NCBI GenBank assembly: GCA_037927135.1
Contig: JAXSPP010000002.1
Coordinates: 32,001-96,000 of the forward strand
Length of the DNA: 64,000 nt
Source: Candidatus Pampinifervens sinense
Lineage (GTDB): Bacteria; Aquificota; Aquificia; Aquificales; Aquificaceae
Direction: 5' to 3'
Position numbers and translations under genes: made by a program
Notes under the pieces: generated by a model
Databases searched by the model: none
What the model saw: only the letters and a program-made list of their open reading frames with translations
What the model was told of the DNA's origin: nothing
Shown: positions 1-64,000 of the stretch, piece by piece
How the letters are laid out: each line of letters begins with the position of its first letter
How positions within the stretch are numbered: the stretch's first letter is position 1

Positions 1-843
1 CCACCGGAGACGGAGTTTCCTTACATAATAAGGGTGGTTTCCAACATACTTGAATCCAACGGCTCCACTTCCATGGCTACCGTGTGTGCAGGTTCCCTTG
101 CCCTCTTTGATGCGGGAGTGCCCCTCAAAAAGCACGTGGCTGGCATAGCCATGGGCCTTATCATGGAAGGCGACAGATACGTTATCCTTTCGGACATTTT
201 GGGAGATGAGGACCAGCTTGGTGATATGGACTTTAAAGTGGCTGGCACAAAAGATGGAATAACGAGCGTTCAGATGGATATAAAGATAAAGGGCCTCAAA
301 AAGGAGATAATGAGGGAGGCATTGTACCAGGCAAGGGAAGGAAGGCTGTATATACTTGAGAAGATGTATGAGGCCATTCCTGAGCCAAGGAAGGAGGTAT
401 CCCCTTATGCACCTAAGATAGAGATAATGACCATACCCGAGGATAAGGCTTTGGTGGTCATTGGCCCAGGTGGAAGGAATGTGAGGGAGTTCAGGGACAA
501 GATGGGTGTGTCCGTGTGGGTCCATGAGGGTGGAAGGGTCTCCTTGACCTCTCATTCAAAGGAGGCCATAGAGGAGGTGAAGAAGATCATACAAAACCTT
601 ATTGCAGAGGTGGAGGTAGGCAAGGTCTATAAGGGTAGGATAACAAGGGTGGAGCCTTATGGTGTCTTTGTGGAGATCTTGCCCGGTAAGGTGGGGCTCT
701 TGCATGTGAGCAAGATGGAAGGGTATATTAAAGATGTAAGGGCAAAGTTTAGCGTTGGTGATGAGATTGTGGTCAAAGTATTTGAAGTAGATGAACAGGG
801 AAGGCCTAGGTTGACTACCATAGGTATAAATGAGCCGGCGTAG
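1..843 (+). CDS. pnp: Polynucleotide phosphorylase, C-terminal part (5' end outside window)
   Basis: ESNGSTSMATVC and GDMDFKVAGT RNase PH motifs, KH domain (VIGPGG), S1 domain (GLLHVS). Confidence 0.97.
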   Translation, partial: PPETEFPYIIRVVSNILESNGSTSMATVCAGSLALFDAGVPLKKHVAGIAMGLIMEGDRYVILSDILGDEDQLGDMDFKVAGTKDGITSVQMDIKIKGLKKEIMREALYQAREGRLYILEKMYEAIPEPRKEVSPYAPKIEIMTIPEDKALVVIGPGGRNVREFRDKMGVSVWVHEGGRVSLTSHSKEAIEEVKKIIQNLIAEVEVGKVYKGRITRVEPYGVFVEILPGKVGLLHVSKMEGYIKDVRAKFSVGDEIVVKVFEVDEQGRPRLTTIGINEPA

Positions 844-905
844 CTCAGCGGCAGAGCGAGGCACTCGTAATGCCTAGGTCGTGGGTTCAAATCCCACCGC
901 CGGCT
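834..905 (+). tRNA. tRNA-Thr(CGT), CCA not encoded
   Basis: GCCGGCG/CGCCGGC acceptor stem, anticodon arm AGGCA-CTCGTAA-TGCCT, T-arm GTGGG-TTCAAAT-CCCAC. Confidence 0.95.
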
Positions 906-916
906 TGGAGAAAATC

Positions 917-1363
917 ATGAGGATAAAGGTAAAAAAACTTCCTCATGCAAAGGATCTACCTTTGCCCTTTTATGCCACAGAGCATTCTTCAGGCATGGAC
1001 CTGCTCGCTGCTGTGGAAGAGCCCATAGTTTTAAAGCCCATGGAAAGGGCATTAATTCCTACAGGCATAGCCATAGAGATACCACCGGGCTATGAAGCCC
1101 AGATAAGGCCAAGGAGCGGCCTTGCCATAAGGCACGGCATAACCCTTTTGAACACTCCTGGCACCATAGACGCAGACTACAGGGGGGAGATAAAGGTAAT
1201 TGTTATAAACCTTGGCAGTGAAGACTTTGTGATAAAAAGGGGAGACAGGATAGCCCAGATGGTCATATGTCCCGTGATTAAGGTGGAGCTAGAGGAAGTG
1301 GAAGATCTAAGCCCCACGGAAAGAGCCGATGGTGGCTTTGGCTCCACTGGGTATAATATTTAA
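917..1363 (+). CDS. dut: dUTP diphosphatase
   Basis: [21 protein letters not shown] and [10 protein letters not shown] motifs; ATG 917 after GGAG. Confidence 0.96.
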
Positions 1364-1366
1364 GCC

Positions 1367-2554
1367 ATGGATCTTCACAGCCTATTTCTTTATCTTGCCA
1401 TAATCCTCTTCCTTGCACGCATCATAGGCGATACCTTCGGAAGGCTTGGATTTCCTCCCGTGCTTGGTGAGATACTGGTGGGCATCCTACTTGGCAAGAG
1501 CGCCTTAGGAATAATAGAGCCCAACGAGGTTTTAAGGCTATTGGCTGAGATAGGTGTAATCCTTTTGCTTTTTCATATAGGCTTGGAGGCAGACATAAAC
1601 CAGCTTAAAAAGGTTGGCCTTTCGGCCTTTGTGGTGGCCTTTGTGGGCGCCTCTACACCCATGCTCCTTGGAACCTTAGCAAGCTACTACCTTTTGGACC
1701 TTTCTTTGACTACCTCCCTCTTTCTGGGAGGCACTTTAACGGCCACAAGCATAGGCATAACGGTAAGGGTGCTTGACGACCTTGGAAAGATGAAGGAGAG
1801 GTTTGCCCAGATAGTTTTGGGAGCTGCTGTGCTTGACGATATATTCGGAGTGATAGTCTTGGCAGCCCTCTATGAGTTTTCAAAGGAGGGAATAGTTCAT
1901 TTTGATGCCCTTACCATGCTTGTACTATACATAACAACCTTCTTTATCCTTTCTCCCATCTTGGCCCAGATATTGGCAAGGGTTATAAAAATACTTTCCC
2001 AAAAGCTAAAAACGGAAGACTTTATACCACCAACCGTTATAGCCCTTGTCTTTCTTTTTGCCTTCCTTGCCCATGAGGTGGGCTCTCCAGAGATACTTGG
2101 AGCCTTTACGGCAGGCCTTGCCCTCTCAAGGCGCTTTGCCCTACCCTTTGCCATGTTTTTGAAAACCGATGAAAAAATGGCTCACAAGATAGAGCATACC
2201 ATAATGCCTTTAGTTTGGGTTTTGACACCCATCTTCTTCGTTTATGTAGGACTTCAGCTAAACCTAAAAGCCATTGATTTCACTTCACAAAAGTTCTGGA
2301 TGCTTTCCCTGCTTATACTGCTTATAGCCATAGTAGGAAAGGTTATCTCTGGCTTCTTTGTAAGAGGATCTATGAGGGAAAAACTTCTTATTGGCTTTTC
2401 TATGTTGCCTAGGGGAGAGGTGGGCCTTATCTTTGCAGAGTTTGGAAGGCAGATAGACCTCTACGATGATACCCTTTATGCGGTGGTCATCTTTGTGGTG
2501 GCCATCACCACCCTTATGGCTCCTATTGTGTTAAAGATGCTTGCTAGGGCATGA
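1367..2554 (+). CDS. Na+/H+ antiporter, CPA2/NapA type
   Basis: Multi-TM protein with ATSIGIT, AAVLDD and PRGEVGL motifs. Confidence 0.9.
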   Translation: MDLHSLFLYLAIILFLARIIGDTFGRLGFPPVLGEILVGILLGKSALGIIEPNEVLRLLAEIGVILLLFHIGLEADINQLKKVGLSAFVVAFVGASTPMLLGTLASYYLLDLSLTTSLFLGGTLTATSIGITVRVLDDLGKMKERFAQIVLGAAVLDDIFGVIVLAALYEFSKEGIVHFDALTMLVLYITTFFILSPILAQILARVIKILSQKLKTEDFIPPTVIALVFLFAFLAHEVGSPEILGAFTAGLALSRRFALPFAMFLKTDEKMAHKIEHTIMPLVWVLTPIFFVYVGLQLNLKAIDFTSQKFWMLSLLILLIAIVGKVISGFFVRGSMREKLLIGFSMLPRGEVGLIFAEFGRQIDLYDDTLYAVVIFVVAITTLMAPIVLKMLARA

Positions 2555-3555
2555 GGGTAGAAGACTTTGACTACCACCTGCCAGAGGAGCTAATAGCCAA
2601 GTATCCTGTTGTGCCAAGGCACAGCGCCAGGCTTATGGTTCTAAACAGAAGGGAACAAAGCATAAAGCACGACATCTTTTGGAACCTTCCCCTCTATTTA
2701 GAAGAAGGAGATCTTTTGGTCTTTAACAACTCAAAGGTCTTGCCCGCAAGGCTATACGGAAAGAAGCCCACCGGTGGGAAAGTGGAGGTGCTTCTGACAG
2801 ACTTTATCACAAAAGAAGAGTGGTATGCCCTGGTAGGTGGGAAGAATATAAAGGAGGGATTGCAGATATATGTGGGTGAGGATCTGATAGTGGAGGTGCT
2901 GGAGCATGTGGAGGGTGGCAAGTTTAAGGTAAGGCTCTTGTCGGAAGACCCCCTCAAAGCCCTTGACAAGCATGGCAAAATACCCATACCGCCCTACTTA
3001 AAGCGTGAGGAGGAGCCCATAGACAGGGTCTACTATCAAACGGTCTTTGCACAAGTGGAAGGCTCCGTGGCTGCGCCCACTGCAAGCCTCCACTTTTCAG
3101 AAGAGCTTTTAAAAAGGCTGGAAGAGTATGGGATTAAAAAAGCTTTTATAACCTTACATGTTTCCTATGGCACCTTCAAGCCGGTAAAGGTGGATGAGGT
3201 GGAGCTCCACAGGGTAGACCCAGAGTATGTAAAGGTGCCAAAAGAGACTATTGAGCTCATAAGGGAAACAAAGGAGAAGGGCAAAAAGGTAATAGCCGTG
3301 GGCACCACAGTGGTAAGGGCCTTGGAGACTGCCGGCTTTGAACCCTTTGAAGGCTGGACAGACCTTTACATATACCCAGGCTATTCTTTTAAGGTGGTGG
3401 ATGCCCTCATCACCAACTTTCACCTGCCAAGGTCTTCCCTCCTTTTCCTCGTTTGCGCCTTTGGAGGAAGGGAGTTTATTTTAAGGGCTTACCAGGATGC
3501 TATAAAGGAGAGATACAGGTTCTATAGTTATGGGGATGGGATGTTGATATTGTAA
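2551..3555 (+). CDS. queA: S-adenosylmethionine:tRNA ribosyltransferase-isomerase
   Basis: FDYHLPEELIA, GSVAAPTA, TNFHLPRS and FYSYGD motifs. Confidence 0.97.
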   Translation: MRVEDFDYHLPEELIAKYPVVPRHSARLMVLNRREQSIKHDIFWNLPLYLEEGDLLVFNNSKVLPARLYGKKPTGGKVEVLLTDFITKEEWYALVGGKNIKEGLQIYVGEDLIVEVLEHVEGGKFKVRLLSEDPLKALDKHGKIPIPPYLKREEEPIDRVYYQTVFAQVEGSVAAPTASLHFSEELLKRLEEYGIKKAFITLHVSYGTFKPVKVDEVELHRVDPEYVKVPKETIELIRETKEKGKKVIAVGTTVVRALETAGFEPFEGWTDLYIYPGYSFKVVDALITNFHLPRSSLLFLVCAFGGREFILRAYQDAIKERYRFYSYGDGMLIL

Positions 3556-3609
3556 AGAATAAACGGAGATTAATAAAATATTTTTTTTAGAAAATCAGAG
3601 AGCGCTAAC

Positions 3610-4773
3610 ATGATAGCCGTTGTGAGTATTTATGATGATGTTAACAGCATACTGAACGTGTATAACGATATGGTTTTAGATAGTGAGAGGTTTAAAAAGT
3701 TCAAAAAGGATATTGCTTCTTTTGGTTGTAGGCTTGTAAAATTGGGTGATAAGTATTACAAGATTTTGAAAAAGAAAAAAGCTGTAGGTCATGTGCATAT
3801 AGTATCCTATCCCTTTTGGCACTCTTTAGTAAAAGACTTTAGAGATTGGTTCAAAAATTGCTTCCTTGTTCGTGTGGAAGCCCAGAATTTTCCCATACCT
3901 GCCCCCACAGGAATCACGGATAGGGCTATCCTTACTTATGTAAAAGGTATGTATCTACTATTTCCAAACAGTAATGTAATGTATTTTGCTGGCGAGGGTT
4001 TGGAGTATGTTTATACTGAGGACACCTCAGGCTACGGTTTGCTTTTTATCCAAAGGTATGTTAAAATAGAATATAGGAGGGCTAGCATGAAACAAAAAGA
4101 AAATATACCTATAGAGGTTAAAAACTTAGGCTCAAAAGAGGCAGACAAGCTTGACTTTTCAAGAGAAGAGCTCTATAAACGCATGGACCCCTATCCTTTT
4201 ATGTCAAAAAGAGCTACCGAAGTTCCCGTATACCTGGTAAATCCAAAGCAGATGGATATAGTAAGCCCTCCGGAATATTCAAAGTGCATAGACGAGGAAG
4301 AAATAATCAAGTGGGTAGAAAAATGGATAAAGGAGATAGAAGATTACAAAATCCTTGATGAGGAAGCTATAAAGTCCTTAGCTGATGCCAGAGATATACA
4401 GGAATGTATGCGTGAATCTGAGGAATGTAATAAGGGGTTTGAGGCTGTAGGCTTGTATATAAGTGAAGAATTAGGTAAGCAAAAAGAACAAGAATTGCTT
4501 AATAATGCAGAAATCCCTCTTAATAATGTTTATATAAAATACCCATGCATCTTCATATGTCCAGAGAGGGTTATAGAACGTGCAAAGAAGTATGAAGTTG
4601 ATGTTAATTTATGCTTAGATATGGTTTATTATCATGAATTGGCTCATGCTGTAATGGATAGTAAGCGTAGGGGTATTAATTTAGGAGATGCTTGGGCAAA
4701 AGTTATAGAAGAAAGCTTGGCAAACTGGCTCTCATATAGCTGTTTTACTGGTATCTCTTTCAAAGAATTTTGA
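3610..4773 (+). CDS. Hypothetical protein with C-terminal HEXXH zinc-metallopeptidase-like motif; probable independent start at 4087, probably 3'-truncated
   Basis: YYHELAH...EESLAN; internal promoter and AGGAGG before in-frame ATG 4087. Confidence 0.6.
   Translation: MIAVVSIYDDVNSILNVYNDMVLDSERFKKFKKDIASFGCRLVKLGDKYYKILKKKKAVGHVHIVSYPFWHSLVKDFRDWFKNCFLVRVEAQNFPIPAPTGITDRAILTYVKGMYLLFPNSNVMYFAGEGLEYVYTEDTSGYGLLFIQRYVKIEYRRASMKQKENIPIEVKNLGSKEADKLDFSREELYKRMDPYPFMSKRATEVPVYLVNPKQMDIVSPPEYSKCIDEEEIIKWVEKWIKEIEDYKILDEEAIKSLADARDIQECMRESEECNKGFEAVGLYISEELGKQKEQELLNNAEIPLNNVYIKYPCIFICPERVIERAKKYEVDVNLCLDMVYYHELAHAVMDSKRRGINLGDAWAKVIEESLANWLSYSCFTGISFKEF
4039..4080 (+). promoter_or_regulatory. Sigma70-like promoter plus Shine-Dalgarno for ATG 4087
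   Basis: TTGCTT-17 nt-TAAAAT with TGn extension, then AGGAGG. Confidence 0.55.
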
Positions 4774-5686
4774 GCGAATTCAAATAAATTGGGGAGGAGG
4801 AGAGCTAAGTTTATTGGGGAAGGATATTTTCAGGAAGATAGTCAACACACATGCTTTCAAGGATAAGAAGTTTTACAACAAGTTATATAGCATGTTAGTT
4901 CCACATTTGGATAAGGAATGGCTTGAATTAATTCATAAGTTTGATAGCATGCAGATATCTATAGACAGTTATCGGAAAAGGAATTTTTACACACAAGAGT
5001 ATTTAGAAAAGATAAGGTCATTAAATTTAACAAAGAGCATTTCTTACACGCCTCACAAAGAAGACAGTAAAGAGTTTTTGAGGTATTGCTTTGAGGTTGC
5101 AAAAGGTATAAATGCGAGCGTTTTCCATTTAGGGGTGCTTTATACTAACAAGCCAGAAGAAATTGTGCCTGTAAGTAAGATGATAGAGCTGTTTTATTGG
5201 GCTTTGGAGTTGGCAGAAGAATATGAGATAGAATTAGGTTTTTGGGGAGGTGAAGTAGAAGGTTTTTACTATTTAGATGAGTGTGTAGGCTGGACAGCCT
5301 TTAACTGTTTTAACAATGGTTTTTATATAAGGTCGGATGGAAGCATGTCTTCTTGCACTATAATAGAGGAATATGCGAAAATGTTTATAAAGCCACAATC
5401 CGTAGACATAACCTTTCTTAGCAATGCGGATTATCACAAGGTAAAAGATATAAATACGGGTTTTATAAACACTGTTTTCTTAAAACCTCATCCTGATTGT
5501 TTAGAATGTAATTACTATCCTTTATGTAAGGGAGGATGCCCTTTCTTTAGATTTCTTGGCAGAGGGAAAGACATTTACTGTTCCTATTACAAGGTAATTC
5601 TTGATACACTGTTAAAAAGGGAAAGGAGAAGGCTACTGCCTTCCCCCTCAATTGGTTCAGAAAACAAAGCCCACTTGCAGTCCTAA
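4709..5686 (+). pseudogene. N-terminally truncated radical SAM/SPASM protein
   Basis: Frame open from 4709 with INWGGGEL (GGE motif) and SPASM cysteines (CFNN..DGSMSSC..CLECNYYPLCKGGC..YC), but no CxxxCxxC and no proper start. Confidence 0.7.
5614..5646 (-). terminator. Intrinsic terminator of the outer-membrane barrel gene
   Basis: GGGGAAGGC-AGUA-GCCUUCUCC stem followed by UUUCCCUUUUU on the minus strand. Confidence 0.7.
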
Positions 5687-6460
5687 TCTTTCCTCCTTGC
5701 CATTGGAAGTAGTGTATCTACCTATATGGTCATAAAAGCTCTTATGTTCTCTTCTTTCATAGAAGACGCCTGCGGTGAGTAATTTCCACTTTATGCCTGC
5801 GGATACATTGTATCCTACCTTTTTACCCATATCCTTTTCTATTGAACCTATCCCAGCATAACTTTTATCAAGCTTTACCTTATTTTTCAGTGGAAGCAAA
5901 ACTTTGCCATCCAAATATAACATCTTGTATTCAAGCCTCATGCCTAAGCCAGTGTATAGATATTTGTAGTCGTCAGAGTATGAACCTTCAGTATCCTGCC
6001 ATTGATTTTGATCTTTATCAAACTCCTTAGCAAGATAGTCTACATTCATTTTCCTGAAAGAATAGCCAATAGGGATATATCCTGTTATGGCTACTCCCTT
6101 TAGATTTCCTTCAAAGCGGTCATATTTGTATCCCACTCTGCCTTCTCCTTGAAGTTCCACATGCTTGTATTTAGCTGAGGTATAGTAAAAGACAGAAGAT
6201 TCCACTTTTGCGTCTCCATCGCCCACATAATAAGCGGATAGGTCGCCCTCCAGTCTTACATTACCAAAGGAGTGCCCAAGTCCCATCTTCAATCCATAGA
6301 AGGTCCCATCGTATTTGACTTTACCTTCCTCTCCACTGTCTCTTCTGTAGTTTGCCTTTTGTTGAAAACTGCCCACAACTGGAGTAATGCTAAAATCCAG
6401 TGCGTTGGCTGTGCCAACTGATAAGGCAAACAAAGCTCCTACTGCCAAAGCCTTTTTCAT
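5657..6460 (-). CDS. Outer-membrane beta-barrel protein
   Basis: Signal peptide MKKALAVGALFALSVGTANA, amphipathic aromatic strands, C-terminal GLQVGFVF; AGGAGGTG RBS. Confidence 0.8.
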   Translation of the reverse strand: MKKALAVGALFALSVGTANALDFSITPVVGSFQQKANYRRDSGEEGKVKYDGTFYGLKMGLGHSFGNVRLEGDLSAYYVGDGDAKVESSVFYYTSAKYKHVELQGEGRVGYKYDRFEGNLKGVAITGYIPIGYSFRKMNVDYLAKEFDKDQNQWQDTEGSYSDDYKYLYTGLGMRLEYKMLYLDGKVLLPLKNKVKLDKSYAGIGSIEKDMGKKVGYNVSAGIKWKLLTAGVFYERREHKSFYDHIGRYTTSNGKEERLGLQVGFVF

Positions 6461-6497
6461 CTTGCACCTCCTTTTAAAGAGTTTTGCATACATGTTT

Positions 6498-6526
6498 ACT
6501 ATAGCACAAAAACATATAATTGTCAA
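6498..6526 (-). promoter_or_regulatory. Near-consensus sigma70 promoter for the barrel gene
   Basis: TTGACA-17 nt-TATAGT with TGn extended -10. Confidence 0.75.
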
Positions 6527-6554
6527 GTCTAAATTAAGCATATAATTTATAAGT

Positions 6555-6728
6555 ATGGCAAGGAAGGGATTATGGGTTAAGCGGGATTTGACAAGAATAA
6601 CCACGCATATTCCTACGGAGCTTTACGCCCTTTTAAAGGAAAAGGCAAAGTCTGAGGGCAAGACAATGTCTCTGGTAATAACTGAGATTTTGGAGAAAGA
6701 GCTTAGGCAAGTGCAATATAATAAATAG
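6555..6728 (+). CDS. 57-aa ribbon-helix-helix (Arc/CopG-like) protein, absent from the ORF track
   Basis: MARKGLWVKRDLTRITTHIPTELYALLKEKAKSEGKTMSLVITEILEKEL; stop 2 nt before next ATG. Confidence 0.75.
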   Translation: MARKGLWVKRDLTRITTHIPTELYALLKEKAKSEGKTMSLVITEILEKELRQVQYNK

Positions 6729-6730
6729 TT

Positions 6731-7990
6731 ATGAGGAGAACGTTTCTTTACCTGCGACTAACAAACAGATGCAATTTAAGATGCCCGCATTGTTATATTC
6801 CAGACTATAAAGGTGATATGTCCTTAGATATAGTAAAGAGGGCTTTTGAATATTTCTCAGATAGAGAGTTGACAGTAAGTTTACATGGAGGCGAGCCTAT
6901 CCTTGTGGGTAAGCGTGGTCTTTTCAACGTATTAGAGTTATTTAATAAACAGCGGAAGCATTCTGACACAATCTACATTCAAACCAATTTGCATTATGAT
7001 GTGGAGAGTTTTATAGATTTCTTTAAAACTTTGGACGGTGTAGGAACGTCAATGGATGAGGGCAGAGATAATAAGGTTTTGTATAAGAATATTGATAGAC
7101 TTTTAGAGGAAGGGATAGATATTCATGTTAATATTACGCTTACTGATGCGTATATTGACAGCGGAAAGTTTAGCGAGGATATAAAATTCATTGAGAGTAG
7201 AGGGGTAGGTTTTAGAATAGAACCTTATGTTTATGTTCCTGGTAAGATTTCCCTTTTCAATTACAGAAGGTATATGGAAATAGTGGATGAGTATATGAAG
7301 CATCCCCTTTATACTGCAAAGCATACAGTTTGCGGAGTAAACAAAGTAGTGATTGGCGGTAATTGTGCGAAAGACGGGCTAAGGGTTGTGGATGCAGATG
7401 GTGAGGTGTATATATGTCCTAATTTAGCAGGGTATAAGATGTTTTCCATAGGGAACATAATGGATGATAGTTTTAGCGATGATTTAAGGATAAATAAACT
7501 TGGCATGAAGATTTTTCATGAGAGGGCAAAACAGATAGTATTAAAGACGGATTGTGGTAATTGTCAGAATTTTGCTTGGTGTGAGGGCGGATGTGTAGCG
7601 AACAATATTTTCAAAAATTGGCACAAATTAAAGAGGGAAGAAGATTATATACTTGAAAAGAAGCCCTATTGTTTCATAGGATTGAAAAAAAATTCGCCTA
7701 TAGAATACAGGGGCTACATTCATATTTCAGAAGCCTTTCACAAGCTTTTGGAGTTTTTCTATAATCGTTATAAGAATTGGGTTCTATGGGAGCCCTGGGT
7801 GTATAAGCTTCTTTTTAATTACGACCTATCAACGCATATATTTGAAGCATGGAGCGGGGGAGATACCTATATATTACCTCTTAGTTTAAGGTTGAAAGGG
7901 GAGTCATTTAGATTTGGATACTGGCAACTCTATTCAAAGTTTTTGCTTTTGAGTATGTTAAAGGACAAGATCCGCACCTTTCTTAGTTAA
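6731..7990 (+). CDS. Radical SAM/SPASM protein with an unrelated ~100-aa C-terminal tail
   Basis: CNLRCPHC, HGGEP, SPASM NC..DGEVYIC..CGNCQNFAWCEGGC..YC. Confidence 0.85.
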   Translation: MRRTFLYLRLTNRCNLRCPHCYIPDYKGDMSLDIVKRAFEYFSDRELTVSLHGGEPILVGKRGLFNVLELFNKQRKHSDTIYIQTNLHYDVESFIDFFKTLDGVGTSMDEGRDNKVLYKNIDRLLEEGIDIHVNITLTDAYIDSGKFSEDIKFIESRGVGFRIEPYVYVPGKISLFNYRRYMEIVDEYMKHPLYTAKHTVCGVNKVVIGGNCAKDGLRVVDADGEVYICPNLAGYKMFSIGNIMDDSFSDDLRINKLGMKIFHERAKQIVLKTDCGNCQNFAWCEGGCVANNIFKNWHKLKREEDYILEKKPYCFIGLKKNSPIEYRGYIHISEAFHKLLEFFYNRYKNWVLWEPWVYKLLFNYDLSTHIFEAWSGGDTYILPLSLRLKGESFRFGYWQLYSKFLLLSMLKDKIRTFLS

Positions 7991-8689
7991 TACTTCTGTA
8001 AACTTTTCTATAATCTCATCTTTATCTTCTGAATTAGATAAAACTCTTAGCCAATCGTCAAATTTATGAGGCGATGATATTACCTTATCAATCCCGGTCA
8101 TACTTAAAATTGATTTTGCTGTTTTACGCTTTATAAGCCTCTCTCCATCTATAATATACACCTTCTCCACTTTTTTAAAAACATCTATGTTAGCGTTTTC
8201 ACTCCTCAAAAGCTCCAAAATCTTACCCGCAGCACTATTGCTATCATTATACTTATCAAACAAAAGCACACCAAAAAGCATATCATAGTCATACCTTATT
8301 GAGTTTTCTATTAGATATTCCTCTAAACCTTCTATGTTTATTTCACACATATCCAAGTATGCTTTCAAAACCGGTTGAGGATGTTTATTTTTCATAAAAC
8401 ATCTTGTTCGTTCGCATAGTTGTATAAGTTCGCTTATAAACCGCCCATTGTTGGCTATATTGTCCGTTTTAAACCTCCAAACATAGCCCACAACCCAGCC
8501 CCTTTCCGCCTTAACTGCAAAATGACAAAATACTTCCTCCTCCTTATCATCCACTGGGCGAAAGCATACCATATACTCCCCTTTGCTCTCAACAGCTTCC
8601 AAAGCTCTTAGCCCTGCCGGTAGGCTATGTATTTGAGTGTCAAACCCCCTATTCTTAAAACCTTCCTCTAATCTATCCAATCCTCCCAT
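7958..8689 (-). CDS. Hypothetical protein
   Basis: 243-aa ORF with TATAAT just upstream; no recognised motif. Confidence 0.65.
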   Translation of the reverse strand: MGGLDRLEEGFKNRGFDTQIHSLPAGLRALEAVESKGEYMVCFRPVDDKEEEVFCHFAVKAERGWVVGYVWRFKTDNIANNGRFISELIQLCERTRCFMKNKHPQPVLKAYLDMCEINIEGLEEYLIENSIRYDYDMLFGVLLFDKYNDSNSAAGKILELLRSENANIDVFKKVEKVYIIDGERLIKRKTAKSILSMTGIDKVISSPHKFDDWLRVLSNSEDKDEIIEKFTEVLTKKGADLVL

Positions 8690-8704
8690 GTTATTAATTA
8701 TATG

Positions 8705-10285
8705 CTATTTTGCGTTAAGTTGTAAGTCCTCCACTATATCCACAAAAGCCTTTATCCTATTATACTGGGTAGCAACGCTTTGATAGTCTATAGGATTGGA
8801 CGAGGAAAAGCCAAAAAGGTTTGTATCAAAATCTATGGCTATGAAAATACGCGAATCTATAAAGGAAATTCTTATGCCCTTTGCCTTCATCCGCCTAAGC
8901 CTTTCCCAAAGGCTTACTATTCTCCGCATAAGTTCTGGAGAAAGTATGTGTCTTGATTCAATATGATCCTCTCCAAAGGTATTGAAAAGATTTTCAAAGG
9001 CAGGGTCCTCCAGCTTTATGCGTTTAAAGTTGTTTAAATTTATTTTTTCTCCCTTTGGTAGCAAAATTACTTTTTTAGTAAAGCTTTTGTTAAAATCCGC
9101 CATAAAAAATACACCACGAAAAACATCATACCATACCCTTTCTGTCCGTGTTACAGTTTCGGTCCGTGTATTTCCAAAGGCATCCGTATATGTGCGAGTT
9201 TCCGTATATGTGCGCACCTCTTCGTGTAAAGCATGCACTTGGCTAAATTCTATGGAAATAGCCCCCACTGTTCCGCTTATCAAGGCACTACCACTATACC
9301 TATTTATGCTTGGCTTTGTTATAAAAAGCATGCTTTCATTAACAACTTCAATGGGAATATAGTTATCAGGTTTATATTCTAAATTTGGCTCAATAAATTT
9401 AACTATCTTGTTCATAATGTTTGTAGTTTGTTCCTTAAACTCCTTTTCAAACCCACGGGATAATAACTTTATAATTATAAAGTAGGCTATTATACCCACT
9501 ATGAAAAACAAAATTGCAAATTCTGGTGAATATAAAAGTATGGTAAAACCGATAATGGCCAAATATGACAAAAGACCTATCTTCCACATGAATAGATTAT
9601 GCTTCTCACTTTTTCTTCTTTCTTCTAATGGTTCAACTATAAGCTTTAATTCTTTATTATAAAACTCTTCAAAAATCTTCTCATGTTTTTCATCCTTAAA
9701 AGTAATTTCCACATCCAGCTCTTCCTTTCTTACCTTAAACTCCTCCCTTATTTCATAAAGTTCGTATGGCTTAAAATTAAAAAGTTCAGCCGTTAAACTA
9801 TACCATGCGCTTTGCAACATTCCATTATATTTAGCCACCTTTTCGTTGTAATCTTCTACCAATGATGTGATGGCGCGCCTTGCGGCAAATAATTTATTTT
9901 TTATCTCATTTAACTCAAAGCTAAGCTCGGAAAAGTTTTCATTAGCTCCAAATGGTTGATTTTTATATACACTATCTATAAAATCTTCCAAAAGTTCTTG
10001 CATCTTTTTATACACCTTTAGCCTTTCTTGAATAATCTCTTGAAAAGGTATACCCTCTACAAAGGCTCTGTTTTTTAACTTTGACAATTGGTTTAATATG
10101 CTATCTCCACTAAAAGGTGGGATAATATTATGTAAGTTCATTAGCATACTGTCTGCCTCATATATAACCTTTTCTATGTCTGCCTTTATTGATGATATTT
10201 CTTTAACCCTTTCCTTAAGCCTTCTGTGGAATATCATGAAAAATAAAACAGCTATAAGCACTAAAGCTAATATCCAGTATTCTAT
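8705..10285 (-). CDS. LemA-like domain fused to DUF3137-like membrane protein; possible ATA start at 10285
   Basis: ANENFSEL..AARR..YN (LemA-like); two TM helices; FRGVFF..DFNK, LEDPAFENLF and ILSPELM (DUF3137-like). Confidence 0.7.
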   Translation of the reverse strand: MEYWILALVLIAVLFFMIFHRRLKERVKEISSIKADIEKVIYEADSMLMNLHNIIPPFSGDSILNQLSKLKNRAFVEGIPFQEIIQERLKVYKKMQELLEDFIDSVYKNQPFGANENFSELSFELNEIKNKLFAARRAITSLVEDYNEKVAKYNGMLQSAWYSLTAELFNFKPYELYEIREEFKVRKEELDVEITFKDEKHEKIFEEFYNKELKLIVEPLEERRKSEKHNLFMWKIGLLSYLAIIGFTILLYSPEFAILFFIVGIIAYFIIIKLLSRGFEKEFKEQTTNIMNKIVKFIEPNLEYKPDNYIPIEVVNESMLFITKPSINRYSGSALISGTVGAISIEFSQVHALHEEVRTYTETRTYTDAFGNTRTETVTRTERVWYDVFRGVFFMADFNKSFTKKVILLPKGEKINLNNFKRIKLEDPAFENLFNTFGEDHIESRHILSPELMRRIVSLWERLRRMKAKGIRISFIDSRIFIAIDFDTNLFGFSSSNPIDYQSVATQYNRIKAFVDIVEDLQLNAK

Positions 10286-10332
10286 TTCCGACCCTCCCCA
10301 GTTTATATTTTAAGCTTTAAGCTATACTTTAA

Positions 10333-11793
<1,461 letters not shown>

Positions 11794-11797
11794 TTAA

Positions 11798-13138
11798 TTA
11801 TATTCCAACCTCAATGCCGTACTGCCTTATCTTCCTGTAGAGGTTGGAAAGGTCTATGCCTATGGTCTCCGCAGTCCTCTTGAGGTCATAGTTATACTCC
11901 CTTAGCTTCCTTTCTATAAACAGTTTTTCAAACTTCTGTCTTGCCCTCCTTAGGTCCTTTTCTAAAAGTAAAGAGTTTATGTCCTCTGGCTGGTGGTCAA
12001 AGCCAAGCAAGTATCTTAAATCCCTCTCTGTTATCTGTATCCCTTCATGCAATAGGGCAAGCCTCTCCATAAGATTTTTTAACTCCCTGACGTTTCCTTT
12101 CCATTGGTAGGTAAGCAAAAGCCTTTTGGCATCTTCACTCAAATATTTGCTGGGCTTTCCATACTTCTTAAGGTAGTGGTCCAGAAAATGTTCTGCCAGA
12201 AGAAGGATGTCATCACCCCTTTCTCTAAGCGGTGGAAGGCTAATCAAAAAGGTGGATATTCTGTGATAGAGGTCCTCTCTAAACCTGCCCCTTTCTACTT
12301 CTTCTTTCAGATCCTTGTTGGAGGCGCATATGAGCCTAAAGTCGGACCTTATGGTTTGAGTGCCCCCAAGCCTTGTAAACTCCTTTGTCTCCAAAACTCT
12401 CAAGAGCTTGGCTTGAGCTTTGGGACTGAGTTCGGATACCTCATCAAGGAACAAGGTGCCACCGTGGGCAAGCTCAAGCTTCCCTAGCTTTCTATGAGTG
12501 GCTGAAGTGAAGGCTCCCTTCTCATAACCGAAGAGCTCTGCTTCCACCAGATCCTCTGGGAGTCCTGCGCAGTTTATGTCTATAAAGGGCCCTTCAGACC
12601 TGTTTGACAGCCTATGTATGCTTCTTGCTACAAGCTCTTTACCCGTCCCACTTTCACCTATTATGAGAACGCTGGCATCCGTTTTGGCTATCTTGTTAAT
12701 CAACTCCTTCACATACAGCATCTGTTTGCTTTCACCCAAAATCTCATCTTCATCCTTTTCCCTTCTTGACCTTATGGTCTCTTTGAGTGCCTTTTCTATG
12801 GTTAGCAGAAGTCTATCCATTGAAAAGGGCTTTTCCAAAAAGTCATAAGCCCCCTCCTTTACAGCCCTTACTGCGTGCTCGCTTTTGCCATGGCCCGTTA
12901 TCACTATGATGGCAGACCCCGGGAGGCTCTCTTTGAGATAGCCTATATAATCAAGGCCGTTTCCATCGGGAAGCCAAAGGTCCAAAAGGACGCAGTGGAA
13001 GTAGTTTTTCTCTACCAAGCCCTTCATAGACCTTATACTGTCTGCAGTAAAGACCCTATAGCCCTCCTCCTCAAGTATGCCCTTTAGAGTATCCCTTATG
13101 GCCTTCTCATCATCCACCACAAGGATGTTCACTTCCAT
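11798..13138 (-). CDS. NtrC/NtrX-family sigma54-dependent response regulator
   Basis: Receiver domain, GESGTGKE, GAFTSA, LFLDEV, Fis-type HTH. Confidence 0.92.
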   Translation of the reverse strand: MEVNILVVDDEKAIRDTLKGILEEEGYRVFTADSIRSMKGLVEKNYFHCVLLDLWLPDGNGLDYIGYLKESLPGSAIIVITGHGKSEHAVRAVKEGAYDFLEKPFSMDRLLLTIEKALKETIRSRREKDEDEILGESKQMLYVKELINKIAKTDASVLIIGESGTGKELVARSIHRLSNRSEGPFIDINCAGLPEDLVEAELFGYEKGAFTSATHRKLGKLELAHGGTLFLDEVSELSPKAQAKLLRVLETKEFTRLGGTQTIRSDFRLICASNKDLKEEVERGRFREDLYHRISTFLISLPPLRERGDDILLLAEHFLDHYLKKYGKPSKYLSEDAKRLLLTYQWKGNVRELKNLMERLALLHEGIQITERDLRYLLGFDHQPEDINSLLLEKDLRRARQKFEKLFIERKLREYNYDLKRTAETIGIDLSNLYRKIRQYGIEVGI

Positions 13139-13145
13139 AAGAAAA

Positions 13146-13790
13146 TTATAAAAGGTCGGTAAAGATATATGTTCTTAGGCTACCTTTTATCCTACTTGCT
13201 GGAATGTTTTTGCCCCTTAGCATAGCCTCAAGGGCTTTCCTCTTTTCTTCACCTTTTAAAAAGAAGATGACCACACAGGACATATTTAAGTATTCCTCCT
13301 TCAAGGAAAGCCTCAAAAGCCCATCGGGGGACTTACTTAGACACACCTTGGGGCTCACATCCTCACATTCCACTCTGGGGAATAAGGAGGCCGTATGCCC
13401 GTCTTTGCCCACGCCAAGGAGGGCTATATGTAGCCTTTCTGGAAGCTGAAGGCTGTAATCCATAGCGCACTCCTCTGGTGGCATCTCCGTTTTAAAAAAG
13501 GCCAACCTTGCCCTCTCTCCAAGGGCTTCTTTTATGTTTTTATAGTTGCTAAACTCGGAAGAGAGAGGCACATACCTTTCATCGCTAAGATAAAACCTTA
13601 GCCTGTCCCACAGAAGCTTTTCCTTTGATAAGATTCTGTAGAGTTCAAGGGGTGTCCTGCCACCAGCTAGGGCCACATGGCAGAGCCTCTCCTTGTTTAG
13701 AAAAAGTTTAAAAAGCCTTTTTAGAAACCTGACAAGATAATTCTCTGGCTCTTTGCTTGAATGTATAAGATAGCTTGCCAGCTTTTTCAT
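13146..13790 (-). CDS. pgl: 6-phosphogluconolactonase
   Basis: ALAGGRTP, DERYVP, GVGKDGHTASLFP. Confidence 0.9.
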   Translation of the reverse strand: MKKLASYLIHSSKEPENYLVRFLKRLFKLFLNKERLCHVALAGGRTPLELYRILSKEKLLWDRLRFYLSDERYVPLSSEFSNYKNIKEALGERARLAFFKTEMPPEECAMDYSLQLPERLHIALLGVGKDGHTASLFPRVECEDVSPKVCLSKSPDGLLRLSLKEEYLNMSCVVIFFLKGEEKRKALEAMLRGKNIPASRIKGSLRTYIFTDLL

Positions 13791-13809
13791 AGGAATATAC
13801 TATAAACCT

Positions 13810-14648
13810 ATGGGGTTTTTACTGATCATCTTCCTCTTTTGCAGCGTTCTCTTTGCAAAGGAGGTTAGGGTGGGCTTTACCGCTGTGATCTCAAAGGAGG
13901 ATACCTACACAGTTTACAGCTTTTTGGACTATCTGTCAAGGAAGACTGGACTTGTTCTGAAGCCAGTGTTTGCAAAGTCCTATGACGAGATGGACTTTTT
14001 CCTATACACGGGCTATGTGGACATCGCCTATATATGCGGAGCTCCCTTTGTGGAAGGGTATAAGAGGTTTGGCTACAGGATACTTGCAGTCCCTACCACA
14101 AGGGAGGGACCCGTGTACTATTCCTATGTTATAACCAGAAAGGAGAAAAGGTATAACTCCATCTTTGATTTTCAAGGAAAGGCCTATGCCTTTTCTGACC
14201 CCAAGTCAAACTCTGGCTCCATCGTTCCTACCTATATGCTTATGAAAAAGGGTTACAGCCCTTCCAATTTTTTCAAACCACTCATTTACACCTACTCTCA
14301 CAGCCAATCCATAATGGCCGTTTACAAAGGTTTTGTTGAAGGGGCAAGCGTGGATAGCCTTGTATACCACCAGGTTCTAAAGGTGAACCCAGAGATGGCT
14401 GAAAGTCTTAAAGTGGTGCAAAAATTTGGCCCTTTTCCTACCACCCCTTTGTGTACAGAAAAGGTTTAGATAAGGAGGTAGTTAAAAAGATAAGGCAAGC
14501 CCTGCTGGCTATGAACAAGGATGAGGAAGGGAGAACGCTACTCCAAAGGATGGGAATAGAGGGCTTTATCCTTGTGGACATAAGCTTTTACAAACCCATA
14601 CAAGAGATGATAGCCTTCATAAATAAGCATGAGGTGGCTGTTAAATAA
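13810..14648 (+). pseudogene. PhnD-fold periplasmic binding protein, AioX-like; frameshift at ~14444-14450
   Basis: Signal peptide, IAYICGAPFV, FSDPKSNSG, TYSH, SVD; reading continues in another frame as VYRKGLD. Confidence 0.75.
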
Positions 14649-16330
14649 ACTGTTAAAGCTTAGCATAGGAGCCAAACTCTCTCTTTCCTTCATGTTTGTA
14701 ATCCTTCTTACCTCCCTACCCATATCTACCCTTATGCTACTATGGCTTGAAAGGACCTTAAAAGAACACATTGAAGACACCATAAGGAAGGAGATCTTAT
14801 CAAGGGAAAACGATGTAAGGAATGCCCTGCTAAACGGTGACTATTGGACCATCTTTAAACAGGTGGAGTCTCTCTCAAGGCTAAAAGGTATAAAAGATGT
14901 GGCAGTTGTAGACAGCTCGGGCTTTGTCTTGGCCCACTCAAACCCCATGGAATACCCTATAGGTACCTACTTACCGAATTACGAAAGGCTGGAAAAGATA
15001 CCCATAGACAGCTACAACTATACGTTGGCCTACGTGGTCTTCCGTATAGATAAGGAGGCCATAGAAGCCTCCCTTATTCCTCTAAAAATAATCTCCGCAG
15101 GCCTAACTTTCTCCTTGCTCTTTATCGGCATTTTAATGGGCCTTATAGTATCCCTGAGGATTTCAACAAGGTTAAGGAAGGTCCTTAATATGGTAGATAG
15201 CTTTGAGAAGGGCAGGCTTGAAAAGGTTGAGTTTTTAGAGAAGGATGAAATAAGCACCTTTGGTGAATACATGTACAAAAGCCTTTCAAGGATCAACACT
15301 ATGATAAAAAACTCTATCTTTGAAAGGGACTTCTATCAAAGCCTTGTAAACAGCCTTCAGGACATTTTACTGATACTTGACAGGGATGGGAGGATATACT
15401 ATGCCAATAGTATGATTGAAAAGCTAGGCTATACATACGAGAGATTACTCGGTAGGTCTGTGCTTGTGCTTATAAAGGATAGCAAGGATAGAAGAAGGAT
15501 AAAGTCTAAGTTAAGGTCAGGGGAGGCTTTTATAGAAAAGGTAAAGATAAGGGCAAGCTCGGGCGACCTTTACGCCATAATGAGCTTTGTGCCTACCGAA
15601 GAGGCCATCATAGTCTCCATTAAAGGATGTGACAGAGCTCGTAAAGATGGAGGAGAACTTAAAGAGGATGGAGGTATTCTACATGCTTGGAGAGCTTAGC
15701 GCTGGTTTGGCCCATGAGTTGAAAAACGCCCTACTTCCCATAAAGCTACTATCTGATGTTCAAGATTGGGATGAGGAAGACATAAGGGTTGTAAGGTCTG
15801 CCATAAACAGGATAAACAACGTAGTTAGCACCATGCTGGAGTTTGCCAACCTAAACAGCCATCCGGAGGAGAGGGTTTCTTCAGAAGAGATTATAAACTC
15901 GTGGCTGAGCCTTTATGAGCCTTTGATAAGGAGGAAAGGGATAAAGGTAAGCACCCATGTGGATGATTTTAGCTTTAAGATAAACAAGCAAGCTTTCCAG
16001 ATAATCTTTAGCAACCTTTTCAAAAATGCCTTGGAGGCTGTGCCGGAAAATGAAGGGGAGGTGGAGGTACACTTAAAAAAGATAAACGGTAAGGTAGTCT
16101 TAATAGTAAAGGATAATGGCCCTGGTATACCCGCCAAGTACAGAGATAAGATATTTGAACCCTTCTTTACCACCAAGGGAAATAGTGGTACAGGTCTTGG
16201 CCTCTCCCTGGTTTTAAAATATACCTATGAAATCGGTGGATACTTGCATATGGAGACAAAGGAAGGAGGTGGTACAAAATTTGTCCTTGAGGTGCCATTA
16301 AAGGATGGAGAAGAGGATTTTGATAATTGA
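14629..16330 (+). pseudogene. Sensor histidine kinase (TM, HAMP-like, PAS, HisKA, HATPase); frameshift at ~15622-15624
   Basis: AHELKN, DNGPGI, FFTTK and GTGLGL; removing one A restores IKDVTELVKME. Confidence 0.8.
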
Positions 16331-17636
16331 TGACGATCCTGCGGTGCTATATGCTATAAAGAGGGTGCTTACTCAGAGGGGCTTTATCGTTTACACCTTA
16401 GAGTCTCCCGACAGAATGGAGGAGTACATAGATAAATGCCACCTTCTTGTGGTGGACATAAGGCTTATGAACAGGTCTGGGATTGAGGTGGTTATGGATT
16501 TGAGGAGCAGGGGTATAAACATACCCGTCATATTCATAACAGCTTATACAGACTTTGATAACATAGTTCAGGCTTCAAAGCTTGGTGCAGTGGACATACT
16601 TAAAAAGCCCTTTGATATAGAAGACCTTCTGAGGGCTATCAACGTTGCTTTAGATAGGGATAAGGGGAGGATAGTAGACCACTACGAAGAGGAGCATAAG
16701 GTAGTTGGCGCATCTAAGGCCATGTTTGAGGTCTTTAAAAAAGTTGGAATAGCAAGCACTAACGACCTGAACGTGCTTATAACTGGTGAGACGGGCGTGG
16801 GTAAGGATCTGGTGGCAAGGCTTATACACGCCAATTCAAACCGCAAAAATGGCCCCTTTGTGGTGGTTAACTGCCCTTCCGTGCCATGGGACCTTTTTGA
16901 GGTGGAGCTCTTTGGCTATGTTAAAGGTGCCTTTACAGGGGCAACCACTGACAGGAAGGGCAAGGCGGAGCTTGCCAACGGTGGAACCCTTTTCCTGAAC
17001 GAGATTGGAGACCTCCCCTATAAACTTCAAGCAAAGCTCCTAAGCTTTATAGAAAGAAAGGCCTTTTACCCAGTTGGTGGAACGAAAGAGATAACCGTTG
17101 ACGTGAGGTTCATCTTTGCTACCAACAGAAACCTAAAAGAGCTCATAGCAGAAGGTAAGTTTAGAGAGGATCTCTATCATAGGATGAACCAGATGGAGAT
17201 ACACATACCACCATTAAGGGAGAGGAAGGAGGACATAGAGCCCCTCATAAACCACTTTATAGCCATGGTAAACAGAGAACTTGGACTGAAGATAACTGGA
17301 ATATCAAAAAAGGCCCTTGAATTAGCCCTTAAACATCCTTGGTATGGCAATGTGAGAGAGCTAAAGAATGTCATATATAAAGCGGCTATAGATACAAAGG
17401 CAGGTGTAATAGAGAGCCTACCCTTAAAGGAGGAGAGGGCTAAGGGCTTTTCCCTTGAGGAGATGCTTGACCTATATATATCCTCTAAAAAGGAATCAGA
17501 ATTGGCCAACGCCCTTGAAGAGCTTGAAACAACCTTTATAAGGAGGCTACTTGAAAGGTACGGAGGAAACAAAAGCAAGGTGGCACAGCTCCTTGGCATA
17601 TCAAGGAATACCCTCAACGCTAAGCTAAAGGAGTAG
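16305..17636 (+). CDS. Sigma54-dependent response regulator (AioR/NtrC-like) with Walker B D-to-N
   Basis: Receiver, GETGVGKD, GAFTGA, LFLNEIG, HTH. Confidence 0.88.
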   Translation: MEKRILIIDDDPAVLYAIKRVLTQRGFIVYTLESPDRMEEYIDKCHLLVVDIRLMNRSGIEVVMDLRSRGINIPVIFITAYTDFDNIVQASKLGAVDILKKPFDIEDLLRAINVALDRDKGRIVDHYEEEHKVVGASKAMFEVFKKVGIASTNDLNVLITGETGVGKDLVARLIHANSNRKNGPFVVVNCPSVPWDLFEVELFGYVKGAFTGATTDRKGKAELANGGTLFLNEIGDLPYKLQAKLLSFIERKAFYPVGGTKEITVDVRFIFATNRNLKELIAEGKFREDLYHRMNQMEIHIPPLRERKEDIEPLINHFIAMVNRELGLKITGISKKALELALKHPWYGNVRELKNVIYKAAIDTKAGVIESLPLKEERAKGFSLEEMLDLYISSKKESELANALEELETTFIRRLLERYGGNKSKVAQLLGISRNTLNAKLKE

Positions 17637-18969
17637 CCTTACCCTTCAAAAGCTTCCTAAGGGTTATCCTGTTTATGCCTAAAACCTTGGCCGTTTTAGA
17701 CTGGTTTTTACCAAGGATTGAATAGGCCTCCTCCACTATGGCATAGCCTACACTTTCTAAAAGCTTACGGTATATGCCCCTCTCACCAGCCTCTATAAGC
17801 CTTCTTACCTCCATCCTTACAACCCTGTCAATGTCCTGTGGCTCATACTCTTCCACCACAAGCTCCAAATCCTTACCTCTTAAAACATCGCCATCACTTA
17901 AGGCTATGGCCCTTCTTAGCATATTCTCCATCTCCCTCACATTACCGGGCCAGCTGTAGCTAAGCACCTTATCCAAAAAGTCCCTTGTATAACCCCTTAT
18001 CCTCTTTCCCATCTCGACGGATAAGTTCCCTATTATGCAGTTGAGCAAAAGGGGTATGTCTTCCTTTCTTTCTCTTAGAGGGGGTATATGTATATGCACC
18101 ACGCTTATCCTGTAGTAAAGGTCCTCCCTAAAGAGCCCCTCCTTTACCAAACTCTTTATATCTTTATTGGTGGCGCAGATAAGCCTAAAGTCGCAGGGAA
18201 CCTCCTTTGTGCTTCCAAGCCTCCTTAGCTTCTTCTCCTGCAAGACTCTTAAAAGCTTCGGCTGTAAGGCCAAGGGTAGGTCCCCCACCTCATCCAAAAA
18301 TAGCACACCACCCTTCGCCATCTCTATAAGGCCAGCCTTAGAGGTAGAAGCACCTGTAAAGGCTCCCCTTTCGTATCCAAAGAGCTCAGCCTCAAACAAC
18401 TCCGGTGGCACTGCAGAGCAGTTTATGGCCAAAAAGGGTCCATTCCACCTTTTTGAAAGCTTCCAAAGGGCCTTTGCAAAAAGCTCCTTTCCCACACCAG
18501 TCTCACCCGTTATTAAAACTGGCACATCCAAGGGTGCTACCTTCCCAATGGTCTTTAAAACCTCCTTCATCCTTCCCTCAGGGTTCCCTATTATGGAACA
18601 TAGCTCCTTACATAGGTCTCCAGAGAGGTTCTCTTCGCTGTAAACTATAGGTATTACTTCTTCCCTGTGGTAGAGCTCATTTTTAGCCTTTTCAATCACC
18701 TCCCTTAACTCCTTAGGATTTATGGGCTTTAGAAGCACATCATAAAAGCCAAGGCTCATAAGCTTCATGGTGTATCCTGGTAAGGTCCTTCCCGTTATGG
18801 CTATAACCAAGTTCCCATCCTCTTTAAGGTCTGGCAGTGGTGAAAGCCCAACTGTGTCCACATCCAAGATAACTATGGAGTTCCTTAGATCCTCTGGGAG
18901 TTCATCAACAGCTTTTAGGCCTTCCACCCTTAAGCCCCTGTCCTTTGTATACATGATAATAGATTCCAT
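17620..18969 (-). CDS. Sigma54-dependent activator with atypical receiver-like N-terminus
   Basis: GETGVGKE, GAFTGA, LFLDEVG, WPGNVRE, HTH; divergent from the sulfur operon. Confidence 0.9.
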   Translation of the reverse strand: MESIIMYTKDRGLRVEGLKAVDELPEDLRNSIVILDVDTVGLSPLPDLKEDGNLVIAITGRTLPGYTMKLMSLGFYDVLLKPINPKELREVIEKAKNELYHREEVIPIVYSEENLSGDLCKELCSIIGNPEGRMKEVLKTIGKVAPLDVPVLITGETGVGKELFAKALWKLSKRWNGPFLAINCSAVPPELFEAELFGYERGAFTGASTSKAGLIEMAKGGVLFLDEVGDLPLALQPKLLRVLQEKKLRRLGSTKEVPCDFRLICATNKDIKSLVKEGLFREDLYYRISVVHIHIPPLRERKEDIPLLLNCIIGNLSVEMGKRIRGYTRDFLDKVLSYSWPGNVREMENMLRRAIALSDGDVLRGKDLELVVEEYEPQDIDRVVRMEVRRLIEAGERGIYRKLLESVGYAIVEEAYSILGKNQSKTAKVLGINRITLRKLLKGKATPLA

Positions 18970-19057
18970 GTTTATTAATTATACAAGCTGTTTACAAAAT
19001 ATACATGAGCTATATCAGGTAGGCTTGAAAGGTCATTATCTTTTTGAGGCTTCCCCC

Positions 19058-19073
19058 TGGCATGCACTTTGCA
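19058..19073 (+). promoter_or_regulatory. Sigma54 (-24/-12) promoter of the sulfate assimilation operon
   Basis: TGGCATGCACTTTGCA with exact GG-N10-GC spacing, 25 nt before the ATG. Confidence 0.85.
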
Positions 19074-19098
19074 TTGAGTTAGATAGGAGGTGGATAAT

Positions 19099-21738
19099 AT
19101 GAAGCTTTGGGAAGAGGTTATAGAGAAGAATCCAAGGGAAAGGCTTAAGGCAGAAAAGCACCCCCTTGATATAATTTGGGATCTTCCAAGGCTTATAAAG
19201 GAGGGCTATGAAAGGGTCCCAGAAGAGGACCTTGTACGCCTCCAATGGTACGGCCTCTATCACGATAAACCACGCATAGGCTACTTTATGCTGAGGGTTA
19301 AACTGCCTGGTGGAAGGGTAAGGCCGGACCAGCTGAGAATAATTGGGGAGCTTGCCAAAAGCTTTAATGATTATGCAGAGCTCACCACAAGGCAGGATAT
19401 TCAAATGCATGGAATAAGGCTTGATGACCTGCCCTGGGTCTTTGAAAGGCTTTCCAGCGTTGGACTTTTGCCCATAGGGGCCTGTGGTGATACAGTGAGG
19501 AACATAACTAGCTGTCCCGTTTCAGGCGTAGATAAATATGAGCTTTTTGACGTTGAAAGGTGCATAAAAGATCTTGAGAGCTTCTTCCACAATCCAGAAA
19601 ACAAGGAATACTTTAACCTGCCTAGGAAGTTTAAGATAACCCTTTCAAGCTGTCCTTACCATTGCAACTGTCCAGAGATGCATGACCTTGCCTTTGTGGG
19701 CATGGTAAAAGATGGTGTTGAGGGCTTTGCAGTTTGGGTAGGCGGTGGGCTTTCTTCAACGCCAAGGCTTGCAAGAAAGCTAGGCCTATTCATACCAAAG
19801 GAAAAAGTCCTAGAAGTAGCCAAGGCTGTGGTGGACATATGGAGCGAAGATCCAGAAAACAGAAGGTCCTTTGTAAGGGCAAGGATAAAGTACTTCATAG
19901 ACAAGGTTGGGATAGAAGGCTTTAGGGAATTGCTTCTTAAAAGGTTGAGCTTTAGCCCAGATCTTATCAAGGAAGAGCCTGTGGCCATAGGTAGGAACTT
20001 CCATGTGGGAATAGGAGAGCAGAAGGAGGAAGGCCTTTTCTATGTGGGCTTTCCTGTGGAGGCAGGTAGGGTATCCGGCAGCCAGCTTATAAAGGTGGCA
20101 GATCTTGCAGAGGACCTAAACCTCTCCATAAGGGTCTCTCAGAGGCAGAACCTTATACTGACCCATATACCAAGAGAGGATCTTGACCATGTGCTAAGAA
20201 GGATGGAAGAGATAGGCTTTAGCCTCAAAAAGAGCATATCAAGGGGCATATCCATAGCCTGCACAAGCGACCCCTTCTGCAACTACTCCGTTGGCTCCTC
20301 AAAGGAGTTTCTTTTGGAGCTTTTGGAATATCTTGAGGAGAGGCTTGGAGATTTGGGAGATATTGCCATAGGTGTGGATGGCTGTCCCCATGCCTGCGCC
20401 CACCATTGGCTAAACGACATAGGGCTTCAGGCCACTCACATAAGACATCCCGACGGAAGCGTGGAGAGCGCGGTAAACATAGTGCTAGGAGGTGGCTATG
20501 GAAAGTATGCAAACATAGGTAGGATAGTGGCCAAGAAGGTGCCACTGCCTTTGGCAAAAGAGTACATAGAGAGGCTTATACAGGCATACAAAAGCTCAGG
20601 ACATAAAAGCTTTCAGGAGTTTGTAAGGTCTTATTCTGATGAGGAGCTTTTGAGCATTATGCAAGGTGGAAAGGCGGTGGTGCAAGAGGAGAAGGGGAAG
20701 GTAAAGGTAAGGCTCTTTGGGCCCATAAGCAGGTTTTTCGGTGGGCTTTCTGAGGTTGAGGTGGAAGCTAAGACAGTGAGAGAAGCTCTTCTGAAGCTTG
20801 AGGAGGAGTTTAAAGATTTTCGTGGAAGGGCTATTGATGAAAAGGGGGAGCTGAAGCCTTACATAAAGGTCTTTTTGAAAGAGGAGGACATAAAGTTCTT
20901 GCAAGGCCTTGATACCCCTCTTAAGGAAGGAGACGAGATAGCCATATATCCAGCCCTTGCGGGAGGTGCACCCATGTACGATGAGCTTGAGCTTCATGAG
21001 CTCGCTATTGAGTATGAAGGAAGACCGGCACAAGATGTAATAGCCTGGGCCATGGAGAACTTTCATCCAAAGCTCTACATAGCCTGGAGCGGTCAGGCAG
21101 AGGATATGGTGATCCTTGATATGGCTTGCAGGATAAACCCACAGGTCAGGGTCTTTACCGTTGATACGGGAAGGCTTCATGAGGAGACCTACAGGCTTAT
21201 GGAAAAGGTCTATGAGGTCTACGGCATAAGGATAGAGGTTTACTTCCCAGACAAGGAAGAGGTGGAGGATATGGTAAGGAGGTTTGGCGTAAACCTCTTT
21301 TACAGGTCTGTGGAGCTCAGACACCTCTGCTGTCATATAAGGAAGGTGAGGCCCCTTTTGAGGGCTTTAAATCAGGTGGATGCCTGGATCACAGGTTTGA
21401 GAAGGGAACAATGGGCAAGCAGGCACAACCTTATGAAGATTGAAGTGGACCACGACCACGGACAGATAGTAAAAGTGAATCCCTTGGTAGATTGGACGGA
21501 GAGGGATGTGTGGAAGTACATAAAGGAAAAGGGAGTGCCATATAGCGAGCTCTACGAGAAGGGCTATAGAAGCATAGGATGTGCACCTTGCACCAGGCCT
21601 GTGGCCCCTTATGAGGATCCAAGGGCAGGTAGATGGTGGTGGGAAGTGGGAGCTCCTAAGGAGTGTGGTATGCACTGCAGTCTGGAGACGGGAAGCTTTG
21701 AAAGGATATCGGACAAGATACTGGGGGAAAGGAAATGA
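19099..21738 (+). CDS. Fusion of siroheme sulfite reductase, MoaD/CysO-like ubiquitin-fold domain and APS reductase (CysH)
   Basis: TTRQDIQ, ACGDTVRN, LPRKFKI, CTSDPFC..GCPHAC; KVRLFG..PALAGG; DTGRL, LCCHIRK, TGLRREQ, SIGCAPCT, KECGMH. Confidence 0.9.
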   Translation: MKLWEEVIEKNPRERLKAEKHPLDIIWDLPRLIKEGYERVPEEDLVRLQWYGLYHDKPRIGYFMLRVKLPGGRVRPDQLRIIGELAKSFNDYAELTTRQDIQMHGIRLDDLPWVFERLSSVGLLPIGACGDTVRNITSCPVSGVDKYELFDVERCIKDLESFFHNPENKEYFNLPRKFKITLSSCPYHCNCPEMHDLAFVGMVKDGVEGFAVWVGGGLSSTPRLARKLGLFIPKEKVLEVAKAVVDIWSEDPENRRSFVRARIKYFIDKVGIEGFRELLLKRLSFSPDLIKEEPVAIGRNFHVGIGEQKEEGLFYVGFPVEAGRVSGSQLIKVADLAEDLNLSIRVSQRQNLILTHIPREDLDHVLRRMEEIGFSLKKSISRGISIACTSDPFCNYSVGSSKEFLLELLEYLEERLGDLGDIAIGVDGCPHACAHHWLNDIGLQATHIRHPDGSVESAVNIVLGGGYGKYANIGRIVAKKVPLPLAKEYIERLIQAYKSSGHKSFQEFVRSYSDEELLSIMQGGKAVVQEEKGKVKVRLFGPISRFFGGLSEVEVEAKTVREALLKLEEEFKDFRGRAIDEKGELKPYIKVFLKEEDIKFLQGLDTPLKEGDEIAIYPALAGGAPMYDELELHELAIEYEGRPAQDVIAWAMENFHPKLYIAWSGQAEDMVILDMACRINPQVRVFTVDTGRLHEETYRLMEKVYEVYGIRIEVYFPDKEEVEDMVRRFGVNLFYRSVELRHLCCHIRKVRPLLRALNQVDAWITGLRREQWASRHNLMKIEVDHDHGQIVKVNPLVDWTERDVWKYIKEKGVPYSELYEKGYRSIGCAPCTRPVAPYEDPRAGRWWWEVGAPKECGMHCSLETGSFERISDKILGERK

Positions 21739-22022
21739 TAAGCTTGAAGGAGATCAAAGACAGGAAGGCCTTTGAAGAGGGGCTAAGGAAAAGGGGTTGG
21801 AAGGAGGGAAGGTTTAACGGAGGGGTATGTATGATGAAGGAACTGGAAGGCTGGCTATGGATATGCTTGGTCTTTGACCATGAGGCCAAGTTTGCCTCCT
21901 TTGCCCTTGAGGAAAGTTCAAAGATGCATTCGGAAGGTGTAAAGAGGCTTTTGGAGGAAATAAAGAACCTATCAGAGGAGTTTGACTTTGCCATGTTTGG
22001 GAGGTTAGAGTATGGTGGCTGA
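21735..22022 (+). CDS. Small hypothetical protein in the sulfur operon
   Basis: 95 aa, overlapping both neighbours. Confidence 0.65.
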   Translation: MISLKEIKDRKAFEEGLRKRGWKEGRFNGGVCMMKELEGWLWICLVFDHEAKFASFALEESSKMHSEGVKRLLEEIKNLSEEFDFAMFGRLEYGG

Positions 22023-22773
22023 CTTTTTGGGACTTCTTCTCTTTGGCTTCTTTATAGCCTTTGCCATAGGATTAACTGGTGTAGGTGCTGGAACTCTTAC
22101 TGCGCCTCTTCTCATCTTGCTTGGCTTAGATCCTGCAAAAGCAGTTGGTTCTGCCCTTGCCTTCTCTACAGTGGTGAAGTTTCCAGCGGTGTTTACTCAT
22201 GCAGTTTACAAAAATTTGGATTATAAAACCCTTCTTCTTATGCTTGTGGGAGGAGTTCCTGGTACACTCTTGGGTTCTCTTCTTCTCAAACTGTTTCATG
22301 ACCCCTTAGGATTAAAGAAGCTTCTTCTTTTAGTCATAGGTATCACCATAATATTTTCTGTCCTTTTAAATCTACTTATGATTTGGAAAGGTAAGAGGTT
22401 TGACTTAAGCAGGTATAAATACCTTTTACCTGCATGTTGCTTCTTAATAGGCCTTGAAGTTGGTTTTACATCTGCTGGTGCTGGAGCTTTAGGTATGGTA
22501 TTGCTCTTATACTTTACAAAACTGAGTCCTGCAAGAGCGGTTGGTGTGGATATAGCCTTTGGTTTAGCCTGCTCCTTTGTAGGTGGTACCTCACACTTTT
22601 TACAAGGTCATACAGACACGGGAGTATTTCTTCCCATGTCCTTAGGTGGTCTCGCTGGAGTGTTGCTTGGGACTCATTTAGCAAGGACCTTAAATCCCAG
22701 GCCTCTAAGAATAGTTATATCACTGTTGCTTGTTGCAGTTGCCATAAACCTTATACAAAAGGGTTTGAGATGA
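22012..22773 (+). CDS. TauE/SafE family sulfur-compound transporter
   Basis: GLTGVGAG and TSAGAGALG repeats, AVG(S/V), about 8 TM helices. Confidence 0.88.
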   Translation: MVADFLGLLLFGFFIAFAIGLTGVGAGTLTAPLLILLGLDPAKAVGSALAFSTVVKFPAVFTHAVYKNLDYKTLLLMLVGGVPGTLLGSLLLKLFHDPLGLKKLLLLVIGITIIFSVLLNLLMIWKGKRFDLSRYKYLLPACCFLIGLEVGFTSAGAGALGMVLLLYFTKLSPARAVGVDIAFGLACSFVGGTSHFLQGHTDTGVFLPMSLGGLAGVLLGTHLARTLNPRPLRIVISLLLVAVAINLIQKGLR

Positions 22774-23519
22774 TGGGTAAAGTGTACATAGTAGGTGCAG
22801 GACCAGGAGATGTGGAACTTTTAACCCTAAAGGCGTACAAAATCATAAAATCTGCAGATGCCATACTTTATGACAGACTCATAAACCAAGAGATACTGTT
22901 CCTTGCAAAGCCTAACTGCGAACTTCTGTATGTAGGCAAAGAGGACGGAAAGCACACCATAGAGCAAGAAAAGATAAACGAGCTTTTGCTCAGATACGCC
23001 CACACAAAGGATACAGTGGTTAGACTAAAAGGAGGAGACCCCTTTGTCTTTGGAAGAGGAGGGGAAGAAGCCCTCTTTTTAGCACAGCATGGTGTAGAGG
23101 TGGAGGTAGTGCCCGGAGTTAGCTCTGCCATAGCGGTACCATCCTACGCAGGCATACCCTTGACCTTCAGAGGCATATCCTCTTCCTTTGCAGTCATCAC
23201 AGGACACGAAGACCCAAGAAAAGAACACTCAGACATAGATTGGGGAAGTTTGAAAGGCATAAACACCCTTGTCTTTCTGATGGCGGTAAAAAACAGGCAG
23301 GAGATAGCCAAAAGGCTTATAGAGGTAGGGAGGGACCCAAAGGAGCCTGTGGCCTTTATAGAGAATGGGACCACAGAGAAGCAGAAGGTTATACTTACAG
23401 ACCTTTATGAGCTTTCCACAAACCCGCCTGAGGTAAGCCCTCCTGCCATCATGGTGGTGGGACATGTGGTAAGACTGAGGGAAAAATTAGCATTAAAGGA
23501 GGTTGAGGCATGCTTATAG
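22770..23519 (+). CDS. cobA: Uroporphyrinogen-III C-methyltransferase (siroheme synthesis)
   Basis: VGAGPGD, RLKGGDPFVFGRGGEE, VPGVSS. Confidence 0.93.
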   Translation: MMGKVYIVGAGPGDVELLTLKAYKIIKSADAILYDRLINQEILFLAKPNCELLYVGKEDGKHTIEQEKINELLLRYAHTKDTVVRLKGGDPFVFGRGGEEALFLAQHGVEVEVVPGVSSAIAVPSYAGIPLTFRGISSSFAVITGHEDPRKEHSDIDWGSLKGINTLVFLMAVKNRQEIAKRLIEVGRDPKEPVAFIENGTTEKQKVILTDLYELSTNPPEVSPPAIMVVGHVVRLREKLALKEVEACL

Positions 23520-24700
23520 CACCCCATGGAGGAGAGCTTGTAAACAGGGTTGTGCCAGAGAGGGAAAGGGTAAAGATACTGACTGAGGCCGAGAGGTACC
23601 CGTCCCTCCATGTGGATAGGGATACACTCCTTGACGTTGAGAACATTGCCACAGGCGTCTTTTCGCCCCTCAAGGGCTTCATGACAAAAGAAGAGCTTGA
23701 GGGTGTGGTCTATCATATGCTCCTTCCAAGCGGTCATGTCTGGACCATACCCATACTTCTACAGGTGGAAGAAGAGGTGGCAAGGTCCCTTGGACCTGGA
23801 GAGAGAGTGGCCCTAAGGGACGATGAAGGCAGGCTAAAGGCCCTGCTTGATGTTAAGGACATATATCCCATAGAGTTGGAAAAAGTTGCCAGGCTTGTAT
23901 GGGGTACGGACATCAACGAACACCCAGGCGTGAAGACCTTTTACTCAAAGGGAAGATGGGCCATAGGCGGTGATATTTGGCTTTTGGAAAGGGTAAACCA
24001 CCCCCTTAGGGATTGGGTACTGGACCCTGAGGAGACAAGGAAGGTCTTTGAATATAGGGGTTGGAAGAGGGTGGTGGGATTTCAAACTAGGAACGCACCC
24101 CATAGGGCCCATGAGTACCTTCAGAGGATAGCCCTTGAAATAGCAGATGGCCTTTTTATAAACCCTGTCTTGGGCTGGAAGAAGTCTGACGACTTTGACT
24201 CCTACACCGTTTTAAGGGCTTATGAGTACCTTATAGATAACTACTATCCTTCCAAAAGAGTCCTTCTCTCTGGACTTGCCACGGCCATGAGGTATGCGGG
24301 CCCGAGGGAGGCGGTCTTTCATGCTATAGTAAGAAAGAACTTTGGATGCACCCATTTTATAGTGGGCAGGGACCATGCGGGCGTTGGAAACTTTTATGGT
24401 CCTTACGATGCACACAGGATCTTTGATAGGCTTCCAAAGGACATAGGCATAGAGATAATAAGGGTTACTGCTGTCTTTTACTGTAGCCTGTGTGGTTGTA
24501 TGGCATCGGACAAGAGCTGTGGGCATGAGGAAGTCTACAGAACCTATGTTAGCATGACAAAAATAAGGGAGATGTTGAGGAAGGGCCTTGTTCCACCAAA
24601 GGAGATGATAAGGGAGGATATAGCTAAGCTCCTATTCGACCTTGAGTTCACCCATAAGAAAGGCTTTATGGTCTCTGAGAAAGGCCCTGAGGAAAGATAG
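23510..24700 (+). CDS. sat: Sulfate adenylyltransferase
   Basis: PHGG, FQTRNAPHRAHE, MRYAGPREA, VGRDHAG. Confidence 0.96.
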   Translation: MLIAPHGGELVNRVVPERERVKILTEAERYPSLHVDRDTLLDVENIATGVFSPLKGFMTKEELEGVVYHMLLPSGHVWTIPILLQVEEEVARSLGPGERVALRDDEGRLKALLDVKDIYPIELEKVARLVWGTDINEHPGVKTFYSKGRWAIGGDIWLLERVNHPLRDWVLDPEETRKVFEYRGWKRVVGFQTRNAPHRAHEYLQRIALEIADGLFINPVLGWKKSDDFDSYTVLRAYEYLIDNYYPSKRVLLSGLATAMRYAGPREAVFHAIVRKNFGCTHFIVGRDHAGVGNFYGPYDAHRIFDRLPKDIGIEIIRVTAVFYCSLCGCMASDKSCGHEEVYRTYVSMTKIREMLRKGLVPPKEMIREDIAKLLFDLEFTHKKGFMVSEKGPEER

Positions 24701-25153
24701 AGAATCTGCCAAAGCTAAAAAGCCCTTTTCTTTGAAGGCCTCCTCAAGGTCTCTTAGCCACTCAGGCCTGTTCCTTGTAAACCTATACTGGTTTGTATAA
24801 CCCTTAACACGATCTTCTTCTAAGCAAAGAAGGGACAAAAACCTCAGCTCCATGTCCACATGGTCTGGCTCATAGCCTTCATCCAATTTAAACCCCAAAT
24901 GCTCATAAGCTGAAGAGATCAGCTTTGGGTCCACATCCCTATAATCCCTTTCCAAAAGGGAAATTCCGTCCATAAGCTCAAGCTCCTCTTGAAGCTTAAA
25001 GCTGTCCATATGCCTAAGCACCTTTAAGGCATAGTTAGAGTATGTTGAGTTGATTAGGTCATTGCATAAGGAATTGAGGTAGTAGTAGTCCTTTTCCAAA
25101 AAAAGCTCGGAAAAGGCATAATAAAAGAAGGAAAGGCCCTTTAGCTCATCCAT
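24632..25153 (-). CDS. TorD/DmsD-like molybdoenzyme chaperone
   Basis: EPDHVDMEL signature, helical composition. Confidence 0.7.
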   Translation of the reverse strand: MDELKGLSFFYYAFSELFLEKDYYYLNSLCNDLINSTYSNYALKVLRHMDSFKLQEELELMDGISLLERDYRDVDPKLISSAYEHLGFKLDEGYEPDHVDMELRFLSLLCLEEDRVKGYTNQYRFTRNRPEWLRDLEEAFKEKGFLALADSLSFLRAFLRDHKAFLMGELKVE

Positions 25154-25155
25154 CT

Positions 25156-26385
25156 TCAAACCCTGTTTACAGAGTAATCTAAGGCTATGTCTCCAAAGTA
25201 TTCGCAAAGGGAGGGATGCGTATAGGGCATGCGGAAGAGCTGATCGTCCCAGAGAGCGTTGTTCATGGTAAAGGATATCAGATTTAAAGCTTCGCTAACC
25301 TCTTCCCCGACGATGGAGAAGTAAGAAAGCCTTCCTTCCCCGTCCACATACATGCTTATTATCCCCCTTCTTCCGTTTACAAAGCTCTTTGTGTTTGCGT
25401 TCAAGGTCTTTGTGATCTTTTTATGCCTTGCCTCATAAGAGCCAACAAAGCCAAGCTCAAGGGCCGAGCATATAACTATGGGCACAAGCTCAGGCCTGTA
25501 AGGGCTATAGAGGTCCATTATGCTCTGGCAGGCAGACTTTGCCTTTGCAATGGCATGGCTTGCACCCATGGGCTTTGTTATATCTCCCACAGCGTAAATA
25601 TTCTTTATATTAGTTCTCATACACTCATCAACCTTAACATAACCCTCTTGGTCAAACTCAAGGAAGGGGAAGCTCTCTTTGCACAAGTTTGGAACTCTAC
25701 CAGTAGCCTTTACATGAAGGTCCGCATCTATTACACTGTCCACAAACTTTACACCGCAGAGCTCCAGCTCTTCCTCCAGCTTTTCCACCATATCCTCATC
25801 CACAGGATAATCCTTTAAAAGCCTTCCCTCAACCCTTAGATAAACATGGTAGCCGAAGGTTGAAAGTATGAAAGAGAGCTCGCAGGCGCTGGCACCAGAG
25901 CCTTCTATAAGGACCTTGCCTCTTGGAAGCACCTTTCCCGTTAGCACATCCTCCGGGCTTGTGTGTCTTTCCTTAGGCTTGGAGCCGCAAGCAAGCACAA
26001 CATGCTCACCCCTAAGATAAAGGTTTTTACCTACCTTTACCGTATTCTCATCCACAAGCACACCAATACCCTTTATCAAGTCTATACCTTCCCTTTTTAG
26101 CAAAAATTCCGCATTAGCCTTTATCTGGTTTATCCTTGTTCTTACGTACTTTAAAGCTCTTTCAAAGTCCAGCTTTACCTCAAAGCCCTTCTTCCTTAAA
26201 GAGTGGGCCTCCTTAGCTATACGGTAAAGCCCTTCCTTTGGTATACACCCCCTGTTTAGACATGTACCACCAAGCTCCTCAGCCTCCACAAGGGCTACCT
26301 TTAGGCCACCCTTTGCAAGTATGAGGGCTGAAGTAAAACCCCCTGGACCGCTTCCTATAACAACCGCATCATAGATCTTTATCAT
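25156..26385 (-). CDS. Dihydrolipoamide dehydrogenase-like flavoprotein disulfide reductase
   Basis: GSGPGG, GGTCLNRGCIP, IYAVGD, HPS. Confidence 0.85.
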   Translation of the reverse strand: MIKIYDAVVIGSGPGGFTSALILAKGGLKVALVEAEELGGTCLNRGCIPKEGLYRIAKEAHSLRKKGFEVKLDFERALKYVRTRINQIKANAEFLLKREGIDLIKGIGVLVDENTVKVGKNLYLRGEHVVLACGSKPKERHTSPEDVLTGKVLPRGKVLIEGSGASACELSFILSTFGYHVYLRVEGRLLKDYPVDEDMVEKLEEELELCGVKFVDSVIDADLHVKATGRVPNLCKESFPFLEFDQEGYVKVDECMRTNIKNIYAVGDITKPMGASHAIAKAKSACQSIMDLYSPYRPELVPIVICSALELGFVGSYEARHKKITKTLNANTKSFVNGRRGIISMYVDGEGRLSYFSIVGEEVSEALNLISFTMNNALWDDQLFRMPYTHPSLCEYFGDIALDYSVNRV

Positions 26386-26870
26386 CCTTTCACCTCCAGT
26401 TCAAAAAGACAAAACTCTTTGCCTTGTGCTACACACTCCACCTCTTTACATTCCCATTTGAGGTCTGTTAGCTCTTCAAAGATGCCGGAAAGAGCACCCT
26501 GTAAGGGTATACAGACAGGCTTTTTGCCTTCTTGCCCCTCTGCAAAGACAGAGCTTCTAATGTATATCTTTATCTTGTTCTCCTCATTCTTCCAATGGTC
26601 CACAACTCCTATACCAGCCTCTTCAAGGAAGGTCCTAAGGTAGAGCTCTATTTCCTCCGTGGAGGGCGCATGATTCCCTATAAGTTCCTTTAATATTTGC
26701 CCCGCTATCTTCCCAGCCTTTTTGCCAGACATGTGGAGTATGCCACCTATACCAAAGCCTGAAAGCTTTACTATGCTTGAGTAAAACTCCTGCACAGGCT
26801 TTTTTGGCACTATAAAGCCTTCCTGCCTCAGAAATACCTTTATCTTTGACACCGCCTCCAGCTCGTCCAT
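26382..26870 (-). CDS. Stand-alone V4R-domain protein
   Basis: KPVC..G.LSG..E....ECVAQGKEFCLF; AAGGAGGT RBS. Confidence 0.8.
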   Translation of the reverse strand: MDELEAVSKIKVFLRQEGFIVPKKPVQEFYSSIVKLSGFGIGGILHMSGKKAGKIAGQILKELIGNHAPSTEEIELYLRTFLEEAGIGVVDHWKNEENKIKIYIRSSVFAEGQEGKKPVCIPLQGALSGIFEELTDLKWECKEVECVAQGKEFCLFELEVKG

Positions 26871-26938
26871 TTTTGTACCTCCTTGATTGAATATTAATTC
26901 ATAATTTAGCATACCCTCCTTTCATGTCAATATGGTAC

Positions 26939-27336
26939 TCAATCTCCAATAGTAAGCGTTACAAAGGGCTTAGTTTCTTTATAATCTGGCCAAGACCTTG
27001 TGTGTAAGGCAGGCTTGTAGGTGATGAACTTGGAGGGATACTCCTGCTCCACCCTGTCTGAGTCAAAGCCTTGATACTGACACGCTTCTCTTAAAAACAC
27101 ATACCTTGGATAACCGGGCATGAACTTACTGGTAATGGAATCGTGTCTTGTTGCCAAGCCCTCAAAGTAGAATCTTACCATATTCTCCTTGTAAGGTCTC
27201 CTTTAAAGTGGTCCTCACAGCTTAGGAAGAAGCCACCTTTGGAGAGCAGGAAGGTTACCTTGTACTACTGATAGACATCTGCATGTCCTAAAAAGTTGTT
27301 AGAGCTTTTCTCTGGATTCACCTCTTTAATCTTCAT
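26939..27336 (-). pseudogene. Remnant resembling the C-terminal part of a TtrA-like molybdopterin oxidoreductase
   Basis: Fragments KVTFLLSKGGFF / FEGLATRHDSIT..PGYPRY / YPSKFITYKPALHTRS with an in-frame stop and a frameshift; similarity judged from memory. Confidence 0.45.
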
Positions 27337-27897
27337 GGAGTTGTGCTTGTAAACAGCGGTAAGATTGGAACCACAAGCAACAGTGGATGGCTTGCAAGGC
27401 TTGAGGGTTCTACAAAGCTTGGTCCAGCCAATGTAAGCCTACTTGGTGTATACTCTTCGGGTAAAAACAACGGCAACGGTTTTAAAACAGTTCATAGCCT
27501 TCTTGGCACCGCTGGCTACTGGGCATACACTTACATCTTCACACCCCATGGCCCATCCGATGTGAACGACTTTGGGCTTGAGCCTGGAAACATGGGATAC
27601 GGTCTTACAACGGTGCAGGCAAAGATAGACTTTCCTATAACCAAGGGCTTCTCTGTGCAAGGTGTGGTGGGAGTCTTTAGATCCAACAAAAATATGTTTG
27701 ATGATAATGGTAATAATGTAGGCAAAAACCTTGGCACAGAGGCTGGAGTCACCTTTACAGTCAACGTTGGCAAGCATATGAACCTTGAGTTTGGTGGTGC
27801 CGTTGCAAGCCTTGGTAATGCGGGAAAGGCCGTATACAATGCCGGCACAAAGAAATCAGTAAACGAAATCTTCGCAAGGCTTCAGCTGGAGTTTTAG
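27325..27897 (+). pseudogene. C-terminal fragment of an outer-membrane porin
   Basis: Beta-strand pattern ending EIFARLQLEF; no signal peptide; in-frame stop at 27289. Confidence 0.7.
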
Positions 27898-27912
27898 GTC
27901 CGCAACTCCCAT

Positions 27913-27968
27913 AAGGGCTGCTACTCCCCCTCTTGGGGGCTTTTTTGAATGAGCAGCCCTTTTTTTTT
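27913..27968 (+). terminator. Nested double hairpin terminator
   Basis: Outer AAGGGCTGCT/AGCAGCCCTT with T-run; inner CCCCC-TCTT-GGGGG with T6. Confidence 0.75.
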
Positions 27969-28030
27969 ATTTTATGCTGAACCCTCCTCTTTTTTTGTTT
28001 TATATTTAATCAGTGAGGAGGGGTTTGCAA

Positions 28031-29224
28031 ATGGTAAAGGAAATCATAGAACAAATAAGTAAGAAGCTGGAAGATGGCCTGCTTGTAGAGCTTCCCGATG
28101 GTATCTGTTATGGACAGGGGAAAAACAAAATAAAGATCACAAAAAGGGAAGCCATCAAAGAGATACTCAGAGACCCTGAGATGGGCTTTGGTGAAGCTTA
28201 CATGAAGGGGGACATAATAGTGGAAGGAGATTTGGAGAAGGTTTTGATGGCCTGTATGGAGTATTTGGCTTCCAATGAAAAGAGGAGTCTAAAAGATACC
28301 TTTTCATACCTTTTTAGGTTTTTGCTAAAAGGTCTAAGGCTCATAAAAGGCTTGGAAGGGAAGGAAGTAAGAAGGCATTATGACCTTGGAAACGATTTTT
28401 ATAGACTTTGGCTTGATAGCTCCATGACTTACTCCTGTGCCTTCTTCTCAGAGCCCAACATGTCTCTTGAGGAGGCACAAAGCGAAAAGAGAAGGATAAT
28501 CTATGAAAAACTGCAGTTAAAGGAGGGTGATAGGCTGTTGGATATTGGCTGTGGATGGGGTTCAATCATACTTGAGAGCGCATCCCTTTATAACATAAGG
28601 TCTGTGGGTATAACCCTCTCTAAAAACCAGTATGAGTTTGTAAAGGAGAAGATAGAAGAGCTTGGCCTAAAAGGGAAGGTGGAGGTCTATCTTATGCACT
28701 ACGAGGACCTTCCCAAGCTTGGAGAAAAGTTCAATAAAGTGGTCTCCGTTGGTATGTTTGAGCATGTAGGAAAAGGAAGACACAGAAAGTTCTTTGAGGT
28801 GGTAAGCCAGATCATGGAAGAGTGTGGGCTCTTTTTACTGCATACTATAGGGAAGGTTCACCCATCAAGCCAAAGCAGGTGGATAAGAAAGTATATATTT
28901 CCCGGCGGATACCTGCCTTCCATAGAGGAGGTGCTGAGGGCCTCTAAGGGCCTTGGCTTTAACCTAATAGACATAGACGACTGGAGGCTTCACTACTACT
29001 TTACCCTCAAAGAGTGGAGAGAGAGATTCTACAAAGCTAAGGACTGGGTCATAAAAAGGTATGGAGAGGAGTTCTTTAGGATGTGGGAGCTTTATCTTAC
29101 TGCCTCTGCCGTTTCCTTCTACATAGGTAGCAACCACCTATTCCAATTCCTCTTCTCTAAGGGTGTGGTAAATAGCTATCCTGTGATGAGAAGGCAGTTT
29201 GGCTATCCACTTTTGACCGCTTGA
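28031..29224 (+). CDS. cfa: Cyclopropane-fatty-acyl-phospholipid synthase
   Basis: HYDLGNDFY, MTYSCA, LDIGCGWG, YIFPGG. Confidence 0.93.
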   Translation: MVKEIIEQISKKLEDGLLVELPDGICYGQGKNKIKITKREAIKEILRDPEMGFGEAYMKGDIIVEGDLEKVLMACMEYLASNEKRSLKDTFSYLFRFLLKGLRLIKGLEGKEVRRHYDLGNDFYRLWLDSSMTYSCAFFSEPNMSLEEAQSEKRRIIYEKLQLKEGDRLLDIGCGWGSIILESASLYNIRSVGITLSKNQYEFVKEKIEELGLKGKVEVYLMHYEDLPKLGEKFNKVVSVGMFEHVGKGRHRKFFEVVSQIMEECGLFLLHTIGKVHPSSQSRWIRKYIFPGGYLPSIEEVLRASKGLGFNLIDIDDWRLHYYFTLKEWRERFYKAKDWVIKRYGEEFFRMWELYLTASAVSFYIGSNHLFQFLFSKGVVNSYPVMRRQFGYPLLTA

Positions 29225-29967
29225 AGGTCCCCAAGCCCTTTCTTTATAAACTCCCTTACAAAGGGAATACTGGAGTTTAATATCTCCTCTTTTGTTCCTA
29301 TTTGAACCAGTTCACCATCCCTTAGTATGAGTATGCGGTCTGAGATGGAGAAGGCCGACACAAGATCATGAGATACCACTATGGCCGTAGAGTTTGTCTT
29401 GTCTCTGAGGCTTACAATAAGTTCATCTATTAGCCTACTAGTTATGGGGTCAAGGCCAGAGGTGGGCTCATCGTAGATTATAAGCCTTGGCTCCGTGGCT
29501 ATAGCCCTTGCTATTCCTACCCTCTTTCTCATACCACCTGAAAGCTCAGAAGGATACATATCAAGGTGTTCCTCTGAGAGGCCAACCAAGCTCAAATACT
29601 TTTTGGCCATTTCTTTTAGCTCTTCCTCTTTGAAATTCCCATGCTCCAAGTAGTAAAATACCACATTCTCCCAAACCTTTAAGCTGTCAAAAAGGGCAGC
29701 ACCCTGAAAAACGTAGCCTATATCCTTCCTCATTCTGTCCAGCTCAAACTGGCTTAGTTTGGGTACCTCCTTTCCAAAAACCTCCACCTTGCCAGAGGTA
29801 GGCCTATAGAGACCTACCAAACACTTGGTAATGGTAGTCTTTCCGCTTCCACTACCACCCAGTATGGTAAATATCTCACCTTCATAGACCTCAAAGCTTA
29901 TATCCTTTAAAATCTCCCTTCCGTTTATGTTAAGGCGTAGGTTCTCAACCCTTACTATGCTCTTCAT
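29203..29967 (-). CDS. MlaF-type ABC transporter ATPase
   Basis: GGSGSGKT, FQGAALFDSL, LSGGMRKR, YDEPTSGLDP. Confidence 0.9.
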   Translation of the reverse strand: MKSIVRVENLRLNINGREILKDISFEVYEGEIFTILGGSGSGKTTITKCLVGLYRPTSGKVEVFGKEVPKLSQFELDRMRKDIGYVFQGAALFDSLKVWENVVFYYLEHGNFKEEELKEMAKKYLSLVGLSEEHLDMYPSELSGGMRKRVGIARAIATEPRLIIYDEPTSGLDPITSRLIDELIVSLRDKTNSTAIVVSHDLVSAFSISDRILILRDGELVQIGTKEEILNSSIPFVREFIKKGLGDLQAVKSG

Positions 29968-30401
29968 AAGCTTTTTAAGGCTTCCAGCACTAGCTTATCC
30001 AGCTCACCAGCCTTTTGAAGATCTCCAGTATGCATAAAGGGTATGGTGCCCGTTATGGTGCCACCTGGGAAAAGGTTGTTTTCTATGTTGTATATCTCCA
30101 TCTCAAAGACAGAAACGGGAAACTTTACCTCATCTATCCTATCCTTTATCATGCTTGCCTTTCCATAACATGCCAAAGCCTTATCTTGGGCTATAAGCAT
30201 AAGGGATGCTGTGCCAGTTTGAAGTATATTTTTGGCGCTTTTGGCGTTGGCACTAAGGGCTATCCTTATGGTTTTGTCATCTACAGGATACACCCATGTT
30301 ATAAAGGTCAGATGAGGGTTTCCATCCTTATCCACCGTGCAAAGCACTGCAGGAAAAACACCAAGATTACGCATAAGTTCTACAAGATCCCTTGGAAGCA
30401 T
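29964..30401 (-). CDS. Pyridoxamine 5'-phosphate oxidase-like (split barrel) protein
   Basis: LCTVDKDGNPH..SAKNI pattern. Confidence 0.7.
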   Translation of the reverse strand: MLPRDLVELMRNLGVFPAVLCTVDKDGNPHLTFITWVYPVDDKTIRIALSANAKSAKNILQTGTASLMLIAQDKALACYGKASMIKDRIDEVKFPVSVFEMEIYNIENNLFPGGTITGTIPFMHTGDLQKAGELDKLVLEALKSL

Positions 30402-30404
30402 CCT

Positions 30405-30980
30405 CTACCTCCTTTGAATTTTCATAAAAATATAGGCCCTTTGAAGGGTGGTGAAAAGGGAACCTATGGCTATTATCAACACCGCAAGGAATAGCATATC
30501 AAGGACAATGCCCAAAAGAAGGACCATCCATCTTTCGGGCCTCCCAAAGGTGCCTACCTTTAACTCAAAGCCAAGCCCCTCAGTCCTTGCCCTTGCGTAG
30601 CTAACCGTGTAAGAAAAAACCATAGCAAGCATGGAAAAAAGGGAAAGTACTTTGTCTTCCGAAGATAGGGCTATAGCTATGAAGGGAAGGGCATCGGAAA
30701 TTCTGTCCATAAGAGAGTCAAAGAAGGCACCAAAGGGCGAATTTCTGCCAGAACGCCTTGCAAGGCTACCGTCTATAGCATCACACAAAGCACCCAAAAG
30801 TAAAAAGATAAAGCTTATAAGGTTTTGGCCAAGGTAGAGGAAAAGGGAGCCTATGGCCACAAGCAAAAGCCCCAGTAGGGTTATAAGATTAGGGGTAGTG
30901 CCAAGCCTATGAAGTAAATCTACCAATGGCTCTGTTAGCCTTTCAAAGGTTGGTTTTAACTCTCTTACAAGGTAGCTCAT
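30405..30980 (-). CDS. CDP-alcohol phosphatidyltransferase
   Basis: DAIDGSLAR...GAFFDSLMD signature. Confidence 0.92.
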   Translation of the reverse strand: MSYLVRELKPTFERLTEPLVDLLHRLGTTPNLITLLGLLLVAIGSLFLYLGQNLISFIFLLLGALCDAIDGSLARRSGRNSPFGAFFDSLMDRISDALPFIAIALSSEDKVLSLFSMLAMVFSYTVSYARARTEGLGFELKVGTFGRPERWMVLLLGIVLDMLFLAVLIIAIGSLFTTLQRAYIFMKIQRR

Positions 30981-30992
30981 AGTATTCTCCTG

Positions 30993-31080
30993 CGGCGAGG
31001 GAGGGATTCGAACCCCCGGTGGGCTTTGAACCCACAGCGATTTTCGAGACCGCCCCGTTCGTCCACTCCGGCACCTCGCC
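30993..31080 (-). tRNA. tRNA-Ser(CGA), CCA not encoded
   Basis: GGCGAGG/CCTCGCC acceptor, GCGGT-CTCGAAA-ATCGC anticodon arm, long variable arm, GGTTCGAATCC. Confidence 0.95.
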
Positions 31081-31105
31081 TATCCTATAATTATATTCCA
31101 ACAGC

Positions 31106-31843
31106 ATGCTAAACCTTGCGGTAGTCCAATACAGGCCAGCCTTTGGAAAAGTAGAGGAAAACCTTTCTAAGGTGTTGGACATGCTCAAATACATAAAGGA
31201 AGGTTCCATAGTAGCCTTGCCAGAGATGTGGCAGTGTGGCTTTGACTACGAAAACTTAGACAAGCATGCGGAAAATACAGAGGATGTGTTGGAAGAGATA
31301 AGAAGGGTTTCTTTTGAGAAGGATCTTACTCTTGTAGGCACATACCCTTTAAAGCTTGAAGGAAAGATATACAACTCGGCCATTCTGGTGGAAAGGGGCA
31401 AAATAATAGGCATAAGGCACAAGATAAAGCTATTTCCTTTGTATGAAGAGCCAAAACATTTTACTCCGGGCGTAGAAAACCCGGTCTTTGAAAGCTATAA
31501 GGCAAAAATTGGCATCCTCATCTGCTTTGAACTGAGATTTCCTGAACTTTCACAAAGCTTAAAAGAAGCGGATATTTTAATAGTGCCTTCCATGTGGGGT
31601 GAGAAAAGAAAGGAACACCTAAAAGCTTTATCCAGGGCTAGGGCTGTAGAAAATCAATCCTTTTTGATGCTCTCCAACGCTTGGGGAAAGGTGGGAGGGG
31701 AGGAGTATGCTGGGCATTCTGCCATATACAGCCCTTGGGGAGAGGTGCTTGCCTTTTCTGAAAGAGGAGATAGCATACTTCAGGTAGGTGTGGAAAGGGA
31801 ACAGGTGCAAAGGGTAAGGGAACTTATACCCCTTAGGTTTTAA
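31106..31843 (+). CDS. Nitrilase/carbon-nitrogen hydrolase family
   Basis: LPE, HKIKLF, ICFELRFPE, RARAVEN. Confidence 0.88.
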   Translation: MLNLAVVQYRPAFGKVEENLSKVLDMLKYIKEGSIVALPEMWQCGFDYENLDKHAENTEDVLEEIRRVSFEKDLTLVGTYPLKLEGKIYNSAILVERGKIIGIRHKIKLFPLYEEPKHFTPGVENPVFESYKAKIGILICFELRFPELSQSLKEADILIVPSMWGEKRKEHLKALSRARAVENQSFLMLSNAWGKVGGEEYAGHSAIYSPWGEVLAFSERGDSILQVGVEREQVQRVRELIPLRF

Positions 31844-32619
31844 AACTCTTCCAGTTCTCCCTCCTCAAAGGTCACTTTTTCCATAGCTGAGATAAGCCTT
31901 TCAAAGACTGTATAAAAGTCATCGCTTATGTTCCTTACATACTTTCCATACTCCATCTGGAAGGCCTTTGAAACTATGGCCTCCTTCTGAAGGGCGTTCT
32001 TTAGCCCCAACTCCTCATACCTTCTGTTTAGCACCTCTTTGGCCTTCATCAAAACCTCAGCCCTCTTTTCCCTCTCTTCCTTTGCAGACTCCAAGGGTGA
32101 GTCCAAGAAGAAATCTACCTTCTTTAGAACCTTTTCAAAGGCGTAGCCCGGAAACTTCTTATCCCCTATCTTATCCACTATAAAGCCTATGGTTATAAAG
32201 TAGGCCTCTTCTATGAACTTCTCAAGCCTGTATTCTTCCAAAGAAGGTTCCTTCTGAAGATAAGACATAAATATCTCATAGGCTTGATGGGCCTTATCCT
32301 TTAACGATGGCACCTTTTCCACGTTGAGGGCTATGATATAGTCTTTGGCAGAGGCGGGCAGGATGATAACTGGAAACTCTGACATGCCAAGCCTTCTTCC
32401 TGCTTCAAACCTGTGCTGTCCATTTATAACCTCGTAGTATCCGTCTTCCGTTGGTACCACCGTTAAAGGCTCAACAAACCCTACCTTTTCCATAGACTCC
32501 ATAAGCCTCTTTATGTGTGCATCCGACAGCTCTCTTTGTATGGAGGGTATAACTATCTTACTTTCAGGCACTATAGCAAACTCTAACTCCAAACCTTTTA
32601 TAGGCTCCCTGAACTTCAT
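31840..32619 (-). CDS. ParB/Srx-domain protein
   Basis: IQRELS..GFVEPL..INGQHR. Confidence 0.75.
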   Translation of the reverse strand: MKFREPIKGLELEFAIVPESKIVIPSIQRELSDAHIKRLMESMEKVGFVEPLTVVPTEDGYYEVINGQHRFEAGRRLGMSEFPVIILPASAKDYIIALNVEKVPSLKDKAHQAYEIFMSYLQKEPSLEEYRLEKFIEEAYFITIGFIVDKIGDKKFPGYAFEKVLKKVDFFLDSPLESAKEEREKRAEVLMKAKEVLNRRYEELGLKNALQKEAIVSKAFQMEYGKYVRNISDDFYTVFERLISAMEKVTFEEGELEEF

Positions 32620-32723
32620 GGCTTGTTTCCAAGCTCCTAAAATATATCTTTTTAAATATTTTACACCATACAAGAGAAAAACTCTATGGATCATAGGAGT
32701 TTAAGATGCTATAATATATTATT

Positions 32724-33158
32724 ATGATCTACTCAGAAACTGTAAAGTATGCACTGTTGGCTTTGGCCTACTTGGCGCTAAACAGGGACAGGCTGGTTAA
32801 AGTGGAGGAGATTGCGGAAGCCCAAAGGATACCAAAACCCTTTCTTTCTAAAATATTCCATAAGCTTGCAAGGGAAAGGGTATTAAAGTCCTACAAGGGA
32901 CCTACCGGTGGCTTTACCCTTGCTATCCCTCCAGAGAAGATAACCATATTGGACGTCATAAGATATCTTGATGAGGATTACAAGCTGGACTACTGCGCCC
33001 TCAGGCCAGGAAGATGCGAAGAGTGGAACACTTCCCCCTGTGCGGTCCATGACAAGTGGACAAAGCTAAGAGAAGCTATTTTAGAATACCTTAGCACCAC
33101 CACCATAGCGGAGCTGGCAGAAGTAGAAGAAAAGCACAGAAAGCCCGTTAACTTATAA
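32724..33158 (+). CDS. Rrf2-family transcriptional regulator
   Basis: wHTH with SYKGPTGGF; C-x6-C-x7-C-x2-H. Confidence 0.9.
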   Translation: MIYSETVKYALLALAYLALNRDRLVKVEEIAEAQRIPKPFLSKIFHKLARERVLKSYKGPTGGFTLAIPPEKITILDVIRYLDEDYKLDYCALRPGRCEEWNTSPCAVHDKWTKLREAILEYLSTTTIAELAEVEEKHRKPVNL

Positions 33159-35256
33159 CGTATTCTAGCCTGTCTTTGAACTCTTCCTGCTTTCCTTTGT
33201 TCCACCTTTGCACTGGTCTGTAGTAGCCCACTATCCTTGAGTAGGTTTCTACCTCTTTTCCACATATGGGGCAGGAAAAATGCTCTCCCTTTATATAGCC
33301 ATGGTCCTCACACACAGAGAAGGTGGGGGTTATGGTGATATAGGGCACTGGGTAGTTTTCAAAGACAAACTTTACAAACTTGGCTACTGTGTGCTCCTCT
33401 GGAGACTCTTGCAGGAAAAAGTGGATAACCGTTCCACCAGTGTAAAGCACTTGAAGGTCCTTTTGGTGCTCCAAGACCTCTATAGGATCATCGGTGTAGT
33501 TCACGGGCAGATGAGTGGAGTTGGTGTAGTATGGCTCCTTTTCTCCGGCGGTGATTATGTCTGGAAACTTACTTTTATCTATCTTTGCCAGTCTGTAGGA
33601 TGCTCCTTCTGCGGGCGTGGCCTCAAGGTTGTAAAGGTGTCCAGTCTGCTTTTGGAATTCTGAGATCTTTTCCCTCATAAACTTGAGGACCTTTATGGCA
33701 AAAGCTTTACCTTCAGGTTCTGCTATGGATACACCTAGGAAGTTTAAACACGCCTCATTCATGCCCACAAGACCTATGGTTGAGAAGAAGGTATCAAAGG
33801 ATTCAAGATATTCCCTTGAGTAGGGCATTAGACCCCTTTTGAGGTTCCTCTCTATAACCTTCCTTTTTATCTCCAAGCTGTCTTTGGCCACGTTCATCAG
33901 GTGCTCAAGCCTTTCAAAGAATTCTTCTTCGCTCTTTGATAGATAGCCTATCCTTGGCATGTTTATGGTTACAACACCTATGGAGCCAGTCTTGTCTGCG
34001 CTTCCAAAAAGGCCTCCCATCCTACTTCTTAACTCCCTCAGATCCAACTGCAACCTACAGCACATGCTCCTTATGTCCTCTGGCCTGAGTGAGCTGGATA
34101 TGAAGTTTTGGAAGTAAGGAATGCCGTATTTGGCAGTAATCTTCCATAAAAGCTCTGCATTGGGTGAGAAAAAGTCAAAGTCCTTGGTTATGTTGTAGGT
34201 GGGTATGGGAAAGGAAAAGATACGTCCATTGTAGTCCCCTTCCATCATGACTTCCATAAAGGCCCTGTTTATCATATCCATTTCCTTTTGAAAGTCTCCA
34301 TAATAGCCTATATCCTCCCTTTCCACACCACCTATTATTACAGGCTTGTTCTTCATATCCTCCGGCACAGTCCAGTCAAAGGTGAAGTTTATAAAGGGTG
34401 CCTGAGAGCCCCACCTTGAGGGCACATTCAGAGAGAATATAAACTGTTGCATGAGCTGTTTTAGCTCATCATAGGAAAGCCTGTCTACTCTTACAAAGGG
34501 TGCAAGGTAGGTATCAAGGGAATTAAGAGCTTGTGCGCCTGCAAACTCCATCTGAGCAACGCCTAAGAAGTTTACAATCTGGCCAAGCAGGGAGGAGAGA
34601 TGTTTGGCAGGCCCAGCGGTAACCTTACCCTTTCCACCCCTAAAACCCTTTCTGAGGAGGTCCTCCATGGACCATCCCGCACAGTATCCCACTATACCGT
34701 GGGACAGGTCATGTATATGGATATCACCCTCCCTGTGGGCCTTTGATATGTACTCCGGATATACATGGGTAAGGGTGTAATGGGCTATAACAGTTCCAGC
34801 AGTATGGAGCATAAGGCCAGAGAAGGAATAGCTGGCGTTGGCGTTCTCTTGCACCCTCCAGTCTTGCTGGTATATATAGTCGTTTACCACCTTTTCCGCA
34901 TCCACTATGGCCTTTGATATGTCTCTTAGCTCCTCCCTCTTTTTCCTGTATAGTATGTAAGCCTTTGCAGTCTTTGCAAAACCATGAAGTATAAGCCTTT
35001 CTTCAACGATGTCCTGTATCTCCTCCACATGGACCTTGTCCTTTTTAAGCTCCAAAACTTTTTCTATTACCTCATCGCACAGGTCCTTCAAAACACCTTC
35101 TTCTAAAGGCTCGCCAACGGCCTTAAAGGCTTTGGATATGGCCCTTTCAATCCTGCTTCTGTCAAACTCCTGCAATGTACCATCCCTCTTTATCACTTTT
35201 GGAAGAAAAGTATGATACCTCTTCTTGAGCTCTGCAGGCCCTTCTATCCTTAGCAT
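33148..35256 (-). CDS. nrdD: Class III (anaerobic) ribonucleotide reductase with ATP cone
   Basis: VIKRDG ATP cone, HIHDL, SMCCRL, ATPAE, YYTNS, YSRIVGYYRP glycyl-radical loop. Confidence 0.95.
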   Translation of the reverse strand: MLRIEGPAELKKRYHTFLPKVIKRDGTLQEFDRSRIERAISKAFKAVGEPLEEGVLKDLCDEVIEKVLELKKDKVHVEEIQDIVEERLILHGFAKTAKAYILYRKKREELRDISKAIVDAEKVVNDYIYQQDWRVQENANASYSFSGLMLHTAGTVIAHYTLTHVYPEYISKAHREGDIHIHDLSHGIVGYCAGWSMEDLLRKGFRGGKGKVTAGPAKHLSSLLGQIVNFLGVAQMEFAGAQALNSLDTYLAPFVRVDRLSYDELKQLMQQFIFSLNVPSRWGSQAPFINFTFDWTVPEDMKNKPVIIGGVEREDIGYYGDFQKEMDMINRAFMEVMMEGDYNGRIFSFPIPTYNITKDFDFFSPNAELLWKITAKYGIPYFQNFISSSLRPEDIRSMCCRLQLDLRELRSRMGGLFGSADKTGSIGVVTINMPRIGYLSKSEEEFFERLEHLMNVAKDSLEIKRKVIERNLKRGLMPYSREYLESFDTFFSTIGLVGMNEACLNFLGVSIAEPEGKAFAIKVLKFMREKISEFQKQTGHLYNLEATPAEGASYRLAKIDKSKFPDIITAGEKEPYYTNSTHLPVNYTDDPIEVLEHQKDLQVLYTGGTVIHFFLQESPEEHTVAKFVKFVFENYPVPYITITPTFSVCEDHGYIKGEHFSCPICGKEVETYSRIVGYYRPVQRWNKGKQEEFKDRLEYVIS

Positions 35257-35380
35257 GATCTGCCTCCTTTAAGATTTCATGATTTTCATATCATATAAAC
35301 TTTTAAACAGCTTTACAACCCCTCAAAAGATCTTCAAAAAAGCCTTTCAAGTTATTGAACTTAACCTTGGAGAAGGACGA

Positions 35381-35945
35381 TCATTTTCTAGGGTTAAGAA
35401 GTCTTAAGGCCATAAGTGAGAGGATCCTCTGTCTTTTCTTCCCTTTTGGCATGCTTTTCCTTAAACCCTCCAAAATCTCCTTTATACTTTCCAGATTTTC
35501 GGGTAAAGACCTTTCTATGTATTCCCTTATGGCTCTGGAAAGGGCCGGAACTTTACCAGAAGTAGAGATACCTATAACTATATCACCTTTCAGTATAAGG
35601 CTTGGAAAGATAAAGGAGCAGTAGTCTATACTGTCCACAGAGTTGCAAAGTATACCCTTTTTCTTGCAGTATTGATAGATCCTTTTCTGAAGCTTGATGT
35701 TATCCACAGCCACTATTACCATGAAGGATCCCTTTATGTCGCTTAGCCTAACCTTCCTAAGGGTAAGCTCTAACTTCCCTTGTTGATGCAAGCCCTTTAT
35801 ACCTTTTGTTGCTCTAGGCGCTATGACCTTTATTTTAGGCCCAAAGGGTAGAAGCTTTTTTATCTTTCTTTCGGCCACACTCCCCCCCTCCCACTACCAC
35901 CACCTTCTTACCCTTTAGATCAATAAAGGCTGGAAAGTATGGCAT
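35381..35945 (-). pseudogene. Precorrin-2 dehydrogenase (SirC/CysG-N); +1 frameshift in a G7 run at 35882-35888
   Basis: MPYFPAFIDLKGKKVVVVGGG then shifted SVAERK; NSVD..CSFIFPS..ISTSG. Confidence 0.8.
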
Positions 35946-35965
35946 AGTATGTTATAATCTAAGCC

Positions 35966-36823
35966 ATGAAAGGACTTTTGGATATACTGCCCTTCTTACT
36001 CTTTCTTGCCATAGTTTTAATCAGTATAATGGGTGTGGATATCATAAAATTGGTGGGAGGTGTGATCATGGATGTGTCACCTTTGATAGTTGTGGCCATT
36101 GCGGTGATTATATTTTTAGCGGCGTCTTTAAAGGTTGTTCCTGAATATCAAAGGGCTGTGGTCTTTAGGCTCGGAAGGGTCATAGGTGCCAAAGGTCCAG
36201 GTCTTTTTATCCTTATACCGGTGATAGACAAGATGGTAAAGGTGGATTTAAGAACGGTTACTTTAGATGTACCAACTCAGGACATAATAACGCGCGATAA
36301 TGTCTCTGTAAGTGTGGACGCTGTTGTCTACTTTAGGGTGATAGACCCTGTAAGGGCCATAGTGGCTGTTGAGAACTACCTTTATGCCACTTCCCAGATA
36401 GCTCAAACAACCTTGAGGAGTGTTTGCGGTGCTGTGGAGCTTGACGAGCTTCTTTCTGAAAGGGAGAAGTTAAACTTAAAGCTTCAGGAGATAATAGATA
36501 GGCAAACGGACCCATGGGGTATTAAGGTGGTAGCCGTTGAACTAAAAAGGATTGATTTGCCAGAAGAGCTAAGGAGGGCCATGGCAAGGCAAGCAGAGGC
36601 TGAAAGGGAAAGGAGGGCAAAGATAATAACGGCGGAGGCAGAATATCAAGCAGCTCAAAAGCTTGCAGAAGCAGCTCAAATACTTGCCACCCAGCCCATA
36701 GCCATACAGCTAAGATATCTTGAAACCATACAGAATGTGGCAAACAAGCCTGGCAATACGGTGCTCATACCCATTCCTACAGAGCTCTTTAGAGTATTCC
36801 TAAGTGAAGGTAAAGGTCAATAG
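35966..36823 (+). CDS. SPFH/stomatin-like (slipin) protein
   Basis: [33 protein letters not shown]. Confidence 0.92.
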
Positions 36824-37655
36824 AGCTGGACTGATATTCATAGGTATTACCGTCTTTTTAGGTGTGGCCGCTGTAAACACCATGAATAACTTACTCTACC
36901 TTGTGGTCTCCTTTATGCTTTCCTTTATGCTTCTCTCAGGCATGCTTTCCCTTTATAACCTTAAAGGCCTTGAGGTAATACTTTTACCGCCAGAGGAGGT
37001 TTATGCAGGCCTTGAAACACCCTTTAGGGTGATCATAAAAAACAGAAAAAGATTACCGTCCTTCCTTATAGAGGTAAAAAGTGGAGAGGGCTATTGTTTA
37101 TTCCCCTTTATAAAGGAGGTGGCTGAAGGTATCATCCATTTACACTTTGAAAGGAGGGGCCTTCATGAAAGCCTAAAGTTGGAAGTTTCCTCCTCCTTTC
37201 CTGTAGGCCTCTTTGAAAGATACTATAGCCTAAGCCTTCCGCTGAACTTGATAGTCTTTCCAAAGCCTCTAAGCGTTGATGAAAAGGCTTTAGATTTCTT
37301 TGGAAAGGGAAACAATCCTGCCTTAGGCCAAGTTAAGGTAAGGGGCTATGAAGAGCTTGAAGGGATAAAGGCTTACACCAATGAACCTGTAAAGCTCATA
37401 CATTGGAAGCTTTCCGCAAAGACGGGAGATCTGTATGTTAAAGAGATGGTAGAGAACGTATCCCCGCCCATAATCCTATCTCTGAACAGCGTAGATGGAA
37501 GCTTGGAAGATCGCATATCAAAGCTGGCCTATCTGGTTATAAGGTTTATATCTCAAGGAAGGACCGTAGGTCTAGAGCTTCCCAATAAAACCATAGAGGC
37601 CTCCACTGGCATAGCCCACAAAAGAAGGCTTCTTACAGAGCTAGCCCTCCTGTAG
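36804..37655 (+). CDS. DUF58-family membrane protein
   Basis: [23 protein letters not shown]. Confidence 0.8.
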
Positions 37656-38732
37656 ATAGGCCTTGGGGTAAGAACCTAAAACCTTTACCATCTGGGCCCT
37701 CTCCTGAAGCAACTCAAGGGCCTTTTTTACCCTCTCCTCCTCCACATGACCCTCCAGGTCCACAAAGAACACATAGTCCCATAGCCTCTTCCTTGAAGGC
37801 CTTGATACTATCTTGGTTAGGTTAACACCATATCTATAGAAGCTCTCTAAGGCCTTAAAGAGTGCTCCAGCCTCATCCTTTACAGCAAATATAAGGCTTG
37901 TCTTATCATTTCCCGTTGGCTTCATAACCCTTTTCCCTATAACTATAAACCTTGTGTAGTTGTTCGGATTGTCTTGAATATTTTCCGCCAAGATGTTAAG
38001 ATGGTAGGTGTAGGCTGCAACTTCGCTGGCTATAGCTCCAGCATCCTCCATCTCCATCACCAGCTCACACGCCTTTGCTGTGCTTTCCGTTTCCACAAGG
38101 TTTGCAGAAGGTAAGTTCTTCCTTATCCATTCTTTACATTGAGCTAAGGCATGCCTATGAGAGTATATGGTCCTTATACTACTTATTGAGTTGCTGGTAG
38201 AAAGAAGGTTTAGCTTTACAGGTATGACTATTTCACCTACAATCTTAAGATCTGACTCTAAGAACATATCCAAAGTGTAGTTAACAACACCCTCTGTGGT
38301 GTTTTCAACGGGTACAACACCGTAGTCTGCCCTTCCAAGCTCCACCTCCCTGAACACATCTCCTATAGTGCTCACCGGAATGTAATGGGCTGAAAAGCCA
38401 AAGTACTCAAGGGCAGCCTGATGGGTAAAGGTAGCCTTTGGTCCAAGGTAGGCTATCTTCAACTCCTTCTCTAGGGAAAGGCATGCGGATATGATCTCTC
38501 TGTATATATGCAGTATGGCCTCTGTGGGAAACTCTTCCCCATAAACCTCTTTGTTGAGCTTTATCATCCTGTTTATAATCTCCTTCTCCCTTTCTGGTGC
38601 ATGAACTTCAAGGCCTAAGCTCTTCTTTACCTCCCCTATCCTTTTTGCCAGCTTTGCCCTTTCATTCAAAAGCCTAAGTATCTCTTGATCAATCTCGTCT
38701 ATTTTTAGCCTCAGTTCCTTTAGTTCATCCAT
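37641..38732 (-). CDS. pheA: Chorismate mutase/prephenate dehydratase
   Basis: LRLKIDEID, YLGPKATF, PVENTTEG, TRF, ACT domain, LGSYP. Confidence 0.96.
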   Translation of the reverse strand: MDELKELRLKIDEIDQEILRLLNERAKLAKRIGEVKKSLGLEVHAPEREKEIINRMIKLNKEVYGEEFPTEAILHIYREIISACLSLEKELKIAYLGPKATFTHQAALEYFGFSAHYIPVSTIGDVFREVELGRADYGVVPVENTTEGVVNYTLDMFLESDLKIVGEIVIPVKLNLLSTSNSISSIRTIYSHRHALAQCKEWIRKNLPSANLVETESTAKACELVMEMEDAGAIASEVAAYTYHLNILAENIQDNPNNYTRFIVIGKRVMKPTGNDKTSLIFAVKDEAGALFKALESFYRYGVNLTKIVSRPSRKRLWDYVFFVDLEGHVEEERVKKALELLQERAQMVKVLGSYPKAYLQEG

Positions 38733-39166
38733 CAGCCTTTTGTTGAAAGGTAAGGATAAAGAAAGTCTGTGGACATATCCACAGAAGGTGTAGGCCTATC
38801 TTTGGATCTCCTCCAATACTTTCTACGCCTTCTGTATATGTCCCTAAGGTAGTCTTTGAGGACAAGGCTTGGATATTTACCTTTTGCCACCTTATGAAGA
38901 TGCCACCACCACTTTTCTATAGGCTGGCTATCATCATCTTCCATAGGCTCATCGGAACTTTCCAAAAGTTCAAGGAACCTGTGCACATTTTGAAAGAGCT
39001 TCTTATCCGCCTTTTTAACGTAGACGCTGTCCTCAAGCCCCTCCTGATGCACCTTTTCCCTAAGTTTGATTATAAGGTCGGGGTAGCCTACACCATAGTT
39101 GAACAACAATTCCACTTCCGCAAAGTAAATATAATCTGTATCAAGTTCCCTTTTAAATTCGCCCAT
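38732..39166 (-). CDS. Hypothetical protein
   Basis: ORF coupled to pheA; PIEKWWWHL motif. Confidence 0.65.
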   Translation of the reverse strand: MGEFKRELDTDYIYFAEVELLFNYGVGYPDLIIKLREKVHQEGLEDSVYVKKADKKLFQNVHRFLELLESSDEPMEDDDSQPIEKWWWHLHKVAKGKYPSLVLKDYLRDIYRRRRKYWRRSKDRPTPSVDMSTDFLYPYLSTKG

Positions 39167-39185
39167 AATAGGTAAATTATATATC

Positions 39186-40223
39186 ATGAGGAAAATCATT
39201 GTAGTGGGTAGTGGTGTTATTGGACTAAGCTGCGCCCTATACCTTGCCCTTGAAGGCTACAAAGTACAGGTCATTACAAGGAACCCGGAGGAGGCTTCAT
39301 CTTGGGTAGCTGGTGGCATGCTAGCACCCTTTTCGGAAGGTTTAGATGGAAGCCTTTTTGATTTTTCATATAAAAGCCTTAAAGCCTACCCAGAGTTTGT
39401 AAAGCTTGTAGAAGAAGCTTCGTACCGGAAAGTGGACTTTTGGGAAGGTGGCATATACAGGGTGGTGTTAAAAGGTGAAGAGGAGCTGTTGGAGAAGGCA
39501 AAGGAGTACGAAAGGAAGGGCTATGGTGTGGAGCTGGTAGAAAGGGGTGATGGGCTTTCTGAAGAGGTGCTCTGTCTGATCAACTACAGGGAGGAGGCTT
39601 GGGTGGATACGGAAAGTCTTATGGATGCTTTACTTTATGCCTTAGATAGGCTTGGTGTGGAGCTAAAGATGGATGAGATAATGAGGGTGGAGAAAGAGGA
39701 AGGGGAGGTTAGGCTTTTGAAAGGACTAAAGGAAAGCTACAGGGCGGATTTTTATCTTTTTGCCTTGGGGGCTTGGACGGGAGAGCTCTTTGACCTTCCC
39801 GTATATCCGGTAAAAGGGCAGGCACTAAAGCTAAAATCTTTAAAGCTTTCAAGGGTCTATTATTCATCGGTATCTTACCTTATACCTAGGGATGGCTACC
39901 TTTATGTGGGTGCCACATCGGAAAATGTAGGTTTCCTTTCCGGCAATACCCTTGAGGGGATAAAAAGGCTTTCGGAAGGAGCTTTAAGGGTCTGCCCTTC
40001 CCTTTCGGGGGCAAAGGTGCTTAGTATGCTGTATGGCTATAGACCTGCCACACCGGATGAAAAGCCTATCTTTGAAGTGGGTGAAAACTATATCGTAGCC
40101 TCAGGCCATTACAGAAACGGCATACTGCATGCCCCTATGACTGCAAGGATAGTTTTGGATTACATAAAGGGTAAAGGATCTAGCTTTATAGAGGAGTTTT
40201 CATCTAAGCGCTTTGGCCCTTAA
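39186..40223 (+). CDS. thiO: Glycine oxidase
   Basis: GSGVIG, ASSWVAGGML, PVKGQ, GHYRNGIL. Confidence 0.85.
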   Translation: MRKIIVVGSGVIGLSCALYLALEGYKVQVITRNPEEASSWVAGGMLAPFSEGLDGSLFDFSYKSLKAYPEFVKLVEEASYRKVDFWEGGIYRVVLKGEEELLEKAKEYERKGYGVELVERGDGLSEEVLCLINYREEAWVDTESLMDALLYALDRLGVELKMDEIMRVEKEEGEVRLLKGLKESYRADFYLFALGAWTGELFDLPVYPVKGQALKLKSLKLSRVYYSSVSYLIPRDGYLYVGATSENVGFLSGNTLEGIKRLSEGALRVCPSLSGAKVLSMLYGYRPATPDEKPIFEVGENYIVASGHYRNGILHAPMTARIVLDYIKGKGSSFIEEFSSKRFGP

Positions 40224-40747
40224 GGAGAAATACCCCACAGACCCTTTCTGTTCTCCCTTGCATACCTTTGGGCTTGCAAAAGCCTTTCCTGATACTTCAC
40301 ATTGGGTGGAACTGTGTATACTTGGGCAAAGCCCTCTTTTACAAGCACCTCATTTAGCATCCTACCATCAGGAAGCCACACATAGGCCAAAAGCCTTCCA
40401 TATCTGTCTGTCTTTTGAACATCAAACTCCAAGTAAACCTTTTCCCCTTTTGGCAAAAGCTTCTTTGTATACTCCTTTGCCATTTTACCCATCTTTATTA
40501 TCTCCTCCAAGGACCTTCCAGTCCTTTCTACATCCCTTCTTGCCTTTGGATTGTCCGAACTTTCGGGTGTATCCACACCTATAAGCCTTACTTTTACCTC
40601 CTCACCACTGGGAAGAAGGCAGTGGAAGGTATCGCCGTCTACCACATGAAGGACGGTGCAGGGTGTAGTATGCGGTGGCACATTAGCCTTTGAACATGAA
40701 ATAAGGAAAAGGAAGAGAAAAAGGAAGAAGGCTTTAAGCTTGTTCAT
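40220..40747 (-). CDS. Thermonuclease (SNase) family lipoprotein
   Basis: LISC lipobox, VVDGDT, RLIGVDTPE, DRYGRLLAY, GLW. Confidence 0.9.
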   Translation of the reverse strand: MNKLKAFFLFLFLFLISCSKANVPPHTTPCTVLHVVDGDTFHCLLPSGEEVKVRLIGVDTPESSDNPKARRDVERTGRSLEEIIKMGKMAKEYTKKLLPKGEKVYLEFDVQKTDRYGRLLAYVWLPDGRMLNEVLVKEGFAQVYTVPPNVKYQERLLQAQRYARENRKGLWGISP

Positions 40748-41442
40748 GTTCCTACATGATGTCTTCTTAGGACCTCAAGGAAGAGTGGGTTGTCGTGCTT
40801 TAGTATGTGTTCGTCTATATGTATTTTTGTTTCTGTCCTTGGCAGGTAGTGGTTTGCTGGGTTTGTACCCATATCGGGGAAGAGTACAAAGCCGTTCCTT
40901 TCCTTTATGACCCTATAGGCTTCGCTGTTTGGATCTTCTATGTCTCCAAAGAACCTTGCCTTGGCCGGACAGGTTAGCACGCAGGCGGGCTTTCTGTGCT
41001 CAGGTGGCAAAGACTCATCGTATATCCTGTCTATACAGAGGGTGCATTTCTTCATCACCTTATCAGCCTCATCAAACTCCCTACAGCCATAGGGACATGC
41101 CCAGGAGCATAGCTTACAACCTATGCAATCATCGTAGTTTACTAGGACAATACCATCCTGTTCTCTCTTGTAGCTGGCTCCTGTGGGGCACACAGGCACG
41201 CAGGGAGCATCTTGACAATGAAGGCAAGATTTGGGAAGGTGGAAAACCTGCGTGTTTGGAAACTCACCCATCTCATAGGTCATTATCCTGTTGTACCAAA
41301 CACCGTAGGGTTCCCTTCCATAGGGATCAAAGTCGGAAAGAGGGCCAAAGGCAGCTTGGGTGTTCCACTCTTTACAGTTGGTGGCGCAGGCATGACAGCC
41401 CACGCATGTATTAAGGTCTATCACAAGGGCAAACTGTGCCAT
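40744..41442 (-). CDS. soeB: 4Fe-4S subunit, SoeB-like
   Basis: CVGCHACATNCKEWN, CLHC..CVPVC, CIGCKLCSWAC, KKCTLC. Confidence 0.8.
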   Translation of the reverse strand: MAQFALVIDLNTCVGCHACATNCKEWNTQAAFGPLSDFDPYGREPYGVWYNRIMTYEMGEFPNTQVFHLPKSCLHCQDAPCVPVCPTGASYKREQDGIVLVNYDDCIGCKLCSWACPYGCREFDEADKVMKKCTLCIDRIYDESLPPEHRKPACVLTCPAKARFFGDIEDPNSEAYRVIKERNGFVLFPDMGTNPANHYLPRTETKIHIDEHILKHDNPLFLEVLRRHHVGT

Positions 41443-41456
41443 CTTTCTTCACCTCC

Positions 41457-44300
41457 TTATGGCTTATATCTCAACACTGGAACCCACCTTTCCTTTATGT
41501 AATCCAATGGCTTTACTTCAAACTGTGGATAGGTTTGTGGTGTTTGATCTTCTGCTTTGTACACCTTCACCTTTGTATCAAACCATGCCAAGTGTCCTGT
41601 AATAGGGTCGCCGTAGTATATCTCCCTTCCACCTATCTTTATACTATGGGGTATCACATGGTTCAAAAGGAAGCCTTCATTACCCTCTTCCGCCTCTGGC
41701 TTTAGACCCCATGCACCCTTCATCTTCCCTATAGCGTTCCATGTCCATACAGAGTTAGGCTCTGTGGTCTCTGTCAAAAATACCTGACATTTCACCTTTC
41801 CAACCCTTGACTCTACCCAAACCCAATCCAGGTGCTTTATGCCAAGTTTTTCTGCCGTCTTTGGATTCATGTAAAGGTAATTCCTTGTGGATATCTGCCT
41901 TAGCCATGCGTTCTGGGAGTCCCAGGAGTGATACATCCATTGAGGCCTTTGGGTAAAGGCGTAAAGGGGATATTCGTCGCCAGACACCTCTTCCTCAAAG
42001 GGTGGATACCAGAAGGGCAGAGGGTCAAAGTACTTTATGAGCCTTTCCCTCAGTATGGGGTCGTTGGGTGGCTGGTTCTTGCCTTCCCATAGGCCTTGGC
42101 CTGCAAGCCTAAAGGTCTGCAACGTCTCAAGGTAGAAGTTAAAGATTATGGGGGCCACCTTCTTCAAAAAGCCTGCGCTTACTGCCCACTCTTGGTAGTC
42201 TTTATTGACATGCCTGTAGTATCTCATGTTTTCAGGAAGCTTGTAGTAGAAAAAGCCCTTGTTCTTTATGTACATCTCCAGCTGGTTAGGATTGGGTTCT
42301 CCTACAAAGTGTTTGTCTCCGTTTTTACCACGCCATCCTGCCAGAGCTCCCACACCAGGCCTTATCTGCCAGTTTATAAGAAAGTCCTTAAAGTCCTTGT
42401 ACTTTCTTGAACCATCTGGATTTACAAAGCCTGGAAGCTTAAGCCTTGATCCGAGCTCTACCATTATATCTCCCCAACCTTTTACATCGTAGCCATTTTC
42501 TTGTGGGTTTACAATGGGATGCCTCAGAGCGTCCACAGGGCCATCCACAGAGGATGGTGGCCTGTCAAGCAAGGAGAGGGCAAACCACTGCTCAAGGTAT
42601 GTGGCATCGGGCAAAACAAGGTCGGAATAAGCTACTTGCTCACTGTAAAAGGCATCTATAGTTATGACCTTTGGGATTATGTAGTTGCCCGCTGGGTCTG
42701 TAGCAGTAAGGGCCTCTATTATGTATGGTATGTTCTGGGAGGAGTTCCAGGCCATATTGGCCATATAGATCATTAACACCTCTATACCGTAGGGGTTCTT
42801 CCGGTAGGCGGAAGGTATAACGTTTTGAATACAGCCGTGGGCTGCCAATGGGAACCACCAGCTGTAAGCATGATCTATCCTTATTGGATTGCCCTTTTCA
42901 TCCACCAAAAGGTCGTCAGGGTTTTGAGGATAGCCAAGGTGTGGCCCAGGATAAACCTCTCCATACTTTATCTCATCAGGCCTTGATATCTTATAGGGCT
43001 TTGGAAGATCCTCAATATGCTTTGGATAGGGTGGCTTGTTTAAAAAGCCTCCTGGCACATCTACCACTCCCAGCATCATCATAAGGAGGAAGATGGCCCT
43101 AGCTGTCTGAAAGCCGTTGCTATGGGAGGCCACACCTCTCATCACATGGAAGGACACAGGCCTTCCTATAACCTTTTTATGCTTTCTTCCCCAAACATCT
43201 ACCCACTCTATGGGAAGCTCTATAGGATGATAAAGAGCTATAGTTCCTATCTCCTTGGCTATTCTCTCTATGTCCTTGGCAGGTATACCGGTGATCTTTT
43301 CCACCTTTTCTGGGCTGTAATCCTTTACAAGCCTTTCTGCAAAGATGTCAAAGGCAGGCCTCACCTTATAACCCTCTGGCGTGGTAAACTCACCTATAAA
43401 GGCAGGGTCTAAGTCCTCCGGCACTATCCTGTCCGCAGGCTTGAAAGACTGAGACTTTTTGTCAAAGACCATAGGCTTTCCTTCTTCATTTCTGTAGAAG
43501 AGCCCATCCTTCGGTGTGCCAGGGGCTTGTATGACAAGCCAAGGTGCATTGGTAAACTCCTTGAGAAACTCCCAGTTTACCAGGTTGTACTTAAAGAGCA
43601 CGTGCATAATGCCCATGAAGAAGGCACCATCTGTGCCAGGCTTTATAGGCACCCACTCGTCCGCTATAGCCCCATAGCCCCACCTTACAGGGTTTACCAC
43701 CACAAACTTTCCACCCTTCCTTTTCATCTCCTGAATGCCAAGCTTGAAGGGATTGGAAGAGTGGTCTTCGGCTACGCCTATTAGCATAAAATACTTGGTG
43801 TTTTCAAAGTCCGCCTCTCCAAACTCCCAGAAGGAGCCACCAATAGAGTATAGACCAGCTGCCGCAATGTTAACAGAACAAAAACCACCATGAGCTGCCC
43901 AGTTTACCGTGCCAAGTTGGGAAGCAAACCAGCTGTTTATCTGTTGCATCTGATCTCTTCCTGTGAAAAAGGCTATCTTGTAAGGTCCCTTCTTTCTGGC
44001 TTCTTCTAGCCACTGGGTGGCTATCTCAAGCGCCTCCTCCCACTCTATCTCCTTGAACTGTCCAGAGCCTCTTGGCCCAACTCTCAAGAGTGGCTTTCTT
44101 AGCCTTGCAGGGCTGTACTCCTTCATTATGCCAGAGGATCCCTTAGCGCAGAGAACACCCCTGTTGGTAGGATGGTCATCGTTTCCCTTAATGTATACAA
44201 CCTTGTTATTCCTCACATAGACCTCTATTCCACACCTGCAGGCACACATATAACATGTGCTATAGGCCTTCCTATCGTAAAAGCTTCCACCTATCTCCAT
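41457..44300 (-). CDS. soeA: Cytoplasmic molybdopterin oxidoreductase, SoeA-like sulfite dehydrogenase
   Basis: TCYMCACRCGI, FTGRDQ, AAHGGFCSVN, AEDHSSNP; no Tat signal. Confidence 0.82.
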   Translation of the reverse strand: MEIGGSFYDRKAYSTCYMCACRCGIEVYVRNNKVVYIKGNDDHPTNRGVLCAKGSSGIMKEYSPARLRKPLLRVGPRGSGQFKEIEWEEALEIATQWLEEARKKGPYKIAFFTGRDQMQQINSWFASQLGTVNWAAHGGFCSVNIAAAGLYSIGGSFWEFGEADFENTKYFMLIGVAEDHSSNPFKLGIQEMKRKGGKFVVVNPVRWGYGAIADEWVPIKPGTDGAFFMGIMHVLFKYNLVNWEFLKEFTNAPWLVIQAPGTPKDGLFYRNEEGKPMVFDKKSQSFKPADRIVPEDLDPAFIGEFTTPEGYKVRPAFDIFAERLVKDYSPEKVEKITGIPAKDIERIAKEIGTIALYHPIELPIEWVDVWGRKHKKVIGRPVSFHVMRGVASHSNGFQTARAIFLLMMMLGVVDVPGGFLNKPPYPKHIEDLPKPYKISRPDEIKYGEVYPGPHLGYPQNPDDLLVDEKGNPIRIDHAYSWWFPLAAHGCIQNVIPSAYRKNPYGIEVLMIYMANMAWNSSQNIPYIIEALTATDPAGNYIIPKVITIDAFYSEQVAYSDLVLPDATYLEQWFALSLLDRPPSSVDGPVDALRHPIVNPQENGYDVKGWGDIMVELGSRLKLPGFVNPDGSRKYKDFKDFLINWQIRPGVGALAGWRGKNGDKHFVGEPNPNQLEMYIKNKGFFYYKLPENMRYYRHVNKDYQEWAVSAGFLKKVAPIIFNFYLETLQTFRLAGQGLWEGKNQPPNDPILRERLIKYFDPLPFWYPPFEEEVSGDEYPLYAFTQRPQWMYHSWDSQNAWLRQISTRNYLYMNPKTAEKLGIKHLDWVWVESRVGKVKCQVFLTETTEPNSVWTWNAIGKMKGAWGLKPEAEEGNEGFLLNHVIPHSIKIGGREIYYGDPITGHLAWFDTKVKVYKAEDQTPQTYPQFEVKPLDYIKERWVPVLRYKP

Positions 44301-44391
44301 AGCCAACCTCCTGTGATTATTAAATTATGCCCTCACCTCTCTCCTCTTACTTTCAACTTTTTTATGTCATTATAAACAAAACTTATAGATT

Positions 44392-44994
44392 TTATAAAGC
44401 CCTCTTATGACTATAGCTCACACCCTTGGCTATCCTAAGGAAGTTTTCCAAAAGCCTTAGCCCCTCTTCAGAAAGTATGGACTCTGGATGAAACTGCACT
44501 CCAAAGACAGGATACTCCACATGCTCCACACCCATAATTTCCCCATCTTCAGACCATGCTGTTATCTTCAAAACCTCTGGCAAGCTTTCCCTATCTATCA
44601 CCAAGGAATGATACCTTACGGCCATAAAGGGATTTTTAAGCCCTTCAAAGATACCCTCGCCAGTGTGGGATATCTGAGAAGTCTTCCCATGCATAAGCCT
44701 TTTTGCTCTCACTATCTTGGCTCCAAAGGCATAGCCTATAGACTGGTGGCCAAGGCACACACCCAGTATGGGTATCTCTCTGTAAAACCTCTTTATAACA
44801 TCTACCGATATGCCAGCCTCCTTTGGTGTGCAAGGCCCGGGAGATATGACTATGGCATCTGGTTTTGCTCTTTCTATGTCCTCAAGGCTTATCTCATCAT
44901 TCCTGCGAACGGCCACCTCTGCGGAAAGCATCTGAAGATAATGCACAAGGTTGTAAGTGAAAGAATCGTAGTTATCTATCATCAAAACTCTCAT
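44392..44994 (-). CDS. trpG: Anthranilate/PABA synthase glutamine amidotransferase
   Basis: [28 protein letters not shown]. Confidence 0.9.
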
Positions 44995-45016
44995 AGGGAT
45001 TAAAATATAACTTTCA

Positions 45017-45985
45017 ATGGTGTATAGGTCAATCTTCTATGGCTTGATATTGACCGTTTTACTGGTGCTAGGTTCCATACTCTACATTGTGAAAAAAACC
45101 TTCAATAAAGACCTTCTGGGAATACTTTTTCATGCGGACAAGAGATATCTACTGATGTCATTTTTCTGTATGCTTTTATACCATACCTTTGATAATCTCA
45201 GGCTTTTTGTGCTTTCTAGAGCCATGAATTTAAGATACTCCTTCCTTTACGGCTATGTAATTTCTTTCATAAACACCTTTGGCGCTACCATAACTCCAGC
45301 CCATATGGGTGGAGAATTCATGTCCATATACACCCTTTCCAGAAAAGGTGGAAAGCTTCATAAAGTGATGAGCATAGTTACCATGAAGACATTGACAGGT
45401 TTGATTTTCTTCATCATAGCCCTTCCATACGTTATGATGTACTTCTACAAACATCCCAAGCAATCTTTAAAGATTCTAGGCTTATTGCTGTTCTTTCTTA
45501 TACTCTTTTCCTTCATATACTCCATCCTAAAGATACTTTCAAAAAGAAGTCTTGAGGGAAATCAAAAGATTATCCAAAAAATAAAATACACCTTCAAAAG
45601 GTACATTGTGGTATCAAGGATATTCTTAAGGGATAAAAAACTAAGCATACTTTTAGCATCCATAAGTAGTATCCTTCTCTACCTTTCCTTTTTATCCTCC
45701 GGTGCCTTCTTGGTCAAAAGCTTCAGTCCAGAACACAATTTTTTCACCTTAATAGAACACCAAATTATGCTACTTTATGCCATATTCATAAGTCCTACAC
45801 CGGGTGGTAGCGGGGTAGGAGAAGTGGGTGCCTTGTATGTCTTTGATGCCTTTCTTGAGATGAGCTTGCTTGGTGGCTTTTCCATACTTTGGAGGTTTAT
45901 AACCCAGTATATGAGTGCCCTTTTAGGGGGTATGTTCCTGCTTTTCCTTATTATAAAAGACTCAAGAAGATTGATCCATGTTTGA
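45017..45985 (+). CDS. Lysylphosphatidylglycerol-synthase TM (flippase-like) protein
   Basis: [23 protein letters not shown]. Confidence 0.8.
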
Positions 45986-46913
45986 CCTAATAAACCCTTA
46001 TGCCTATGGGGTAAGAATAAGAAACTGGCTTTATGACAAAAACTTCATAAAACCGTGTAAGCTTCCTGTGCCTGTTTTGTCTGTTGGCAATCTTTCCCTT
46101 GGTGGTTCTGGCAAAAGTTCATTGGTAAGATACATGGGAGAGCTTTTAAAAGACCTTCATGTATGCATACTCTCAAGGGGCTATGGAAGAAGGACAAGGG
46201 GGACCCTTTTGGTATCCGAAAGGGGAAGGCTTTTAGTAAGCTGGGAAGAGGCTGGGGATGAGCCTTATATGTTGGCAAAGTTTTTGCCTTGGGCGAGCGT
46301 GGTGGTGGACGAGAGCCGATGCAGGGGAGCCTTCTTTGCCCTTGAAAGGCTAAAGCCAGACCTGTTTATACTTGACGACGGCTTTCAACACAGGAGAATA
46401 CATAGAGACTTAAATATATTGCTTCTCAAAAAAAAGGACCTCTCAGACAGGCTTTTTCCCTTTGGAAGGCTAAGGGAGCCTTTAAGTGGTATGGAAAGGG
46501 CTGACGTAATAGTGTTGTCTTATGCAGATATTGAAGATTTTGACTGGAGGCATCCTACAAAGCCTACCTTTAAGATGGTAAGGGAAAACTGGAGAGTGGT
46601 AAGGAGTTTGGACGGAAAAGTCTTTGAAAATTTTGAGGGAATAAACTTTGTAGCCTTTGCTGGGCTTGGAGACAATAGCCAGTTTTTCAAAAGCCTTGAA
46701 AGGCTTGGAATAAAAACAAAAGAAAAGATTAGCCTTCCAGACCACTACTCTTACAAAGATTTTAAGTTAAAAGAGGATGAATTTTACATAACCACTTTAA
46801 AGGATGCCATAAAGCTAAAGCCTTCAGAAAACCTTTTTTACCTTGATTTTGATGTAAAGGTGGATGGTTTGGAAGAAATACTTCATGTAATCTTCACGAA
46901 AGGCTATTTATAG
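45978..46913 (+). CDS. lpxK: Tetraacyldisaccharide 4'-kinase
   Basis: SVGNLSLGGSGKS, SRGYG, GDEP, DDGFQH, GRLREP, PDH. Confidence 0.93.
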   Translation: MFDLINPYAYGVRIRNWLYDKNFIKPCKLPVPVLSVGNLSLGGSGKSSLVRYMGELLKDLHVCILSRGYGRRTRGTLLVSERGRLLVSWEEAGDEPYMLAKFLPWASVVVDESRCRGAFFALERLKPDLFILDDGFQHRRIHRDLNILLLKKKDLSDRLFPFGRLREPLSGMERADVIVLSYADIEDFDWRHPTKPTFKMVRENWRVVRSLDGKVFENFEGINFVAFAGLGDNSQFFKSLERLGIKTKEKISLPDHYSYKDFKLKEDEFYITTLKDAIKLKPSENLFYLDFDVKVDGLEEILHVIFTKGYL

Positions 46914-46959
46914 CTAAGTTATAATACACTCTTATGAGTACTTCTATGGAGGTTTACCA

Positions 46960-47451
46960 ATGAATAAGGTTAAAATTCTTACATACCTACTTTTTATCTT
47001 TTTGGTATCTTGTTCTAGCGTGGTAAGTACCAAAAGGGTTGATATGCCTAAGGATGCCTCTTACGTAGTTTTGCCCTTTGAGAACAACACAGAAACTCCT
47101 TTAGCAGGTCTTAGGGTGGCATCAATAGCCGAAGGTGTAGCCCTCTCTAAAGGCTACAAGGTGCTATCAAGAGTATACAGAGAAACAAAGGAGTATACTC
47201 ACACAGACATAGAAAATATGATAAGGGAACTTAAGGAAAGGGGTGATGTGGATTATGTAATAACGGGTAGCGTTAATGAGTTTAGGTATAAGACGGGGAT
47301 AGATGGGGAACCTGCAGTAAGCATAACGTTAAAGATATACAGCCTAAGGGAAGATAGGGTTGTTTTGATAAACACCGGTTCAAGGACAGGCTGGGCTCAT
47401 GAATCGGTCTCCACAGTAGCACAAAAATTGCTTATGGTCCTCTTTCCATAG
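46960..47451 (+). CDS. pelC: Pel export lipoprotein
   Basis: LVSC lipobox, PFENNTETP.AG, EFRYKTGIDGEPAV. Confidence 0.9.
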   Translation: MNKVKILTYLLFIFLVSCSSVVSTKRVDMPKDASYVVLPFENNTETPLAGLRVASIAEGVALSKGYKVLSRVYRETKEYTHTDIENMIRELKERGDVDYVITGSVNEFRYKTGIDGEPAVSITLKIYSLREDRVVLINTGSRTGWAHESVSTVAQKLLMVLFP

Positions 47452-47455
47452 GGCT

Positions 47456-48775
47456 ATGCGAAAAAAGAAAAGCGTATTTAGAGGAGTATTCTTTGGCCAT
47501 TGGTATTTTCTTCCGGAAGGTATATCTACAAAGATCATTTTGGCCGAGATAATATTTGTAGTTTTTGGTATGTATTTCTTAGGTTTTTATCTAAACAAGG
47601 AGGACCCTCTTTTCCTTAACTCAAAGCTTAACTTTTTATACAACCTTTTACCCATAGCACTCATAACCTTGTTTTATGGTATATTTGCAGGGCTTGTTTA
47701 TTTTGCCTTGTTTACCAGCCTTGCATATTTTACATACAAAACCATAGACCATATATATTTTTTATCACTTTTCCTCTTCCTACTTGTCTTTTCCGAGTTC
47801 TGGTTTTACTGGAAAGGAAAACTAAAAGAGGCGGAGATAGAATACAACTACATAGCACAAAGATTAAAGGATTTGACCGCAAGCTTTGCTTTGCTTAAGC
47901 TTTCTCATGAGCAGTTGGAAAGGTCTTATATTACAAAGCCGATAAGCCTTAAGCAGATAATATTAAATATAAGGCACATTATAGCCAGAGAGGGAGATAT
48001 ATACATGGCCTTAAGGAAAGTCTTTGATTTAATTCTTGTAAATTATGACGTGGAAGAAGCTATCCTAATTGAAAAATATTCCAACGGCAGATATAAAGTT
48101 ATAGCTAATACAAGCAACATTAATGATGTGGACTTAGAAGACCCACTTATAAGGACGGCCATAGAGAACCAAAGAATAGCATACGTTTCGGACCTAAAAG
48201 AATCCGAGATAACAAAATACTTAGCTGTAATTCCTATAAACATAAACGATGAATTCTTCTATATTTTTGTCCTAAAAAGAATGCCTTTTATGAAGCTAAA
48301 CGTTGAAAATCTCATTACTATAAATCTACTACTTTATTACGTTGCCTTAGAGAGGCTTGAAGAGGCAATAGCCTTTCAGAGTAGCCTATTAAATAAGTTT
48401 GACATCAGCTTCTTGAAAGAGGTTTATAGGCTTATAAAGCTTAATAAAGAATTTGGAATAGAATCACATATAGTTTTATTCTGCCCAAAGGTTTACGAGT
48501 ATGAAAAGTTTGAAATTTTGGAGGATGTATTACAAGAAAACATAAGAGGTATAGACATGATGGAGGTGATTTATTTGGATGGAATGAAGGTCATTGCTGT
48601 GCTTTTGCCTTTCACAGATAGGTTCGGTGCGGAAATGTTTGTTAAAAGGATAGGTAGCTTAATAGTGGAAGAGTTGTCCTATGAGTTTTTAAAGGAAGAG
48701 CTATCAATTAGCATATACCATGTTAAACAGGTTGAAGATATAACCTTTTGCCATGGAACCAAGCAGGCTGTATAA
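47456..48775 (+). CDS. pelD: Pel c-di-GMP receptor
   Basis: TM region, LKLSHEQLE, GAF-like region, RGID (RxxD) I-site, LLPFT. Confidence 0.8.
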   Translation: MRKKKSVFRGVFFGHWYFLPEGISTKIILAEIIFVVFGMYFLGFYLNKEDPLFLNSKLNFLYNLLPIALITLFYGIFAGLVYFALFTSLAYFTYKTIDHIYFLSLFLFLLVFSEFWFYWKGKLKEAEIEYNYIAQRLKDLTASFALLKLSHEQLERSYITKPISLKQIILNIRHIIAREGDIYMALRKVFDLILVNYDVEEAILIEKYSNGRYKVIANTSNINDVDLEDPLIRTAIENQRIAYVSDLKESEITKYLAVIPININDEFFYIFVLKRMPFMKLNVENLITINLLLYYVALERLEEAIAFQSSLLNKFDISFLKEVYRLIKLNKEFGIESHIVLFCPKVYEYEKFEILEDVLQENIRGIDMMEVIYLDGMKVIAVLLPFTDRFGAEMFVKRIGSLIVEELSYEFLKEELSISIYHVKQVEDITFCHGTKQAV

Positions 48776-49766
48776 ATCCATTCTATTGGAACTTCTAAGC
48801 TTTGCACTTTTTATAAATTTAAACATATACACTTTAGTTCCATTCTTGACCTTACATGGCTTGGCCCTGTTTATTATTACAAGTTTCCTGACTTCCCTTA
48901 TACCGAAAAGGTTTAAAGACCGCAGAAAGGCTACTTTTGTATTCTTTATAATATTTTATCCCACTCTTTACTTAGGATACATCTTTCTGTTAGTAGCAGT
49001 ATTTTATCTACTTAGGAAGCAAAAAATAGATGTCTATCAGCCACCAAGAATACCCACCTTGGAAGAAATCATAACGGAAGATATAAAGTTTTCTGGAAGA
49101 AAGATAGGTGAAGCGGCCTTAGCTGTTATTCAAAGTCTTGAAAGTAAGATAAGTCCTTCAAGGCTTGAGACTATACTTTCCTACCTTCTCAACCTTGAGT
49201 CTTCTCAAATCATACCAGCTTTAAAGAAGGCCTTGGCCTATTCCGAAGACACCATCAGACTCTATGCCTTTGGTGCCATAAGCAGGATAGAAAAAAACCT
49301 TAACCAAACCTTACATGCTTTAAGAGAAAGGCTAAGTCAAGAAAGGCTACCGCCAGAGGAAAGGGCCTATCTCTACTATCAAATAGCCCTAATATACTAT
49401 ACCTTTGTACATTATAAGTTGGCAGATGCCGAGTTTAGAGAATACATGCTAAAAGAAGCCCTGGAGAACGTTAAAAAATCCTTAGAAATGAAAAACACGC
49501 CAGAGGCAAAACTTCTATTGGCCAAGATACACATAGAGATGAAGCAGTTTGATGAAGCCCTAATCCATCTGGAAAGTTTGATGGAGAGTAAGGAGTTAAA
49601 TCCTGTGAGCTACCTTATGCAACTTGCAGAAGTGTATTATGAAAGGGGGGATTATAAAATGGTAAAAAGGTTAATAAGGGAACACCCAGAAATAGAGCTT
49701 TTGCTTGATGTAGATACTAACTTTGTAATAAGGTTTTGGAGAGGGGAAAATGGTAATCTTGGATAA
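48753..49766 (+). CDS. pelE: Pel TPR inner-membrane protein
   Basis: Two TM helices, IRLYAF, TPR-like C-terminus, position between pelD and pelF. Confidence 0.75.
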   Translation: MEPSRLYKSILLELLSFALFINLNIYTLVPFLTLHGLALFIITSFLTSLIPKRFKDRRKATFVFFIIFYPTLYLGYIFLLVAVFYLLRKQKIDVYQPPRIPTLEEIITEDIKFSGRKIGEAALAVIQSLESKISPSRLETILSYLLNLESSQIIPALKKALAYSEDTIRLYAFGAISRIEKNLNQTLHALRERLSQERLPPEERAYLYYQIALIYYTFVHYKLADAEFREYMLKEALENVKKSLEMKNTPEAKLLLAKIHIEMKQFDEALIHLESLMESKELNPVSYLMQLAEVYYERGDYKMVKRLIREHPEIELLLDVDTNFVIRFWRGENGNLG

Positions 49767-51267
49767 GAACGAACATGTGGATGTGCTTATCATAGCGGAA
49801 GGCACCTATCCATACATAAGGGGTGGTGTATCCTCTTGGATACATGACCTTATAAGCAATCTTCCCGAACTAAACTTTGGCGTTGTGTTTTTGGGTAGTA
49901 GAAGGGAAGATTATGGCGAGATAAAGTATAAGCTTCCGGAGAACCTTGTATATCTTATAACGGCCTATCTTTTTCAGGATGTAGAAAAGCCAAAAGCAAA
50001 AGAGATAGAGGGCAACAAGGAAGCCTTTGAAATTATAAGGAAGTTAATATACTGGTTTAAGCATAAAGGCACAGGAGATATTCCAGTGGATGTTTTAAAC
50101 GCAGATTTTTATGAAAAGGAAATAACCTATGAGGATTTTTTATATAGCAAAAGGTCGTGGGAGATAATAACGGAGTTCTACGCAGAGTATGCTATGGGAA
50201 GTCCTTTCATTGACTACTTTTGGACCATAAGGAACATGCACTATCCTCTGTGGGTGGTGGCAAGAGTGGTAAAAAAGATAGGGGATAGGTTTGATATAGT
50301 CCATAGCCCTTCCACAGGTTATGCAGGTTTTTTAGCTTCACTCCTAAAGGCCTATTACAAAAAACCCTTTATCCTAACAGAGCATGGCATATATGTAAAG
50401 GAAAGAAAGATAGACATACTTAATGCAGATTGGTTAAAGATTAAAGGCTTCCAGCTTACTAAAGGTGCTGAAGAAATAGAACATCTTCACAAGCTTTGGA
50501 TCAACTTTTTCTTTGGTCTAGGAAGACTAATATACCACAGTGCAGACAAGATCATATCCCTTTTTAACGAGGCAAGGAATATACAGATATCTTTGGGTGC
50601 AGACCCTCAAAGGTGTATTGTAATCCCCAACGGTGTGGATGTGAAGGCCCTATCCCCTATAATAGAAATGAGGGGTGATAAACCACCTAAGGTGATAGGC
50701 CTTATAGGCAGAGTTGTACCCATAAAGGATATAAAGACCTTTATAAAGGCTATGAAGATTACCGTTGAAAAGATGCCCGAAGTTCAGGGATGGATAGTGG
50801 GGCCTACGGACGAAGACCCAGAGTATTTTGAGGAGTGTAAAAACTTGGTGGAAGCCTTGGGCTTAGAAGATAAGGTCCTATTCTTAGGTTTTCAAAACGT
50901 AAAAGATATATTGCCAAAGATAGGGCTTTTAACTCTTACATCAATAAGCGAAGGTATGCCCTTGGTGGTCCTTGAAGGCTTTGCCGCAGGACTTCCCTGC
51001 GTGGCTACCGATGTGGGTTCCTGTAGGCAACTCATATATGGAGGCCTAAACGAGGAGGATATAGCCATAGGCAAGGCTGGAGAGGTGGTCCCTATTGCCA
51101 ACCCTGCCGAACTGGCAAGGGCTTATGTAAGGATCCTTGGCGATGAAGACCTATGGAGAGAATACCAAAAGAACGCCATAAGAAGGGTAAATACTTTTTA
51201 TACAAAGGAGCTTTTTCTGGAAAACTACAGAAGGATATACAGTGAGGCAAAGGGATGGCGGGTATAA
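49750..51267 (+). CDS. pelF: Pel GT4 glycosyltransferase
   Basis: EGTYPYIRGGVSSW, STGYAG, TEHGIY, RVVPIKDIKT, SISEG. Confidence 0.95.
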   Translation: MVILDKNEHVDVLIIAEGTYPYIRGGVSSWIHDLISNLPELNFGVVFLGSRREDYGEIKYKLPENLVYLITAYLFQDVEKPKAKEIEGNKEAFEIIRKLIYWFKHKGTGDIPVDVLNADFYEKEITYEDFLYSKRSWEIITEFYAEYAMGSPFIDYFWTIRNMHYPLWVVARVVKKIGDRFDIVHSPSTGYAGFLASLLKAYYKKPFILTEHGIYVKERKIDILNADWLKIKGFQLTKGAEEIEHLHKLWINFFFGLGRLIYHSADKIISLFNEARNIQISLGADPQRCIVIPNGVDVKALSPIIEMRGDKPPKVIGLIGRVVPIKDIKTFIKAMKITVEKMPEVQGWIVGPTDEDPEYFEECKNLVEALGLEDKVLFLGFQNVKDILPKIGLLTLTSISEGMPLVVLEGFAAGLPCVATDVGSCRQLIYGGLNEEDIAIGKAGEVVPIANPAELARAYVRILGDEDLWREYQKNAIRRVNTFYTKELFLENYRRIYSEAKGWRV

Positions 51268-52628
51268 GCTTTGAGCTAAGAAGGGTTTTGAGAAAAGGCA
51301 CCATAACCGCCATAGTGGAAGCTTTTGGCTATTCTTTGGCCCTAAGCTCGGGCCCATATATAATAACCATACTGTCCCTTATAGTGTCCTCTCTGCTATA
51401 TTATAGATATTCTGGCGATGCCTTATCCATAACAAGGTTTCAAGTTTCCGTAACTTACCTAATAGCTCTAAGCCTTATATATTCTGGTTTTGGTCAGCTT
51501 GTATTTACAAGGTATGTGGCAGACCGAATATTTGAAAGGGAATACTACAGGCTTATGCCGAACCTTCTGGGCTTATTGACTATTTTTATGGCTTCAGCCT
51601 TTCTTATAAGCCTTCCTTTAAGCATTTACTTCTTTGCCAGAGAGGCTGGTTATTCTTATGCCTTGATATTTTCTTTAACCTTTACCGTCTTGGTAGGCCT
51701 ATGGCTTGTGAATATAGTGCTTGTAGGTCTAAAGAGGTATAAGTTTATCCTCCTTTCCTTTGCACTTGCCTACTTGACCTTCTTCCTTATAGGCTATGTC
51801 CTCTCCAGCTTTGGTTTAAATGGCCTCATGGTGGCCTTTTTCCTCTCTCAATCCTTGTTATTTTTAATGCTTTTGGCCTATTTTATCTACAACAATCTTT
51901 CAGACAGAATAATAGAGTTTGATTTTTTGAATAAAGAAAGGGTCTTTGTATCCCTCATATTTGTAGGCTTCTTTTATAACTTAGCCATTTGGATAGATAA
52001 GTTCGTCTTTTGGTTCAACACAGCCACCTCCACACCGGTTTTAGGACCGCTCAGATATTCAATAGTCTATGACATACCCATGTTTTTGGCTTATTTGGCC
52101 ATTGCTCCCGGCATGTCTGCCCTGTTTATAAAAATAGAAGTGGAATTCTCCTATTGGTATCAAAGATACTACGATGCTATAATAAACGGTCTATCTTTAA
52201 GGAAGATATATAACTACGGCGATGAGCTTATAGAGTCTGGGAGGTCTGCCCTTTTTGAAATAGCAAGGGTGCAAGGCATATTTAACATAGTTCTCATACT
52301 TTTTGAAAAGCCTATTTTTACTCTTTTCAACATACCCTTCATCTACATACCCCTTTTCCATGTGCTTTTGTTTGGAACCTTCTTCCAGCTCCTGCTCATA
52401 TCGGTAATATCCATGCTTTTTTACTTTGACAGAAGGAAAGAAACCCTAATAACCGTCTTTGTATTCTTTGTGCTAAACTTTTTGCTTAGTTATGCCTCTA
52501 TAAAACTTGGTCCATACTTTTATGGTTATGGCTTTGTTATATCAGCTTTTATAAGTTTCCTTGTGGCCTTAATCCTTCTTAGGAGGTTCTTACATGGTAT
52601 TCATTATTACACTTTTATGTTTGTTTAG
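51255..52628 (+). CDS. pelG: Pel inner-membrane transporter/polymerase partner
   Basis: MAGISFELR, SSGP, TRYVAD, WIDK, YDIPMF, YFD. Confidence 0.95.
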   Translation: MAGISFELRRVLRKGTITAIVEAFGYSLALSSGPYIITILSLIVSSLLYYRYSGDALSITRFQVSVTYLIALSLIYSGFGQLVFTRYVADRIFEREYYRLMPNLLGLLTIFMASAFLISLPLSIYFFAREAGYSYALIFSLTFTVLVGLWLVNIVLVGLKRYKFILLSFALAYLTFFLIGYVLSSFGLNGLMVAFFLSQSLLFLMLLAYFIYNNLSDRIIEFDFLNKERVFVSLIFVGFFYNLAIWIDKFVFWFNTATSTPVLGPLRYSIVYDIPMFLAYLAIAPGMSALFIKIEVEFSYWYQRYYDAIINGLSLRKIYNYGDELIESGRSALFEIARVQGIFNIVLILFEKPIFTLFNIPFIYIPLFHVLLFGTFFQLLLISVISMLFYFDRRKETLITVFVFFVLNFLLSYASIKLGPYFYGYGFVISAFISFLVALILLRRFLHGIHYYTFMFV

Positions 52629-55335
52629 TCTTTTGTATGCAAAAGACCTCTCTGTAGGCTTTATATACAGAGATGATGTGCCGGAAGAGGCCCTCTACCT
52701 CTTTGATTGGCTTGTGGTAGACCCAGACAGCAAGCTTCCTCAAAAGCTAAGGGAAGAAAAGTTTTACATAAGAAACAAAAAGGCAAAGCTTATAGCCTAT
52801 GTAAGCGTAGGCGAGCTTGAGCCTACGAAGGAATATTACAAGGAGGCAAAGAGGGAGTGGATGCTCGGTGATAATCCAGCTTGGAAGAGTAAGATAGCAG
52901 ATGTCCGAAGAGAGGATTACGTAAATTTCCTCTTTGAAAAAGCTTTTAACCGGCTAAAAGAATATGATGGCTTTTTCTTAGACACATTGGACAGTTATCA
53001 AAAGGTCCTAAAAAGTGAAAAGGATAGAAGGGATTATGAGATGGCTTTGGTTGACCTTATAAAAAGGCTAAGGAAGACTTATCCCAATAAGCTTATTCTT
53101 ATAAACAGAGGCTTTGAGATTGTAGAGTATGTAAAAGATGACATAGATGCCCTTGTTGCAGAATCTCTCTTTTATGGCCTTGACTTGGAAAGGGGTCTAA
53201 GGTATAGAAAGATGAAAGAAGAAGAAACAAGGTGGCTTTTGGATAGGCTAAACTATGTGAAATCCCTTGGATTAAAGGTAATAGTAATAGATTATGTGGA
53301 CCCAAAAAACAGAAAGCTTCAAAAAGAGGTGGCAAAAAGGATATATGAGCTTGGCTTCATACCCTATGTATCCGACAGATTTTTGTACACCATTGGCACA
53401 AGCATATACCAGCTTAAGCCCAGAAAGGTGCTCCTCATACACGATGGCAAGCTTGACCCAGCATACAGCGATGTGCATAGGCTGGTACAACCATGGATAG
53501 AATACTATGGCTATGTGCCAGTCTTGAGAGGCATAGATCAAGCAATGTCCGACCAGTCCTTTCAAGGTCCTATGGCGGACCAATACGTAGCTATCATATT
53601 GAGTGTAGGTGAATATAAGGATGCTAACAAGCTATACAGGTGGCTTTTGGAGAAAAAGGATGAAGGCCTTAAAGTTTTTTTCATAGGTAGTATACCTTTT
53701 GCGGACAGGGATGATTACCTTTCCTCTTTTGGCATAAAAAAAGTGGGAAACCTTGGGCCTCTTGACGACTACAAAATAGAAGAAAGCTCCTTTCCCTTTT
53801 TTGAAGCAGAACCCACATTGGGAGAGATGCCAATGCTTTGGGTTGAAAGGCCACTGTATTACATAAAGGCACGGGCAAAGGGAAAGGTCTTTTACCCCCT
53901 TGCCATAACAGACTGGGGAGGCTACGCCTTAGAAGGAAGCTTTTATAAGTATATGAGGGAGGACCTCTTTGTAGTAAACCCCCTTGACCTTATAAAGGCC
54001 CTTTTGAGGCCCAATTTTCCCATTCCAGATATAACCACAGAGAACGGAAGGAGGATCCTCACAGCCCATATAGATGGAGATGCAGGCTTTGGAGTGGCAG
54101 ACTTTGACCCAAACAGGAATGTTATAGAAGTTATAAGGGATGAAATTATAAAAAGGTATCCCATACCCCACACTGTATCCATAATAGAGGGAGAGATAGC
54201 TCCCTACGGCCTTTATCCAGAAAAATCTCCAAAGTTGGAAGAGATTGCAAGGTCTATTTTTTCCCTTGACAATGTGGAGATGGCAAGCCACACCTTCTCC
54301 CATCCTTTTAGATGGCAAAAGCTTGAAAATAATGAAGGCTTACCAGAATACGCAGAGGCCCATTACAACTTAAACATACCCGGCTACACTTTTAGCTTAG
54401 AAAGGGAAATCTTTGGCTCCATAGAGTATATAAACAAGAGGCTTTCTCCAAGCCCCCAAAAGAGGGTAAAGGTCTTTCTTTGGAGCGGGGATTGTATGCC
54501 TTCTTCTAACGCCCTTAGGCTTGCCTACCGTGCAGGTGTTTACAACATGAACGGAGGATACACCTGGATAAACAAAAGAGAACCCTTCTACAGCTACATA
54601 AGCCCTATGGGCTTGGACAGGGATGGATATTTTCAAGTCTATGCTCCTGTGCAAAATGAAAACCTTTATACAAACCTTTGGAGTGATTACTACGGCTATG
54701 TTAGAGTAATAGAAACATTCCAACTCACAGAAAAACCGAGAAGGCTAAAGCCCATAGCCATATACTATCACATGTACTCTGGACAAAAGATAGCATCTTT
54801 AAAGGCATTAAGAGAGGTTTATGAATACGCTCTTTCTCAACCAGTCAATCCCATGTTTGCATCAGAATACGCGCAGAGGGTTTTGGAGTTTAGAAATATG
54901 GCCATTGCGGAGGATGTAAGGGATGGTAGCATAGTAGTTAGGTCCGAGGGCAACCTTAAGACCCTTAGAGTAGATGAAAATAGGATATATCCCCATGTTT
55001 TTGAAAGCAAAGGTGTAGTAGGTTTTAATTACATAAACCAAAGCCTTTATATTAGTTTAGACAATTCGGGAGATTATAAGATTTTGCTTGGAGATAAGGA
55101 ACCAAGCTTTTACCTTGTAAGCTCCAACGGTCAGATAGTAGAAAGTTCAAAGAAAATGAATGGTATGAGTATAAAGATAAAGGCACATGTGCCACTTGAA
55201 TACGAAATATATGCGTCGGAAGGTTGTAGCATTCATATGAGTCCAAAACCAGACTTTATGGAAAGAAGGGGGTCCATATTGAGGGTAAGGTATAAGGAGG
55301 AAAGGCTTGGTGAAGTGGAGGCCAGTTGTAAGTAG
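52594..55335 (+). CDS. pelA: Pel hydrolase/deacetylase
   Basis: AYVSVGE, FFLDTLDSY, NRGFE; PDITTENGRR..HIDGD, ASHTFSHP, WSGDC, QNEN.YT. Confidence 0.92.
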   Translation: MVFIITLLCLFSLLYAKDLSVGFIYRDDVPEEALYLFDWLVVDPDSKLPQKLREEKFYIRNKKAKLIAYVSVGELEPTKEYYKEAKREWMLGDNPAWKSKIADVRREDYVNFLFEKAFNRLKEYDGFFLDTLDSYQKVLKSEKDRRDYEMALVDLIKRLRKTYPNKLILINRGFEIVEYVKDDIDALVAESLFYGLDLERGLRYRKMKEEETRWLLDRLNYVKSLGLKVIVIDYVDPKNRKLQKEVAKRIYELGFIPYVSDRFLYTIGTSIYQLKPRKVLLIHDGKLDPAYSDVHRLVQPWIEYYGYVPVLRGIDQAMSDQSFQGPMADQYVAIILSVGEYKDANKLYRWLLEKKDEGLKVFFIGSIPFADRDDYLSSFGIKKVGNLGPLDDYKIEESSFPFFEAEPTLGEMPMLWVERPLYYIKARAKGKVFYPLAITDWGGYALEGSFYKYMREDLFVVNPLDLIKALLRPNFPIPDITTENGRRILTAHIDGDAGFGVADFDPNRNVIEVIRDEIIKRYPIPHTVSIIEGEIAPYGLYPEKSPKLEEIARSIFSLDNVEMASHTFSHPFRWQKLENNEGLPEYAEAHYNLNIPGYTFSLEREIFGSIEYINKRLSPSPQKRVKVFLWSGDCMPSSNALRLAYRAGVYNMNGGYTWINKREPFYSYISPMGLDRDGYFQVYAPVQNENLYTNLWSDYYGYVRVIETFQLTEKPRRLKPIAIYYHMYSGQKIASLKALREVYEYALSQPVNPMFASEYAQRVLEFRNMAIAEDVRDGSIVVRSEGNLKTLRVDENRIYPHVFESKGVVGFNYINQSLYISLDNSGDYKILLGDKEPSFYLVSSNGQIVESSKKMNGMSIKIKAHVPLEYEIYASEGCSIHMSPKPDFMERRGSILRVRYKEERLGEVEASCK

Positions 55336-56446
55336 CCAATTTTTAAAACTTTGGGAGCTTTTAGCACTATCTGTTTTCTTTTTGGTTATGCTTTTTGTTA
55401 TCTTTCCAAAGGGAAGGCTGGAAAGATATGTGGCCGATGAAAAAGATAAAAACCCACAGCTTGCCCTAATTTATTTAAGGGAGCTTGATAGGATAAGGCC
55501 CTTACCAGAGGTCAAGCTTATGATAGCAAAAACAAGCTTGCAGTTGGGCTACTATGAAGATGCAGAAAGGTATATAAAAGACATAGACTACACAGCTTTA
55601 AAGGAAGAAGACCTTATAGACCTTTATTTCATTCTAAAGCGCTTGTACTTTGATACAAAGAGAGGAGATTATTACGCATACGCACAAAAGGTTCTCAAAG
55701 CCCTACAAACCTCTTCCAGCCTTAAAACCTTAGAATTGGTCTACAGAGAAGCTATAGATATGGCAATGCCCTCCCTTGCTCTTTCCTCATCCCTTAGGAT
55801 AAGCAGCCTCAAGAAGAATAAAGATATACTTTGGTTGGAAAGAACATACAAGCACGCCCTTGAGTTAAAAAACTACACGCTTGCCAAGAGATATTTGGAA
55901 TATCTCATAGAAGAAGACAAGGCAAGAAGAGCCTACTGGCTAAGGGAGTATTATAACTTGGCTATGGCTATGGAGGACACTAAATTGGCTCTTGAAGTTC
56001 TTATAAACCTATATACTATAGAACCCGCAGAAAGGGAGAGGATAAAACAAAGCATAGCTTGGCTACTTTTGAAAAGCTCACAAAACCCAGAGCTTTTGTT
56101 AAAAGAGTATATGATGAAGCATCCATACCAAGAGATGTATTACATGGACATATTGGCTACACTATATAGGGCAAAGAAGGCATATAAAAAGGCCTTTGAA
56201 GTGTATAGCGTACTGTATGAGAAGGTAAAGGACCCAAGAGAAAAGGCTCTTATTTACAAGAACATAATAGGCCTTCTTTTGGAAGCAAAAGATTACAACA
56301 CTCTTAAGGATTTTATAGAAAGGAACTATGTTAACCACCTTGACAACTTGGAGCTTTTAAAGCTTACATTGAGGGCCTCTTTGGCCACAGGAGACCCAAG
56401 CTTTGCATACAAAATAGCAAAGGACATAGCGGGGAGGATAAAATGA
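55307..56446 (+). CDS. PelB N-terminal-like TPR protein
   Basis: N-terminal TM (VIFPK), LALIYL, helical repeats; between pelA and pelB. Confidence 0.65.
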   Translation: MVKWRPVVSSQFLKLWELLALSVFFLVMLFVIFPKGRLERYVADEKDKNPQLALIYLRELDRIRPLPEVKLMIAKTSLQLGYYEDAERYIKDIDYTALKEEDLIDLYFILKRLYFDTKRGDYYAYAQKVLKALQTSSSLKTLELVYREAIDMAMPSLALSSSLRISSLKKNKDILWLERTYKHALELKNYTLAKRYLEYLIEEDKARRAYWLREYYNLAMAMEDTKLALEVLINLYTIEPAERERIKQSIAWLLLKSSQNPELLLKEYMMKHPYQEMYYMDILATLYRAKKAYKKAFEVYSVLYEKVKDPREKALIYKNIIGLLLEAKDYNTLKDFIERNYVNHLDNLELLKLTLRASLATGDPSFAYKIAKDIAGRIK

Positions 56447-59202
56447 GTAAGAGGTTCTTAAGCCTTTCCTTAGCCTTGTGCCTATTTAGTATAAGCCAGC
56501 CCATCCTTGCTACCCAAAGGACACAAGAGGTGGTAAAGAGCATAGGCACTATAAAAGTGGATGAGGAGTTGTTAAAGCTTTTGATCACAAGCCTTCTGGG
56601 AAAGGGAGGGCTGGAAGAGGCCTATAGCATATCCAAAAAGGCCATAGAACTATTTCCAAAAAGCGCCTATTGGCTTGACCTTCACGCAAAGATATGCCTT
56701 TGGACAGGAAGGAATCAGGAGGCCTTTGAGACCTATAGCAAGCTTGCCAACCTAAGGCCTTCAAAGGATAGTATAAAAAACCTCTTTCTCATGGCCTTGG
56801 CTACAAACAGGTTTGACGTGGCAAGCCAGCTTATAAAGAAGTATGAATACTTGAGAGAAGATAGGTCTATAAAGGACCTTGTTTATATATTTGAACAGGC
56901 TGGAGAGCTAAAGGAACTCATAAGGCTTCTGGAAGAGCTTTATGAGAAAAAAAGAGACACAAGCATACTCTATAGCTTGGCTCAAATTAGTTATAACTAT
57001 GGGGATGTAGAAAAGGCCTTTGAATACATGAAAAGGCTGGAAAAAGAACATGGTATTACAAGTTCGGAACAAGCAAGCCTCTATTCTAACATACTCTTTA
57101 CCATGAGAAGGTATGAAAAGGCCCTTTTTGTGCTTAAAAAGTATGTCAAACTTGCAAAGGATGAAGATATAGAATACTTTGAAAACCTTTCCGACCTTGC
57201 TTGGCCTCTCAAGGATATAGAAACAGCCTTTTATGCAAGCCAAAGGCTTGAAAGCTTAGGAAAGGCAAGGCTGGTAGATTACATAAGGCTTTATATGGTC
57301 TTATACAGTAGAAAAAAATATCAAGAGGCTTCAATATATGCCAAAAGGGGTTATGAAAAATACAAAGACCTTTACCTGTTGAGTGCTTATGTACAATCCC
57401 TTGCCAATATTGAAAGGTGGGAAGAAATAGTTAGCTTTTTATCAAAAAAAGAAGAAGAGGTATTAAAGAGTTCATACCTTTCTGGACTTTATTTCAGAGC
57501 CTTATATAAGGTTGGCAAGAGGGATTATGCTACAAGCTTTCTAAAGACGGCTTTGAAAAATAGGTTTTCGGAGGACCTTTTGGCACAGGCCATATATAGC
57601 GCCATTGAAGGGTCGGACAGGAACTTGGCCATATACATAGAAAACAACTTCAAGCAGTTTAAAGATAGGATGCCTAAGGAGTTTGCATCCTTATATACCT
57701 TTTTACAAAATGCTAAATCAGCTTTGGACCTATTGAGGGATATGAAAAGGGAAAGCTTGGAGGACCTTTTAACCTATTCGGATGTGCTTGCATTGTATGG
57801 AAGAGAAGAGGAGGCTTCTCAGATAAGGTTTTCTCTCTTTAAAAAGCTAAGCCAAGATATGAAAGATACATACAAGGACCCTAATAAGCTTTATGCCTAC
57901 CTAAGGGTGGGAATATACTATATGTCCGCAAGCCAGATAGACCAAGTTCTAAGGATAGCCAAAGATTCCTTATCTAAGGTGGCCTACGAGGATATATACC
58001 AGACTTATCTTATATCACAGGACCAGCAGGACAAGCTAAGTTATATGGCAAACATAGAAAAGAAGGAGCTAAAACCTTGGATGCAGTTAAACATAGCCTT
58101 AAACTACGACGACAGAGACAAGCAAAAGGAGCTGTTGGAAAAGTATGTGGATATACTACCCATAAGGGATAGGGTGGAGGCTTTAAGGCGCACTGGACAG
58201 TTAAAAGAGGCTGGAGCCTACGCCTTTAAGGGTCTGGAAGAAAATAGAGAAGACTATCTCCTTTATAAACAGTTCAGAGATCTGGCAAGGGAGCATTATT
58301 CCTTGTTTGAAGATGAGCTTTCCTATGTAAACTTTGGTGATGTATTCTTTTTGAGGAACTATATAAACCTAAGACACTATATGGCTAAAGGTATATACTT
58401 GCTCTATGACTCAGACAGCTGGCTAAGGCTTTCTAACAAAAATGCATCTATTAAGAGAACAGAAAATACACTTTTTAATCGGATAAAACTGAGGAAGGTG
58501 TTTGATAAAAGCTATGTGGAGGCTGGCTTTTCTTACCTTTCTTCCCTTAGAGGTGTGGGGGGCTTTTCTCTTGGATATGGCACCTACCTTTCCAATAGGA
58601 CAAGCCTTCAAGCAAGTCTTGACGTAAACCAGCCTTCTTATGAAAGCATATACATGTTGCAAGGTGGAATGAAGGATAGCTTTTCTCTGTCAATACAACA
58701 TGGCCTTAGCAGTAGGCTATTTCTGAGTATGAAGAGTTCTTATGAAAGCTATAAATCTCAAGACTACAAGCATGTTGGCACAGGTTCTATAAACTATGGT
58801 GAAGTGTATTATAAGCTTAGAGTAGGCTATCCAGATTATACCCTTAGGGCCTTTGTTCAAGGCAACATGTATAGAGAAAAGGAGAGAACAAAGGGTGTTA
58901 TAGATGAGATGGTTTTTGTTCCAAGCCCTGATGTTTTACCAGAAAGTTATGGCCTTCTGGGTGTTGGTTTTTCCTTTGGCTTTGACAACAGGGACAACTA
59001 TGTGAGGGTAGTAAGACCCTTCCTTGATGTTAGCTTAAGCCTTGATACGCGTAAAAGGCTTGGTTTTAACCTTCTTGGTGGCATAGGTGGTGCCATCCTT
59101 AGACAAGATAACCTTTCCTTGGGTCTTTCTTATACTACCAACTTTATGGGAAGTAGGAATAGCCTTTGGGGAAGCTTTATCAAATACCTCAGGCTATATT
59201 GA
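56443..59202 (+). CDS. pelB: Pel TPR/beta-barrel export protein
   Basis: Signal peptide, TPRs, W.QL.IAL, GGMKD, RVGYPD, C-terminal aromatic beta-signal. Confidence 0.85.
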   Translation: MSKRFLSLSLALCLFSISQPILATQRTQEVVKSIGTIKVDEELLKLLITSLLGKGGLEEAYSISKKAIELFPKSAYWLDLHAKICLWTGRNQEAFETYSKLANLRPSKDSIKNLFLMALATNRFDVASQLIKKYEYLREDRSIKDLVYIFEQAGELKELIRLLEELYEKKRDTSILYSLAQISYNYGDVEKAFEYMKRLEKEHGITSSEQASLYSNILFTMRRYEKALFVLKKYVKLAKDEDIEYFENLSDLAWPLKDIETAFYASQRLESLGKARLVDYIRLYMVLYSRKKYQEASIYAKRGYEKYKDLYLLSAYVQSLANIERWEEIVSFLSKKEEEVLKSSYLSGLYFRALYKVGKRDYATSFLKTALKNRFSEDLLAQAIYSAIEGSDRNLAIYIENNFKQFKDRMPKEFASLYTFLQNAKSALDLLRDMKRESLEDLLTYSDVLALYGREEEASQIRFSLFKKLSQDMKDTYKDPNKLYAYLRVGIYYMSASQIDQVLRIAKDSLSKVAYEDIYQTYLISQDQQDKLSYMANIEKKELKPWMQLNIALNYDDRDKQKELLEKYVDILPIRDRVEALRRTGQLKEAGAYAFKGLEENREDYLLYKQFRDLAREHYSLFEDELSYVNFGDVFFLRNYINLRHYMAKGIYLLYDSDSWLRLSNKNASIKRTENTLFNRIKLRKVFDKSYVEAGFSYLSSLRGVGGFSLGYGTYLSNRTSLQASLDVNQPSYESIYMLQGGMKDSFSLSIQHGLSSRLFLSMKSSYESYKSQDYKHVGTGSINYGEVYYKLRVGYPDYTLRAFVQGNMYREKERTKGVIDEMVFVPSPDVLPESYGLLGVGFSFGFDNRDNYVRVVRPFLDVSLSLDTRKRLGFNLLGGIGGAILRQDNLSLGLSYTTNFMGSRNSLWGSFIKYLRLY

Positions 59203-59227
59203 AAAGGCAAAGCTAGGATGTTATAAT
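59199..59227 (+). promoter_or_regulatory. Sigma70 promoter for tRNA-Lys
   Basis: TTGAAA-17 nt-TATAAT with TGn. Confidence 0.7.
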
Positions 59228-59239
59228 ATATAATACAAA

Positions 59240-59312
59240 GGGTCGGTAGCTCAGCTGGTAGAGCAACGGACTCTTAATCCGTGGGTCGAGGGTTCGAATC
59301 CCTCCCGACCCA
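59240..59312 (+). tRNA. tRNA-Lys(CTT), CCA not encoded
   Basis: GGGTCGG/CCGACCC acceptor, ACGGA-CTCTTAA-TCCGT, GGTTCGAATCC. Confidence 0.96.
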
Positions 59313-61190
59313 TTTAAAGATGACCACAGCAAGGGGAGGAAGGGTAAGCCTTAAAGAATAAGGCCTATTGTGAAAGGGTATATTTTCTGCGTAAAGGCCT
59401 CCAAAGTTTCCAAGGTTGCTACCACCGTAGAAGTGGGAGTCTGTGTTCAAAATCTCTTTCCAAAAGCCTTCCCTTGGCACTCCAACCCTGTAATCAAAGC
59501 GTGGCACAGGTGTAAAGTTGCATACCACAAGGACAAGGTCTCCATCAGAAGACTTTCTAAGGTAGCTTATTATACTCTTCTCCCAGTCGTGAAAATCAAT
59601 CCATTCAAAGCCCTCTGGCTCACAGTCAAGCTCATGCAAGGCTTTCTCTTCCCTGTAGAGTCTGTTTAAATCCTTTACAAGCCTTTGGATGCCTTTGTGG
59701 CTGTCATAATCTAACAGATGCCAGTCAAGGCTTTCTTCGTGGTTCCACTCCCTCCACTGGGCAAACTCTCCACCCATAAAGAGGAGCTTTTTACCTGGAT
59801 GGGTCCACATGTAGCCAAAGAGGAGTCTAAGGTTTGCAAACTTCTGCCAGTAGTCTCCGGGCATCTTGTTAATGAGGGATCCTTTTCCGTGCACTACCTC
59901 ATCGTGGGACAAGGGAAGTATGAAGTTCTCTGAAAAGGCATACCATATGCTAAAGGTGAGCTGGTTGTGATGGTACTTTCTGTATATTGGGTCCTTGGAC
60001 ATGTAAAATAGAGTGTCGTTCATCCATCCCATATTCCATTTGAAGCCAAAGCCCAAACCTCCTATGTATACTGGTCTGCTTACCATGGGAAAGGCGGTAG
60101 ACTCTTCCGCTATGGTCTGAATGCCTTCAAAATCCCTATACAGACAAACGTTGAGCTTTTTTAAAAAGTCTATGGCTTCCAAGTTCTCCCTACCCCCATA
60201 CTGGTTTGGCACCCACTCCTTCCTTGAGTAGTCCAAATAGAGCATGCTGGCCACTGCATCCACCCTTAGTCCATCCGCATGGTATTTTTCAAGCCAAAAG
60301 TGGGCGGAGCTGAGAAGGAAGGACCTTACCTCACCCTTTCCGTAATCAAAGATGTAGCTGTTCCAGTCTGGATGCCATCCCTTTCTCCAGTCCTCATACT
60401 CATAGAGATGTGTGCCATCAAAGTAGGCAAGGCCGTGGCCATCGGTGGGAAAGTGGGAAGGGACCCAATCAAGGATAACGCCTATGCCTTGTTGGTGAAG
60501 GTAGTCTATAAGATACATAAAATCCTGTGGGGTGCCATACCTTGAGGTGGGTGCAAAGTAGCCCGTTATCTGATAGCCCCATGAGCCATAAAAGGGATGC
60601 TCCATAATTGGCAAAAACTCCACATGGGTAAAGCCCATCTCCTTTACATACTGGGCAAGCATGGGAGCCAGTTCTCTATAGCTTAGCCATCTGTTTCCCT
60701 CTTCTGGTACCCTTCTCCAAGAGCCAAGATGGACCTCATATATGCTTATGGGAGCCTTGTGATGGTTGATATCCTTTCTCTTTTTTAGCCATTCTTCATC
60801 CTGCCATTGATAGCCTATGTCCCACACTATGGAGGCTGTGCCTGGGGGCGTCTCATGGAAAAAGCCAAAGGGGTCTGCCCTGTCTGTCCAATAGCCCCAA
60901 GAGGTGTATAGATGATACTTATACCTTTGGCCCTTTTTTACACCCTCCACAAAGCCCTCCCATATGCCCGAGCCATCCTCCCTTCTCTTCAAAGGCAAGG
61001 AGTGCTTGTCCCATCCGTTGAAGTCTCCAAAGACAAAGACCTGCTTAGCATGGGGAGCCCAAAGGGCAAAGTAGGCACCATCTTCAAAAAAATGACAGCC
61101 AAGCTTCTCATAAAGCCTGCAATGGGAACCCTCTCTAAAAAGGTAGACATCATAATCCGTTATAAGGGAAAAATCGTATAGGACCTTCAT
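59274..61190 (-). CDS. glgB: 1,4-alpha-glucan branching enzyme
   Basis: [42 protein letters not shown]. Confidence 0.97.
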
Positions 61191-61200
61191 ATAAAGGATT

Positions 61201-61689
61201 TTACCTTTTAATCTCAAAAACCTGAGGGATCATCAAAGCATAACCTTGAAGTTGCCAGTGTATTATTTCTGTGATGGCGGAAGGCACAAGCTCCACAAAA
61301 GGATAAAAATCCTTTTCAGAGAGGCCGTATATCTGTTCAGCGGCCATCTTACAAACCTTAAACTTAACTCCATACATGCTAAGGTTTTCCATCCTTTCCA
61401 CCATGTCCGCATACTGGTCCCTGTTTTTTATAGCAAATACAGGAAGCTCCCTTCCATGGGAAACAACCACAATGTCTATGTCCTCTGGGCTAAAGTTATA
61501 GGGTGGTTTGGTAAGCACAAATATAACATTAGATATCCAGCCAAGGGCTGGCCTTAGCTTTTCTGGATGGTCAAAGAAAAGCTCATAAACCACCTTAAAG
61601 GGCTTTTGATAAGGCGTTTGGACAAACTTACCATGCGGCTGGGCAAATGATAAAGAAAAAAGCAAAAGTATAAATAATATCTTTCTCAT
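61201..61689 (-). CDS. Exported DsrE/F-like protein
   Basis: Signal peptide, [23 protein letters not shown]. Confidence 0.75.
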
Positions 61690-61724
61690 TGCTGCACCTC
61701 CCTACTATAATATTTAGCCTACGC

Positions 61725-62339
61725 ATGGTTAAAATCAAGCTTTGTGGCTTTACGAGAGAGGAGGACATAGAAAAAGCTGTAGAGTTTGGAGTGGACTATG
61801 TGGGAATAATCCTTTATGAGAAAAGCCCAAGGTATGTAAGCTGGGAAAGGCTAAAAGACCTTTTGTCTGTAGCCACTGGGGTCAAAAGGGTGGCCGTTAT
61901 GGTAAATCCTACATCAGAGGAAGTCTTAAGGGCCTTTGAGGTAGGCTTTGACCTCCTTCAGCTTCATGGAGAGGAAAGCTTAGAGTTTGCCAAGGCTATT
62001 GGACTAGATAGAGTTATAAAAGCCTTCAGAACTTGCCCAGGCCTTGAGGTCTCAAAAGAGTGGAAAAGTGCTTATGGTGTGCTTCTGGATGCCTGTTCTA
62101 AGCTTTACGGTGGAAGCGGGCAAGAGTCTGATTGGGAATTTGCCAAAGGCCTTGTGGAGGAGGGCTTTAAAGTGTTTTTGGCAGGAGGTCTTAGGCCAGA
62201 GAACGTAAAAGAGGCCATAAGAAGGGTCAGGCCTTATGCGGTGGATGTGTCTTCTGGCATAGAGTTAAGCCCTGGCATAAAGGACCATAAAAAGATGGAG
62301 GAGTTTGTGAATGCAGTTAAGAACGCATTTGAGGATTGA
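61725..62339 (+). CDS. trpF: Phosphoribosylanthranilate isomerase
   Basis: KLCG, SPR, QLHGEE, GGSG, LAGGL, VDVSSGIE. Confidence 0.95.
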   Translation: MVKIKLCGFTREEDIEKAVEFGVDYVGIILYEKSPRYVSWERLKDLLSVATGVKRVAVMVNPTSEEVLRAFEVGFDLLQLHGEESLEFAKAIGLDRVIKAFRTCPGLEVSKEWKSAYGVLLDACSKLYGGSGQESDWEFAKGLVEEGFKVFLAGGLRPENVKEAIRRVRPYAVDVSSGIELSPGIKDHKKMEEFVNAVKNAFED

Positions 62340-62694
62340 TAGAAGTCTTAGCGGAGAGGTGGTAGAACTTTTAGAGGGCTATGCCAAGCTTAGACTAAGG
62401 ACGGATGAGAGAATGGTGGCGGATGATATGGGGCTTGTGCATGGAGGCTTTATCTTCTCCTTGGCTGACTTTTGCGCCATGGCATGCGTCAATGAACCCA
62501 ACGTGGTTTTGGCCCAAGCAAGCATAAGGTTTCTAAAGCCTGTAAAAGTTGGGGATGAGATCTTTGCGGAGGGGAGGATAATAAGGGAAGAGGGGAAGAA
62601 AAGGTGGGTGCAGGTGGAGGTAAAAAGGGGAGAGGAGAAGGTGGCAGAGGGGGAGTTCCTCTGCGTGGTGCCAGAGAGGCACGTGCTATCTTAG
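62311..62694 (+). CDS. PaaI/hotdog-fold thioesterase
   Basis: GLVHGGFIFSLAD, FLKPV. Confidence 0.85.
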   Translation: MQLRTHLRIDRSLSGEVVELLEGYAKLRLRTDERMVADDMGLVHGGFIFSLADFCAMACVNEPNVVLAQASIRFLKPVKVGDEIFAEGRIIREEGKKRWVQVEVKRGEEKVAEGEFLCVVPERHVLS

Positions 62695-63569
62695 TAAGAG
62701 TAAGAATAGACTCCCATTTTCCTGGCAAGCTCTTTTAGCCTTTCTATCCTCTTTTCTGTGGAGGGGTGTGTGGAGAAGAGTTCCCATATGCCTTGGCCGG
62801 AGAGTGGGTTTTCAATAAAGAGGTGGGCTGTGCCTTGATTTACCTCTGCGGGTATTTGATAGACATAGTTGTGTATCTTTTCTAAGGCGCTTGCCAAGGC
62901 AAGGGGGTCTCCGCTTATCCTTGCTCCAGTCTCGTCTGCCATATACTCCCTTGAACGGGATATGGCCAACTGTATTATGGTGGCTATGATGGGAGTTATG
63001 ATTATCATGGCTATGCTGGCTATGAGAGAAAGTGGATTGTTGTTATTTTCTCCTTCCCTTGAGTGGCCCAAAAGCAAGGCCCATTGGAACATGTTCACAA
63101 GGTAAGATATGGCTCCAGCTATGGTGGCTGCCATGGTGGCCACAAGCACGTCCCTGTTCTTTATGTGTCCTATCTCGTGTGCCAAAACTCCCCTTAGCTC
63201 ACGCTCGTCAAGGAGTCTCAGTATGCCAGAGGTAACTGCTACCGCACCGTTGGAAGGCCCTCTTCCTGTGGCAAAGGCGTTGGGCTGTTCCATAGGCACC
63301 AAGTATATCTTGGGCTTTGGTATGTTTGCCCTTTGGGCAAGTTCTTCTACCATCCTGTGGAGCCAAGGGGCCTCTTCATAGGGTATCTCCCTTGCACCAT
63401 ACATAGCAAGCACAATCTTATCGGAGAACCAGTAGGCTATAAAGTTCATAATGCCCGCCAGCACAAGGGCTATGGTCATACCCACCTTTCCACCTATAAG
63501 ATGACCTACAAAAAGGAAAAGGCCTGTGAGTGCTCCAAGCAGTATAACGCTCCTTATGGCATAACCCAT
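62691..63569 (-). CDS. htpX: Zinc metalloprotease HtpX
   Basis: PNAFATG, AHEIGH, SRSREYMAD, FSTHP. Confidence 0.96.
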   Translation of the reverse strand: MGYAIRSVILLGALTGLFLFVGHLIGGKVGMTIALVLAGIMNFIAYWFSDKIVLAMYGAREIPYEEAPWLHRMVEELAQRANIPKPKIYLVPMEQPNAFATGRGPSNGAVAVTSGILRLLDERELRGVLAHEIGHIKNRDVLVATMAATIAGAISYLVNMFQWALLLGHSREGENNNNPLSLIASIAMIIITPIIATIIQLAISRSREYMADETGARISGDPLALASALEKIHNYVYQIPAEVNQGTAHLFIENPLSGQGIWELFSTHPSTEKRIERLKELARKMGVYSYSY

Positions 63570-63678
63570 GGCTCACTCATCAGTATCCAAGCCTGTTTAA
63601 ACAGGCTTGGGCTGGGGTATTTATATCCCGCCTTTTAAAAGGTACGGACTGCCCCAGCAGGCGGTATTAGCCCGTACC
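63570..63678 (-). ncRNA. Candidate structured 5' leader RNA of htpX
   Basis: 10-bp stem with a G-U pair, two loop-to-downstream complementarities, 24-nt perfect palindrome; begins 7 nt after TATAAT. Confidence 0.5.
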
Positions 63679-63714
63679 AATTTTATTATATTAATAGCTC
63701 CTTGCCTTTGGATG

Positions 63715-64000
63715 TCAATGCCACAGCCCCAAATAGACCTTCCTGACTACATCCTTTGATAACAGATCCTCCACGTCCCCCTCTGCTATCAGCCTTTCCA
63801 AATCCAACACATATCCTCTTCTGCATAACACCCTTGCTAAATAAACTTCCTGCTCTACAAGAAGCAAAGATATACCTTCTTTAAGGTTTATTTCCCTTAA
63901 AATCTCCCCAAGCCTGTCTGCCACCTTAGGTGAAAGACCCAAAGAAAGCTCATCTATCATAAGAAGTTTGGGTTCGGACATGTAGGCCCTTCCTATAGAA
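63715..64000 (-). CDS. LivF-type ABC ATPase, C-terminal part (5' end outside window)
   Basis: IGRA.MSEPKLLMIDELSLGLSP, LLVEQ, VRKVYLG. Confidence 0.85.
   Translation of the reverse strand, partial: SIGRAYMSEPKLLMIDELSLGLSPKVADRLGEILREINLKEGISLLLVEQEVYLARVLCRRGYVLDLERLIAEGDVEDLLSKDVVRKVYLGLWH

Follow-up and report, generated by a model that had tools for sequence, protein, structure and literature searches.

A single gene of Candidatus Pampinifervens sinense, sir-thiS-cysH, encodes a siroheme sulfite reductase, a ubiquitin-like sulfur-carrier domain and an APS reductase as one 879-residue protein. The gene was analysed within a 64,000-nucleotide stretch of the genome, which is called the window below. 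The fusion is a real, old and selectively maintained joining of two neighbouring sulfate-assimilation genes. Its architecture, origin and conservation, the genes of all partners and a junction predicted to be flexible were documented in the present analysis. The explanation favoured here, with somewhat better than even confidence, is that the protein is a precursor which would be cut after Gly623, by analogy with the MoaD-MoaE fusions cleaved by JAMM proteases.

A sequence-only reading of this DNA had described three domains in one uninterrupted ORF, and this was borne out by the ORF listing, Pfam and NCBIfam: one frame is open over 19090..21738 (+) and contains the fused gene (Table 1). The motifs quoted in that reading (CTSDPFC, GCPHAC, IYPALAGG, CC...CAPC and ECGMH) all occur in the translation, as does the Ala placed directly after the Gly-Gly. 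A Shine-Dalgarno sequence, GGAGGTG at 19086-19092, is followed after 6 nt by the ATG at 19099. Contigs assembled from two other public runs (X5 and X10) cover 18905-22100 in one piece, with indels only at 19056, 22036 and 22042, all beyond the ORF limits; a stop codon at the junction had been named as a possible refutation, and these contigs have no frame break there. Since fused and split forms differ at the junction by only 2-4 nt, one might suspect an artefact, or two genes joined by a recent frameshift in an allele without function. However, the identical fused frame recurs in 12 of the 151 genomes searched (13 full copies, in 12 Aquificaceae genomes of three genera), and the proposed domain-architecture search recovered the three-domain ORF in 12 protein clusters with identity down to 49% among the 120 matches listed. 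Moreover, the contigs from independent runs carry the ORF without indels, purifying selection acts on all three domains, and the fusion is the sole PAPS_reduct match above cut-off in its own genome, so that the only APS reductase resides in it. The suspicion is therefore scarcely credible, and it is refuted as far as sequence data allow.

Table 1. Features of the sir-thiS-cysH locus (window coordinates)
Feature	Position	Strand	Basis
Sigma-54-dependent activator, divergent from operon	17620..18969	-	Pfam Sigma54_activat, E 3.3e-68
Sigma-54-type promoter motif TGGCAT-N5-TTGCA, 26 nt upstream of start codon	19058..19073	+	Motif match
Fused gene sir-thiS-cysH	19099..21738	+	879 codons + stop; ORF listing, Pfam, NCBIfam
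NirA-type siroheme/[4Fe-4S] sulfite reductase domain, aa 1-524	19099..20670	+	Pfam NIR_SIR + NIR_SIR_ferr
Flexible linker 1, aa 525-532	20671..20694	+	AF2 pLDDT <50
CysO/SAMP1-like ThiS beta-grasp sulfur-carrier domain, aa 535-623, end ..YPALAGG	20701..20967	+	Pfam ThiS, solved relatives
GGAGGTG-N5-ATG: Gly622-Gly623 codons GGAGGT and in-frame Met626 codon, former cysH start	20962..20976	+	Ribosome-binding-site pattern
[4Fe-4S] APS reductase CysH, aa 624-879	20968..21735	+	TIGR02055, 2goy alignment
Conserved 95-aa ORF, overlaps fusion stop	21735..22022	+	No Pfam/NCBIfam match
TauE/SafE-family membrane protein	22012..22773	+	Pfam PF01925, E 1.1e-40
Uroporphyrinogen-III methyltransferase-type TP_methylase (siroheme synthesis)	22770..23519	+	Pfam PF00590, E 3e-54
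ATP sulfurylase (Sat)	23510..24700	+	Pfam ATP-sulfurylase + PUA_2

The reductase domain contains two stretches each of NIR_SIR_ferr (E 1.8e-34) and NIR_SIR (E 1.1e-53), and its best match among solved structures is NirA of M. tuberculosis (1zj8, E 2.1e-62). It is placed in the ferredoxin-dependent NirA/Sir family by these repeats and by C388, C394, C429 and C433, the Cys ligands of the siroheme-[4Fe-4S] centre, all four of which are nearly invariant (at least 90%) across the alignments. All NCBIfam equivalogs scored below cut-off for this domain (e.g. ferredoxin-nitrite reductase, 332 vs 594 bits), and sulfite, not nitrite, was assigned as the putative substrate on the basis of the CysH fusion and the sat/cobA operon. 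At the other end, Pfam PAPS_reduct covers residues 659-834 (E 1.4e-50), NF002537 covers residues 629-861, and with 266.2 bits the NCBIfam model TIGR02055 (APS_reductase) exceeds its cut-off of 235.3. Homology to 2goy, the APS reductase of P. aeruginosa (E 2.1e-61), sets in at residue 624, right behind Gly623. Together with the family model, the assignment as APS reductase relies on two motifs seen in the translation, CC...CxxC, which we take to be the cluster ligands, and ECG[IM]H, presumably the C-terminal catalytic motif.

Between the two enzymes, residues 537-623 align with positions 1-76 of the 76-position Pfam ThiS profile (E 6.1e-10), an end-to-end family match; the NCBIfam models SAMP1 (57.6 bits, cut-off 60) and moaD_arch (47.1, cut-off 49.5) both fall slightly under their cut-offs. 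The solved relatives 4n6e_B, 2m19_A, 3dwg_C (CysO, from the CysO-CysM structure 3dwg) and 2l52_A align their own C-terminal GG with residues 622-623, and Gly622-Gly623 (nt 20962-20967) is invariant in a 40-sequence alignment. This Gly-Gly does not form the free C-terminus of the gene product, as 256 more residues follow in frame. Since it is buried by the fused CysH, a free end would need proteolysis, and the Gly-Gly end most likely must be cut free by a protease. The AF2 model of the fusion (mean pLDDT 87.3, pTM 0.65) consists of three confident domains folded without conflict, with pLDDT of at least 85 in almost every 10-residue block of the reductase domain (one at 80) and the strand and helix pattern of a beta-grasp across residues 534-618. 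Two stretches, residues 525-532 and 620-625 (LAGGAP), drop below a pLDDT of 50, and the latter makes the junction a predicted flexible tail.

Upstream of the gene, the sigma-54-type motif TGGCAYNNNNNTTGCW has one match in the window, with 0.13 expected by chance, and two sigma-54 activator genes lie directly upstream of the fusion operon. The 95-aa ORF follows cysH in synteny at every Aquificaceae locus and at a few others. Its C-terminal GG was considered as a second carrier and rejected, as this GG is not conserved and the ORF has no family match.

In the sister genera, sir-thiS and cysH are two genes. The split Aquificaceae forms end in ..ALAGG plus 2-5 aa with a stop at or just past the cysH ATG; in two of the four loci of this kind, stop and start overlap as ATGA. 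There GGAGGT, which encodes the Gly-Gly, serves as the ribosome-binding site of cysH. Fused forms have 12 nt between the GG codons and a conserved GAT, split forms 14-16 nt, and a quick tree of the reductase puts the fused forms on one side of a branch (SH-aLRT 97). The reductase-carrier fusion was found in Chloroflexota, Actinomycetota, Acidobacteriota, Armatimonadota, Gemmatimonadota and others, with cysH directly downstream of the two-domain gene in nearly all fetched loci. Among the 120 matches listed, GG is the very end of 31 of 37 two-domain proteins of other phyla, the other 6 carrying short tails; a tally of 46 from other phyla, drawn from 62 distinct SiR-ThiS sequences in the fetched loci, comprises 35 with a stop at GG, 10 with GG plus 1-2 aa and 1 fused. 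Judged from these sequences, a free GG is the ancestral state. Chloroflexota also possess three-domain forms (P0011, P0012 and L053). A census of the ThiS-CysH junction in 1.84 billion cluster representatives gave one protein matching both parts among the best 150 hits (P0001, the own cluster), and the 10 longer hits checked by Pfam contained ThiS in none, so this census added no further lineage; the Chloroflexota forms are missing from it presumably because unfused proteins represent their clusters.

Conservation of the Gly-Gly in homologs, a check suggested beforehand, was found in 12 of 12 three-domain clusters and in all 18 fused loci, which read ..LAGG or ..ISGG and use the codon pairs GGA-GGT, GGA-GGC, GGT-GGT and GGT-GGC. 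The three residues past it vary (A/S, then P/H/K, then M/L/T/S/P/Y/A/D). Invariance despite synonymous codon changes suggests that the GG is under selection as protein. In three pairs of the window's clade dN/dS was 0.049-0.069 for ThiS, 0.090-0.106 for SiR and 0.036-0.093 for CysH, rough values since dS (1.0-1.6) is near saturation. ThiS dN was lower than SiR dN in 8 of 12 fused-fused pairs and at most 1.15 times SiR dN in the others, and identity to the outgroup was 36.0% for fused carrier domains vs 36.6% for split ones. Faster evolution of the carrier domain after fusion was thus rejected, there being no asymmetry in dN/dS or outgroup identity, and these rates indicate that purifying selection acts on the carrier domain in the fused clade.

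The Gly-Gly codons have kept a trace of the former gene boundary. The GGAGGTG-N5-ATG pattern occurs four times in the window vs 0.12 expected; of the other three sites, two coincide with the first start of a long ORF and the remaining one lies at an in-frame ATG 34 codons into such an ORF. The GG codons and the ATG lying 6 nt beyond them make up a ribosome-binding site, so that in the window's own clade an additional internal start at Met626, and with it the separate synthesis of CysH, is probable. With no stop at the junction, SiR-ThiS is always synthesised as a fusion. The old Met is absent from 7 of 11 distinct fused Aquificaceae proteins (P0004-P0010), where CysH is confined to the chain, and the ribosome-binding site is also gone in some fused forms. 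The one raw-read metatranscriptome mapped (X24) contributed 0 reads to 18900-22100 and so has no bearing on expression or transcript ends.

As stated in the sequence-only reading, the window has no E1, JAMM or cysteine synthase gene; those genes are on other contigs. The genome search proposed there succeeded for a JAMM, a MoeB-type E1 and CysM (above the TIGR01138 cut-off) and failed for a MetY-type enzyme, with no Cys_Met_Meta_PP match above cut-off. The single JAMM/MPN+ metalloprotease gene of the genome (contig C5:141923-142348; Prok-JAB E 5e-27) sits between asd and a deaminase gene, unlinked to the fusion operon, and has an intact motif E..HSH..S..D, with Glu23, His83, His85, Ser93 and Asp96 invariant in 21 sequences. 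Elsewhere in the family 71 of 72 genomes have a strong match, as do 42 of 44 in the neighbouring family and 11 of the 12 fusion genomes, the twelfth (G113) being only 83% complete. JAMM is thus a core gene with or without the fusion, its presence cannot separate the hypotheses, and its phyletic pattern was dropped as a discriminator. The only MoeB/UbaA-like E1 has 271 aa and no rhodanese domain. There is also a stand-alone CysO/SAMP1 paralog, ~50% identical and ending in AIAGG-HI; 12 of 18 relatives fetched have a variable tail of 1-3 aa after an invariant ..SIVPAIAGG, and from these sequences trimming after GG looks routine in Aquificaceae.

A complex of JAMM with residues 533-879 was predicted with an ipSAE of 0.54 (runs 0.53, 0.56 and 0.54), the best of three controls reaching 0.00; at least 91% of the contacts agreed between runs and partner pLDDT was at least 84. 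Of 80 solved complexes, 58 pass the mark applied, as do 2 of 110 mismatched pairs, and the passes at an ipSAE of 0.60 or less comprise just 7 of the 80 solved complexes plus both passing mismatches. JAMM-Ubl complexes have already been solved, so the pass may reflect structures that the predictor had already learned. The prediction therefore speaks weakly for a JAMM-fusion complex.

In the favoured scheme, the 879-aa product would be a precursor, and the JAMM protease, as the probable enzyme, would cut it after Gly623 into a 623-aa sulfite reductase with a tethered carrier ending in free ..LAGG-COOH and a 256-aa APS reductase. The only MoeB-type E1 of the genome would adenylate the freed Gly-Gly, and sulfide from the tethered reductase, a few nanometres off, would turn the adenylate into a thiocarboxylate. 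The sulfur might then pass to CysM for cysteine synthesis and the carrier be recycled by JAMM, while in the window's sub-clade the perfect ribosome-binding site at the old start would allow separate translation of CysH from Met626.

Two alternatives had been offered beforehand: the cut precursor stands in part (GG is conserved, and JAMM, E1 and CysM exist), and the intact channelling enzyme keeps some plausibility, as carrier-less SiR-CysH fusions exist. If the protein stayed intact, sulfite would be passed from the APS reductase to the sulfite reductase, the carrier would be a spacer or docking module, the paralog or free sulfide would carry the sulfur, and a role as flexible hinge might be all that preserves the Gly-Gly. 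Direct SiR-CysH fusions without ThiS do occur in other phyla (P0031, P0034, P0038 and P0040, four among the 120 matches listed) and form a clade of their own in the quick tree, so a covalent reductase pair is viable alone and may be what selection favours; elsewhere CysH is fused to many other partners (DUF934, CysN-like GTPase). Since the stand-alone paralog could carry all sulfur, the C-terminus of the internal domain might be dispensable. In the AF2 model, moreover, the three domains do not clash. However, selection on the carrier is as strong as on the enzymes, its GG stays invariant through synonymous changes while adjoining linker residues vary, ancestral and sister proteins have this GG exposed or with short removable tails, and a mere spacer would not need a full CysO-like surface. 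We regard the intact enzyme as unlikely, though a serious contender.

Cleavage after GG by another peptidase, or by self-processing, appears improbable, more so than the intact enzyme. The JAMM gene is unlinked to the operon, which also counts against a JAMM-cut precursor as such, the complex prediction speaks only weakly for JAMM, and the protease acting on MoaX is called 'as yet unidentified' in PMC4326299. Against this, JAMM proteins are demonstrated cutters of ThiS/MoaD-type fusions and tails (PMC8832034). Moreover, the genome has exactly one JAMM, with its motif intact, and Pfam and NCBIfam find no self-cleaving module in the fusion protein.

In 2006 Iyer, Burroughs and Aravind (PMC1779556) pointed out a two-domain sulfite reductase with a C-terminal ThiS in Nocardioides and Acidothermus. 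It has the same NirA-type reductase with a CysO-like carrier at its C-terminus, and PAPS/APS reductase and ATP sulfurylase as operon partners; there the carrier ends the protein, mostly with free GG, whereas here CysH is fused on and the GG is internal. No biochemical characterisation of the two-domain form was found in the literature searched. The earlier statement that no characterised example of the architecture is known agrees with the main texts searched as regards the three-domain form, for which none was found, but it missed the two-domain form of 2006 and the JAMM-cut MoaD-MoaE precedent. M. tuberculosis MoaX is cleaved between Gly82 and Ser83, which is required for activity (PMC4326299), the D. 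radiodurans MoaD-MoaE fusion DR2607 is cut by the JAMM protein DR0402/DRJAMM, leaving a C-terminal Gly, and linear SAMP1 fusions are cleaved by HvJAMM1 (PMC8832034). Those MoaD-MoaE fusions resemble the present protein in having a ThiS/MoaD-family carrier whose Gly-Gly is buried before another enzyme with almost no linker, and in the small residue after it (Ser in MoaX, Ala or Ser in the sir-thiS-cysH fusions). Their carriers function only once cut after GG, and in Deinococcus JAMM makes this cut; for the present protein such a cut is proposed. MoaE uses the carrier, whereas CysH catalyses a reaction two steps earlier and has no use for it. The carrier here also has an enzyme on either side and would stay on the upstream one after cleavage.

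The cysteine pathway of M. tuberculosis consists of CysO, CysM, Mec+ and MoeZ. The present genome likewise has a CysO/SAMP1-like carrier, CysM, a Mec+-like JAMM and a MoeB/MoeZ-like E1; in contrast, its genes are scattered, the E1 is the rhodanese-free one, and carrier and sulfide-producing enzyme are covalently joined. A methionine pathway of Wolinella succinogenes (HcyS/HcyD/HcyF/MetY) with a sulfite reductase in the cluster was reportedly described by Krishnamoorthy and Begley in 2011. Its carrier has one extra Ala past GG, which is removed by a JAMM protease, and the sulfide of the sulfite reductase is the proposed sulfur source. Both systems thus share residues past the carrier GG and this proposed source, whereas in Wolinella the proteins are separate, the tail is a single Ala and the acceptor is O-acetylhomoserine sulfhydrylase, the Cys_Met_Meta_PP family with no match above cut-off here. 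In eukaryotic ubiquitin-ribosomal protein precursors, a beta-grasp Ubl is likewise in frame with an unrelated protein and released by a cut after Gly-Gly. There the Ubl is N-terminal, in another kingdom and with other protease classes; here it is central and would be retained by the enzyme upstream. The Wolinella MetY takes its sulfur from a protein thiocarboxylate (PMC8191291).

The thermostable single-chain enzyme comes from a hot-spring bacterium and lends itself readily to expression, cleavage assays and mass spectrometry. Its junction shows how such fusions are born, by a 2-4-nt change at a stop/start where the Gly-Gly codons are the ribosome-binding site of the next gene. If cleavage is true, the protein would be a natural polyprotein whose ubiquitin-like domain is both sulfur carrier and release signal for the downstream enzyme, and the MoaD-MoaE precedent would be extended to amino-acid sulfur metabolism. 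Tests of a handover of nascent sulfide to a protein thiocarboxylate were found, in the literature searched, for separate proteins only; as a 'Rosetta stone', the reductase-carrier fusion argues that many bacteria pass nascent sulfide directly to a protein thiocarboxylate. Tentatively, at a little short of even confidence, the fusion may be a bacterial counterpart of ubiquitin-fusion precursors: where the internal start is lost, the sole APS reductase would be made only by JAMM cleavage, the same cut would arm the sulfite reductase with its tethered carrier, sulfate would reach cysteine through a protein thiocarboxylate without free sulfide, and one protease would gate the whole pathway.

The single frame encoding a sulfite reductase, a ubiquitin-like sulfur carrier and an APS reductase, as described by the sequence-only reading, was confirmed on translation of the ORF: its coordinates, its motifs and the Ala following the buried Gly-Gly were all correct. 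The first part of the protein has the duplicated sulfite/nitrite reductase core (Pfam NIR_SIR_ferr, E 1.8e-34; NIR_SIR, E 1.1e-53), with M. tuberculosis NirA (1zj8, E 2.1e-62) as the nearest solved structure. It is followed by a ThiS domain (residues 537–623, Pfam profile positions 1–76 of 76, E 6.1e-10), nearest in NCBIfam to SAMP1/archaeal MoaD at 57.6 bits, which is under the cut-off of 60, and by a PAPS_reduct domain (residues 659–834, E 1.4e-50) recognized as thioredoxin-dependent APS reductase (TIGR02055, 266.2 bits vs a cut-off of 235.3). The CysO-type carriers 4n6e_B, 2m19 and 3dwg_C place their own C-terminal Gly-Gly onto Gly622-Gly623, and the alignment with the structure nearest to the CysH domain, P. 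aeruginosa APS reductase 2goy (E 2.1e-61), begins at residue 624. The gene is the first of an operon continuing with a 95-aa ORF, a TauE-family membrane protein, a siroheme-type methyltransferase and ATP sulfurylase (Sat); no APS kinase was found within this operon, consistent with an APS-dependent CysH. The sole PAPS_reduct match above cut-off in the genome is the one within the fusion protein.

Coordinates of the fused gene, its neighbors and related features in the window, in other contigs of the same genome (C1, C3) and in fetched loci (L003, L053)
Feature	Position	Strand	Remarks
Open frame	19090..21738	+	one uninterrupted ORF
Start codon ATG	19099	+	GGAGGTG at 19086-19092, 6-nt spacer; product 879 aa
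GGAGGTG-N5-ATG	20962-20976	+	layout nearly that of the operon's real start
95-aa ORF	21735-22022	+	overlaps fusion-gene stop; without Pfam or NCBIfam family
Sigma-54-type promoter motif TGGCAT-N5-TTGCA	19058-19073	+	just 5' of the sulfate-assimilation operon
Two sigma-54-dependent activator genes	16305-17636; 17620-18969	+; -	directly 5'
Stand-alone CysO/SAMP1-like carrier	C3:10700-10978 (L003 1492-1770)		own genome; ends AIAGG-HI
67-aa ThiS-like protein; second threonine-synthase-like protein	C1:76986-78566 and C1:298820-300049		own genome
Independent three-domain fusion, Chloroflexota	L053 5938-8718		Anaerolineae MAG; proteins P0011, P0012

Every Aquificaceae locus, as well as a few that are Chloroflexota-like (L078, L083 and others), has the 95-aa ORF, an uncharacterised component of this operon, in the same position after cysH. 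The sigma-54-type motif matched once in the window, with 0.13 matches expected; regulation of sulfate assimilation by sigma-54 would, to our knowledge, be unusual. The G+C content of positions 4001-10000 and 44001-58000 (0.35–0.41) is clearly below the 0.43–0.49 of most of the remaining window. Elsewhere in the genome (C3:161524-162897, minus strand), a second NirA-like domain with 33% identity lies inside a 955-aa open frame, and similar long frames are present in many relatives.

The identical three-domain architecture was found in 12 of the 120 clusters listed from a search of 5.8 billion proteins (P0001–P0012; 49–96% identity, 878–925 aa). Within the phylum the gene is present in 12 of 151 genomes, belonging to three genera of one family, with 13 full copies; the carrier organisms in named records are Aquificaceae MAGs from hot springs. 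Contigs from two other public runs (X5 and X10) each span 18905-22100 and differ by indels outside the ORF only. With twelve genomes of three genera, twelve listed clusters and an indel-free frame in both contigs, it is hardly credible that the fusion is an artefact. One genome of the same genus (G012) has two copies (C1:1363789-1366425 and C1:164519-167134), 95% and 69% identical to that of the window, which match the two sub-types with and without an internal Met.

A two-domain protein consisting of sulfite reductase and a C-terminal ThiS is widespread: the Pfam pair occurs in 47 of the 120 listed matches, and one further listed match (P0059) ends in the same Gly-Gly motif. Outside the Aquificaceae group, 31 of 37 such proteins among the matches listed end exactly in ..[AS]GG and the other 6 have short tails. 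In 80 loci from named genomes, cysH directly follows the reductase gene in nearly all, and the reductase carries ThiS in most. The same order recurs in Chloroflexota, Actinomycetota, Acidobacteriota, Armatimonadota, Gemmatimonadota, Rhodothermus, Tectomicrobia and others, and one in-frame stop directly after Gly-Gly is often all that divides the two frames. Among the 62 distinct reductase-ThiS sequences from all loci, those of other phyla comprise 35 with a stop at Gly-Gly, 10 with one or two further residues and 1 fused, and those of the Aquificaceae group 10 fused, 5 with two to five further residues and 1 truncated where its contig ends. In Aquificaceae genera with separate genes (four split loci), the reductase-carrier gene ends ..ALAGG plus 2–5 residues, with its stop at or just past the cysH ATG (an ATGA overlap in 2 of 4), and the ribosome-binding site of cysH is formed by the Gly-Gly codons GGAGGT themselves; across eleven split proteins the tails measure 2–6 residues. 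Between these codons and a conserved GAT lie 12 nt in fused genes and 14–16 nt in split ones.

A quick tree built from the reductase domain sets the fused Aquificaceae proteins apart by a branch (SH-aLRT 97), with the split ones lying on its other side (SH-aLRT 90); this topology is compatible with the fusion having arisen once in Aquificaceae. The Chloroflexota pair of fused proteins and the reductase-CysH fusions lacking a carrier are placed elsewhere, so reductase and CysH have become fused at least three times. In the Chloroflexota locus, translation continues through what was once the intergenic stretch, giving a linker of about 25–28 residues, and relatives keep a single in-frame stop after Gly-Gly. 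The carrier-less fusions (P0031, P0034, P0038, P0040) form their own clade, and one of them is labelled Thermoleophilia by its source. In a 50%-identity library, the ThiS-CysH junction was seen, among the best 150 matches, only in the cluster of the window's own fusion protein.

The buried Gly-Gly, whose conservation the sequence-only reading had put up as a check, is kept as ..LAGG or ..ISGG in all 18 fused loci. Its codons vary synonymously (GGA-GGT, GGA-GGC, GGT-GGT, GGT-GGC) and the three following positions hold variable residues. For three pairs of the window's clade, dN/dS was 0.049–0.069 in the carrier, 0.090–0.106 in the reductase and 0.036–0.093 in CysH, values that are rough at a dS of 1.0–1.6, near saturation. 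Carrier dN was lower than reductase dN in 8 of 12 fused-fused pairs and at most 1.15 times as high in the others; fused and split domains were equally far from outgroup carriers (36.0% and 36.6% identity). Exposure of a buried Gly-Gly in a ThiS/MoaD carrier by JAMM is established for MoaD-MoaE: the Deinococcus JAMM protein cuts its MoaD-MoaE fusion, leaving a C-terminal Gly, and HvJAMM1 cleaves linear SAMP1 fusions (PMC8832034). M. tuberculosis MoaX is cut between Gly82 and Ser83, and this cleavage is needed for function (PMC4326299). Invariance amid changing codons and neighbors, the constraint on the carrier domain and these precedents together argue that the buried Gly-Gly is still used.

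The genome also encodes a stand-alone CysO/SAMP1 paralog that shares about 50% identity with the internal carrier. Across 18 related genomes, ..SIVPAIAGG is invariant and the body up to Gly-Gly almost so, followed by a variable tail of 0 to 3 residues (1–3 in 12 of 18), which suggests routine trimming after Gly-Gly in this lineage. Candidate partners comprise a single Prok-JAB metalloprotease (JAMM), whose motif Glu, His-x-His, Ser, Asp is invariant in 21 sequences, a single MoeB/UbaA-like E1 without a rhodanese domain, and a CysM above the TIGR01138 cut-off. Three further ThiS-family proteins are MoaD-like, ThiS-like and a 67-aa one, which ends AISGG and is flanked by metF and a TusA-like gene. 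A second threonine-synthase-like protein has an N-terminal zinc ribbon. No Cys_Met_Meta_PP match above cut-off was found in the genome, hence no MetY/MetB/MetC-type enzyme; homocysteine may also be made via a protein thiocarboxylate.

The AlphaFold2 model (121-row alignment; mean pLDDT 87.3, pTM 0.65) has three confident domains, and pLDDT falls below 50 in two joining stretches, residues 525–532 and 620–625 (L-A-G-G-A-P), so that a flexible junction is predicted. A complex of JAMM with residues 533–879 scored an ipSAE of 0.54 (best of three controls 0.00), graded as weak support: 58 of 80 complexes with solved structures passed the mark, as did 2 of 110 mismatched pairs, and those passing it at 0.60 or less comprised just 7 of the 80 together with both mismatches. 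The runs share at least 91% of contacts with a partner pLDDT of at least 84, and since JAMM-Ubl complexes are already solved, the score may reflect likeness only.

The Gly-Gly codons also form part of a GGAGGTG-N5-ATG pattern leading to Met626, the former cysH start. This pattern occurs four times in the window vs 0.12 expected; two of the other sites are the first start codons of long ORFs and the third is an in-frame ATG lying 34 codons into such an ORF. Judging by this excess and placement, CysH is likely translated on its own from Met626 in the window's sub-clade, of which 4 of 5 distinct members (40-sequence alignment) retain the Met; P0004–P0010 have lost it, some together with the Shine-Dalgarno sequence. 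An internal start would make the CysH supply of this organism independent of cleavage, and it leaves the carrier C-terminus unfreed; with no stop remaining, the reductase-carrier molecules are all born fused.

The analysis establishes the domain layout, its history and conservation, the presence of partner genes and a predicted flexibility. In the proposed pathway, whose chemical steps after translation we infer throughout, Sat would activate sulfate, CysH would reduce APS and the NirA-type domain would reduce sulfite. The precursor would be cleaved after Gly623, the single E1 would adenylate the tethered carrier, and with sulfide made by the reductase attached to it the carrier would form a thiocarboxylate; its sulfur would be consumed by CysM, and JAMM would recycle the carrier.

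Between the two alternatives of the sequence-only reading, a precursor and an intact enzyme, the conserved Gly-Gly, the selection on the carrier, the partner genes and the precedents favor cleavage; the cut itself we infer, and we lean, with modest confidence, towards the cleaved precursor. That the protein works uncleaved is rather doubtful, albeit a serious alternative. Because carrier-less reductase-CysH fusions exist (4 of 120 listed matches) and CysH is joined to several other partners elsewhere, fusion may be of benefit just by coupling the steps from APS to sulfide in one enzyme; Gly-Gly might then persist as a hinge, and all carrying could be done by the stand-alone CysO paralog. However, the invariance of Gly-Gly through synonymous changes and the low dN/dS of the carrier domain argue against an uncleaved protein. 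A JAMM-cleaved precursor, for its part, has against it that the JAMM gene lies between asd and a deaminase gene, unlinked to the fusion operon, and occurs in almost all genomes of the family, with or without the fusion; one of the 12 fusion genomes (G113, 83% complete) gave no JAMM match. A chain cut by something other than JAMM is improbable in our estimation.

The reductase-ThiS fusion was described in 2006 by comparative genomics, in an operon context of JAB, E1, SirA, PAPS reductase and ATP sulfurylase (PMC1779556). The three-domain form was not found in the published full text searched. It differs from MoaD-MoaE in that the carrier is sandwiched between two enzymes of one pathway and the downstream enzyme is not the carrier's client. 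The fusion, a thermostable protein, offers a clean, testable case.
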